From: Haplodiscus bocki
Lineage: Eukaryota
Length of the DNA: 64,000 bases
Reading direction: 5' to 3'
NCBI GenBank assembly: GCA_965655095.1
Contig: OZ296652.1
Coordinates: 15,004,001-15,068,000 of the forward strand
In this document: piece after piece, positions 1 through 64,000 of the stretch
Layout: each line of letters opens with the position of its first letter
How positions within the stretch are numbered: position 1 is the stretch's first letter
Position numbers and translations under genes: made by a program
The notes under the pieces: model-generated
Told to the model about the DNA's origin: nothing
Database searches by the model: none
Seen by the model: the letters and a program-made list of their open reading frames with translations, nothing else

Positions 1-2
1 AC

Positions 3-281
3 AACTCGAATGAGAATTGGCGAAACAATGGAAACTTTTCTCGTTCTCCAGCGACTCAAAGGAGAGACTATTCGCAGAATAGTTCAAATTGCAAATCAAG
101 AAGTGATTGGCCCAACAACTCTGCTTTCCGCGGACGTGACAATCGACCTACGACTAGTTTTACGCCCTATGAACAAAAATTTCCACAAAACAATAATCAG
201 ACAGCATCTAACTTGGTTCGTTTCACCACAACTGACGATACTATTATTGAAATATCAGATCTTTGCCCGTTAAACTACTAA
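3..281 (+). CDS. gag: C-terminus of gag of element 1 (frame 3, N/S/R-rich, ends ...DLCPLNY*)
   Basis: Frame 3 is open from the window start to TAA at 279-281. It overlaps pol in the -1 frame at G_TTA_AAC (269-275). Confidence 0.7.
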   Translation, partial: NSNENWRNNGNFSRSPATQRRDYSQNSSNCKSRSDWPNNSAFRGRDNRPTTSFTPYEQKFPQNNNQTASNLVRFTTTDDTIIEISDLCPLNY

Positions 282-3200
282 GGTCTCCGAACTCCAACAC
301 CGACAATTCTAGAACTTCAAGACTTAGCCTCAATATCTTCTACTTTGCCACCGGAGACACTCAAAAAGATAGTGGCTTGGAGATTGAATTCATGCTGGAC
401 ACAGGAGCATCTTGCTCGATTATCAATTACCGAACTTTTTGGGAAATTTGTCAGTTACAGCACCCAATTACCATACTAAAAAGTACCAAGGTAACGAAGA
501 CCTATTCAGGACAAACAGTTCCTATAATTGGCTATGCAACTATAACTTTTAGTTATGATCCAGACGGACAATTTATCTTCCCACTAACAGTATGGATCAC
601 TGAGATGAGGACTCGGAACCTTCTTGGAATGGACTTCTATCAAAAACAAATTTCTGGAATTCATTTTGGCCTACCTGGGATTGAAATAAAGAATCCTCCC
701 AAGTCAATCTGCTACGGCAGTTTTCATCAAAACAAACCCTATCGTCTTTTATCACAACTTTTGAATTTTAGAATCCCTCATACGATGTATATTGATGCTA
801 AAAGTGCCCGTTGCTGGAAATATTCACCTACAGACACTCGTATACACTTCCCACCTGGCTCTACTTTTCAACCGAATCGAAATGTTGTGGCTACCGGCCT
901 ATCTTTTATAAACACCTTATGCACACGATCTGAAAGTAACCTCCCGATTTTGATGGAAAACAACAAGAACCATCAAATAAAACTACCGAAGGGACGGATT
1001 GGGTTCTCTTCCCTTGACGTGGGTGATCAAGATGAACCCAAATACCAAATACGAAGCCCGTACGAGCTAACGAATGCTATCATCTCTACTGATGAACGGT
1101 ACAATGACTGTTTTCTCCTACATTCAACAGTTCCAGCCCAGAGCAGTGATGAATTTCTCACGATCATCTATGGTAAAGAAGAACCAATTCTCCAACAAGC
1201 TAATTCAATTAGACATTGCATATCCGCGGATGCCCGAATGAGTAGAGGCTTTGCCGATTTTCTGTCCCACAGAATTCCTGGTCTTAGATCGACATGCCGC
1301 AAAGCAAGGCATTTCATGGGACAAGTCTACCCTTTTTGGGATTCAACAGGGAAACGCTATATCTACAACTTGGTGACTAAAGAAAGATTTTGCGATAAAT
1401 CGAATCTATCTACATTGTCTAAAACGTTAGAAGCAATGAAAATTCATGCAAGTATGAATGGCATTTCTACTATTCTACTATTGCTATACCCAAGCTTGGC
1501 TGTGGACTAGATCATATGAACTGGCAAGAAGTTGTGAAACTACTCCGAGATATCTTCGCCTACGCTGATGTTCAAATTGTAGTATACACTCTCGAAGAAA
1601 ATGGAGTTCACGCGCTGTCCGCTGAGGTAGACGCTGAGTTCTATGCTGATGATGAGATAGAACGATACAGTGAAAAATTCCTCTTAGAAAACCGTGAGAT
1701 GGAAACAGACTTCACTAAGGATTCCAAATCCTGCCAACCGACATGTGACTAACAATTCCCAGTCCTCCGCGAGAAACATCACAACGACCGACTCATTGAC
1801 CACTACCTTCAATATCAGCCCAAAGAAATCACAAACTATGTTAAGGATTTCGATTTTCAGTACTCAGACATTACAGATGAGGAAATGATACTCCTGATTG
1901 ATATGCTAGTTGACGCGCGGGATGTTTATACTCAACGATAATTCGATGTGGGCAAGACCCGCCTGAAATTACATGTCACTCTGAAACCTAACGTTGAACT
2001 GAAACGACAATGACCTAGTAAAGTTCCCTCACACTTAAAAGAAAAGTTAGAAAAGCTACTCACACAATAAGAGAACACCGATATCATTCGTGAAATGGGT
2101 GATGACGACAAAATGGGATCGTTATTCGTTAATCCGATTATCCTAATGCCTAAAAACGACTATGTGAAGTTAGTGATTGACGCAAGATACCTCAACTCAG
2201 TGACAGACCTTACGAATTACTCCTGGCCTTTAGAACCAGTGCAGATGATCATGACTCGGGTCAATGGCAAAGTTTTCTCAGTAAGTGATCTCCCTTGTGC
2301 CTATCATCAAGTTCCGCTGAGCTCGGAAACACAAAAACTAACTAGTTTCATAATTGGTGGAAAACAGTACACTTACACATGTGGATTCTATGGGTTATGT
2401 GGACTCCCAAATTTCTGTAGCCGACTAATGACGATTTATTTCGATCAGCTCATCAGGAAAAAGCAAGCTATCACATACATCGATGATACAATGATGCAGT
2501 CACAGAACAAGAACGAGATGTTCACGGTCATCCACGAGTACCATACTCTTCCTCGGAAGGCAGGTCTCAAAGCAGCTCCCGATAAAACATATTTCTTTTT
2601 AAAGAAAGTTAGATTTCATGGTCACGTTATCTCTTCCGAAGGAATTCAACCCATTGCAAAACGCGTGAAAGACTTGAAGAATCTTAAATCACCCGAAAAA
2701 AACGAGATGTCATGAAAGTTATTGGATGCCTTGGATTCTACAGTTGTTATATTAAGAACCTCCATGTGGATAGCCAGCCATTCTATGACTTGATTAAGGA
2801 CTCGATTCCTTTTCAATGGACACATGAACACGAAAAGCTATTCCAATCAATCAAAGATAGGATTAGTGAAGACACTATCCTCGCCGTGCCCTCTACTGAA
2901 TATCCTTTTCATATTCATGTGGACTCATCGAACGTTGGGACTGGTTGTATTCCGATCCAACAGTTCCCTGAGGGAAAACGCATCATTTCCTTCAATTCTA
3001 GAATTTTCGATAAAGCCGAACAGAAAATGTCTACTTTACAGAGAACTTTGTGGAATAGTGTCAGCTCTACTAACTTACGAACATTACATCATTGGATCTC
3101 CTTTTCCTATATATCTATATTGTGATCACAAACCGATTCTTTATCTATGGGGACGTAATGGACAACTATCACACCGCTTCTTTCGATATCAAGTAATCAT

Positions 3201-5755
3201 AACGAAATTCCAAAATCTCAAGATTATCTGGACTCCAGGGTCAAATCTTGCTTTCCCGGATATCCTCAGCCAAAAAGTAACAGCAGAGGAATACCAGAAG
3301 CATCAGCTAAACAACAAGAAAGTACCTAGAAACATCGAATTCTACGATGAACATGGCTCTCCAATCACTTATCGAATTCAACACGATGATAACCCTAGCG
3401 ACACTTGTAATGACTTCTACCCGATCCATTGCCAATAAGGAAACGATAATAAGGTTCTTCGATTGCACAATGATGGTGAAAACTTCACGCTAAACAGCCT
3501 CAGCAACGAGTTTCCTTCAACAACGATAAAATCCGCGACTGACTGTTTCCGACCGGGCAAAACAATCAATCAATTCCGACGCCTATGCCTACCTTCCACA
3601 CAATCCTTGAGCTCCGCAGAAGGTTCTCATCCTACATACAGCTCTATTGATTCGTTGAATACCAGCGAAGACGATGATGCACTAGCCGAGCCCCATGACG
3701 ATGATGATAATCCAATAATCGATGACGATGAAGACAACCTTATTTGTGAAATCAATACACACGCCAATCGTTACAGATTGTGCAAAGCTAAAGCAGCTCA
3801 TGATGTTGTCCTGGGAAAAATCAACGCTTCTTTAGCAAAGAAACCACTAACAGCTACTGAGGCACCGCACTTGGATACCAAGTCGTTAAATGCGAAACTA
3901 GACGATGTTGCTAAAACAATCGATCTTGACATGTCTACAATATTGGCAGAACAGATCAAAGACCCTGTTCTTGGTATAGTTAGATCATGGATCCGAAAAG
4001 GAACTTCACCCGAACCTAAAGATCCTGAGATCCAACAATTAAAAGGACTTTTACGATATTGCCAAGAGTTTGACCGACTTTTAATCGAAGAAAAAGGACA
4101 ACTTCTATGTTACAACGAACCTAAGGCTAAACTAGACGATGAAAATCTACGAATTTGTCTACCCTTATCATTATTCCTAGCGTGTTTCGGACTTGGACAC
4201 TACAACGAAATGGGTGGACACATGGGCACTTCGAAGACTTACAAAAATGCAAAAAGATTCTACTACTGGCCTGGCATGTTTGATTGGATATGTGCACTCA
4301 CTGCTGATTGTCTAACTTGCCAAAACAACAAACCAAAGCCTAAACACAAGAACGAGGTACCATTGGAAGAATGGCAAAACGAGACAGTCCCGTTTCGAAC
4401 AACCCACCAAGTAATCGGAATCTTCATTATCTATTGGTTATAGACGCATTCTCTTGATTCTTGATGGTATATCCAGTTACTAACACTGGTGCTCAGGCTA
4501 CTATCTCTGCTATCGAGAAATGGATCCATTCCTTCGGAATACCTCAGTCTATTGTGCTTGACCGCGGTACGGCTTTCATTAATACCGAATTCATAAACTG
4601 GACAAAAGAATCGGGAATCACTTTACCACCTCGAACAGCGCACTCAACTTGGACTAATGGCAAAATTGAAACGCAGAATCAACACATTGCACGTTATTGG
4701 CGGAACTTCTTGAACGACGCAGGAAACAATTGGTCTTCACTAGCTCCTAAATTTGCTTTTGCACACAACACGAGTGTTAACTACACTACGGGAAGGACAC
4801 CGTATGAGATTGTTTTCGGTACAAAACCTCAGATTCCTATGTCTTTGAAACTTGGACTTTACCGCAATAATCACAAACTTTGCTGTTCCGAATTCTGCAA
4901 AGATCTACCATCTCACTCACACAGTGAGAACAACTTAAAGAATCAGTTTTTAGACAATCTCCTTCGCCCAAAACTTTCACACGCACTCCTAGAACGAGAA
5001 CGCGACTTTAAAAGGATCTATTCTGCTACCTTTGAAAGATGTCGGGAACAAACAGCTAGATCTCATGCTTACAGAAACCGATTCAAACTGGGACAACACT
5101 TAGACATAGGACAAAAAGTTTTTTTCGAAAACCATCGACAAGATCTCTCTAGGAGCCAAAAACTTCAACAAAGACGACTCGGACCCTTTACAGTAAAAAA
5201 AAGAGTAACTAACACAACTTATCAAATTCAAGATGACAAAGATCCTACAATTTCAAAACAGTGCATCGCAATCACCTGGTCGAATACTACCCTAAAGAGG
5301 AAACTCTACCTCCAATGATAGAAGAATATGTGCCCATGGATCGCCGTACTGATGATTTTTACGAAAGATTCGTGGAGCAACGAATTCAAAAGATAAACAA
5401 CCCCGGACAATCTGGCATGGAAGAGTCTCTTCCATTCCCTATTGAACCCCTTCGTACAGCTCCGGTTTCACTTCCACGGAAACGAGTCAGCAATACTAGC
5501 AAATGTTCTGGAGTTAACTCTGCTCATGTCCTATCACCGGCAATGCCAATAACTCCTGATACTTCCCAGCCCCATTTAATACCATCAACTTCGCGAATGA
5601 ATCCTCCTAGCGGACCATTAACTCCCATTCAACAATTCATTAATAACAGCCGTAAATCAAAGAACAATGAACCTAAATACAATCGTTCCCAACCCCTTCA
5701 TCCTGACCCACAGTCGGTGCTTCGTACTCGTACACGACAGGGCTATAAAGTCTAG
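263..5755 (+). pseudogene. pol: pol polyprotein of element 1 (aspartic protease, macrodomain, RT, RNase H, integrase); several stops and frameshifts
   Basis: Protease LDTGAS (~393); RT LVIDARYLN, AYHQV, YIDD (~2475); RNase H HVDSS and YCDHKP; integrase HHCC (GHYNEMGGHMG...CLTCQ), LDRGTAF, NGKIE, GPF module. Confidence 0.95.
1160..1595 (+). CDS. TARG1/OARD1 (Poa1p-like) macrodomain embedded in pol between protease and RT
   Basis: HCISADARMSRGFA...RYIYNLVTKE...LSKTLEAMKIH, then after a frameshift from a duplicated TTCTACTA (~1465-1480) AIPKLGCGLDHMNWQEVVKLLRDIF...IVVY. This matches the TARG1 pattern HCISEDCRMGAGIA...YIYYLITKK...MPRIGCGLDRLQW. Confidence 0.88.
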
Positions 5756-6063
5756 ATCTTGCATCTTTTATAAGACTTTTTATGCTTTTTACTCACCGAA
5801 ACTCCCGTTCTCGAAACTCAACGGCTCCTTATGAAGACTTCAGTATTTTTTTTTCCACATAACCATGCCTAAATGCCATAAAATTTACCCGAATTGCATC
5901 TGGCAAGTTCCAACTGGGTTTTTATTCAGCTCTTCCAACTAAAGTCCATTGCAATTATGCCACTCATAATGTGAGAGTGTGCCGTACACCGATTTCGCCA
6001 AAGACTTCCAAACTGGACCTTACTGACAAAAGTAATCTTCAAGTTCACTTTGGCTCTAAAGCA

Positions 6064-6273
6064 ATGGCGAGTCTGTACGATCTCCTCTGCTATCACTCTC
6101 TTACATCTACGGATCCACTCCTCGAAGAATTACTTGCTTATCTCTCCACACGTTTCCAGTCTCATATCTTCGACTATATCACCTATGAACACTCCTCAGA
6201 TGATGAATCAGTTCATTCAATCGACTCTTCAATTTCTGCATTTTATTCCGACAATTCGACTTACTTTTCTTAA
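6064..6273 (+). CDS. Small acidic/Ser-rich ORF of unknown function after pol
   Basis: ATG at 6064 within ORF 5971..6273 (MASLYDLLCYH...); no recognisable domain. Confidence 0.3.
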   Translation: MASLYDLLCYHSLTSTDPLLEELLAYLSTRFQSHIFDYITYEHSSDDESVHSIDSSISAFYSDNSTYFS

Positions 6274-6398
6274 CAACTTTTATCTCTTCCTTTTTTTTAT
6301 GCGACTCCAAGATTTTTAACAACACCACTGGGTACAAAATATACAAAAGGGCCGCCGGCCGAGAGTAACCGACGACGCAGAAGGAGGGCCCAGAAGCC

Positions 6399-6998
6399 CT
6401 ACAATTCTAGAAGGCCACCAGACGCGGCGAGCAGCTCCAACTGCTCCCGCATTTCCTGGACAGTCCGGGCGGGGGACATCCGGAGCCACTGCCGGCGATC
6501 AAAGCTGGTCAAAGAATTATAGCCAGCGAGGTAAGCCCTCAGCTTACAGATGAGGACCTCCCCCGCTGGCTGAGTAAACTTCAGCTCCCACTGGTGCCCC
6601 CATACGAATTTTAGGAAAGTTTTGAAGTTAGCCGAAATCTCCGGTTCCTCTAGACGTAAGTCTGGAGTACCCCGGAGACTTTGGGCTTTCACCGCCCACT
6701 GCTCTAATTCTGTAATGTCGTCGGCCGAAAAGAAATCCATAACGCTGGGGGCGTCCCCAAACTGCGGCTACGGAGACCCTGGCCCCGGCCCCGGCGAAAC
6801 AGCAGGCGAAGCAGCAGGAGACGGCTCTGGCGACGAAGGAGGAGACGGGGACGGAGACTCTGGGTTATCTGCGGGAACAACTTGAACCTCTAAAGAAATT
6901 TTGATTGGCTGGGGAGCAACGACGCCTACCACCACCTCCTGTTGACCCACTTCGACCTCCTGGTCTGATAACTCTTCATAATAGTCCTCGCTTTCCAT
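6399..6998 (-). pseudogene. Antisense accessory ORF (~200 codons; acidic N-terminus, P/S linker, globular C-terminus) with one in-frame TAG
   Basis: ORFs 6768..6998 and 6399..6740 share a frame and are separated only by TAG (6768-6770). GC-rich island. Splice-acceptor-like TTTTCTTGTTGTAG|G precedes the ATG. Confidence 0.6.
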
Positions 6999-7434
6999 CC
7001 TACAACAAGAAAATTTCAGAAAATGAAACTACGACCCGCCTGCACTTATCCCGACTCCTCTTTTGGATGACTTTGTAATATCTCTTATTCCTGTTGCTTT
7101 ACACCTTTCTGACTCCTAGTTTCTTCAATGGATCTCTTGAAATCTTCTTCTCACCCGAACCAGACTCCTACTCTACCCTCGAGACACCTATTTCTACCCG
7201 GAATGCCCTACTACGATGAATCGTAACAGAACCAAGGAAATAAAAGAAGGAAGAATGAATGAAGAACGCTCATCTGATAATTCTTTTCATTTTATTTTTG
7301 TTATAAATTTTTGTTCTACTTAATCAAAAATTTCAAAAAAAAATCCTTGTTATATATTAATAATTTATAAATATTGCATACTCGAAGAGCAATGAAATAA
7401 CTGATGACTTCGTTCTCAGATTTGCTATGAATCG

Positions 7435-7656
7435 ATGTATGTGAAAAATGACGGACAATTAAAAACAATCCACAGAATTGAGCTGAAGTCCGATTCAAAG
7501 ACGATTCTACTGCATATTGAAACTGAAACAGGGACAGAAGAAGTGTATAACTGCCCTTCTGAATCACCCAACTATTATCACTTGCGCAAACTTCTTTTCT
7601 CAGAAGTCAATATTCCTAGCGACATTTTTTGTGGAAACGAGATTTTCATTATTTAG
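7435..7656 (+). CDS. 73-aa accessory ORF A (paralog 1)
   Basis: ATG...TAG, 222 nt; motif YNCPSESPNYYHLRKLLF shared in pattern with the next two ORFs. Confidence 0.65.
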   Translation: MYVKNDGQLKTIHRIELKSDSKTILLHIETETGTEEVYNCPSESPNYYHLRKLLFSEVNIPSDIFCGNEIFII

Positions 7657-7878
7657 ATGACACTCACTCTTCTGAATATTGACAATCAACACCAAATAAT
7701 TTTGAGCATTGCCTTCAACTATATCACTGAAGAATTCAGAGTCATAACCGAGTCAACTAACGACGATCAAATAACAGCCTTCATTTGTACTCCTGGATCA
7801 TCTCACTATTCATTCATCGAAACTTTATTCAAAAATCCACCTCCAGTCCTGATCAAGAGTCAAGACGGGAAACTTTAG
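7657..7878 (+). CDS. 73-aa accessory ORF B (paralog 2)
   Basis: ATG directly follows the previous TAG; 222 nt; FICTPGSSHYSFIETLFKNPPP. Confidence 0.7.
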   Translation: MTLTLLNIDNQHQIILSIAFNYITEEFRVITESTNDDQITAFICTPGSSHYSFIETLFKNPPPVLIKSQDGKL

Positions 7879-8100
7879 ATGACAACTATTTTCCTCGATA
7901 TTAACGGCAAAATCTACATTATCAAAAGCCTAACTTACAACATTACGACTGAAAGTTACAAAAACGACACGGAAAAGCTTGAAAATTGGGAAAAAGTTAC
8001 TTTTTCTTGTCCTTCAGAATCTACAAATTTCGCATTTACTGAAGGCCTATTCAAGAATAATCCCCCAATAAAGATTGTTAGCATGTACCACACGATTTGA
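7879..8100 (+). CDS. 73-aa accessory ORF C (paralog 3)
   Basis: ATG directly follows the previous TAG; 222 nt; FSCPSESTNFAFTEGLFKNNPP. Confidence 0.7.
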   Translation: MTTIFLDINGKIYIIKSLTYNITTESYKNDTEKLENWEKVTFSCPSESTNFAFTEGLFKNNPPIKIVSMYHTI

Positions 8101-8119
8101 ATAATTAACAATTCACTGA

Positions 8120-8503
8120 ATGAAACCGGTAGAAATCATTTTAAATCGACCTGGTGTTAATAGGACGCATTTGAGAGCTGACATTCGCTGCAAGTGGACA
8201 CCATTTTCTCTTCAAGGAGAACACTTAATAACTACATTCTTTTGGATCCCGGACGGAAGTCCTTTACAAGTCAGATTGCGGGTTACTGAGAATCTACTCG
8301 CAATAATCCTTATTCCCATAACAGTTCAAACAGAAGAGTTCGCCAAACTCTTTTTGACTCTAAAAATTTCCAGGACGCTGGATAAGAGAGAAAAGCAAAG
8401 CTTGGACGATCTTCTGGATTATATGGACAAGAACCTTGGGAGATTTAACGAGGTGTCCCACAACAATATCCTGGACGATCTTGTTGATCTATACGACATT
8501 TGA
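8120..8503 (+). CDS. 127-aa accessory ORF D of unknown function
   Basis: Intact ATG ORF starting 19 nt after ORF C; protein-like composition. Confidence 0.6.
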   Translation: MKPVEIILNRPGVNRTHLRADIRCKWTPFSLQGEHLITTFFWIPDGSPLQVRLRVTENLLAIILIPITVQTEEFAKLFLTLKISRTLDKREKQSLDDLLDYMDKNLGRFNEVSHNNILDDLVDLYDI

Positions 8504-9166
8504 ACTTAACATCAAGTGCCTGTGGCAGCATCCTGCTACGAGTAGTCATTTGGAAATCACAAAGATCGAGTGGAGCGAAAAAACTGACCCAATTTTAATA
8601 ACAGCCCACAGTCTGAGACAACTACAGCCTGGAACATGGAAATTTTCCATTAAACCAGGGACTGAAGAGTTATGAAATCTCCTCTCATCCCTGCAGGAAT
8701 TCACGATAATCCCGCAATTCAGAAACACTCATCCTCTGACCAGATACTTAGTCAAACAACTCATACGTCAGTGTCAATCTTCAACCTCAGACGATCAAGC
8801 AACAAGCCCAAAACGCAACAAAACAAACTACGATTAACGAAATCCAATGGTTGAGGTGAGTTATATTTAAAAGTTCAATTTGGCACTTTTTTGGTGATAA
8901 CGGTTCTATTCCGGCACCCTTTATAAAAACCTCGCCGTCATTTTATTAGTAGTGGAGCTACTACTATAAAATCTTAGCTCCCACTTTTTGTTAGTGCTCA
9001 CAAAGCGCCGGTTTGATATTACGGCATTTTTCAATAGCTATTCCTCCAGAAAAATAGAGTGAACTTCCACTGGGAAACCCCGTGAAGACGCTATATTCTT
9101 TTTTTCAATAGTTATTCCCGCCGAAGTAAAATACCAGAGATGGAACTTCCGCTAAAAAGTCCAGCG

Positions 9167-11319
9167 ATGACGCTATTTTTTTTCAATACCTCGTGTTTTG
9201 TTCCGAGGTTACTTCCACTTTAGTTCCAGATGCAGATCAGGTTGCCAAGAATCTTAAAGTGTCTCACTTTGGCTGCGGCGCAAGGACAGAAAACACTCTC
9301 TATGCTCTCAACCAGGTACAGCAATGTCACAATACACCGGAGGAACTGGAAATTAGTCAGACGAAAATCATTCTCTACACCAAGCATTTCCGAAAAGAGC
9401 TTAATGCAACAAAATGCCGAATACAACATCAACGCGAGAAGTGGCACTGCGGACATAATGACCACAGCAGCATCGACCACACTGTAGCTGGAATTACTAG
9501 CGACTTAGTAATATCACCGAAACAATGCCGATCTCTCGCGAATGGGAAATCAATCTATCTGACTGATCAATTCTTGGCAGTTGAGTACGATACAAAGGAT
9601 CCTATTGTTAAGACTGACGGCTCTACAAGCGATAGTGACAGAAACTATTGCAATGTACGTGGATGGATTACCCGCGATACCTTCGTACCTCACATGCAAC
9701 GAACGACATTGAAAGTAAGAATGTCAACTGAGAAAGTTTTATCCGATTCCGCTCAAGTGCTGCCATGTGCATTGGAAGAACTAGGCTGTGAGACGACTTC
9801 GCTGGAGCCCTATGCTTACATATGGGACCACCCGGACGACTGTGTGTTATCAGTCCTCCGAACTGAAGATGTGAACATGGTGAAACAAAGAACAAAATAA
9901 TATATAACCAGTGGACCTGATTCAACAACTAAATTTGTGTTCGAAGTCAAGAACAACCCTCAAAAACATTGTGGAAAACCGACAGATATTTATCAAACTA
10001 ATTACGATTCACTATACGTAGCAATTATTAATGGAGGCTTCGACCTGAGATCTGGACGGAACCTTGGTAAAGAACGGAATGGTGCTACTCAACTTTTATA
10101 GTATATACCACCCACCGAGATCAATGGATTTGCTCAACTCTATGCATATGATCCAAAACACACATTCCACAAAACAAGCGATGAAGATATGTATCTGAAT
10201 ATGGACTATGAAATGCACATGGGAACAAAATTGGACTATCTCTTCTTCCAGAGCTCACGATTACTTCAAGCTTCTGAGATACAACTATTGAAGAACCAAT
10301 GTGAACAAAAACGAACGCAGATTCTCACTATTTTGATACTATCTCTTGAAAACCCACGTATCGCAGGCAATATGTCAACTGGAACCCGGTCAATGTTTCT
10401 GGAGACTGATGGCAGCTTAGCTTGGTTGTATCACTGCCCACTAGTTCAGTCACCGCTTCATACCATGAACCAATGTTATGATCGTATCCCAATACTCTAC
10501 GAGGGCTAAATCCAATTTGTTGATACTATCACACGACAAACACATCTAGTAGCTAACATACAAAATTGTACCGATCGGATAAAAAATCTATTTCAATTCG
10601 ACATGGATCAAGAGGACTCGTAGTAAACACTAACGCCTGGCATTGTACACCAGGATAGACCCGCTGTGTTCGGGCCTAAAGGCGTTTCACCAGTAGCAGT
10701 TCATTCTTTTCCTGGATCCCAAGATGCTCGAATGGACACTAGAAGCGAACTTAGTCACTTTTGGGACAGTATCTTGATCAGCGCTGCCCCCCGAAAAGCT
10801 TTAAAAAAGTTTTCGCAGAAGCTCAGTGTCTTTTCAATCAACAACAAGAGCCCGGACAGTTTTCCCTATTAAGCTCCCAGAACAGATTTCTTCGTGGACA
10901 ACATGATCTCACCTGGATATTTCAAAGATCGGTTTATGGATACATATGGACCAGTCGCCTACGTTCTCGAACACTGTGGAGTCTACTTCTCTGTATTTAT
11001 ATCTTTTAAACTCTTAATAGATGTTGTGAATATGGTAATACGCCACTCGGAGATAACTAAAATGACTGGCGAATCACTCAGGTTCGGTAACACCCTTCCA
11101 AACGCCTCATATAATATTTTTCTCATGTCAGTTCTGACTTCAAGGTATGATCCGCGCGCGCCAACACTTGCAATGGTAGAAGAAGAAAGAAAAACGCTCT
11201 GTAATGAGGAAGAATTGCACGATATGAGAGAAGATAACAAAAAAAAGGAAGAGCACATCTATCCTGTAATGAGTCCGGCTCGATTTAACCAGGCCGTGAC
11301 AAAAAATTCACCTGTTTAA
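9167..11319 (+). pseudogene. env: env-like glycoprotein resembling chuvirus G / class III viral fusion proteins
   Basis: ORF pieces 9193, 10189, 10666 and 10894 are all in one frame, separated by stops. Cys-rich ectodomain (KCRIQHQREKWHCG, CEQKRTQ, AWLYHC...CYDRIPILY, FVDTITR), C-terminal TM (VYFSVFISFKLLIDVV), and a putative signal peptide from ATG 9167 shifted by a T-run. Confidence 0.8.
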
Positions 11320-11369
11320 TTTTGTCCTATTTATTTTTGAAGCCCAATTACACTCCGTTTTTCTCCCTT

Positions 11370-13259
11370 GTGATGATTGTCTTTCAGTCCTCTCCGATCC
11401 AGAAGACGACTTCCAACCCCCTACGCCTTCTGGTTTGGATCTCCCCACTACCTCTGTCGTCACCTTTCTATCTCCTATCTGGCCTCCCGCGAAAATACCT
11501 TCTAATCCAGCTTCGCCTGACGAGACGCCTGCTTCACCTTCACAACCTACTAACAATCCCACAACTACAGTCTCAGACGTCGCTTCTCCCCCCTCAACTG
11601 GATTACAGTTCTCAATTTCGCTCCGTGAAAACAATCAACCTAAACCTACAGACGGACTTCCTCCGTTTAGCTCCTTCCTATCTGACGTTCGACCCCTTCT
11701 CTCGCGCCCCAATCGTCTCGAACTTCAGCCAGATCAGTCTATTCTTGGACGCCAACATCGCCGTGAATAATATACAAACCACACACGCAGAACAAAACGA
11801 CCCCGTTTCGATCAGAAATTACAATACAGTCTCAAACAAGATTTCTCCACATGGGAAATAATCTTTTGGGATAGCCGACGCCAAGAATACACAATTCAAA
11901 GCACATCTCTCCCTTCTCAACGATTGGTAGTTCCTCCACAGGCGATCACTGCATTTCCCCGCTGATGTCGCTAAACCCTCCGGCGCCAGCCTTCCTTCCT
12001 CAATTTCAAACTTCCTATGACCCACCTACTTCACTGGGCAACTCTACTACAATGAGCTTCCCCTTGGCTCAATTATTTTGCAGAATGCCTCCACAATTCT
12101 TTCCACCTCAGGCTCCTTCTATTAACCATCACATCACTGATGGCACGTTCCTCCTCCCTTCTCTCCAGCTGACAAGTCAGTCTAAGCCGAATGCGGCAGT
12201 TCATCAATCAACTCCTGAATTTTCAGCTCTTTTGTCTTCACCTCTACTACATCAAGCTAATTGTCTCCAGGCTATTCAGAAGACTGTCCAACAGCTTAAC
12301 CAACAATTGAAGGCAGAAAACCTAGACAGACAGGCATTACAACTCATTACCCTTCAACTGCAAAATGACTTCGCCTTATTGCGCTATTTGCTCTTCTCCG
12401 ATGAGGATACTGCCGCTACAGACTTCGCTCCCAGTCCTCTCATTAACCCTACCCTAACCCTAACCCTACTTCTTCTGCTTCCATACTACCTTGCACTGAT
12501 GACGCAAGACTTCGTCATTCTACCCCGGTGGGCGCTGTGGGACCATCCAGAGCGAAAACAAACAAATCTGCAAACGCTGATTTCCAACCCCCACCCAAAA
12601 CGCAGGAAGTTCCTTCAACTGCGGTGCAGAACCTCGCATCTAGAATTGGTAAACTTGAAAAAATGTTCGCCGATGAAATAACAACGTACACATCCATCAC
12701 TGCGGGGATCCATTCCCAATGTTTTTTCCTGTATGATAAAATTCGCCCGCTTGAACCCGGCAATTCAGATGCTATCCTCTGGAAAATTCCCTAAGTGAAG
12801 TTTGTCTTTGACTCCGCAAAAAAAACTCAACCATCATCTGACCCCCTCATTGAACCGGCAACAAGTTTTAGTAGTCCTATCTTCAGGACTCATCCCCATG
12901 GATACCAATTTTTCATCAATTTCTATCCTTATGGTATTGGACCCGCTACGGGCAAGTGTGCTTCAATACTATTCACCCTCTTCCCTGGCGATTACGACAA
13001 TCTCCTCAAATGGCCCTTCTCAAAGCTCATCCACATTGGTATTCGAGATCAACTAGACCCAATGAACACCTGGATGAAGACAATCCAACAAGATCAAGAC
13101 CCAGCCTACAAGAAGCCCACAATGTCAACAAAAACTGAAGCCGCAATAGTCCTAATTAATAACTTTATTCCTCACTCCAAACTCTTTAGCGAAACTGAAG
13201 GTTTTCTAATTGATGGTGCGAGTTTTATAGAGATCAAATTTCTGACCCTCCTGTGCTGA
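11370..13259 (+). pseudogene. TRAF-like gene: P/S-rich N-terminus, coiled coils, C-terminal TRAF-C (MATH) domain
   Basis: ILWKIP...FSSPIFRTHPHGYQFFINFYPYG...ASILFTLFPGDYDNLLKWPFSKLIHIGIRDQ...YKKP...FIPHSKL...FLIDGASFIEI is the canonical TRAF MATH pattern. In-frame TAA at 12792-12794; frameshifts upstream; start approximate. Confidence 0.88.
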
Positions 13260-13327
13260 AACCTCAAACACAAACCTCACTCCTTTTCCCTTTCCCATAG
13301 AGACCCACAATCATTTTCACTTCCCTT

Positions 13328-13338
13328 TGAGCGGGGTG
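13328..13338 (+). promoter_or_regulatory. Polypurine tract of element 1
   Basis: GAGCGGGGTG directly before AGTTAT and just after the last ORF. Confidence 0.6.
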
Positions 13339-14894
13339 AGTTATCGCGTTACACATAACGCTTAAACGTTAATTGAAACATGATTAATTAATTAAAACTA
13401 ACCTTTCTGAGGGGCAGCAGGAATATTAGAAAGAAATGTAAAAAAGCTGTTGGAATAAAAGGAACCGTTGGAGTTGCATGAATATTTTTTATACAAAAAT
13501 TTCTAACGAGAGTTTTTTTCCTATTGGCTCCAGCTGCCAACCAGGCATGGTAAAATTCAATTTTTATTGGTGGCATGAAATGGCAGCATGCTGTTGTTTT
13601 GGAGTCGATCTGAGGAACGGACTCGATCATTATTCACTTTCCCGTTTAAGCGGACGGGACTCCTTACTCCTCTTCTGACTTGCTTTACTTTACTCTCCTT
13701 CTTTACTTGGACAAAATTATTCTAAGTCCAACTCTCTCTCCCTTTTTGCCTTTTTGGACAAAAATTTTCTAAGTCCAAAATTCTCTTCTCTCTTGGACTA
13801 TAATTTTCCAAGTCCAACTTCAATTCTGCAAAAATATTCTAAGACAATTTCAAGTTGTGTCTTAGTCAAATTCCAATTCCATCTCATCGAAAAAATTGTA
13901 AGACCATTCCAAATTCTGACTTAGTCAAATTCCAATTTCATTTCAACAAAAATATTCTAAGACAATTTCAAATTATGTCTTTGCTAAATTTCCCTCTTGC
14001 TTACTTACTCTATACTCTTGCCATCGGGGTATAAACGGTGTCCACTGATGCTAGCTTCGGTAATAACGTGTACGGATTCCGCTGACGAGCTCCGGTTCTG
14101 AAGCATGAGTGGATCTTAAACAGCATGACCACCTACGAGGTTCCTAGGCAAAGAGAATTGACATTACTCATAGATCAAATCTCACCTCGTCTGCTTCCGT
14201 GGTCTTTAGAAATTATTCTAAATTCCGAGTTACGGATTAAATACGCAGAAACCGTCCATTCCTGATTCAAATAATTCCATTTTTTACATTGATTTCAAAT
14301 TTTCTCATTCAATTTCTTCGCAAGTCAGATCCATAAGAGGAGAGTCCCAGAGTTACCCGCAGATCATCCAACTCCATCTACGGTATCTGTTAGTCAAAGG
14401 GTTTCCTAGTTCAGAATGAGTATATCTCTCTGATCAGTTCTAATATTTTATAAATCCCTTCCGTAAAATCCGCTAGATAAAACTCTCGGTTGGAAAGAAA
14501 GGGAACTAAGAGAACATTACCAGGTTGCCGTTATGAACGAGCTTTCGTCTGAGTACTAGATAAAATCTAAAACAACACAAACCCCACCAATAAATCCGCT
14601 GGTTTATTCACGGTTTGGAAATTCGGGGAAATCAAGTAGGAAAACCAACCCGTAGACGGCGAATTGCCAGTTACGGAGTGTAGACAAAAGACTAAAAGTA
14701 TATATATGACATAAGATTAACAGCTAAGGAAAAAGGAATTGACGAAACTTAGCTCTATTACTGAAATAATGCCAGAAAAATAGAAGAACCAAGTTCTTCT
14801 TCCTGGCTAAAATAAAAGAAACATTAGCCTAGATCATTCTATCGTTTGTTAACATATCCAAAAAAAAATTGGGAGTTTCCTTTCTTTTATAACT
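13339..14894 (+). repeat. Putative 3' LTR of element 1 (~1.55 kb, AGTTAT...ATAACT termini)
   Basis: Begins AGTTAT after the PPT; inverted ATAACT at 14889-14894 (alternative at 15075-15080); non-coding; contains AATAAA. The 5' LTR is not in the window, so this cannot be confirmed. Confidence 0.55.
13707..13990 (+). repeat. Array of palindromic repeats in the LTR: 3x TTGGAC-N13-GTCCAA, then 3x ~59-bp units with a CTAAGAC...GTCTTAG-type stem
   Basis: Hairpins at 13707-13731, 13754-13778 and 13793-13817; units start at ~13831, ~13891 and ~13949. Confidence 0.85.
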
Positions 14895-17303
14895 ATCGTA
14901 CATTTTGGTCTTTTGAAAATTTAACGTCGGTTGTATTTTGGATGGATTTCATTTACAAATCTGTAAATCTTTATGATTTTTAAATTTAATTCAGATCAGA
15001 TTCTAATCCTGATCTTTTCTGGATATTACTCCTAATAAATCTTCGCGAACGCTGAGCTGGAGTAAAGGAATTTTATAACTTTTAATAATTCTCCAGTAAC
15101 TGCTGTTGCTAATATTTTGACGGGGATATTAAATTTCTTACCATCTTCATTTCTAGCACGGAGACGTCAATTAACTACCCTATGGTGCAGTCTCTTTTTC
15201 TCTTCTATTGCACATAGCTACCTTTTTTTGTGGCTGACTGAATAATTGACTATTTCATTTTCTATCTTCCTTTCATCGCTCGCAAAGTCCTTGCTACTGA
15301 ACTTACGCACTTTTTGTTCGCGGAGCCAGCAAGGCAAGGAAACAGAGGGATAAGAGCTCTAGAAACTCGTTCTGGTTATTAACAAAATAATTCAAGTGTG
15401 ATGGCAGCTGCCTGAATGGCGCCCGGTCACGCACCATTTTAAATGAGAAAGAAAATTAGAATTAAAAAATATTACCAATTTCAACCTCTATCTCTCTCTT
15501 TTTTTTAACTACCATGCTCTGCGACAGTACCAAAGAATAGGCAAAAAGGAACATGAACGGTATGACTAATAATATCGTGTCCCTGGTGGGCCGTCAAGCA
15601 AATTTAACAAACTAGCTGGAATTGCCAGTTCGGCAGCACTGGAAAAGCTGTAGCAGGAAAAGATCTTGATAATCCTTTAACCCTAAAACTCCAGTTCGAA
15701 CTACTAGTTGTCAATACTTTTAGACTTAGTGTCCGCAGCCGTACCTTGGAGCAGTTTTATAGATCTTTTAAAGGTACCAGCGTTACAACAAGGAACAACG
15801 GGAACACTCCAGCTCAGGTTAATATAAACAGCCGCAGCTTAGTGTGTGGTTATCATGACCAATATAAGTCATCACCAGGTAAGTAGTCAACGCAGGGTTA
15901 TGAATTCGTTAGACTTGCAACAATGGGCGCGGTCATCTGCCGCTCTGTGGTGCGCCTCTAACAGAAAGTTACAAACGTGATCTCTGCCACAGACGGTCCA
16001 AAAACTGCAATAATGGTACTTTCGGAATTGCCTCTATTTTCCTGAACTATAAACAGAAAAGGAAAAATTTCACTAAGCCGCAAAAAATGTGGGACATTGT
16101 CTCACAACATTATTAGCTGAATTTGATTGTTTTTTGGGTTCAAGTTAGTGCGGAGATTCGTCGTGAAATGTTGAGTTTTCAGGTAATGGGCTCACCGTTG
16201 ACATGTATTGTAACTGTCAGGGCCTATCAATAAATGTCAATCAAAATAACAGTGCATGAGTAAACAAAAACAATTTCAGCATGGGTATTTCATGAGGAGT
16301 CCGAAACCGAGCGGAAGAGTAATTTTGGCTTGAAATGGGCTCAAGGAACTAACGATTGTGAAAAATATTGATTCCTGCTCTTTTTGCCTGATTTTTACGT
16401 CGTCGTAACTTGAACCAGTTTTTAGCAGGTTTGCCATTGTCCATATTGTTTAGATTTGTGAAATGCATGTTTGAAAAACTAAGGTCCCGAACCAATCGAA
16501 TCCACGAAATGGCAATGTGAAATAGGAAAGTTCTGCGAAACGCCAAACTGAGTAATGCATCTGCAAGAAAATTTTGAGGTCTTTCAAGCAGTTTGTTACA
16601 TATGGCAGCTGATGGTGCCCCCTGTACTTTTCTGCAAAGGGGTAAGATGAGCATGATGTGTCTTTAGGGTCACGCTGGCACTTAGAAGGCATTTGTTTGG
16701 CGACTGCAGGCCCATGGTTTTCTGAGTTACCCGGACGCTCGATAGTTATTTGAGACCAAAGGATGTGAAGCTGCTCCCCAGTTTCATGAACAATTAACAA
16801 GCTGAGCCTTTGATTTATGCACCTCTCGGGCAACTGCCAGAAATCTAGTTTCCAAGACGTGGCCCATGTTTGTTATCTTCCTGATTTTTAAGGCTGCATG
16901 ATCATGCGATAGGGAGCAGTATACGAAGTCTGAAGAGGATATTTTGAAAAATTTTAGGGCAAACTATTAACTAAATTAATTGATTTCTGACTGATGGTTA
17001 AATAATTTTTATGTGAAAAGCCATGAAACAAGTTTTCGGGTTCGACATCATTCGCAAATCCACACTCGAGTTTCGCTAGTGAGAAAAAAACATTTTCAAG
17101 ACAGCTGCCCGTCCTCTTCTGAACAAACAGATATACATACCACTGAAAAAAGCAAGTTTCTCATAAATATCAAAGCTAAATGAGCGTTTTCGGAAATTGG
17201 GCATTTGCCTCGTGCCTTTCCAATTACTTCTATTTATCTCTACACTAATTCTCAACGCAATTCAGGACACTTTGTACGACAACACCATTGTTGATTTCGC
17301 TAT

Positions 17304-17759
17304 TCAATGGATATTCTCATGGCCGCAGAGACTCTGTTTCTGAACCCTTGTCACCATGTCGTGGCCAACTTCTGGGCCAGAGTTTTGTTTAGTCTGGCTG
17401 CGGAAGATGCCTGCTTCAGAATGAGAATCACTCTGGGAGTCGTCCTCATTCGTTCCCTGGTTTTCCACGTTTGTGTTCCGGAATGTTCCCGGAACGGTTC
17501 CGGAGTGCGTCCGTCTCTGTGGGTTCAAAAGAAATTCGTCTAATTTAGACAGAGCAGCCAAAATGCGGAACTCTGTCCTTCTGAAATCCTGTGACAGTTT
17601 TTGAGTGACTCTGCCTTCAATCTCCTCAGACACTTGTGTGATATATTCCTCGTTCATTCTAGGAACGGACGTGTTTCGTGACTGGCCGCTCCTAGGATGT
17701 TCTTTTTGTGTTTCTCTGGTAACGGCTGCCAACTTTTGTATTTTTCTCAACGTTGCCAT
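17304..17759 (-). pseudogene. Truncated ORF, probably the 5' ORF/gag N-terminus of another LTR-element fragment
   Basis: 151-aa ATG ORF with a helical segment (EEYITQVSEEIEGRVTQKLSQDF); upstream ...TTACT-TGGCG resembles an LTR end plus PBS on the minus strand (~17980); no catalytic motifs. Confidence 0.35.
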
Positions 17760-19287
17760 CTTTTTGAAGGGAAAATGCTACGCAGTTATGAAGACTGAAT
17801 TAGTTTTCATTTGTTTATCAACTTGAGATTATAACAAAAAAAGTTATTCTTCAGAATAAACAACTAGTCGCAATCACTACAGTCAACTGATAATCAAAAA
17901 GATATTAAAGATCTCTTCTTAGTACTTTCGTTTCTCCTATTTATACCTCTTCCTTGGAGGGAAACGTAATTGTTTACACGCCAAGTAAAGGTACAAAGTA
18001 GGGAAAAGTACTTTAATCATATTAAATACAAAAAAATAAGCCGACTCTAGCGGGAAATAAAAACCTTTCCGTCCATTTCTTCCTTTACAGACCGCGTCTC
18101 TTCCATCTTTGGACGGAAAAAATACGGGTATGATCCATCAGAAATTGATATCAAAGTTCCTATTCCCGCGCTGACATAATAAATAATAACTTAGACAAAT
18201 GATCAGAAAGATTTTCCATAAGAAGAAAGTATTCAAAAATGAAACACAATTAGGTAAAATACACTAAAATAATCATAGAAAATCATAATTACACGCTTGG
18301 TATTAGTATAGGGTCAATTAAAACCACTTTTGGAACAAAACTAGGCTTTTTACTAGTCCGTTCCATGTTACCACAGGCCGGTTCCTCAATTTGGCCAAAG
18401 CGTTCCGGAACGACTACGTGGCCGCTTGTAGCACTACTCAGTGTTACTCAGAAGAATGAATTAGGTGGCTACGTAACCGTTCCGTGTTTGTCCAAACTGA
18501 CACAGCATAAAAGCACAGCGGATTGGTTGAATTTCTATTGACGTCACCAAATCGGTAGCGACGGAAAGCGTACGGAACAAAAATATTCATTCCCAGTCTA
18601 CAGTAGCTACTAGGTAGGTACGTGTCCGTTCCGTAACAGTTCCGTCCCAATTTGGATCAGTAAACGGGATTGCTACGTATAAAATACGTAGAAGCTACAT
18701 GAACATTTACTGGGGAGTGATACGTGATTGATACGTATCAACTACATGTAAAGGCGTTGAAATATGAATGGAAATAGAAAAGTCTAAAGTTTTGATATAA
18801 TTTAATCTAATTTTCAGACGATCCGGGAATGTCCTTTTCTTGATTTACGCCGTAGGCTTGGCGGATATACTGCGACAGATATCTTCTCTTGAAAAAAACC
18901 GGCATCTTGGGAGACTGGTCAATGTAGAGTGGAATCAAACTGCAGCGTTCTGTGAACCACTCCATTTTTTGCCTCGTGCTAGGTTGAGCTGAAACAGGAA
19001 ACCAGACTATTTGATTGAAATGATTTAAGCGTCATCTGAACATAGCAGGGCCACAGCTGCTTTGCAGATTTCCGGTTTCTCGTTGATTGTGGCTCAGAAA
19101 AGAATAGCAGGGTTGCAGGCTCAGGTTACTCCGTTCATCACATGAACTATTTTCGGGGAATGACTACAAACTCTAACTGACACAATTGTTGAACTTTCCC
19201 ATGAGGAATTATTGAAAGAAGAAGCTTTGTCTGCTGAGTCTCATAGAATAGCTCATGAATCGGCATGCCTAAAGTTTAAAAACATTT

Positions 19288-19779
19288 TGTAACATTCCAT
19301 ATTTCCATCCGAATGCAAAGGCAAAATTCATATGAGGAGAGCGACCATTTAAACTCAAAACTATTAATCCTTTAATCAATTAATCTACCTTCAGTCATTG
19401 AATGAAGCCACATTCTTCCAGTGAACTTCAAACTTCAGAAGTTATCTTAGAGCCAGAATGACGCCTAATTTAGATAAAAATGTCAAATGACAGAAATAGC
19501 CAAAGAAAAGTGTTAACTCTTACCTTTAACCTCAGTACATTCAAAATTTGATACACAAGAAGCTGCAACTTAGCAGAGAAAAATTGATATAATAAATCTG
19601 CAAACTTACCATTGCTTCAATAGCTTCAACAGTTGAAGAACAGATCATTTGTAGCCATTGTAACCGCGGAACCTCGCATCCGAATTAAAATATCTTCTAC
19701 CCGGAAGAATTTGGAATACTAAATGCCCGCTTAGGCTTGAAAACTTTAAAATATTCAGAAGACGACGTACCAAATAATA
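19288..19779 (+). repeat. 5' LTR of element 2
   Basis: Colinear similarity to 40395-40823 plus 43400-43450 (e.g. TCTTCCAGTGAACTTCAAACT, AAATTTGATACACAAGAAGCT, AATAAATCTGCAAACT, GCGGAACCTCGCATCC). Confidence 0.85.
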
Positions 19780-19790
19780 TGGTGACAGTT
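19780..19790 (+). promoter_or_regulatory. Primer binding site of element 2 (TGGTGAC...)
   Basis: TGG immediately after the 5' LTR end, complementary to tRNA 3' CCA. Confidence 0.6.
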
Positions 19791-20285
19791 CATGTGCAAC
19801 AACGAGCTACATTGTGACCATCCACAACCACATCTGAATATCTGAACCAGTCGTGTAAAAAACAGAACAGCAGGACGAGCTTGACATACACTGGGAATTG
19901 AAAAATCCACTTCCATTGAATCCACGAACAATACCCTAACCTAACTAGAGTGAAAAAGACAAAAGATAAAGCTGAAAACGATTTTAGCTGCCCGTAAGTT
20001 TCAAAATTAGTTTATTCTCGGATAGTTTTAGAAGCAGTAACAATGATATTAGCGCTCAGATTGTTTTCAAACAGCTGGATACCATCATTTTCATTGAAAT
20101 CATCGTTTTAACTTAGAGCGCCGAAATATTATACTGATTTTTGATTAAAAACTCTTACATGTTCACGTTTTTTCTTTAACTGACTCATTTTGTCATTAAC
20201 TGTTTGGAAAGTTTTCCGACCCACTGAAATAAATCCGCAATACCAAAACTTCAGGAAATTTTGAAAAACTCGGCACTTAGTGAAA

Positions 20286-21366
20286 ATGGCCGCAGCAGCA
20301 GCTCAATCGACAGGAAGCATCCCAAATTGTGGAGGAGGCTCAACAGACAACTGGGCACAATTTGAATAATTATTCCATAGTTACGTAAAAGTTAGAGGAA
20401 TTGCTGAAGCACAACAAGTGGGATTTTTGAAGCTACACTTAAAACACTCAGCTTCACAATTTATCCCCATATTAGACCAAAACACAAGAGCAGACTTAGA
20501 ATTGACAAAAACAGCGGTTTAAAAACATTTTTTCAACCCGAGTTTGAAAAAATACATCATATCAACTTAGAAAAAACGAAATTTAATCACAAAACAGAAT
20601 CACCTGAAGAACTTCTACCTAAACTTCAAAAGTTAGCTCTGAAAGCTTATCCGGTACCAGTTGATCTACAAATGGCACCAGAAGATGGAAACACGCCAAA
20701 TTACCAGCATGAATTTGGTAGAAAAACACGAGAAAAACAATACAGACGAAATTTTTCACAAATAGAAACAGAAAGACATTAAATTCGTCTCTTCAAAAAA
20801 GCAATGCCAAAATTTATCGGACTAAAAGCTCTGGAGGAACCAGAAGATGCAGAAATTCAAGAATTATGAACAAAGGTATGACAAAAAATGATTCTTAGAG
20901 AATTATGTGCAGTTGACGATTGGTCAAGAGATGGATTTATTGAGATGAGATTCAATTAATGAGGATATTCCAGTAATCAAGGTTACCAATACTTTAAAAA
21001 CTATCAGAACAATCAAAATGAAGGATCAAAAAACTATCAAATTAACCAAAATGGCGGCAGATATGCTAAATTTTTCCCTCGGGGAAACTATCGAAGAAGA
21101 AAAAACTTTAGAAGTTGTAACAGGGGAAATTTTTCGAATAACTACAGCAATAACTTCAAAAGTAGCACTTTTCAGCAGGGATATCAAAACAAGGAAACAA
21201 CAATAAAATTTGAAAATTCAGGAGGACATATTAAAACTGTTGAGTTTTCACAAAACGTTTGCTACAGTTGTGGTTATTCAAACCATTCTTCCAGAAAGTG
21301 TGAAGCTAGAGGAAAAAGTAACTCAAAAAATGGACAAATACCAATCAATTCGCAACCCAAAACTAA
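20286..21366 (+). pseudogene. gag: gag of element 2 (degenerate)
   Basis: ATG GCC GCA... start; zinc knuckle CYSCGYSNHSSRKC at 21260-21301. Confidence 0.75.
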
Positions 21367-21399
21367 TTAAACCACACACGTCAGCCAGTCGAGATACAA

Positions 21400-24300
21400 A
21401 ATTCAATTTTATTCTGCACACCACAGACATTTTTTTGGAAACTTCAGAAAAAATGACGCACTCATAAAATACTTTCACCCAAATTATTCAGAGAAAAGGA
21501 GTTAGTCCGTTTAACGGATAAACCCTAATGCATACTCTGATTAAACTTGAAAAGAATATATGCAGAGGAGTCTTAATTGGCACAAGGGAACGCGCAAACG
21601 CAAGGCAAGCGGAATTTTAAAAAAACATTAGAAGAAGACTCCCTAATTCAATTTCCGCGTTGCCTCATTTTTGAATCTTGAAAGTAGCACCTGAGCGAAC
21701 AGTAAAAGTTTTGGCTCAACTGGATGCTAAAATCAATTTTAATGCCCACATTTGTCCAGACAGTTTCCCAATACTTCCTTCAGGGAACAGTGCTGTTATT
21801 GGCAACAACTTTTTCGAAAAACATAACATTGCAATCATTCCCGGAGAACATCTTTTGAAAGTGCCAGATATAACTTATCAGCTCATTAAGATAAACATTA
21901 CCAAGAAAAGAAGACGGAAATTTCAAAAAAGTCGATATCCACTTTATTTACACCAAAAAACATTTATCAACCCCCAAAAACAAGAAATCTTCCAAACAAT
22001 AATAGCATTTTCCAGTAGTCTCGAGGTACATACAGGAAATAGTAATTCACTTGAAGATTACGAAAAGAGTACGCAGTTGAGACTGTCTTCATCGGTTGAT
22101 ACGGCCAGAAAAGACAAAACGGTATCAATATTATTTCTTAATTTCAACGATCATTCCATGACATTCCTGAAAAACAAACGAGTAGCAGTTTTCCAAATCT
22201 TCTCCCCACAAGAGGAGGAATATTTGACAGAAATTGGACTATAACTACTAGCGCTAAACAGAACGAGAAACGGTGAACTTTTGAAACAAACAAATTAACA
22301 TTTAGGTGTTAGAAAAAACAATGGCATCCGACAACTAATACATCCACCACCGGAACACGACAAAATTTGGTTCCCTACGCCTGAATCACGTCAAAATTTT
22401 GAAAGTACACCTCTACCCCGGAGAAAAACTTTTGAGAAACTTTCTGAAATACAACAACGTGATTCATGAAACGCACAATCTAATGAAAACGATAAAAGCG
22501 CGTTCCGGAAACAGTTTGACTGGTCAAACTCATCACTGATTGCAGAGCAGATTTCCCAAATGCAAAATCTTTTGATCGAGTATTATGACTATTTTGCAAG
22601 ACATCGCATTGATGTTGGTTATAGTACCGAAATGAAAGTAAAGTTAACACCGGCACATGCTTTACGCGGTATGCTCAAATTCCGCCAAAACCAATTCATT
22701 TGGGAGATGACATTCGAGTCGCATTAGCCCAAATACAAAATTATTCAAGAGTCCCACTTTTACCGAACTCTAAATAGAGTAGACCATTGTGTGCAAAAAG
22801 AAAGCAATTGGGCAGATTGAAAATTTTGGTAGATTTGAGACAAGTGAACCACCGACTTGGAAATGATTTTTGTGATAACGACTTTCCGACATCGAATATG
22901 ACAGATGCTTTTCATCACTTCGGGCGGAAAACGTTGTTTACAAAGCTTGATTGTTCAAAAGCTTATCATTGTATACAAATGGCTCACCCCGAGTCATACC
23001 AACTCGTATCATTCAACTTCTCTTCTCGAACGTACGCCTACAAGAGATTAGCACAAGGATTAAACAAATCAGTGACTGGACACAGCTCAAATGTCAGATC
23101 TTAACTTGACTCTTGTCTGGCAGCTGATTTGTTTACACAGCTTATGAATGATATTGGAGGCAGAGTGCAAACATTTAAACATATGATCCCAAATCTTCGA
23201 CAAAAAATTGACTGTTTGACAAAATCTTGGCTAAGATTTACATCACAAACTTTTGAAATTGGAATGACCTGAATCATTTTTCCTGGCAATACAAAAACAA
23301 CTCAAGGGTTAAAACCTGAAACAGCAGAGATAGTAAAAGTTCTGAAAGCAATGAAATAATCAGCAACAGTCAAGCAACTTAAACAATTGGTAGGATTTGT
23401 CCTAATTATCCGCTCATTTTCAACAAACAAAGCACGAAGCTTAATGCCATCGTACAAAATACAAGATGTTGAATTTGAATTTTACGACGACCATTTGAAA
23501 AGCTTTGACACAATAAAAGCAATTTGTTACAAGCAACCAAAACGACTCAGCGACTGGCGAAACCAGGACAACAATACGTGATTTTGTGCGATGCTAGTTA
23601 CTGCAGCAGTAATTTTTTTCTCCCTTATAGAAGACTACCTAGTAGAAAAAGAAGGAAGGAAAAAACAAGTGTATGCACCAGTTTCATTTGGATGACAAAA
23701 ATTCAGTACAAGCCAGTTGAGATCGTCAACGCACTGTAAAAACTTCTTGGAACTATGCTTTGGTTTAAAACATTTCTTACACTTCAATTGGGGTACAGAA
23801 AAACCAGTGATAGTTTTGACTGACAACAAAAACTTAACAAGTTTTTCTAATCAGAATCGCTTCATCCATCGCGTTGGGTAGAAAAATCGCGTATAACATA
23901 GTCCTAGCACACATTCCTGAAAAAGCAACTGTTCTTGCAGCCTTTTCATCAAGAAATCAAACTAATCCTATTGAGAGTTTAGAACTTGAAGCAGTCGATT
24001 CGATTCCCATAGACCAAATAGAATTTGACATGAAAGCAGAAACACCCGATGCATCCATTGTGACAATAGAATCAATTGAAGAAAATTCAAAGAAAACCAA
24101 TGTACCTAAAGAACTACTTGAAAAAATTCAACCTAATGAATCAACATAAATGATTCCAAAATTGAAAGAACTATTACAACCAAGATCAGATGATCAAAAA
24201 TCGGAACTTCACGCTATCAAAGGAACAACCGAAATGAATCCAATTCAAGAAAAAGACACACTGAACTGTTTTGAAGTATCCAATTCAAATGCAAAAGCAT

Positions 24301-25850
24301 TGGATATAAAAACTGAACCGATGAAAGATCCTGTATTACGAAAAATATTTATATGGTTTCTGAAAGGGCGCAATGATAATCTTGCATATGCGTCCATTAA
24401 ATTGAGAAAACACTGTAAACACTTAATTTGCCTACAACTGCAAAAAGGTAATTTGGTCCGTCAATTTTTTGGCAACGTTAGAAAAACTTCAGATTAACAA
24501 ACATGTCTGCCGGAACACCTTAGAAAGGAAGTGGTTTACAGAACACAAAACTCTCCGACAGTAAGCAGGACATCTTAGGATTGCTCGAACAGCAAAAGTG
24601 TTTCGTCAAAGATTTTACTTTCCAGGACTCAGAAATTTCCTGGTTGACTATGTCAAAAACTGTCCGTCATGTTCAACACTTGAAAGAGTTTAAAAAAGAC
24701 AGTTAAACGCACCTTTGCGAACCATGTCATCGGAACAACTGCTCCCTGATGATATGATTCAAATTGATTTAGTGGGGTGGTATCGAAAACCCATTTATGA
24801 ATAAATTTTGTCTCCAATAGATGTTTTTTCCAAATACATATTTGTAGCACCCATAACGTCAACACATGCTGGAGCAATAGAAAAAGTATTAGTTCCTTTA
24901 TTTTTTCAACAGAGTTACATTCCTACGACTATTTTGTCAGATTTAGGAACAAGTGTTGACGCGAGGTTATTACATGAATTGACTGATTTATTAGAAATTA
25001 TGTTGCAACATGCTTCTTTGAAGCATCCACAAACAAGTGGGGTAATTGAGAGATCTCGTTCTGCACTGAAGCGATTTTTGATACTTCATACTGATGAAAA
25101 TTGAACAACGTGGTATAAATTCGTTGACTTAGCCAACTTTATACATAATATTTCGTATCACTCATCCAATGGATGCATGCCTAGTTCAATGTTCCATGGA
25201 GGGAACCCAACTAAACCAATCGATTTCAGCTTTCGAAGTTTTACATTGGCTCAAAAATATCTTGTATTAGATTTCTTAGTTGATTCACAGGATTCATCGC
25301 TGGAACAATTTTCAAACACTAGATCATGCTTATTGGACGCCTACCACAAATGACGAACCAACTAGGATAAAAAGACAGGAGCTAAGCCTTTAGTTCAAGA
25401 AAAGTATCTTTACGGTTGAATCCTGACACAAAGTGATTTTGCAGCTGAAGCTTCAAAAAAATGGCTTTGATTATACAAAGTTGAAGAATTTCTTATTAAA
25501 TCCAGTTACTTGAATAAAAAAATACGTACGACGTATAACCAATGTGTGCATCGGATACGATTGCGACCGATAGTGTCTAATCACGAAATAGAAGACATCA
25601 CTAAATCGCCGAAAGATTTCAAACCTGACACGTCTTTGGGTATATATCGTTCCGTGCACGAATTTTTTGACAAAACGCTCAAAAATTCACTCAAAATTGA
25701 CATCATTGTTATTCATGACATTCTGATGATCAAAAGTAACCAAACGGAGGAAGTGCAACATAGGCTATGTGGGGTAATAGCTACAACAGCACGACAGAGC
25801 AGCCAGTACCTGCTGGAACCTCGGAGTCAGCTGCATTTAATATAGGAGCA
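21400..25850 (+). pseudogene. pol: pol of element 2 (PR, RT, RH, IN; many lesions)
   Basis: ILVDLRQVN, KLDCSKAYH, RLAQGLNKS, ILCDAS, QIDLVG, LSDLGTS, HPQTSGVIERS, VHRIRLRP. Confidence 0.9.
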
Positions 25851-27564
25851 GAAACGGTGCCACCGTTCTCAACATCACCTGTACCCGGATCAGATAAAAC
25901 AGCACAATTGGACTAGGAAACGTTTCGAGAACCTAATTCAGTAACCAACCCGATCCAGGTACACACCACACGCTCTCAGCTTTCTACAACGACCGAGTGA
26001 AACAGTCCCACAGAAAACGCCAACAGGGCTGCGCAGCCGAATGATAATCGTTATTGTCAGGGGATGACGGCGAGACGATCGCTTTTTCCTATTGTTCTTA
26101 GTAGTTAACTGACAAAAACTCCGCCACGGCAGAGACTTAGATTCGACAATTATGACCACTTCAGAGAAACTCCCACAAGAAAAGCATTGACCAAAGGTGG
26201 TTACGGTGAAATTTTGAATTAACAATGTTTATACTCACATTTATGTAAAATTGAACAACGAAAACTTTTAGTGAGAAGAGCAGAAAAAACCAAACAAAAG
26301 TCATAATGTCGTATACCTGTTCGAGCAGTAGAAAGACGCCGGAAAAATCCATGTTAAAAAACCCTCTCCTGAACATTCTAACAGAGGCCAACTTCCTCCG
26401 TCTAATGATTTTTATTCTGCCAGTTTTCAAATGAATATGGGCGCTAATTCGATTGCAAGTGTTGACCTTCCTGAAAATGTTCGAATCAGGCAGGGCGATT
26501 CACTTTGAGACCAAAACGCTAATTTCGACCACTGTGCTTCATCTGATTTGGCAATGCCAGCTAAGGTTGTACCACAATTTGTACGATTATTTCGGGAAAT
26601 GCAAGAATTGCGCAACTAACATGAAAATTTAAAAACGGGATCTTTAATTGCCCATATTTCACGAATAAAGTGAGACCGGATTTTTAATTTGGTCACGAAA
26701 AGCAAATGTAACGACCGACCGACTTTTTATAAACTACAAACGAGTCTCTGTTGCACGAAAAGTCATATGTTGATTCACATCAGACAAACTAATTTACCAC
26801 AAATTGCATGTGGACTTTATGAAATGGACAGAACACGAGTTTTGAACATAATTCTACAACTGTTTGCCAATACTGATATTCGGGTCGAAACCTTTTTGCA
26901 AAAAGTTAGGTGGAATTCTAACTTTGATAATGCTCCGCTCGGAAAAGAGTATTCGATTGATTGAGAAACACGCAAAAAAATTTCCACATGGCAACAGCAC
27001 GAACACTCGCAATTGAAAGAACGATGCAAACGCTGCTTAAAATTGACTGAAACGACCGCGACACTGAGCTGAGATTTTGTAATCCTGAACGTTACAGTTT
27101 GATTTTACCGCCTGTCGAAGTTTGACTCAAAACGAAGTTCACTCAATCGCATACCTAGTGCGATAACTTGACTAAGTAGCATATAATCTTATCAGCGCTC
27201 AATCAAATCTAACTTAGCTCAAAATTCATTCTTCCTGAACTCTGAATTTGACGTAAGGAAACGACTTCTTATCAGCTGTCACTCAAATTGTTACATATTC
27301 TGCATTTCCATTTGAACACTTCTGAAAATTTGTCGCAAACATGAATGACATGCTTTAGAAATGTAATCATCGCATTTTAACTTGTGAATTTTTCGACAGC
27401 CTTAGACTCAAGCATATCAATCTAGCCTTCGTGGAGCCTCATAGATTGGTTTTGCACACTCATCGTTAACAACATACTATATTGACACATGAGATGCTGG
27501 AAATGGAACCACTCTTTTTGGAATGGAGTGCGTTGACCCAATCAGCGGGTCAATATGCCGATAA

Positions 27565-27656
27565 CCAACATATCGGTCGCTTTATACAATGGCTAATGGA
27601 AATGCAGTAGCCAACATATCGGTCGCTTTATACAATGGCTAATGGAAATGCAGTAG
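27565..27656 (+). repeat. Perfect 46-bp tandem duplication
   Basis: CCAACATATCGGTCGCTTTATACAATGGCTAATGGAAATGCAGTAG x2. Confidence 0.95.
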
Positions 27657-28012
27657 CCACAGCGGCGCAATTTGTTCGCCAGTCTTATAAAGGGACACAA
27701 GACCAATTTATTCGATATATCAATCAAGGTAAAGACAATTACATAATCGGAAACAGATTATTCACTCTTTAAATAGAATAAAAACTCCCCACTTTTTCAA
27801 CTTACAATATGCAGTACATCTGCTTGTGATGTTCCGACAAAACGTTATCACCTCCATCTTCATGGACTACTTGACATGGGCAAAGGTTCTCCCGGATCCA
27901 CTTTGTGATTTTTTGACTATCTGAGGGTACATGAAATTTAAAGGACCTTTCAAGATCCACCGCTGATCATCACGATCAGCTTTGGGAAAAGAATACCCTG
28001 ATTTTTGATGAC

Positions 28013-28595
28013 TTGTACATTTATCCTCAGACGGACGAGTGGAGTTACCTGAAATCTTCTGCGGAGGATTATATCCTGTTGAACCGAGATGCCTTAGACG
28101 TGGTCATTTGGATGGATGGGCCTGGCCCGAAGCGGAAAAACTTAAGTCGGGAGTTCAAAAGAAGACTCCTTATAACTATTCTCGCGCAACCTCAAATCAC
28201 AGAAAATGAAATGAACAGGCTTTTCTGGCAGTTTGCAACTCACGATCATTCATGTGACATCCACGGCAGCGCTTTGATTGAATCTATCCGGATGCGTCTT
28301 TTTACCCACCCTAGGGTAACGGTCCCTTTCTGGAGGGTTCCCTGCTTGGTCTTTGAAGACTTTTACGTGTATCCTGCGACACCTGATTGGAATGCCGTCT
28401 TGGCCATGGCGAGAATTCGTTCCAAATCTAATCACACTGCGTCCGACTTTGTCTAATGGATGGAAGGCATTGGACGAAAACGTTCCTGCTAGAATTCAAA
28501 GGCCTATTTGTTTGGATTATGCACATTTCATCACAGACGATAGACAATTAGTATTTCGAACTAGACCAATTGAGACAACTCCTCTTAAATCATAA
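28013..28595 (+). pseudogene. Accessory ORF remnant of element 2, unknown function
   Basis: 147-aa plus overlapping 80-aa ORFs with W/P-rich globular composition, located between pol and env. Confidence 0.4.
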
Positions 28596-29397
28596 TATGC
28601 ATTTTTTTCCTGAAACTTTGTTTATCATCTCAATCATAACATCAGTCTTCATTAAGTAACATCAGGAATATTATAGCATATAGAGCACATACAAATTTTT
28701 ACCAGACACCTTTACCGAGAAAGCTAGGTCAGTTATCGAACACTAAACCTAAAGAAAGCACCTACAACGGACTTCGTTTTGTCAAACTTAATTTTGTTGT
28801 TTACTAGCATACATCACCTTTAGCACTAACGGTTTCAATATTGATGCGCCTATAGATTTCCATTGAATCCTTGCAAAAAGCTGTATTAACAGTACTTTCG
28901 AACTTCAGTTTTGAATTGCATAACTTTTTCTGGCACTGTTCCAATCACTACAAAATTGAGCTGATTGGGTAGATCCAACTTTTGAGTCTCACTGGAACGT
29001 CTGGATACCCTCCCCTGATCTTGATATTCAGATGTGGGAACTTTAGACGTTTGGTCTTTTGGCAAGAATTAGTTGTCCCAAAAAAACCAGCATGGATTTA
29101 CTTGATTGCCTGTGCCATTTGCATTGCAGAGACAAACAAGGGGCACGCTTTTGTAACATAGCTACTAAAGTGAACATTTTTGCCCTATATTCATTGGCCT
29201 GGCAAAAAACTTTATTCATTTGCTGACATACACAGTCAGGTCCAATAACTTGGACAAAATTATTTGTTTTGTAAAACTCTGAGACTTTGTAATGAAATCC
29301 TTCCTACAATACTTTCTCCCGAGAAAAAACTGTTTTCTAAAACAAAATCAGAATGAATATATCTTCAAAGAGAAATATTTTCAGGATACTTCTGCTT

Positions 29398-32300
29398 TGT
29401 TTTGCGCAACTGCCCTCCCCATCACCGTTTTTTTCTTTTTCTTTTTGCTATTGAGGAAGGCATCATGTGATTTTTCAAGCAATGTCCGGATGATCTTTTT
29501 TTTCAGTGCATAACTGAAAATATTCTCTCACTCCAGGCCCTATGTGATTATCCTTGAAGTTTTGCCCAATTCCATTCGCACAAGTACTCTCTGATTGGTC
29601 ATTTTCTCGCATCTGGGTGCCTTTTTTTGCTCAACAGTAAAAACTTGAAAAAAACAGGAAAAAAATACCAGAAAACTAGCAACCTTTTGTTATTTGAAAA
29701 CATTTTTTTCATTATTAGTCCAACAACAGCAATTAAGAGTGAGCCAGCTTCAAGCAAGGTCCGGAGTGGTCCAAGAACAGTAGGCCCTAGTAGGAGGAAT
29801 GAAAATTGTGTCTCCGGGCATTTCTGTAATTTTCCATACTCTGTCAGACCCTAACCATTGAACAACAAATTCAAACCGTCAATTTCTGTAGCCGCTGTTT
29901 GACATCCTAGTTTTCCTTGCGAGACGCTTTTCCAAGAAAAAACAGAAACGGTATGCGGTTTCTGCCACCAAAGTATTAAAAGCAAATGACCCGAGGTAGG
30001 AAATGTGGGTACTTGAAACAAGTTTTCTTCAAGGATGGTAACTGTTTCTTGACTAGCCACCATTCCAACGTTATCAAAGTGACGCACATGATGCACATTG
30101 CAAGCACATCCACCTCGTAGCATGTTCTCGCTGGAGGCCCAACAATGCGCTGTTCGTCTCTTATGTTGAAAATTTATTTTATTTCCTAAACCGTTTAAGT
30201 TTCCTCCATCGAAAGTAGAGAAGACCTGGGATGCGACACATACACCCTTCCCGGAATCACAAATGGTTTTTTCCATATATTTCACCAAACTAACAACAGG
30301 CAGCCGTTCTGTAGTTCGTGCCATTTGTTCAAAATGATACACAAAATCGATCTGCGATAAATTCATTGCGTCTGATAACGGTTCATTCACGTTTGTTTTC
30401 GCAACTGCCCTCCCCATCGCCGTTTTTTTCTTCGTCTTTTTGTATTTGAGGAAGGCATCAGGTGATTTTTCAAGCAAAATCCGGATGATTTTTTTTTTCC
30501 AGTGCATAACTGAACATATTCCCTCACTCCAGACCCTTTGTAAATATCCTTGAAATTTTGCCCAATTCCATTCGCTCAAGTACTCTTTGATTGGTCATTG
30601 TCTCGCATCTCGGTGTCTTTTTTGCTCAACAGTAGAAACTCGAAAAAAACAGGAAAAAAATACCAGAAAACTAGCAACCTTTTGTTATTTGAAAACATTT
30701 TTTTCATTATTAGTCCAACAACAGCAATTAAGAATGAGCCAGTTTCAAGCAAGGGCCGGAGTGGTCCAAGAACAGTAGGCCCTAGTAGGAGGAAAGAAAA
30801 TTGTGTCTCCGGGCATTTCCGTAAATTTCCATACTCTGTCAGACCCTAACCATTGAACAACAAATTCAAACCGTCAATTTCTGTAGCCACTGTTTGACAT
30901 CCTAGTTTTCCTTGCGAGAAACTTTTCCAGGAAAAACAAAAACGGTATGCGGTTTCTGCCGCCAAAGTATTAAAAGCAAATGACCCCAGGTAGGAAATGT
31001 GGGTACTTGAAACAAGTTTCCTTCAAGGATGGTAACTGTTTCTTGACTAGCCACCATTCCAACGTTATCAAAGTGACGCACATGATGCACATTGCAAGCA
31101 CATCCACCTCGTAGCATGTTCTCACCGGAGGCCCATCAATGCGCTGTTCATCACTTATGTTGAACAACTATTTTATTTCCTAAACCGTCTTAGTTTCTTC
31201 CATCGAAAGTAGAGAAGACCTGGGATGCGACACATACACCCTTCCCGGAATCACAAACGGCTTTTCCATATATTTCACCAAACTAACAACAAGCAGCCGT
31301 TCTGTAGTTCGTATCATTTGTTCAAAATGATACACTAAATCGATCTGCGATAAATTCATTGCGTCTGAATACGGTTCGTTCACGTTTGTTTTCGCAACTG
31401 CCTTCCCCATCGCCGTTTTTTTCTTCGTCTTTTTGCCTTAGAGAAAGGCATCATGTGATTTCTCAATCAATGTCCGGATGACCTTTTTTTCCAGTGCATA
31501 ACTGAACATATTCTCTCACTCCAGACCCTTTGTGAATATCCTTGAAATTTTGCCCAATTCCATTCGCTCAAGTACTCTTTGATTGGTCATTGTCTCGCAT
31601 CTCGGTGTCTTTTTTGCTCAACAGTAGAAACTTGAAAAAAAACAAGGAAAAAGGTACCAGAAAACTAGCAACCTTTTGTTAAATGAAATCATTTTTTTCA
31701 ATAATAGTCCATCAACAACAATTAAGAATGAGCCAGCTTCAAGCAGGATCCGGAGTGGTCCACGAACAGTAGGCCCAAGTAGTAGGAATGAAAATTGTGT
31801 CCCGGGCATTTGTTTAATTGTCCATACTTTGTCAGACCCTAACCATTGAACTACAAATTCAAACCGTCAATTTCTGTTGCCGCTGTTTGACATGCCAGTT
31901 TTCCTTGCGAGACGCTTTTCCAGGAAAAACAAAAACGGTATGCGGTTTCTGCCACCAAAGTATTAAAAGCAAATGACCCGAGGTAGGAAATGTGGGTACT
32001 TGAAACAAGTTTCCTTCAAGGATGGTAACTGTTTCTTCACTAGCCACCATTCCAACGTTATCAACGTGACGCACAAGATACACATTGCAAGCACATCCAC
32101 CTCGTAGCATGTTCTCACCGGAGGCCCATCAATGCGCTGTTCATCTCTTATGTTGAACAACTATTTTATTTCCTAAACCGTCTTAGTTTCCTCCATCGAA
32201 AGTAGAGAAGACCTGGGATGCGACACATACACCCTTCCCGGAATCACAAACGGTTTTTCCATATATTTCACCAAACTAACAACAGGCAGCCGTTTTGTAG

Positions 32301-35190
32301 TTCGTGCCATTTGTTCAAAATGATACACAAAATCGATCTGCGATAAATTCATTGCGTCTGAATACGGTTCGTTCACATTTTTTTTGTGCAACTGCCCTCC
32401 CCATCGCCGTTTTTTTCTTCGTTTTTTTGCCTTTGAGGAAGGCATCATGTGATTTCTCAAGCAATGTCCGGAAGACCTTTTTTTCCAGTGCATAACTGAA
32501 CAAATTCTATCATTCCAGACCCTTTGTGAATATCCTTGAAATTTTGCCCAATTCCATTCGCTCAAGTACTCTTTGATCGGTCATTGTCTCGCATCTTGGT
32601 GTCTTTTTTGCTCAACAGTAGAAACTTGAAAAAAAAAGCAAGAAAAAGGTACCAGAAAACTAGCAACTTTTTGTTAAAAGAAAACATTTTTTTCATTAAG
32701 AGTCCATCAACAGCAATTAGGAATGAGCGAGCTTCAAGCAGGATCCGGAGTGGTCCAAGAACAGTAAGCCCAAGTAGTAGGAATGAAAATTGTGTCCCCG
32801 GGCATTTGTGTAATCGTCCATACTTTGTCAGACCCTAAACAATGAACAACAAATTCAAACCGTCAATTTCTGTTGCCGCTGTTTGACATGCTAGTTTTCC
32901 TTGCGAGACGCTTTTCCAAGAAAAAACAAAAACGGTATGCGGTTTCTGCCACCAAAGTATTAAAAGCAAATGACCCGAAGTAGGAAATGTGGGTACTTGA
33001 AACAAATTTCCTTCAAGGATGGTAACTGTTTCTTGACTAGCCACCATTCCAACGTTATCAAAGTGACGCACATGATGCACATTGCAAGCACATCCACCTC
33101 GTAGCATGTTCTCGCTGGAGGCCCATTAATGCGCTGTTCATCTCTTATGTTGAACATCTATTTTATTTCCTAAACCGTCTTAGTTTCCTCCATCGAAAGT
33201 AGAGAAGACCTGGGATGCGACACATACACCCTTCCCGGAATCACAAATGGTTTTTTCCATATATTTCACCAAACTAACAACAGGCAGCCGTTCTGTAGTT
33301 CGTGCCATTTGTTCAAAATGATACACAAAATCGATCTGCGATAAATTCACTGCGTCTGAATACGGTTCGTTCACATTTGTTTTCGCAACTGCCCTCCCCA
33401 TCGCCGTTTTTCTCTTTGTCTTTTTGCCTTTGAGGAAGGCATCAGGTGATTTTTCAAGCAACGTCCGGATGATCTTTTTTTCCTGTGCATAACTGAACAT
33501 ATTCTCTCACTCCAGACCCTTTGTGAATATCCTTGAAATTTTGCCCAATTCCATTCGCTCAAGTACTCTCTGATTGGTCATTGTCTCGCATCTCGCTGTC
33601 TTTTTTGCTCAACAGTAGAAACTCGAAAAAAAACAAGAAAAAAAATACCAGAAAACTAGCAACCTTCTGTTAAATGAAAACATTTTTTTCATTAAAAGTC
33701 CATCAACAGCAATTAAGAATGAGCCACCTTCAAGCAGGATCCGGAGTGGTCCAAGAACAGTAAGCCCAAGTAGTAGGAATGAAAATTGTGTCCCCGGGCA
33801 TTTGTGTAATTGTCCATACTTTGTCAGGCCCTAACCAGTGAACAACAAATTCAAACCGTCAATTTCTGTTGCCGCTGTTTGACATGCTAGTTTTCCTTGC
33901 GAGACGCTTTTCCAAGAAAAAACAAAAACGGTTTGCGTTTTCTCCCACCAAAGTATTAAATGCAAATGACCCGAGTTAGGAAATGTGGGTACTTGAAACA
34001 AGTTTCCTTCAAGGATGGTAAGTGTTTCTTGACTAGCCACCATTCCAACGTTATCAAAGTGACGCACATGATGCACATTGCAAGCACATCCACCTCGTAG
34101 CATGTTCTCACCGGAGGCCAATCAATGCGTACACCATTCCCGGAATCACAAACGGTTTTTCCATATATTTCACCAAACTAACAACAGGCAGCCGTTCTGT
34201 AGTTCGTGCCATTTGTTCAAAATGATACACAAAATCGATCTGCGATAAATTCATTGCGTCTGAATACGGTTCGTTCACGTTTGTTTTCGCAACTACCCTC
34301 CCCATCGCCGTTTTTTTCTTCGTCTTTTTGCCTTTGAGGAAGGCATCATGTGATTTCTCAAGCATTGTCAGGATGATCTTTTTTTCCAGTGCATAACTGA
34401 ACATATTCACTCATTCCAGACCCTTTGTGAATATCCTTGAAATTTTGCCCAATTCCATTCGCTCAAGTACTCTTTGATTGGTCATTGTCTCGCATCTCGG
34501 TGTCTTTTTTGATCAACAGTAGAAACTTGAAAAAAAAACAAGAAAAAAAAGTACAGGAAAACTAGCAACCTTTTGTTAAATGAAAACATTTTTTTCATTA
34601 ATAGTCCATCAACAGCAATTAAGAATGAGCCAGCTTCAAACAGGATCCGGAGTGGTCCAAGAACAGTAAGCCCAAGTAGTAGGAAGGAAAATTGCCTCCC
34701 CGGGCTTTTGTGTAATTGTCCATACTTTGTCAGACCCTAACCAGTGAACAACAAATTCAAACCGTCAATTTCTGTTGCCGCTGTTTGACATGCTAGTTTT
34801 CCTTGGGAGACGCTTTTCCAAGAAAAAACTAAAACGGTATGCGGTTTCTGCCACCAAAGTATTAAATGCAAATGACCCGAGGTAGGAAATGTGGGTACTT
34901 GAAACAAGTTTCCTGCAAGGATGGTAACTGTTTCTTGACTAGCCACCATTCCAACGTTATCAAAGTGACGCACATGATGCACATTGCAAGCACATCCACC
35001 TCGTAGCAAGTTCTCACCGGAGGCCCATCAATGCGTACACCATTCCCGGAATCACACACGGTTTTTCCATATTTTTCACCAAACTATCAACAGGCAGCCG
35101 TTCTGTAGTTCCTGCCATTTGTTCAAAATGATACACAAAATCGGTCTGCGATAAATTCATTGCGTCTGGAGACGGTTCGTTCACATTTAT
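29398..35190. repeat. Tandem array of ~995-bp units (~6 copies)
   Basis: Marker GCAACT(G/A)CC(C/T)TCCCCATC recurs at ~29407, 30401, 31394, 32388, 33385 and 34289. The last two units share a ~95-nt deletion. Confidence 0.95.
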
Positions 35191-36253
35191 TTTAACCCTA
35201 CCCCTTAAGTTATGATAGGGGAAGGAATCATCCTGTTGCCTGCCAACATTCGTACCTTCTGTTATCTAACTTTTTGACAGATGAATTTTTGATATCTTGT
35301 GTCAATGGCTAAAAAAAACAAGTTTTGGCAGGAATTGGAAACTCCCTTTGAGCAAAATTTGGAGGATTTTCTCGGTTCTCTGGTATCTTTTTTCGGGTTC
35401 CAGGCTCTCTAACCATGGAGTGGCCTAAAATCTTGGCATATGAACTTGTTTCATTACACGCAAAAGCGTAATTCACATAAAGCTCTTTTTTTGAAAAGAA
35501 AAATCACTTGAACCATATATTTACCAGTTCAGTTACATCATGAGATTGCCTCATGAGGCATGATAAAAATCATGATACGCTGCTTAATCACCCATTGTTC
35601 TTTATATCATTCTGGACAGCTTGTTCCCAATTTGTTATAATTTATTGAAACATTCAGTTACCGGTACTCACGAATTTGGGGCAAAAAACAGCCTTACATT
35701 GAAACCACTGCGGACAAAGGACACAAAAACTCACTTTCCTCACTTTTTGCCGACCTGCAGCCTTCGTTTGTACTTTCGGGAGATTTTTCGGTCTTCTTTG
35801 ATGCAGTGGTTGTCGAACATTTTTGCCCATACAACAATTTTTTCCGGCCTTTTTGAATCATTCTACATGTTGCTCAAGTTCTGTTTCACTCCGCCCAGTA
35901 ACACAAAAAAAACGATGGAGTAGTGTATGGACACGTTTGGAAGGCCATGAACTTTGTTTCTTTGAGCATACTCGGGAAACAAAAGTTGAGAACTTGTCTT
36001 TTTTGCAGGTCAATCTCTAAGAGCTTAGCTTCAAAGCCAGCGATCAAAGCTGGCCCGTCGGTAAGGGTTATCACCGTATGAACTCACAAACAAGGTCGAA
36101 TCATGAGTGAGGTCTGAATAGTCACACAAAAACTTACCATGTTCGGAACAGAATTAGTTGAAGGCCCCTTTAGTAGGAAGTTAACCAACACTTGAAAACT
36201 ATGAAGTAGTCTTTCTGAAAATTTTGAGTGATACCCACAATCAGCAATGATCT

Positions 36254-36785
36254 TTAGTTTTTTGCTACTGGGAGATGAGTGACGCTTTCATCACCTCCTG
36301 TTTCCACGTGACCTCCAGCATGCCATATAAAAAGTGAAGCGATAACATCCCACTTAATCAATTCTAGCCCGGAAGGAATTTTATACTCACGTAATCCATC
36401 AATTGACAAGGACCAAGCTGAGGACTGACTAGTGAATTCGAGATGGCCTCTGGATATTTTAGCAGACACTTGTTGATTGCTTTGACTCTCGATTCGACGG
36501 AACAACTGCGACGCATAAGTACTTGATCCCGCTTTATTCACAAAAACCACTATGCAATTTGAATTACTGATGATCTTCAATATTATCAGGACTAGTAGGC
36601 CGTCCTTTCCGAAAAATTGTGATCATTCCGTATTCTTTCATTCTTTCAGCAACTGCCCTCCATGAGTTCAAAGTACACTCGTCTAGTTTCTTTACAGCCA
36701 TCCAACCAGGAACCGATAATTTTAACTCAATTAAACCCTCCCGGGCTGCTCCGTTTATGCTTTCGTTGGCACAACGAGTTTCCAT
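36254..36785 (-). pseudogene. Antisense ORF (two overlapping pieces, probable frameshift), unknown function
   Basis: 36564..36785 (ATG) and 36254..36580 overlap by 17 nt; protein-like composition. Confidence 0.4.
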
Positions 36786-37658
36786 GTAGCTTTTTGTACA
36801 GAAATGTAGGTAACAATTACTAATAAAACCGTTCTTTTTTTAATTAAAGCACTTCCGGCCTTCGTGACGTTTTACCAGAATTAATCTTTTGAATTATTAC
36901 GACCGTTAATGACCAAAGTCGAACACGTCTTTCTCAACCAGCCCTTCGATTGTTTTTGGAACAAACTTCTAATACTAAGACACTAACCCAGGCTTTTCGC
37001 TGGAAAAACAATCGCAATATATGGCGTTAACAGAATATGTTTCCGTTTTGTTTGTTTTTTAATACTTCTTCCTTTTCTGATGCTTGTATGCAAAGAAATC
37101 ATCGATTGCTAGCTACTTTTCCAATAAATACACTCCTCAGTTAGTAAACAGGAAACAAAACCAATGACTGCAATAACTTTTGCGGCAGCTACACTTTCTA
37201 TGCTTCACATTCTCCTCAGTTACGAAGCCATGCGATGACTCTTTCGACTTTACACTCCACCACAACTTGTATAGAATGAACAGCAGGAGTAGCATTCCCA
37301 GTGACACAAACACCAGCAGCCTACAATTGTTTGCGGCCAATCCCACACCCGCAGCCTCCTGAGGCTAGCAAAATGCTAGCACCCGAGGAACACAGTGCTT
37401 TCCCAAACAAATTGAGCCAAGAAAACATTATAGAAACATTCTACGGACGACTTTTTGGGTTCACATTTTATTTTCAAGCTCTGAAAATCTCGGAGTAGAA
37501 TTTACACAAAATTAGGAACTTAAAACATTACTGCCAAACACGTTTCCCAGCTGTCGTTTTTTCCTTCCTCGACTCCTATCATGCCAGATTGTTTTTTTGA
37601 GCGCCGCTTTTTTTTCACTGCTTTCTGTCCTACTGGCTACAAATTTCGCTGGGACTGA

Positions 37659-39650
37659 ATGAAATTCTGACATTATTGCTGCTCAACACTCTTGTGCGAT
37701 ACTTGCACTTGGCATAATATTCAAACTTGTTACAAACATTCTTTTGGCTTTAAAGTTTACCAATGTCAACTTTCTGGTCCCCCTTCCCAAATTTGAGATG
37801 AACGTGAGTGCCGAATTGGGCGCCTACATTAACAAACTTGCACCACTTTGGTAATTTTTTAGCTGGCTATGTCATCTTGATTACTCTACAATTTTACAGC
37901 GAGACGATTCTACATTTGATAAAAATTCGCTACCCCACCAGGTTGAGAAAGAAATGACGTTTGCAGAGAAGGAAATCGAAGCTTCCTCACCCTTGAAAAC
38001 AAATGATGCCGCCCTCAAGCTTGAAATTGGAAGCCAAAAGCAGCGCCACATGCATTGATGGCGTTTGCATCAATAGGATTCTTCAAATCCAGAACAACCT
38101 TAGGAGCCGGTAAATGTGGCGTACGAGGTAATTTTGGATAATGTCATGATCGTTCAGAGCTGAAGGCAGCAGTTTTTGAAAACTGACAGAAGGAACGTTA
38201 GGCCTAACACAAGATGTTTTTAATTTCTTAAATGAAAATAATGATAAATTCTTCATGGTTACCACGGAATTGGAAGCACTAAAGTCCATGAAAAGGCAAT
38301 GCTAGAAGTGCAAAAAGTTTCTTGTTCTACGAGAATGTGATCAATTTTTTTTCACACGTTAGAAAAAACTTTATTTACGACACAATCATTGTTGCTTTTA
38401 TTGGAGCGCGCAAATTTTTAAAGTCATACAAGCGCTCTTTACACGTACAAATTCATACTGACGATTTCGATATAACCACTTCCGAGCAAATAATTGTCTA
38501 TGTCGCTTGTTCCAAGAAAAGCACTTTAGCTATCGTAGACAACGTTGCATCGGAATACTTGAGAAAATTAAACCTACTCTCATAAACCATCCCAAATAAT
38601 GAAATTTTTGTTTTTTACGAGTCACATTTACTTAGAGGCATTTAGGTGGTTCAACAACGACTCATAATGCGCATTGCAATTCCACTAGCAACGAAATATT
38701 CACCGTTCACAGTGTTCTGCGCTGTTTCAGTACCTATGCCTCAATGGGAGTAAGATTTGGCAATTAGATGCAACTTAGTTAGCGCCTTATTTAGCGGTAT
38801 CACAAATTAATAGGAAACAGCATTCTTGACAGAATCTGATTTTGGTAGAGGGATTGTATCGTCACGTTATCAAACATGCCTAGACTTGATTGCTACAGAA
38901 ACAAGCCATGATTGTTGTTTGGCGACGCTCTACTTCAAAGTTAGCGCGGCAATAATACAAGTTTGTGAAACGGAGCAGATAGTACTGCCGGCGGCGGAAA
39001 AAGCAGAAACCTTAGTTTATGGAATTTGGCTTATAACGTCCACTACTACTGCTTACACCTCATGTGAATCAGACACACAGCCAACAACATCATTGTGTAT
39101 AGTAAAAGATCCGGGACGCCGAATTTGCATCCTCACATTGAAATGTGGTGAACAACTGCCGGGACACCATATGAAGATTGGATCAGACCTCAGCACTGGG
39201 TGAAAGATGCCAGCAGCAAAAGTTAATGTTATATTTCCTGACCCATTACAGGATTTGTGGAGCGAACTTCCTGAAACTGATGACAAGACTTATTTCTCTA
39301 CAAAAGTAAAAGCAGGAGTAGTATTGCTGAAAGAAGTTCAAGCAAAGCTCCTCGATCGTCGTAGAATACGCGACCCGTAAAAACTCTCGGATATTGCACG
39401 CCCGATTACGACAAAAAGGACACAATTGCGTCCATCTCTTTAAAGAGAAAATGATTCACATCTTTCTAATCGACACTCTATCGTGATGAGCTTCATATTA
39501 TTTGGTGGATTAATGTTACTTCATCTGATCGTTGTTTGGATTTACCATATATACAAGCAACGCAACACTGCGACTCTTCTTGCGTGCGGAATATTCTGTC
39601 AGAAAGAACCACGCACAGCTTTTGAACTCGCACAGACAATGAAACTCAAC
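37659..39650 (+). pseudogene. env: Degenerate env of element 2, F-protein/errantivirus-like (class I)
   Basis: Signal-like start at 37659; YQTCLDLIATETSHDCCLATLYF...VCETEQIVLPAAEKAETLVYGIWLITS...CILTLKCG; TM-like segment at ~39475-39550; lies before the PPT and LTR. Confidence 0.6.
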
Positions 39651-40382
39651 TAGTTGCTGCAGACGATGCGCCTGTTGAAAAATCTCAGTTGGCTCGTACC
39701 ATATCTCTTTCCCGAAAAACTTTCAATAAAAACGCGACTCCCGCAGCGACTGAAGCAATTAAACGCAATATGTCGCATGCTTTGGCTCCTCAGTAAGCGG
39801 ATATGTCCTTTATTTGTCGGGCAGCGGATGTGCCAGAACACTAGAAGTGACATGGTTACATTCGAGGCGAATGAATGTTGTATAGTGAAAACCTTTATCT
39901 CAACCGTGGACAAGGGAACATTGTTCTCTTGAGTTTCAAACAGATCATTATTAAGGACTTCATCTGATCAACAACTGATGTCATTCTCATTCACTTCAAC
40001 TTCGGTAAAAAACAATTCTAAAGTATTTTATAAAACTTTTCTGGGACTGGACGACTGTGTGCTGGCAACTTTTATGGCTCCTCGTCTCTTTCAATGCACA
40101 CTTTAACTATTCTGGATATTCACTTGAATACACTATTTTATTCTCGGTTTTTGAACAGTTTTCACTTTAAATATGGGATGGGATTTCAACAGAAAACGAC
40201 ATTATTTTCTTCGGACATTGATTGAGATTCAACTTTTTTGGATGTAACATTTTGGAAAGAGTTTAACGTAACTCACCACAGCTTTTTGGATCTGGAATGT
40301 GGAAGAATACTAATGCAACTTTGGGTCGGTTTCTCCCGATGCTGACGAACTTCTTATTATGTAACCAATGGCGAAGTGACAG

Positions 40383-40394
40383 CAAGGAGGGTAG
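40383..40394 (+). promoter_or_regulatory. Polypurine tract of element 2
   Basis: AAGGAGGGTAG immediately before TGTAAC. Confidence 0.75.
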
Positions 40395-41142
40395 TGTAAC
40401 ATTCAATGTTACGATCGGAATGCTAAAGCAACGTTCATGTGAGAGGAACGCCAATCCAAACACAAAAGTCCTATTCCTTTAATCACTTAATCTACCTCCA
40501 ATATTTGAAGGACGCGTTAATCTTCCAGTGAACTTCAAACTCTAGAACTTTTCTTGGAGCCAGAAAGGCGCCTAATCCAGATAAATGCAAATGACGGAAC
40601 CACTCAAAGATTGTAATCGCTTATCATTAACCCCTGTACAAATAAAATTTGATACACAAGAAGCTTCGACCTAGCAGAGTAAAGTTGAAATAATAAATCT
40701 GCAAACTCACCATTGCTTCAATAGATTCAAAAGTAGAAGAACAGATCACTTGTAGCAAGTCTAACGGCGGAACCTCGCATCCAAAGTAGAGCATCTACCT
40801 GAAAAACTTTGGAATACTGAATGCAGGGATTGCAATACCAATACCAATACCAATACCAAAAGTCAATACTTGGGCCCTCAATACCAATACCAATACCAAT
40901 ACTATCAAAATTTTGACCCTCAATACCAATACCAATACCTAGACCCCTCAATACCAATACCAGAGGGCTCAATACCACAAAAGTGGTATTGAATTTGAAT
41001 TTTTCAAACTCCGCATTACAAATTTTCGAAGCTGATTTTACGAAAATAAAAAATATTTTTAGATTTTATTTTATTTTGCTTGATTTTAAAACCAAATTCT
41101 ACTTTGGAAAATTAATATTTTTTGCGTTTTAGATGAGTTTTG

Positions 41143-42828
41143 ATGAGTTCCAGTACTAGCGTTCAATCGATTTCTGATGAAATTACGGTAATTGAAAATC
41201 CAAAACTTCCAGTCGTTGAATATAGAGTCAATAAGAAGACTTCAAGCAATGTGTGCAAGTAATTTTTGCTGGAATTTAAGGACGATGTACAGACTGAGTG
41301 GCGAAAATGCATTAAATGTGATGCTTTGGTCAAGGCCCCGAATTCCGGAACAAGTGGTCTTTCAAAACATGCGGATTCCTGTGCAAAATCCAATAAGCGG
41401 AAAGCACCTACAAATCAGCCCAAGATTGGTTTTAAAAAATGTCCCAAGCTTAATTTGCCTAAAGGAATGGACACTGTTTCTAAGCTTGTGTATAAGGACA
41501 ACATTCCTATTACAGCTGTTGCCAAAAGCGAAGCTTTACAAAGTATGTTTCGTGAATTAGGATTTGGAAGCGTTACTTATCACTCTATGAACAAAGCATT
41601 AGATGAGAAATATCATTGCATTGTTTCAAAATTGAAATCAATTATTGAGTCGCGAAGCAAGGAACAGCTTTTAACAATTACGTTTGACAAGTGGACCTCA
41701 CAGGATGGGAAGAAGTTTATTGGTATATATTTATACGTTGATTTGCACGACATTTGTCTTGGTTTAATTCCTTATAAACACTTCTGTGGAGCGGAAGAAA
41801 TTGCAACCTATCTTCGGAAACAATTAGCACTTTTTGGCCTTACCCCTAGTGACATAACAATTTCGGTTACTGATTGTGGAGCTGACGTACAGGCCGTTTC
41901 TGAGTTATTTGGTTGGTATTCATTTCCTTGTTTGGCGCATGTAGTTAATTTATGTGTTAAAAGAATTATTTGCGCAAACCCAGAATCGGATTTAATTTTT
42001 GACGAAAATGATGAAGACGATGAAGATCAAGATCAGGAGCGTGAAGTTGCTGTAGGCCAATTTCGCCATGTCATTGAGATTGTTCGGAACCTTTGCAAGA
42101 AGGTACATAGTTCAACAAAAAACGCCGAAGCCCTTGAAAAAGCACAGCTGGAATTTTTAAATAGTCAGAATGATGAACAAACAGACGGAGAGGTTGTCAG
42201 AAAATCACCATTAAAGATTATTTGCAGTAATGCGACGAGATGGAATTCAGTATTTGACATGTTGGTTCGCTTTCGAGATCTTAAACGATATATGCAAATT
42301 ATGTTTGAAAATGATTTGCGAAACTACGACTGGGCAGCATTAGATAATATTATTGAGCTCCTTCTGCCCTTTAAGGAATGCACAATGCGGCTACAAGCAA
42401 AGGATGCATCTGTTCATACGGCTAAAAACATAATTTTATATCTTCAAGCACGGGTAAGAAATTTGTCAATTGATGCTCAGTTAGTCTTGGATAAATGGCT
42501 AAATAGAAATGATATCGTTGAAGCTCTTCTGAAGAAGCGTGGAAGTTTCTTCGACAAGGTAAAGGAGAAATTTATATACGAAGAGAACGCTCAAAACGAT
42601 CATGGTTACAATCTTGGGACAGAAATAACATTAGCTGATTTTGAACGTCGAATATGTGCAGATGACTTTAGAGTTGAAGCCTATATGATTACATTTAAAC
42701 CCGCCAGTGTTGACCCAGAACGCCTATTTTCATTGTGTAGATATTCTAAGAATTATTTACAATGTCGTATGACTGCTGCACATCACGCCAGAAACGTTTT
42801 CTTGAAGAAAAATGAAAAGTTTCTCTAA
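41143..42828 (+). pseudogene. hAT transposase (BED finger + DDE) with one in-frame TAA at 41260-41262
   Basis: ATG 41143 is in frame with ORF 41266..42828; CIKC...GTSGLSKH, TFDKWTS, VTDCGAD, CLAH, TRWNSVFDML, PASVDPERLFS. Confidence 0.9.
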
Positions 42829-42999
42829 TTGAATGTTTAAGCATAAATATCTTTTCAGCAGTGGGAAGTTTGAAGCTCTAAGCATTTGCGTTACATTCAC
42901 CAAAAAATTCTGAACAAAAGATATTTTCTTCATATTCAGCGTAAAATTTCGATTAAATAACATATTAGGTCATTTTGGCGATACACGCTTCGTTTGGTC

Positions 43000-43200
43000 G
43001 TAATCACTGAAAAATTTTAATTAAAATCGATACAAGTCAATTTTTCATGTACATGCTTATTTCCATCGTAATCAGTAAAAATTTTAATTAAAATCGATAC
43101 AGGTCAATTTTTGATGCACATGCTTATTTCTATCGTAATCAGCAAAAAATTTTAATAAAAATCGATTTTACTCATTTTTTCATGTTCATGCTTATTTTGG
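43000..43200 (+). repeat. ~67-bp tandem repeat x3 inside the hAT 3' region
   Basis: GTAATCA...AAAATCGAT...CATGCTTATT repeated three times. Confidence 0.8.
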
Positions 43201-44100
43201 CTGTTTAGAGCACAAATCCTTCATTAGGGGTAAGATAAGACCATTTTTGATGTACATGCGTATTTTCAATACCAGTTCACGATTGGGTCAATACCATTCA
43301 CTAACCCAGGTATTGACTCAATACCAATACCAATTCCAATACCAAAAGTGCTCAATACCAATACCAAAAATCTCAAGTATTGAATTCCCTGACTGAATGC
43401 CCACTCAGGCTTGAGAGCTAATAAATTCAGGAGACGCCGTACGATATACATTTCTTTTAGACAATGGAATATATCCTATCAGGGATATTAACTTTGTGAA
43501 GATCCAGATTCCTCGCAGTTAGCTCATTGTTGAAAGCCTTGAAAGGTCGAATGAAGTAGAGGGTTGGAAAAATCCGGTTCACAGATAACATTTGAAGGTT
43601 GATGAAAAGAAGTGGGAGATCAGTGTACATGGGGTTTGTGTGTCTGTGGTTGTATTGTTTTCGTGGAAACCTGCGGTGGTAGTCGTCACCTTGATACGTC
43701 GATAGAACTTGAAAAGTTTTTCAAATGTGACGCAACTAAATTTGATTTTAAGACCGCTCTATAATTTGATCATTGCTTTCAATGTAAATGCGGTTTCCAA
43801 TGTGGGGCGTTAGTTTGTCTAGCTTCGGGGACTGGTTACAGGATTCTTTTTTTTGCTAACGTTAGGAATCTCGAAGTTGCCTCCGCAGCTCAGGATCCCC
43901 TTAGGCGTAATTGGCCAAAAGGCCGTCAAGGTCTGCCCGGATCGTTTGCATGCGGAATCTTTGATTTGTACTTCTACCGGAGTGATTTCCGCTGACTTGG
44001 GTGTCAGATTCTTGCTCCGTAATTCTGGATTGTTTGTTGTTTTTATGGCGCTTGGATCGTTTATCGAAGTGAATGGTGTCGTAACACGAGTCTGAAAGAC

Positions 44101-44324
44101 CATGAGTCCGAAAATGATTTTCAATTCCCATGAGTCCGAAAATCTAAAACTTGAATGTCCAATTCCCGTTGCCAGCTCCAGGTATATCTGAGCAAAGCGA
44201 GGGCACGCCTAAAACCGCACAGCGTGCGGACACTGTTTTGAGGTGTCGAATGCACTGGTTTCAATACTGACCTGCAACAAAGCTTTCGGACTCATGGCAA
44301 TTAAAACTCATTCTCGGACTCGTG
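44101..44324. mobile_element. MITE-like element with ~41-bp imperfect terminal inverted repeats
   Basis: CATGAGTCCGAAAATGATTTTCAATTCCCATGAGTCCGAAA versus TTTCGGACTCATGGCAATTAAAACTCATTCTCGGACTCGTG. Confidence 0.6.
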
Positions 44325-45484
44325 AATAGCAACCAAGAGAATGGATGGAGTTTAGAAGCATGGCACATTTAACCAATAGCCAACAAATAACAACAACAAC
44401 AAATAGTGCGCATTGCATACATGTGAAAACCAGGACACCATTTGCGCCCCTCAATTTTGACCACTAGAGATAGTTTTTGTCCGTTATGTCACTTTTGTCT
44501 TCAACTTGGTCACATTGTCGCAGATTTGTGCGTCGATGGCGCACAAATCTTTATGTACCCCTGCGGGTTCCCATTGGGTATTTAGTGACTTTAGACCGCA
44601 TTTCCAGCCTCTAGGGGCATACATAATGGTCTTTGCATATTCAAATATGTTTCCCACACCCGTAAGTCCGTAGGCGCTAGGACCTGCGCTGATCTTGTTA
44701 AGAAAAACTTTGCCTCCTCAGGCTCCCACTTTCTCTAAATTTCCTTCTCCCGGGTAAGTGGCTTCAGCTGGAGCTATTGGTTACAAAATTGTTGAGAACG
44801 TTCAGAGGGGATGTCTTGAAGAGGATTAACAACACCCACAGCAATGTTTGTCAACGGCTCCTGATATTCAGTCAAATTCTACCTCTGTCCCTCCATGATC
44901 AACTTCAAAATCTTTTCTCTCCAAATGTCATTTCAACTCTGATGTTGACTTTTTTGTTTGAAGAGAACTTCGTGCCCGCTCAGAAGTGATGAAAACCACA
45001 ATCGACCATGCCGAGCCCACACTAGCCCTCTGTGAGTAACGCTTCTTCAACTGAACTTGAGCTCTGATGAACATACTGCCATCAATTCTACGGTTCAACG
45101 ATCATAAGGGCCTCGAAAAGCGGTCGTTACATAACTTATGGTATGATTTCCACTACAAGTAGAATGAAATGGTCAACAGTACGTGGAAAAATTATCATCC
45201 ACGAACAGTGACTGGGGATCCTGCCATTGTGCCCAGCTTTCCAAATTTTTTGCACAAGTTCGGCGAACGCTATAATCTTACATTTCTCACAGAAGGTCTA
45301 TCGAAGGGTGTAATACTTTAGTTGATTTACACTTGAAGAAGCAAGTCCATTTTAATATAGTATTTCTCTGAAATAAAAACAAGTTCTCAACCGTTTTCGT
45401 CATGTTTCTGAGAGAGGATTTCTAAATACGTTTATTCCTCAAAAATTGACGGATTTCCATGGCAGTACTCATTTTAGATTTGCA

Positions 45485-48336
45485 ATGCCTTCCGACTCAA
45501 GCCGCAGTCGATCAAGGTAACTTCTTCCCTAGCCTACTTCACGGGAATACAAGCACTACCAGTGATTTAAAATGTTTCTACTGAATATGTTCTATTCAAA
45601 TTTCGTTTTTATTCATTGAAGGTCCCGAAGTAGACGGAAATCATCTCGAGATTCTCATCGACGGAGCAGACGCTCTCGATCAAGGTCACATGGTGGTCAT
45701 AGAAGGAGATCTAAATCTTTTAGCCGCTCTATGTCCAGATCCCCTATGTCAAACAGAAAACGCCATATCGGAACTCGGGTTAGTAAATTTCTGTTCTCCA
45801 AATTATACATCAAATATAGAGTTCACCTTATAGGAAAAGCAAGAAGAAACGAACGATTAGAAGTTTTTCTCAATCACTGCTCAAGTACCAGTGTTATAAA
45901 ATTCGTCTATAGAACTGGAATTTCCCACCTTTTATTGGCGACATGTCCAATAATCAATTGGCTGATTTTGGAAATTTTCTGCCATGCCAATGATTAGGTG
46001 CCCGTGTCGAATTTTTCCACGATAAAGGCAAATAAGTGGACGACAGATGGGAAAATGCCCGGTAACTCGTAGCAAAATAGCGTTGGATACCGGGTCTCCT
46101 AGAAAAGAAGCAGCTGATACCAGGCTTTCGTAGCAAAATTCCACCGCTAATAGACTTCCTTATTTTGATTACATTTATCAAGTGTTATATCACAGGCTTC
46201 TTTTTTCTGATCCGTTCGGCGATTTAATTGCTATAGCTGTTATAAGTTTATAATAATTTATAACATTTATAAAGCCTCATCCGCAACATTTATCTGAGAC
46301 GAGTGTGTCAGAAATTTTTGTGACAGGTTCTTTTCTTCCTATTGCATAGCTTTTCCCAGGCTTTGTTGGATGGTCAAGTCACAGTGCCATACTCTCAATC
46401 CAAGTTGGTCTTGCGTCTATAGATCAGTTCGCGATACCCGGCATTTCTCTCCTGAGGGCAAGTTTTCTGGACCATGATTCGCGCGCTGCGTGTCCAAGCT
46501 GTCTCGATCGAATCGCTCTAAGAGGAAAAATTTGCATTTTGCAAGCTGCTAAACTTCGCGGTCCTATTGATTCGTTGCATTTGCTCACGTATCTTATTTG
46601 AGAATTAATCGTGGAGACAGACCGTGATTGCTCGGGTCTCGCAATTGTAGGTTTCGTATAGTTATAATGCTAGTGAATAATAATTTTTTCACGGGCATTG
46701 AACAAAATGGTTTTGTAGAAATGGTATATTTCATATCTTTGAAGGCTCTTTGCCTGTGGAACCAGGATGCTCCTTCGCAGTTCAAAGTTGTGCCGAGATA
46801 TGAAGTTGTCCACTTGTTCAAAGACTTTTTCATTCCTCGCTATACACGATTCTGGTTTTTCAATCTGCAATGTTATCGTGACTTTTTTCATGTGGCTGTA
46901 TATTTATTAGGCGTATTGATTTTTTTCTCAAATGGCCGCAAAGTTGATTCGTGACTGGCCTGCTGAGCGATAAAGTGAACTTAGAACCGCGGATTCAATT
47001 ATTCTTGGAAAATTGTCCATTCTATTCAAACGGCTTTTTCAAAATTCTAATTTATCTTGTCCATTTTTTTAAATGTCATTCTCTTGCGGTTAAAGCTTAG
47101 TATGCTTGATGGCTATGTTTTCAACTAGCAAAAGTGATGTTTCTGATACAACGATATCTGCGGTGTCCATCTATACGCGGAAAAATTATGTAAAGTTGAT
47201 ATCAGATACGTGAAACCTGTGTTTATTGCGGTTTTTTTTTTTCAGGATAACCCACCAGTTTCCAAATGCCTTGGAATTTTCGGACTGAGCACACGAACAA
47301 CAGAGGCAGACCTTCGCGATGTTTTTGATCGGTATCCCGGATTCGTGGGAGTGAAGCTAATCTGTGATTATGGAACTGGGACCTCCAGAGGCTTCGGTTT
47401 CCTGTCTTTTGAATCTGTCGACGATGCGAGATATGTAAGTTCGTTTGTAAATAAGACTCAGTTCTCCAATAAAAACTCGAGGTGGTTAAACGATATTTTT
47501 TGAAGGTGAAAGACAAGTGCGTTGGCATGGACATCGATGGACGCAGCATTCGGATCGATTTCTCTACGACGAATCGTGCACACACTCCGACACCTGGACG
47601 GTATATGGGCCGACCTTCATACAGACCAAGGTTAACAGTTGCAATTTATTATAAGTAATCTTATTGACTTAAATATTCTCATTTTTAATTTAGCAAAGTT
47701 GTAGGCTGTTTCTCTCGCGCAGCTGATCACAAATAAATGATGCTACGAAGGCGGAGTTACGAAATTCAGATCGAATAAAAGTCTACATGTGTTTTTTCGC
47801 GAGTAACTTGTAAATGATTCGAGCTCTACGTGCACTTATGTCAATTTTTTACTCAGTGATAGTTTGGTCTCCTGTATTTTGAAATCATGTATTTTCACTT
47901 AAATTCACATAAATTTCACTTAAATTCACACATAAAATTAGCAGCCTTTTTTGGCATTGCTACTTTCATAGCGTTTAATGTTTCGCACCTTCAATGCCCA
48001 TGCTTAGACTTGTGAAAAGTCAGGGTGTTCTAACTTACTTCCCAGTCATTTTCTCGTTTCAGATACGAAGGCCGTGATCGCGAATACGGTGGACGCAGCA
48101 GTCGTTATGAAAGAAGACGACATTCAAGGTCTTATTCCAGATCACCAAGTTCGTATTCCTTCAAAACTTCTAATTTGCTAGGAGAGTAAAAAGATCAACA
48201 TGGTTGATGTCCTTACAATTGAGTCGTTTTGAGATTTGATAGTAATTTTTGGTAGCAATTATTTTGTATAATTATCTATTTTGTCCCTCTGTTGTGATTT
48301 TTTCCAACCATGTTCCTGGTTTCAGGACGCTATTGA
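45485..48336 (+). CDS. tra2: Transformer-2 homolog (RS1-RRM-RS2); exons 45485-45516, 45622-45778, 47246-47434, 47506-47630, 48063-48148, 48326-48336
   Basis: GT-AG introns with consistent phases; [14 protein letters not shown]|[47 protein letters not shown]-terminal SRSPRRY*. These are hallmark Tra2 motifs. Confidence 0.95.
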
Positions 48337-51300
48337 GTTGAAACTACATTGTTGACGGTTTAAAACAGTGATCAGCATTCCACGGCTTCATCTTCAAGGA
48401 GTTATCCGATGCCATTGACAAACCAGCGAATATTACAGATTAAAACTTCGGCAATATTGGTTCAAAAGCTCTTGATCAATCTGTGTAAGTCTAGATGCTA
48501 CTTGTGTATTTTGACCATCTTAGTTTTTTCTTTTGATCTTAATTACAAATTTGCATAGCCGTAAGATAATGTTCTTTCTCAAAAGCTGCTGAATTTGCGG
48601 GACTTTGATTTTCAAACGGATTTCACTTTGAATTGAAATTTGCCCTCATTTACTGAACAGTTTTCTTTAGTTGAAACTATTCTTTTTCTCAAAGTGTGAA
48701 ATATTTTGATAATTTCAACCGCAAAAGTTCATAGCTAATTCAACTGGAAGCAGTCAGTTGCGATGTACGTTTGCTGATACATTTCTTTGAGTTGTTCGTT
48801 TTCTAATTGACATTTTGTGATTACATTATTCTATTGTTTTAACTGAACTTTATTTTTAAGTGTTGGAAGAATAGAACGAGATGAAGATAGAAAATAATGA
48901 AGAAAATTTCTTCTTGAAGATAGAAAATTCTGCATTGATGGGTAGAGAAGAAATGGGGTAAATGTACCCAATGTTAGAAGATGAGAAAATGAAAATCGGT
49001 TGGGGAAATCATGGCAATAAAGGTCATCCTTCTTGACCTTTCACCTTTGTTTGAAGTGCGATTGCAATATGAAGACCAATACAAACATGTCCCCTAATTG
49101 AAACTTGGAAATATGGTTTCTTGAAGATCTGTAGCAGTCTCGAATAAATTTGAGACTGCGCGAGTATCGGCAAGATTTAAGAAGAGAAGCAGGAAAGTCA
49201 TTGTAGCTGAAGATAGTCTTGTCTTGTCTATCTAGAATGGCCTGTATTTCGTGTTGGTAAGTTTTTTTATCAAACGAATAGTAATGCATGCCTAAATTAT
49301 TACTTCTTCAAAAGACATTTGTGCGAGTGTTAGTGGTTTTTTGATTGTCAGTGTGCTTGAAAAATCCCTAAAAACATTTAAAAAGCAGCTAAGCATCCAG
49401 ACTATTCTTTTTCCGCCTCCATATTTTATATGGAAAGGAAAATTATTCAATGGCTAGTTGTTTTTATTTTCAGACGCATTTTGCCAATTTACAATTCATG
49501 ACAATTTGTTCATGTCCGAGTTGTGAGATGCCCTCTGCGTTTCTTGACTTTTAAGCGTTATATCTCCGAGTGTATTGGTTGGAGCGTTCTAGTTTTTGAA
49601 AATCTGTACGGCAAAATTGCTATTGACCATGTCCCAAATTATCGGCGCCAGAATTTTTTTTGCCAAGAAGTTAATAGAGAAAATAAACTGAAAACGCCGA
49701 AAATTATTAGGGCAAATAGTCGAATTTGATTAGCATGAGTACCATTTGCTCACAATGTTGCCTATCTTAGTGAAATTGGTGCGAAATCAACACTTCTTCA
49801 TGCTCTATAAAAGTTTGAAATGTTTTCAAAAGTTAGCGGAAAAAGTTGAAAAATTCATGTTTTCCGGCAGCATCACCACTTGCCAGGCGTCCAAGTACCT
49901 TAGTTGGTTTGAACCACTCGTTGATTAAATGTCGGTGGTCAAGTAAACCTTATGGTGCGTCAGTAGATTCTTCGTTGTTTCCTTCTGGCGGTGTTAGCAT
50001 AAAATTTTGCGAAAAATCCGAAAATGCCATGTTTTTGTCTTTTACCACCGCGACGGCCTGCTAATGGCATGATTGGCTTTTGTATACGTTGGTTGAGCCT
50101 CGTAGGACCTGTGGAAAATACCGCTGGTCAGGGAAGTATTCCGAGTTCTTATCAGCAATTCTTCGGCTCAAAAGCTCGCCAGAATCGACTTTCATTCTGT
50201 TTTTTGGATATTTTGCGTTATTAACGGGTTGTTAAATGGCTAGAAACCTCGACGATAATTCTGTTCCGAAACACCGTCCTAAAAGCATCATGGAGCCAGG
50301 ATCGGGTTTTTTGGGGGGGGGGGTTAAAGTAATTTTGCCGAAAGTTCATAGAAAAGAATGTCAGAAACTTCGATTTCCTGTAAATGTTCACCTTTTGCTT
50401 GCTCCTGTTATTGTTTTCTGTAGGTCGGTATGGCTTTCTAATGTAAAACCAAAGGACAAGCATAGCTCGACCGTTTGTCTTTTTTGGAGAACTGCTTTTT
50501 TTCCGTTTTTCCGTTGGCAGTTGTTTACAAAAAAATGCTATCAAAATCTTTATTCGCCAAGTGCTCATTTGATTAGGGGGCGACATGTTTTAGCAACGAA
50601 TCACCTGCGCTTGCTGTAAAAATCTAAACATGTACAGCGTTGATTTCAGGCATTTTCACAATTTGCTATTTCGCAGATTTTGTGACAGAAAAATTTTCGA
50701 ACAGCGCCGATACTTCAGCGCCCATGGTACCTAGGGGGATATTTTTCTGTGGATTCAACTCGAGAAGTCTCTCGGATACATTTTCGTCGCAAAAGTTTCC
50801 GAACGTTTTTCGACTTCATGGTTTTCTCCGCTGGAGGAACAACGTGGAAAAATGAAATGTTTTTACTACTCAAATGGTAATTTCGCAACCCCAGTACTTC
50901 TGTGCACTGTCTCAGAGTGAACTGGACTGTCTCAGCCCTGTGAACTGCATAAATGAGTTCTGGTACTTTTCTAATGCTTCTGAGGGTTCATTGGAAGTTG
51001 CGAACAAAATTTCCAGCAAATGAAACTTTGGTAAAAAACAGGTTTTTTCTGAGATTTTCATCCGTTTACCTGAAGCAGATAGTATTATCATCTCATCAGA
51101 ATCTACTTCCACTCCTTACTGGTTCCTAATTCGATTGCTATCCAATTGCGTTTTGCGCTGATCCATCTAATAGGTTAGTTGTTGAGGGAAGAATAGCTTT
51201 GAAATGTAATTCTCAAGTGGGAACTTTCTTTGCACAACTTTTTTCAACTAGATTTCAACGACTGGAGAAGCATGCCTTTTATGAGAAGAGTCTTGAATTT

Positions 51301-52792
51301 TCTTGATTTCTTGGGCGCAATTACCCTAAGCCTAAGCGCAACGCACGTTGCGCCTATGTTACTATTCTTTTTTCAGGTTTTGTGTCGTCGACCCAAAATT
51401 TCAGCGAAGTGGCTATATCTGAGGGCTCACTGTAGCAAGCGGGGTAATTTTTGCTGATTGAACTCGCATGGTCTCTGGGCTACATTTCCATAGGAAATTG
51501 TTTCCTAAATGTTTTAATCTTCATGGATTTTTCCGCCGAAACAACGTGAAAATTTGAAAACCGTAACTACTACATTTGGTAATTTATCGAATCTAGTAAA
51601 GAGATTTTCGTAATGGCCCTGTATAATGCATGAACGAAGTCTCATCGTTTCTCACTGCTTTTGAGGAATTTGCGAAAAATTTAAGACTTTTGGTCAGAAA
51701 ATTGAGGTTCTTTTCAAAACTTATCGTCGTAGCCCGCATGGCATTGGGCAATTTCGGAGGCTGTCTATCAGCGAATTTTGAATTCAGAGTCGAAGTTACA
51801 CATGAGTTCATTTCTTGGAAAGGTAAAATTTTCTGAGAAGTATCAATTTCTCCGGAAAGTTGTCGGAAATTTTTTTCGAAAAGCATTGTTTCTTCTTGCT
51901 AATAGTGCTCGCCTGCACGACCGGAGAATCCTGCTGAAAGTGAGAAAAGCTGCTCACGCAGAGCATCGTAAAGGGTGAAAATTTTTCCGACAACCGAAAT
52001 TTTAGTAAATGATAGGTTTCTCCAGAGTTATTTTACCGTTTACCTGAAGTCGATATTTTCCAAGTGTCATTTTCGTCAGAAGTTTGCTCCGCTCCTTTCT
52101 GGGGCCTGATTGAAATCGTACCAAGATGCGCCTTGAGCAAATTCATCCATCGGGTTTGCTGTTTAGCAGAGAATGGCCATAAAATGTTTTTCCCATAAGA
52201 CAACTTTCCTCGCATAACTTTCAACTAGTTCAACAGCTTGCGGGGCGAGCCTATCATGGGAACCGTTTGGAACGCTCTTTTGTTAGGCGCATGTACTTGA
52301 AACGCAACGTTCGTTGCGCCTGTATTAATGTTTTTTCTCCACTCATATATTCTATTTCCTAGGAAAATCATTAGATCGATATTCAGGTTCTTCAGCATGG
52401 AGTTTGTCAATTGCACGATAAAGCAAAACTCCACGCTGAAAATTTTTCTTTCCTTATTCTTTTCGAAAGTAGCCGTAAAGTTCATTTATTACGGTTGTGT
52501 TTCTCAAAAAATACTCCTTGCCAAAAGTTAAGTTTTTGGAAAAAAATTACTCGAAAAGTTTTGAAATTTGATTTAAATTTGCAGACATTTTTTCGCTAGA
52601 AATACTAATTTTTAACGTTTCTATCCTAATTTGGAAGGCGGAGAATATCTCGGAGTTCGTCGGGCTTCTTGTTTTACTTCCACTCAACCTGTTTCCATAT
52701 CTTCCGGAAGCGGGCTCGAAAATTTCAAAGAAGGTTAGTAGTAAAATGGGCGACCAGATGAAACGTGAAAACTGCTAGGATTTGAGGAAAAT

Positions 52793-53054
52793 GCCGATTA
52801 CAAACATATTAGTCAAAAACACATAAGAAAGGCATAAGGGGTGTTTTATTCAACACCTTGATACATATTAAGTTATCATAGAAAGCACTCTCAACTGCGG
52901 ATTTAGCTGCTGACCCCTTTTTGGAAAAAAGGGTCAGCAGCTAAATCCGCAGTTGTGTGTGCCTTCTATGATAACTTAATATGTATCAAGGTGTTGAATA
53001 AAACACCCCTTATGCCTTTCTTATGTGTTTTTGACTAATATGTTTGTAATCGGC
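52793..53054. repeat. Near-perfect ~262-bp palindrome (foldback/MITE-like)
   Basis: GCCGATTACAAACATATTAGTC... is mirrored by ...GACTAATATGTTTGTAATCGGC; centre near 52922; few mismatches. Confidence 0.92.
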
Positions 53055-54639
53055 GCTTTAGTTATTAGTAAAAAGCCCGACTATGGTAGTACTTTTTTTT
53101 AAGATGGCAGACCTCATACTGTCTGCGACATATTTACTAACCTTGCATATTTTTACGCACTCTACCCACGGAAGTACCATACATATTTTCATCAGTAGAA
53201 CGTTCAAAACATCTTCAAAAAAGTTTAAGCGAGAATGGAACATGGTATTCGCAAAGAGCCAGATACCAAAACTTTTGTGATTTAATTAATTCTTCGAAAT
53301 TTTTCGGAAAAGTCAACTCCAAAAACATTCGTGATAACCGGCATATGGGTGATCAAGAGAAAAATACCGAAAATTTTGGAAAAAGTCCCATCAATTCACT
53401 TTTGAAAAAAATGGTACTTTGGCCCAAAATTGTTTCCTTATAGATTATGCTTATAACAAAATTTTTCAAAAATTGAAAGTTTTCAAACATCAAATGCTCC
53501 AGCTTTACGGATAACGCCGACTTCGCATATATCGACTGATGCCTGCGTTTCTGTATCTAAAGAGGAATTGAGCAAATTTTCCATCCATGACAAAATGTCG
53601 GATGGTGCAACGGCCTTGTGCAACAGCTTTTCTGAATAAACATTGACTTAAGAAGGAGACACGCTGTGAGGAAAAGGTATTCAGAAACGGTGCACGTTCA
53701 TTTCACCCACAATCATTTCATCTCACGTTCATTTCACCCCAAGTATAACGCACCTTAATTACGAAAATAGCGTCAAATGCTTTGTTTTATTGAAAGCTTC
53801 TTAAACTAGTTAGAAACAATTTGCAAGTAAAATACCCAATTCGAGTCAAAAAATTTTGAACATCAAATGTCTACTAGCACCAATAATAAGCAGAGAAAGG
53901 ACCTGGTTGGTGCTCATTGTTAGGCTCAATATTCGAAAGGGGAATTTTTTGATATTTTTGAAAATTTTGGTATTTAATTTTTCTTCGGTATATGGAAAAG
54001 GGTATCACGAACAAAATTTGGATACTGATTATCATTATGTGCTTTTTTCGAGGGGGTATCACCAAAAAGACCCAAAAATAAACCCCTCAGCCCCCCTCCC
54101 CCACCACACACACACAACACAAATTTAAATTGAAATTCAAACGGATAAAAAATATTTCCGAAGGTTCTTGTCACATATTTGAAGAGATATTGAATATTTC
54201 TGAAAAAAATATTTGAGTATAATGAAAATTACATTGAAAACTTTATTCATTTCAAAATAGCATGTGAGCAGTGGAAGGCGGAACGAAAAAGAGCCCAAAA
54301 ATTCATTTGCACCCGGGTTGAATAATTCTGAAATCCTTTTGCCCCAAAATTTCAAACAAGTGGGGCAGTAGTCCCACAGCGATATTTTCCGTCAATGTGG
54401 CGCACTAAAAATTGATCGAGCATACAACAAATCACTTCTACAAATAACCCAAAATGGACAAAAAACATCTCAATGGAAACCTTGTCGAAAGAATACATAA
54501 CGATAGCTTTAAAGATTTATGAGTTTCAAAATCAAAATAATAATATTAATTTGATCTTTCCGCATGTTCGACCCATCAATATTTCAAAATAAGGGACAAA
54601 AACAATGATTACTCCATCTTAAAGTCATCTCAAAGGCCA

Positions 54640-56470
54640 GCACTGTTAGTCCAAAACTTGATAGAAGAATTCAAATCCGTTGTTGTCGAGAAGGATGATT
54701 TGGAATATCGAAACATCTCTATAGTGATAACAATCCAATTCCGATGTAGAGACTAAATTTCATGATATGTAAAACGAAAAGTCCGCCTCGAGTAAAAAGC
54801 AATCAAATGACAACTTGATGGGAAGATGAACCAGGTATAAAGCTGAAGAAAAGTGAGGTTGAACATCGAGGAATGTCAAGACTAATAGTGCATTCTGGCA
54901 TTTGTGGTCCATCAGAAATCCACTCATGAGAGAGAGTCAAGGATTTTTAATTTATTATTCCAACGCATATAGAAAGCTTTCGATCGAGACAATGAAGGAA
55001 GAAATCAAGTCAGTTGTTGTGGAGAAAAAAGTTTGGAAATAGAGATGAGTCCAAATTGAAGAAAAAAGTGAGTTTTTGGACTACCACCCACGATTCCAAT
55101 GCACAAACGGAATTGATAGTTTTTTGAATTCAACTCCCCTTGGAATGTAGAGGTTTTTCGAATTCAACCGTGGTGGAATAAATCAGGCCTGTAGTTATGC
55201 AGAAATATGAGTTTGAATGTGGAGATTTATCATTATTAAGAGTATTTTGGCATTCTCGGACTATCTCAATTCCGACGCAAAGAACAAAGATTTAAATTGA
55301 GTAGTTCAAGAGAGAACGCTTTAGATTGAGACCTTGCATCAAGAAATCAAGTCAGAGGTTATGGAGAACTATGAGGAGTTGCAGTAAAAGAAAAACGTCA
55401 AAGATAATAGCATTTCGTTGGATTTTTCGAAGTATCAAATTTCCAACGCAAAGAACGAATTCAATGCTTTTCAAAACTCGAATTATATCATGATGAACCA
55501 AAACTATTTGCTTAATTTGGAATTTTCGGATTCTCAAGATTCTGATCTATAGAACACAGTAAATGACTTTTAAATCGAATTCTCCCCCACAAATATGAAG
55601 TGTTCGATTGACGCCTTGATTGAAGAAATCAAGCTTACGGAAAAGTTTGATTTTGAATATCGAATTAAATCATAATAACACCTTTCAATTTTTGGCACTA
55701 TCCGGATTTTGATGCAAAGAACTAGCTGAACGAATTTTCAATCGACTCTCATTCTCCAAGTGTAGAATTTTCGATTGAGACCCTGACGAAGAAAATCAAG
55801 TTACCGAGATAAATGAATTTGAGTTTCGAGTTATATCAATACTAAGATCACTTTTTGGAACTTTCAGACTATCAGGATTTTGATGCAATGATCAAAGTCA
55901 ATGATTTGCTCCTTGAATGCTCTTATAAAAGTATAAAGTTTTCTGGTCAGACCTCGATGACAGAGATCAAACCTGTAGTTATGGAGAAACATGAATTCGT
56001 ATATCGAGATGAAACGTTTTTAGTAACACTTCTTGGAATTTTCGGACTATCAGGATTTTGATGCAGGGATTAGAGTCAATGATTTACTCATCGAATGCTC
56101 CTGTAAAAGTATACAGTTTTCTGGTCAGACCTCGATGACAGAGATCAAACCTGTAGTTTTGGAGCAACATATATTCGTATATCGAGATGAAACGTTATTA
56201 GTAACACTTTTTTGGAATTTTCGGACTATCAGGATTCTGATTCAAGGATAAACTCAATGACTTATTAATCGAACGCTCCTGTGCATGAGTAAGGTTTTCG
56301 ATAGAGAACTTGATATATGAAATCAAACCTCTGGTTGCTGAGAAAAAAGTTGAATATCGAGTTATATCAGTAATGGTAGCACTTTTCGGACTAGCAGGAT
56401 TGTTACACAAGGCACGAAACCACGAATTTTTGATGGAGTACTCTTGTACAAGTGCAAGGCTGTGATTGAG
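54640..56470 (+). repeat. Degenerate ~178-bp tandem repeat
   Basis: GGAA(C/T)TTTC(A/G)GACTATCAGGATT recurs at ~55857, ~56035 and ~56214; more diverged copies lie upstream. Confidence 0.75.
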
Positions 56471-56869
56471 GCCGAGATGAAAGAACTGAGTCTTGTCTTT
56501 TTGGAGTTATAAAGACTTGCAACATTATGGAAATTTAATGCTAAGTGCGCTTTTTGGTATTCCCCCATTCTGCGGATCATAGAACGACATGTTCCAGTAG
56601 GATTATTTTCGATGTAAAAGGTTTTTATTAAAATCATCAATTTTTGTAGCAGATTTGTAAACTTCTCTCGAATTTTTTGGAAAATCAAAAATTTCCCAAT
56701 TTTTTTTGAAAAATACCGATTTGCTTCAGTTACGTCGAAAAATGGATAATCTTTGAGAGAAATAGAGCCCATTTATCAAAAAATCCTAAATTTTGTGGGA
56801 TAAACCCTGTGTTTTAAAATTAGAAAATAAAAAAATAATGTGTTAACGAGTATCTAAAAGCAAGTAAAA

Positions 56870-56935
56870 AATAGGGCCGGCAGCGGGATTCGAACTCGCC
56901 ACCTCTGGCTTCCCGATCGCGTTGACGCCCTTACA
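56870..56935 (-). mobile_element. tRNA-derived SINE-like remnant
   Basis: Minus-strand B box GAGTTCGAATCCC with a T-arm-like stem; no full cloverleaf. Confidence 0.45.
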
Positions 56936-57629
56936 TATGTATTCTTCAAGGCACCAACGGTTCTGCTCTGCAATGTGCGCGCGCATAAGTCTGCGCGTCA
57001 TGGCCAAAATCAGAAGGAAAAAACTCCGACTACTGAATTGAATATTTTACTTTCGAAAAATTTTTTCGGCGGAAAATATTAAATTACATTTTGCAGGGTT
57101 GTTTCAGTTTCGTTTGCTGTTTTTATAATTTGCTTGCTAACCGATAATTAATCCAAGATGGTTGTGTCAAAGAAAGTTTTTTGATATTGGTGTTAATTAA
57201 GTATGGGTGAAATGATAGTGTAGTGAAATCACTGTGGGTTGAAATGATGGTGTAGTGAGATGAATGAGGGGTGGAACGAACTGGTGTAAAATTATATGGG
57301 GTGAAATGAAGTTGGAGTGATACAAAACCTTCAAAAGCAGTACAGAAATGGGCAATCTTTTATTTGTACGGAAGTTCCTGTTTTAGTGTGTCGCGAATAA
57401 TGAACAATACAATTTTTTTTCATGAAATTATTGAAAAATATATTCGACCGTACGAGGTACATATTAAGTTTTCATAAAACTATGAAAGATCACGTAAAAG
57501 ATTCGAAGCCCTGCTTAGCTGTAGTTGATGTCTCTGTAAAGGACTGTGTTTTTTTGCCAATATTACGATTCGTGGGAGAGTTTTCAGATTGAGATTTGGC
57601 GATGAGAGTGGCTGTAGAACTGTGAGACA

Positions 57630-58584
57630 ATGGGTGGACAGTCTGAACTATCACCCGAGGAGTTGTTCCTCATGTCCAAACATGACTTGTTGGCTGCCAA
57701 ACAGAAAGAATTGGAAGATCTCAAAGCACAGTACAGAAGAATCCAAGAAGAGCGAAAACGGCAAAAATGTCTGGCTGAGTCGCCCAGTCAGGCCACAGAA
57801 ATCGCAAAGGTTAAGTTGTTTCTTTAGATAATTGTTTTCATTTTGTATATTGAATGCACCAATTTCAAAAATCACTATGCATCTGAGAGTTCTAAGGAGT
57901 TTTGTCAGTAGTTCGAAATGTGTACCGCATCTTCTGAACTTTATCAGCCCTTTACTTGAGTAGAAAGCCGACTAATAGTGACTTTAACTGCTAAAAATTC
58001 AGTATTTTTTAAGGCGACATCTTCAAAAGTGCCTTGGTGCTCTGGATGGTAAGACAAAAGGCTTTTAGGCCATAGGTACCGGTTCGAGACTTTCTAAATT
58101 ATGTTCCAGGCTTGTTCATTTAATGGCGAATAACTGAGAAATGAGGTTGTTCCGTTTTAGAAATTGGCAGCCAGTGGAAAGCTGATTACTGCAAAATCGG
58201 GAAACAAAACTTCGGGTTTCAAACGCTTGCACGCAAAATCCCAACCAGAGAAACAAACTCCTTCTGAGAAAGTCAACATTAATGAAGAAAAGGATTCCGA
58301 TGCGAGTGTCTCTCAAACGAGCACAGAAGAACCCAACATTGCGAAACCTCTATTGAATACGCCTGTTGCTTTCAAATCAGCCGGGCTTTTGAATGACCTT
58401 GAGACGTCCGAAAAGGCAGTCAATCAACATGAAGATGACGAAGATGATTTATTCGGTGAACAGAGTTTCAAAAAGTTCAAATATGACGGCGACGAACAGT
58501 GTTCCCAGCCTAACTGCTCCTTCGATGAGCTGCTCCGCTCTCAAACTCGAAGTGACTCGGATTCCACGTTGAAAAATTCTAAAG
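57630..58584 (+). CDS. NELFE: NELF-E (RD protein)-like gene, first two coding exons (57630-57809, 58161-58584); remainder not identified in the window
   Basis: LSPEELFLMSKHDLLAAKQKEL...ATEIAK|KLAASGKLITAKSGNKTSGFKR parallels the NELF-E N-terminus (LSEEEEALQKKF..., ATEQAKQLVKSG...SGFKR); in-phase GT-AG intron. Confidence 0.72.
58030..58092 (+). mobile_element. tRNA-derived SINE-like remnant in the intron
   Basis: A-box-like TGGTGCTCTGGATGG and B-box-like GGTTCGAGAC. Confidence 0.35.
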
Positions 58585-59300
58585 GTAAGTTGAGCTCCTT
58601 TTTTACTTTGAAAACATGTTATGAGCCTGCAAGATTTTTAGAATTTAGTTTGTTTGCAGCGTTTGGCCCATAGCTGGCTTGAAGTCACTAATTAGTGAAG
58701 TGGTATAGGCAAGGTTGAGCTGTTTGAAAACAAGCTCATTTTGACCAAATGTATCAATAAGATTGAGCATGTTCACAGGTCTTTTATTCTCAGATAAAAC
58801 GTGAACGCAATATAGACCCTTGGATACAATTTGGGCTCGCTTGAAAAAATACGGACGACAGTGAATTAATAAATACGTTACCGTCAGCAACCTAAACACG
58901 AAAAAATGGCATATTGCAAAGATTGTTAGATTATTCTAAAAACGTGTTTGAGTCTGAATAAGTTGAAATATTTTAAATATAATAATGTGATTTCATCCTG
59001 GTTTTGGGTGGTCATCACCCGATTGCTTGTTAACAAATTCAATGTTGATAGTGTCCTTAATAACACTATGCTTTTCAATTTTTTTTTTACTTCGGAAAAA
59101 TTAATTTACGAAGTATTTATCGTGTTACTCGTTTTTTTTAAAATTTTTTAAACGCTTTTTCGTCCGACATTTTGCAACCTGCTCTGCAATAAGGAATTTC
59201 GTCTGACATGCGAAAAAAAATTCAAAACGCATCAAAGCTGCGCGGGGTTACAGGAGCGACTATACGGAGAATGATAGAAGCGGTGAGAGCGCGAATAATT

Positions 59301-59426
59301 ATATAGGTGCGGATAATAGCAGTCAAATAATAGCAGTAAAAAATCATGGTAGCCAAACCCGATACCGACTTTGACTACCATGATTTTTTACTGCTATTAT
59401 TTGACTGCTATTATCCGCACCTATAT
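59301..59426. mobile_element. 126-bp palindromic MITE flanked by TA(TA)
   Basis: ATATAGGTGCGGATAATAGCAGTCAAATAATAGCAGTAAAAAATCATGGTAG followed by its exact reverse complement, with a short spacer. Confidence 0.8.
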
Positions 59427-59886
59427 CCGTGCCAAAAGAATTGGAAAAATAATTTAACATACCTGTTTTTCTCCACCATATAAATGGATGTAATTGTGTA
59501 TAGAAAAATCCACATTTACGTAAACGTATAATTGTAAAGCAATGGTAAAATGTATTTGCATGTGTATTTTTAATATAGTATTTCGTTTTCTTTCTCGCCT
59601 CCTATAGCAGATTGGTATTTGTAGAATGACATCGATGGAGTTGAGGCATTGCCGCAGTGTTTGGGGTTCGCTGCTTAATACGTATCCCCAGTCGTTTGTC
59701 GTACATTACCATGAAGCTATAGAAGGAACTGTCCATGTCTTAATGCTTGAAAAAGCAGAATAGATCGACAGGGATATCTGCCAGGAATGCTCACTCAGAT
59801 ATGCTAGAAATAGTAGATTAGAAAGTTGGCCAGTGGATATTTTTGTCTTAAACGTAAAACACGATTTCTCAGAAATACAAACACTC

Positions 59887-60185
59887 TGTCGACATAGCTT
59901 AAACATGTAGAGATTGTAAATTTTTAAGCTACAAATACAAATGATACATTGTTAGAAAGCTCGTCAAAAGTTTAGTAAACCTTGAAAATTCCAACTTTGT
60001 ATCTATTATAATCTTCGAGAAAATTGACAAAAACCGAAAATGTCGACATATCTTAAACATGTAGAGATTGTAAAATTTTAAGCTACAACAAAGTGTGATA
60101 TATTTTTGGATAGCTCGTTGAAATATTAGTGTACGTTGAAAATATCAACTCTGTATCTGTTATAATCTTTGAGAAAATTGACAAA
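59887..60185 (+). repeat. ~154-bp direct repeat x2, probably the terminal region of the Polinton-like element
   Basis: TGTCGACATA..CTTAAACATGTAGAGATTGTAAA...GAGAAAATTGACAAAA at 59887 and 60041. Confidence 0.8.
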
Positions 60186-60417
60186 ATAGTATTCATACAA
60201 AAATAAAAATAAATGAATGATGACTTGTAAATATAAGAATAATATTACAAAATTGTATTAATACAAATATAGGAATAATTATACTATTATATGTATTCGA
60301 ATACATGTAAGAATATGATTATAAACAAATTATTCATACAAGTATACTTATAATTATACTAGTATTTGTATATGAATTCATGTAAGTTATTGCAATGAGT
60401 TTGTATATAATCACGAT

Positions 60418-60975
60418 TTAGTTCTCGTTGTCAACATCGTTATCGTTGTCATAATTCGAGTGAATTTTACATAATTTTATTTCTTTAAAAGACTCTTTCA
60501 AATGTGATTTAGGAACATATATTCCTTTCAATATAGTATCATAATCAATCTTATCCTTTTTAATATAACTAAAATTCGGAGCCAACAAATAATAATTTTC
60601 TTCACCTGTAGCAAAACTATAAGGAGTTAAATTATTTCGCATATTAGAGACATATTCATATATATTATCACTAGTCATAAAAGAACATACCATATCACCA
60701 CCAATATATACATATTTATTTTTTCCATTTTCTATACCTACTTCAAGTAAAATAGTATTTCCATCAAAACAATACTTATCAAAAGCCCCTGATACCGCAG
60801 TCATACTACAAGATTGACTTTTACCCAAAAATGTTTCTATTGGATTGATACTGTATATAATATTTTTATCACTTTCAGAAACATCTTCAAATTGTTGAAC
60901 TTGAACAAATCCATTATTTTGAAAAGTTACTGCATAGCATTTGCAATTCTTTTCAGTGATATATATAATCGTCAT
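60418..60975 (-). CDS. 185-aa hypothetical protein of large-DNA-virus type
   Basis: FDGNTILL...NKYVYIGG...SF.T.D.I.EYVSN..NN..PYSFA.GEENYYLL; resembles, from memory, hypothetical proteins of giant viruses. Confidence 0.65.
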   Translation of the reverse strand: MTIIYITEKNCKCYAVTFQNNGFVQVQQFEDVSESDKNIIYSINPIETFLGKSQSCSMTAVSGAFDKYCFDGNTILLEVGIENGKNKYVYIGGDMVCSFMTSDNIYEYVSNMRNNLTPYSFATGEENYYLLAPNFSYIKKDKIDYDTILKGIYVPKSHLKESFKEIKLCKIHSNYDNDNDVDNEN

Positions 60976-61163
60976 TTATATAAAAAAATTATTGATTGTA
61001 TTTTTTTATTGTAATCTTTCACGTATAAATATAAATTTTCATCAACATCTTTTATGTCAACATTTTTTAACGATAATATAATATGTTTATATTTTTCAAA
61101 TTCTTTATGACCTTTAGATTTTAGATGAGAATATTTACTTTTCTATTTAATATATCATTTAAA

Positions 61164-61313
61164 ATGAATATTAAAACGGATTTGATTGAAGAATATGTCA
61201 ATTTTGTTGATAACACAAAAAAGCAAAATAAAAACTTATGGATATATATAATTTTACTTTTGTTTATAGTGTTTATACTTATAATATTATTATTTAAATA
61301 TATAAATGAATAA
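61164..61313 (+). CDS. Small single-TM protein
   Basis: LWIYIILLLFIVFILIILLF hydrophobic stretch; overlaps the next start. Confidence 0.5.
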   Translation: MNIKTDLIEEYVNFVDNTKKQNKNLWIYIILLLFIVFILIILLFKYINE

Positions 61314-61723
61314 TACTCCTTCTTTAAACGAAATAAATAAAAATTCTACTATGGATCCCAATATGTTAACTAAATATTATAAATTGAAACCTATGAATGA
61401 TTTCATGAATATTAAATATCAAAATCCAAAAATGTCACAATCAGAGATATCATCTCAATTAAACATGTCTCCTTCTACTATACAAAGATATAGAAATGAT
61501 ATAAATATGCTTTCACCATACAGAATTAGCCCAAATAACGTTGAAAAACAGGAAAAAAAGACCAAAATCGATAATAATGGTGACCTCAAATGACCTCAAG
61601 ACAACTTCAAATGATAAAAAAACAAAATCAAAAAATGTTTTAAAAGCTGGATCTGTACAAGAAGAGAATATTGAAATTAATGAACATTATTTAGATAAAA
61701 TTCTTAAAAATAATAATTTATAA
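61306..61723 (+). pseudogene. HTH DNA-binding protein (frameshifted near the 3' end)
   Basis: MSQSEISSQLNMSPSTIQRYR helix-turn-helix; continues in ORF 61541..61723. Confidence 0.6.
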
Positions 61724-62065
61724 ATGGAATTAGCCATGCAATTAATTTCTTCTGATCAAACAGTTAGAAATGATACTATACAAGATTTAAAAGATTTTAA
61801 CCAGCAATCATTATCAACACAAGCTAAAAAAGGGGAACAGTTGACATCTATGATGCCAGCAATCAAAAAAGCCTTTAACGTTTTAGGTGATGATATAATT
61901 GAATTATCTACAGAAAATGATGTTTTGAAAAATCAAATAGGTGAATATGATCAAAAATGGTTAGAAGAATCAAAAGCAAAGTTATTAAAAGATATCAATG
62001 ATGAAAAAAGAGCTAATTTAATTATGTCTAGGATGAAAAAACAAATGAATAAAAAAACTAAATAA
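61724..62065 (+). CDS. 113-aa coiled-coil hypothetical protein
   Basis: Intact ORF abutting the previous stop (TAA ATG). Confidence 0.65.
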   Translation: MELAMQLISSDQTVRNDTIQDLKDFNQQSLSTQAKKGEQLTSMMPAIKKAFNVLGDDIIELSTENDVLKNQIGEYDQKWLEESKAKLLKDINDEKRANLIMSRMKKQMNKKTK

Positions 62066-62131
62066 TTGCACTTATTGTTATACGAATATTAATATAATTA
62101 TTCTTATACTTGTACGTTTATTATTGTTTAA

Positions 62132-62563
62132 ATGGCTTATATATCGTATAACAAACTCTGGGAAAGCGAATTTGATGGTATCGTTTCAAAACGTGATAAA
62201 TTACAAGATTTAAATATCAATCAATTAAAACTTGAAGTACATGATACTTATAAAAAAGATGAAAGACTAACAACAAACTTTGAACCTATTGACAACTTAG
62301 ATGTTATAAACAAAGGTTACCTAGATGAAAAATTGTTAAAAATAGATGGTCACTTATCAAAATTAGAAAAAGATTTCAACGAATTTAAATTACAATACAA
62401 CAAACAATCTGTAGAAGATATTTTAGTTCAAAGAGCTGTTAAAACGACTATACAAATATTATATGATAAAGGTTTCTTTGATACTTTTCAAAATGCTGAT
62501 AAAGTTTTAGAAGACTTCTTATTTACAACACGACGTAGACCTGATTTAGAAGATAATACATAA
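62132..62563 (+). CDS. 143-aa hypothetical protein
   Basis: Intact ORF; EPIDNLDVINKGYLD resembles the short DA.NK.YVD-type repeat of viral structural proteins. Confidence 0.65.
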   Translation: MAYISYNKLWESEFDGIVSKRDKLQDLNINQLKLEVHDTYKKDERLTTNFEPIDNLDVINKGYLDEKLLKIDGHLSKLEKDFNEFKLQYNKQSVEDILVQRAVKTTIQILYDKGFFDTFQNADKVLEDFLFTTRRRPDLEDNT

Positions 62564-62733
62564 TTACATTTATACGAGTATTTATATTTATGTATACATA
62601 CATTTATACGAGTGTTTATGAGTATTTATATTTCGATTATACATAGAAGTATATGGGTATTGATACATATAATTATATGAGTAACACATACAACTATATG
62701 TATACTTATACATATATTTATATGAGTGTTTAA

Positions 62734-63131
62734 ATGATGACATTCAATGATTTTATTAAAAAACATAATTTAAAAAACAAAGCAACATCAAATATAAAAA
62801 TACAAAAAGTACTTGATTCTATTGGATTAAACAATGTTAATATTTATCTAAGAGACGGACCGTTTTTGAGTGATATAGGAATCGTTGATTTACATCCAAT
62901 TCGAGGTAGCCATTGGGTTTTATATATTTTGATTCCTATGGGGTTACACCACCTAGAAAACTATCTAAATTTATTATAAAACGAAATGGTTATTGTTTAT
63001 ATTCAGAATATCAGATTCAAAAAAATGATAGTTTATGTGCAAGTTATTGTTTATATATAATTTATTTGACAAAAGTGTTAGGTATTGATTTTAAATCTGT
63101 TGTTTTAAATTTGTATTATCAAATGATATAA
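62734..63131 (+). pseudogene. Adenain-like cysteine protease (Polinton PRO), frameshifted
   Basis: GIVDLHP..GSHWV | YFDSYGVTPP...YQIQKNDSLCASYCLY: the His-Asp-Gln-Cys catalytic order of adenoviral-type proteases. Confidence 0.85.
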
Positions 63132-63503
63132 TAACTTCAATGATATCAACTTCCAAAACGTTGAATTAAACTTTTACAACAAATGTAAGATATGGATACA
63201 TACATTTATACTTGTATTTATACATATGTATACTTACATTTATATGAGTAAGTATTACATCTGAAAACTGGTTTGTTAGAGAAGTTTCAAATAATGATGA
63301 CATATTATAACGTTAACGTTTCTTTAATATTAAATGACTTTGAGAAAAATAACTATTGATAATAGTGTTCGATATATTCCAAAATCTGAACAGATGAGTG
63401 AAAATAAAACAAAAACAGTTCCTCGTAAACAAAACAAAAAAATTTCACAAAACAATAAAAAGTTTCTTAATAGTATTTCAGCATCAGGATTCAAACTCCT
63501 TAA

Positions 63504-64000
63504 ATGAATAATGAACTGTTACTTTTAATTAAAAAAACATACAGATACTCTTATTCAACAAACAAAAACAAAACCTCAAGAAACACTCGAATTCAAAATG
63601 AATAAAAAAATGCAAATATTTTCGTTTAATCCTCCAATAAATTTAATTGAAGAAGACAAATGGTTATTAGCTGTTAGTTCGTTTGAGTGTACAAATTCTG
63701 TTTTTAATATAACTGATGAAAACAACTCATTTTCAATAATTATACCAGGTCATTACCAAAACAAAACCGATGAAAAAACTATTGACAATCTGAATAAATT
63801 ATTAGAGCTTAAATCTCTTGAATTACATGTAGAAGAAGTTAAAAAAAGAGGAAATAAAATAAAAATAGAAGATAAAGAATTTAAATTATCAGATTTTGAT
63901 GATCAAAAAAATGAGATAATTGAAGAATTAAAAAATGCTAAATACAATGATCTTGAAGATTCAGTTTACAGAATGCGACTATCTTATGATGAAATTATGG
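63504..64000 (+). CDS. Probable minor capsid (penton-like) protein N-terminus; one A-run frameshift near 63535; runs off the window
   Basis: FSFNPPINL...KWLLAVSSFECTNSVFNITDENNSFSI; open to the window end; sits next to the protease. Confidence 0.55.

Follow-up and report, generated by a model that had tools for sequence, protein, structure and literature searches.

A RING-less TRAF gene carried between env and the 3′ LTR by four families of Ty3/gypsy elements

The element and its last two reading frames

The window, by which we mean the whole 64,000-bp stretch analysed (G000:C5:15004001-15068000; genome searched, 1.5 Gb), contains most of a 19,638-bp (19.6-kb) Ty3/gypsy element with an env gene, whose 5′ end lies upstream of the window and whose 3′ end lies inside it. 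The 5′ LTR (G000:C5:14999889-15002072), the primer-binding site (PBS) and most of gag precede the window; the 3′ LTR (13342–15526, + strand as are all coding features below) is 2185 bp long and has the termini TA...CA. The two LTRs are 98.6% alike (27 mismatches in 2186 columns); a 4-bp target-site duplication, GTAC, flanks the element on either side and directly follows the 3′ LTR; the PBS begins with TGG; and a polypurine tract (PPT; 13329–13340, +) shows the same motif that stands ahead of the LTR in sister families. Together, these features fix the limits of the element at 19,638 bp and thereby place the MATH gene discussed below inside it. A guessed tRNA pattern gave no match to the PBS. 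The LTRs start with TATCG instead of TG in two of the families described below (A and B), and with TGTCG in most copies of the other two (C and D).

Inside the window, the element opens with the 3′ end of gag (1–282; the gag of a sister copy matches Retrotrans_gag at E 1e-5) and continues with pol (251–5755), in the order PR-RT-RNase H-integrase with an SH3-like tail (PF13650, PF00078, PF17919, PF17921, PF00665, PF24626), which in this copy is disrupted by stops and frameshifts. A pol–env spacer with short extra frames (5756–9139, no strand given) has no assigned function, and three of its frames, taken from sister copies, matched nothing in Pfam at E ≤ 0.01. The env gene (9140–11319) encodes a mononegavirus-type (Monjiviricetes) fusion glycoprotein of class-III type; it is broken in the window, where its pieces match PF24664 at E 4e-9 and 2e-7, and a 734-aa open env frame of another copy matches the same model at E 6.5e-35. 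Elsewhere in the window we observed six tandem units of about 995 bp each (29274–35193) and a 521-aa open frame (41263–42828) that weakly matches DUF659 (E 0.01) and may encode a DNA transposase.

Between env and the 3′ LTR, an earlier note on this DNA had described one captured TRAF gene at 11370–13259. Its place after env (PF24664) and inside the LTRs is borne out, but a single ORF was rejected because the interval joins two frames: ORF-X (11342–11965, including 11370–11962) and a TRAF ORF, the last of the element, that begins at ATG 11965. The window frame of the latter stops at 13259, 70 nt ahead of the PPT at 13329, in agreement with the distance first given; in stop-free copies the ORF encodes about 430–465 aa from its Met onward and stops about 30 nt short of the PPT. 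Like this ORF, lentiviral nef is an accessory frame that lies behind env and ahead of the 3′ LTR, probably on a spliced RNA; the likeness is one of position only, with no relation in sequence or fold.

ORF-X encodes about 207 residues rich in Pro, Ser and Thr, usually lacks a Met, and ends in a stop that overlaps the TRAF ATG as TGATG (11963–11967), a junction of the termination–reinitiation type. The start motif was found in 55 of 63 loci examined, and the overlap is present at every locus of families A–C that has the motif (26/26 A, 12/12 B and 6/6 C; 44/44), with TAATG replacing TGATG in five family-A copies and ATGA in family C; in family D the overlap is uninformative, as codon identity alone produces it and only a short frame precedes it. 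The frame upstream of the TRAF ATG extends over 194–254 aa in 15/26 A, 12/12 B and 4/6 C loci; such frames mostly have no Met and mostly begin right behind a T-tract and AG. ORF-X is a probable spliced exon, starting in sister copies from the T-tract and AG, and we infer a spliced RNA that would carry ORF-X and TRAF as two ORFs. Stop–start overlaps of the same forms (UAAUG/UGAUG and AUGA) mark termination–reinitiation in SART1, influenza B BM2, caliciviruses and CHV1 (PMC2699510), whereas the junction described here, which may act in the same way, sits behind env in an LTR element. ORF-X gave no Pfam match at E ≤ 1; its C-terminal part gave a weak lead to ETS domains (Atlas 0.82, below the trustworthy level) that Pfam does not confirm.

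The TRAF ORF contains, after its N-terminal peptide, two coiled coils with approximate borders and a TRAF-C/MATH domain. Coiled coil 1 (12235–12405) is placed by alignment to the host FPL-x-N-x-K-xx-QYLH helix, and coiled coil 2, the TRAF-N stalk (12610–12765), by helix 2–47 of a structural model; TRAF-C/MATH follows at 12766–13245, and the Pfam TRAF/meprin MATH model PF21355 matches at 12795–13256 (E 8e-18). The window copy is broken by a linker frameshift at about 12370–12450, an in-frame stop just ahead of 12795 and, late in MATH, a frameshift at about 13220–13240. An AlphaFold model of a naturally open copy consists of helix 2–47 followed by a MATH sandwich (mean pLDDT 82), and its best Foldseek matches are TRAF1/4/5/3/2 (E ~1e-11), with TRAF1 on top; the MATH fold of the element protein is thus predicted to be intact. 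In its TRAF-N coiled coil followed by a TRAF-C/MATH sandwich the protein conforms to the TRAF1-6 family; it departs from the usual TRAF in that RING and zinc-finger Pfam models found nothing in 3/3 full open-frame copies at E ≤ 1, a RING being absent from TRAF1 as well. The MATH domain, a coil and the absence of a RING, all seen at first reading, therefore stand, except that the coiled coils number two and not one.

Four families of elements and selection on the TRAF ORF

A MATH search of the whole genome returned 4006 first-look candidates, about 4,000 and not to be read as copy numbers, of which 150 were scored and were all at least 84% identical. Among 29 other top loci, 16 have a stop-free frame of at least 430 aa and 13 have no full open frame, a share of open frames that is biased upward because the loci were ranked by similarity. 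Searches with more distant proteins recovered three further families (B, C and D). An LTR start lies right behind MATH in 30/30 family-A loci and the PPT–LTR motif behind MATH in 23/25 B/C/D loci, and the MATH–PPT–LTR junction is spanned by 40/40 scored DNA matches (out of 2476 candidates). Upstream of MATH, env was found in 8/8 B/C and 5/5 D stretches, and pol, where the upstream stretch was examined, in 7/7 B/C and 4/5 D. LTR pairs are 94–99.6% alike in 8/9 family-A elements and 97.9–99.9% alike in 9/12 B/C/D elements, with no pair detected in the other three; such likeness implies that all four families replicated recently. The proposed linkage of the TRAF segment to this kind of LTR element thus holds: the segment is neither confined to the window copy nor situated outside the LTRs.

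Three other arrangements were observed. At G000:C11:46.66-46.68 Mb (L045, L046), a family-A MATH is paired with a family-B-type env, which points to module exchange between families; at G000:C4:103.37-103.40 Mb, tandem units of about 1.8 kb each carry a family-D TRAF frame, most of them stop-free; and at G000:C1:162.18-162.21 Mb and other places, MATH matches spaced about 17.6 kb apart suggest tandem elements with common LTRs.

Selection was assessed by pairwise Nei–Gojobori dN/dS, calculated within families only, as dS between families is saturated; the values are approximate, because the pairs have common ancestry and open copies are favoured. MATH gave 0.17 in family A (13 open copies), 0.17 in B (10) and 0.14 in C (5), 0.15–0.19 across 19 full elements of families A–D, and values down to 0.08–0.12 on the deepest within-family pairs; over six disjoint family-A pairs, 107 of 650 synonymous against 94 of 2176 non-synonymous sites differ (Fisher p 4e-22). 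The coils lie at 0.10–0.29 (coiled coil 1, 0.10–0.29; coiled coil 2, 0.25–0.27), the linkers at 0.27–0.64, and ORF-X at 0.48 within family A, with RT (0.01–0.08), integrase (0.05–0.12) and env (0.08–0.17) as controls. The dN/dS check proposed for this gene hence returned purifying selection, with MATH at 0.14–0.19 inside families.

These ratios bear on the idea that the TRAF gene is a neutral passenger, or a gene domesticated by the host, and of no use to the element. The broken window copy and the 13 of 29 top loci lacking a full open frame would suit a passenger, but dN/dS is far below 1 in four families and lowest on the deepest pairs, open frames occur in elements whose LTRs are at least 99% alike, and the position ahead of the PPT is fixed. 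We regard the passenger reading as largely refuted, with hardly any probability left to it, and are close to certain that the TRAF ORF is a selected accessory gene of this element clade.

Between families, identity falls from RT (87–94%) to env (53–76%) to MATH (41–52%). Judged by these figures, MATH is under strong constraint inside families and has made large jumps between them. One role that could be imagined for such a protein is in the particle or in trafficking, as a matrix-like protein or an adaptor joining Env tails or Gag to membranes for cell-to-cell transfer: the TRAF always stands behind env, MATH domains bind the cytoplasmic tails of membrane proteins that form trimers (PMC6125299), and env is likewise under purifying selection. 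Yet in one copy a family-B-type env accompanies a family-A MATH, and the distances between env families are out of step with those between MATH domains, which argues against tight Env–MATH pairing; we consider a role of this kind quite improbable.

The donor gene and remodelling after capture

Element copies filled the results of an initial homologue search, and a search of 50%-identity representatives yielded RING-less proteins with the element's first-coil motif. The genome has two host RING-less TRAF genes, at G000:C5:9.06 Mb and G000:C5:50.42 Mb, interrupted near the end of MATH by GT-AG introns (186 and 349 nt) at a site where the element copies read through; no pol or env was found in three 10-kb stretches around each gene. 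An upstream exon of one of them opens with Met and, as read by eye, continues into the first half of the lone TRAF-type zinc finger; it matches the start of the full-length relative P0317. Named relatives of the donor are the Convolutriloba macropyga proteins XP_075250303-5, from which we conclude that the host of the element is probably an acoel; the element protein is 28–30% identical to them. The architecture of the donor lineage comprises one zinc finger, two coiled coils, MATH and no RING; RING and zf-TRAF models matched neither XP_075250303-5 nor the other full-length relatives.

A tree of MATH domains with 55 rows was rooted at its midpoint; its element branches are long, and it contains neither human nor Burro rows. 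The 15 element-type domains (9 taken from loci, 6 from unplaced proteins) group in a single clade (100/99) that falls on the same side as the RING-less acoel-type proteins; 24 canonical TRAF domains, among them a RING-type TRAF of C8 represented by its last exon only, are split from these (98/91). The phylogeny thus groups the element domains beside RING-less acoel-type TRAFs and not beside canonical ones, and together with the host introns it upholds the description of the gene as captured and intronless. The RING-bearing C8 TRAF was rejected as donor, being 23% identical and grouping in the tree with the canonical domains; at G000:C8:58.44-58.45 Mb (L051-L054) lies a canonical zinc-finger TRAF gene rich in introns. 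Proteins of unplaced origin sit between the host and element rows. These intermediate rows include the P0294 cluster, P0214, P0275 and P0265, intronless RING-less TRAFs of which one belongs to an 18-member cluster, and which may be captures in other acoels.

We read these data as a single capture from an already RING-less, TRAF1-like acoel TRAF lineage. Since the intron is missing from the element copies, the capture passed through spliced RNA; and since the host donor genes themselves have no RING, none was lost on capture. With human TRAF1 the element protein has in common a RING-less coiled coil and TRAF-C, and we claim no TRAF1 orthology. Comparison with the acoel RING-less TRAF, in contrast, shows an element form without zinc finger or introns, with a PAM2-like peptide at its N-terminus and with a rebuilt β6–β7 groove; the finger was lost and the peptide gained after capture.

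The groove is where TRAFs contact their receptors, β3, β6 and β7 being the hot spots (PMC6125299). By alignment, the host RING-less TRAF keeps the β3 Arg/Tyr and the β7 N-x-S-V-G (N-x-S-x-G), as does TRAF1, whereas the element families have K/Y, R/H, Q/Y and N/Y (A to D) as their β3 pair and have replaced the β7 motif by four unrelated sequences; the element protein thus departs, as far as alignment can tell, from the hot spots of TRAF1/2/3/5 (β3 Arg/Tyr, serine finger, β7). The TRAF-N stalk has only 2–5 of 25 residues identical to the host and keeps its heptad pattern. On the evidence of the alignment, the β6–β7 groove of the element protein is rebuilt, and differently in each family.

The N-terminal addition, which the earlier note had not remarked on, lies at 11965–12000 in the window. 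PAM2 motifs are defined by a hydrophobic residue at position 3, N/S at 4, P/V at 5, A at 7, F at 10 and P at 12 (PMC2854688), and the TRAF ORFs of families A–C begin with a peptide that conforms to this definition, whereas those of family D have no such motif. All six positions agree in 36/42 loci having the start peptide (47 examined), positions 3–5 and 8 having been part of the pattern by which loci were selected; Ala7 is found in 41/42, Phe10 in 40/42 and Pro12 in 41/42 loci, and positions 6, 9 and 11 differ by family. The Pfam PAM2 model matched three of four N-terminal 25-mers (E 6e-4 to 0.015; 15–19.8 bits, below the curated cut-off of 20) and gave no match to the fourth. Shuffling produced the motif in 8 of 20000 trials, and 0/12 host-type proteins contain it. 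As family D lacks it while its MATH is under selection, the motif is dispensable. The genome has an MLLE–HECT gene, and an MLLE search found the HECT-linked domain only, with no MLLE of a poly(A)-binding protein (PABP).

A PAM2 arm invites the proposal that the protein works on the RNA side, the three arms of a trimer gathering PABP on element RNA so that translation is raised, or deadenylation and silencing are shielded against, with MATH acting as the trimer or as a binder of Gag. The conservation of the key PAM2 residues in families A–C and their absence from the host donor favour this proposal, as do the action of PAM2 proteins in termination and deadenylation (PMC2854688) and the apparent need of the TRAF ORF for termination–reinitiation; but family D, which is young and widespread, has no PAM2, and a groove that diverges between families faster than env better suits a conflict facing the host than an unchanging partner belonging to the element itself. 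Such a scaffold is, in our judgment, unlikely.

Possible function and parallels in other parasites

The uptake of a TRAF by a retroelement is of a known kind, as MATH_TRAF_C of Burro and the RING-bearing TRAF of megalocytiviruses demonstrate. Burro and GYPSM1 are gypsy-type LTR elements of planarians, present in thousands of copies, with MATH_TRAF_C and a mononegavirus-like env, and for Burro interference with apoptosis and ubiquitination in the host has been proposed (PMC6431247). The window element does not conform to the Burro description: it measures 19–20 kb against more than 30 kb; its env and TRAF are separate ORFs after pol, whereas the env of Burro stands between gag and pol, and its MATH, accompanied by BIR, BCL2 and ankyrin, is part either of a gag-pol polyprotein of 4,900 aa or of an accessory ORF upstream; and it has a last ORF of its own, two coiled coils, a PAM2-like motif, a stop–start junction and a traceable donor. 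A search for long polyproteins (859–2450 aa) with the element MATH found none, a weak result given that Burro-sized proteins exceed this range. ORF111L of the megalocytivirus ISKNV is a host-derived viral TRAF with coiled coil and MATH, linked to TNFR death signalling (PMC3352826), and BFVD matches to the megalocytivirus viral TRAF reached E 3e-10; in contrast to the element protein, it belongs to a large DNA virus, carries an N-terminal RING, and is reported to bind TRADD and to promote apoptosis, not to serve as a decoy (PMC3352826). What differs here is the position, the independent ORF, the identified RING-less donor, the PAM2-like arm, the stop–start junction and the groove remodelled family by family. 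Among titles and abstracts, with most subscription papers and Repbase outside the scope, we found neither a description of the present element family nor a PAM2-like arm on a TRAF-type adaptor.

Two further carriers of the host TRAF lineage came to light. A JGI contig, Ga0224499_10000023 (L117; 10001–11080 and 12813–16557), is gene-dense, apparently intron-less and resembles a large DNA virus; its genes include one for a RING-less TRAF that falls in the acoel-type clade and has the host groove motif intact, along with two other MATH proteins, an IAP (BIR and RING), a kinase and an Hsp70-like ORF, and we infer its viral nature and its host. A scan of viral contigs with P0225 found nothing. TRAF domains hence stand beside anti-death genes in other parasites, both in Burro (PMC6431247) and in this contig. 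The genome itself also contains a second repeat family with decayed copies of the host TRAF (G000:C3:129.36 Mb, C3:33.49 Mb, C2:131.02 Mb, C6:7.80 Mb and C10:61.98 Mb; L093-L112), which are 29–49%, mostly about 40%, identical to P0317 and closer to the host than is the LTR-borne form. These repeats are often large palindromes with two outward-facing TRAFs 2–3 kb apart and have no pol or env match; L093 is split where the host gene has its intron, and the other copies are ambiguous. Uptake by a virus-like contig and by a second repeat hints that the host TRAF lineage matters in conflict between acoels and their parasites.

In respect of the pathway affected, acoels are reported to be without TLR, MyD88, IRAK and NF-κB, and also without complement, and the sensing of parasites in them is an open question (PMC12849515); the text supplements of that report contain no mention of TRAF. 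Our search of the genome for the NF-κB/Rel family gave no match, the control query having matched nothing either. One TNFR-type cysteine-rich exon, the only one found, lies at G000:C1:50853914 (L141) and makes TNFR-linked interference possible.

The earlier note had proposed a decoy of innate immune signalling made from a TRAF fragment deprived of its RING. Several of its supports do not hold: the donor genes were already RING-less, so that no truncation into a dominant negative was needed; the presumed TLR/NF-κB target is reported to be missing from acoels (PMC12849515); and all four families have other residues at the groove positions that the host conserves, as would not be expected of a like-for-like decoy. 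Taken together, these points make a simple TLR/NF-κB decoy unlikely. In its classical form, in which the protein competes for the receptor tails of host TRAFs or poisons their trimers and so silences receptor signalling, the decoy can draw on the TRAF1-like architecture without ligase, the nef-like position, the TNFR-type exon, the heptad pattern kept in the stalk, and the host-like RING-less TRAF, groove motif intact, of the virus-like contig. Against these stand, besides the donor and the reported pathway losses, the loss of the groove motif and a stalk with 2–5/25 residues identical to the host, and we rate this form as having a rather low probability.

The TRAF has been kept working through many rounds of spread while its binding surface was rebuilt, which leads us to think that the elements probably manipulate the cells of their host with its help, by a route other than Toll/NF-κB. 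Our leading, still tentative reading, to which we give a little under an even chance, is that of a re-targeted host-interference adaptor, whose MATH domain binds a host protein that the PAM2 arm ties to PABP or UBR5. The TRAF ORF would be translated from a spliced subgenomic RNA by termination–reinitiation after ORF-X, and its product would trimerise via the TRAF-N coil; the rebuilt MATH surface would bind a host signalling or defence protein, likeliest one in TNFR-linked death or stress signalling and not in Toll/NF-κB; the PAM2 arm would link that partner to an MLLE-domain protein, either poly(A)-binding protein or a UBR5-type HECT ligase; and the partner would be diverted or degraded, which would favour the survival of the element in the cell. 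A more specific and bolder version, which we regard as having a minor chance, is an adaptor of the degrader type: MATH would pick out a defence protein and PAM2 would recruit the MLLE of a UBR5-type HECT (or of PABP) as an E3 in place of the missing RING, and the independent taking of the same TRAF by LTR elements, a virus-like genome and a second repeat family would mark it as an antiviral hub of acoels.

To our knowledge, retrotransposons rarely carry host-derived accessory genes with a nameable donor. Here, a single genome reveals donor, capture route, selection and subsequent remodelling, in four families and probably thousands of copies. The PAM2-like arm would connect TRAF-type adaptors with poly(A)-binding protein or UBR5. 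That several genetic parasites have copied one host TRAF points to a concrete node of parasite sensing in acoels, and this TRAF offers a ready bait for pull-downs.
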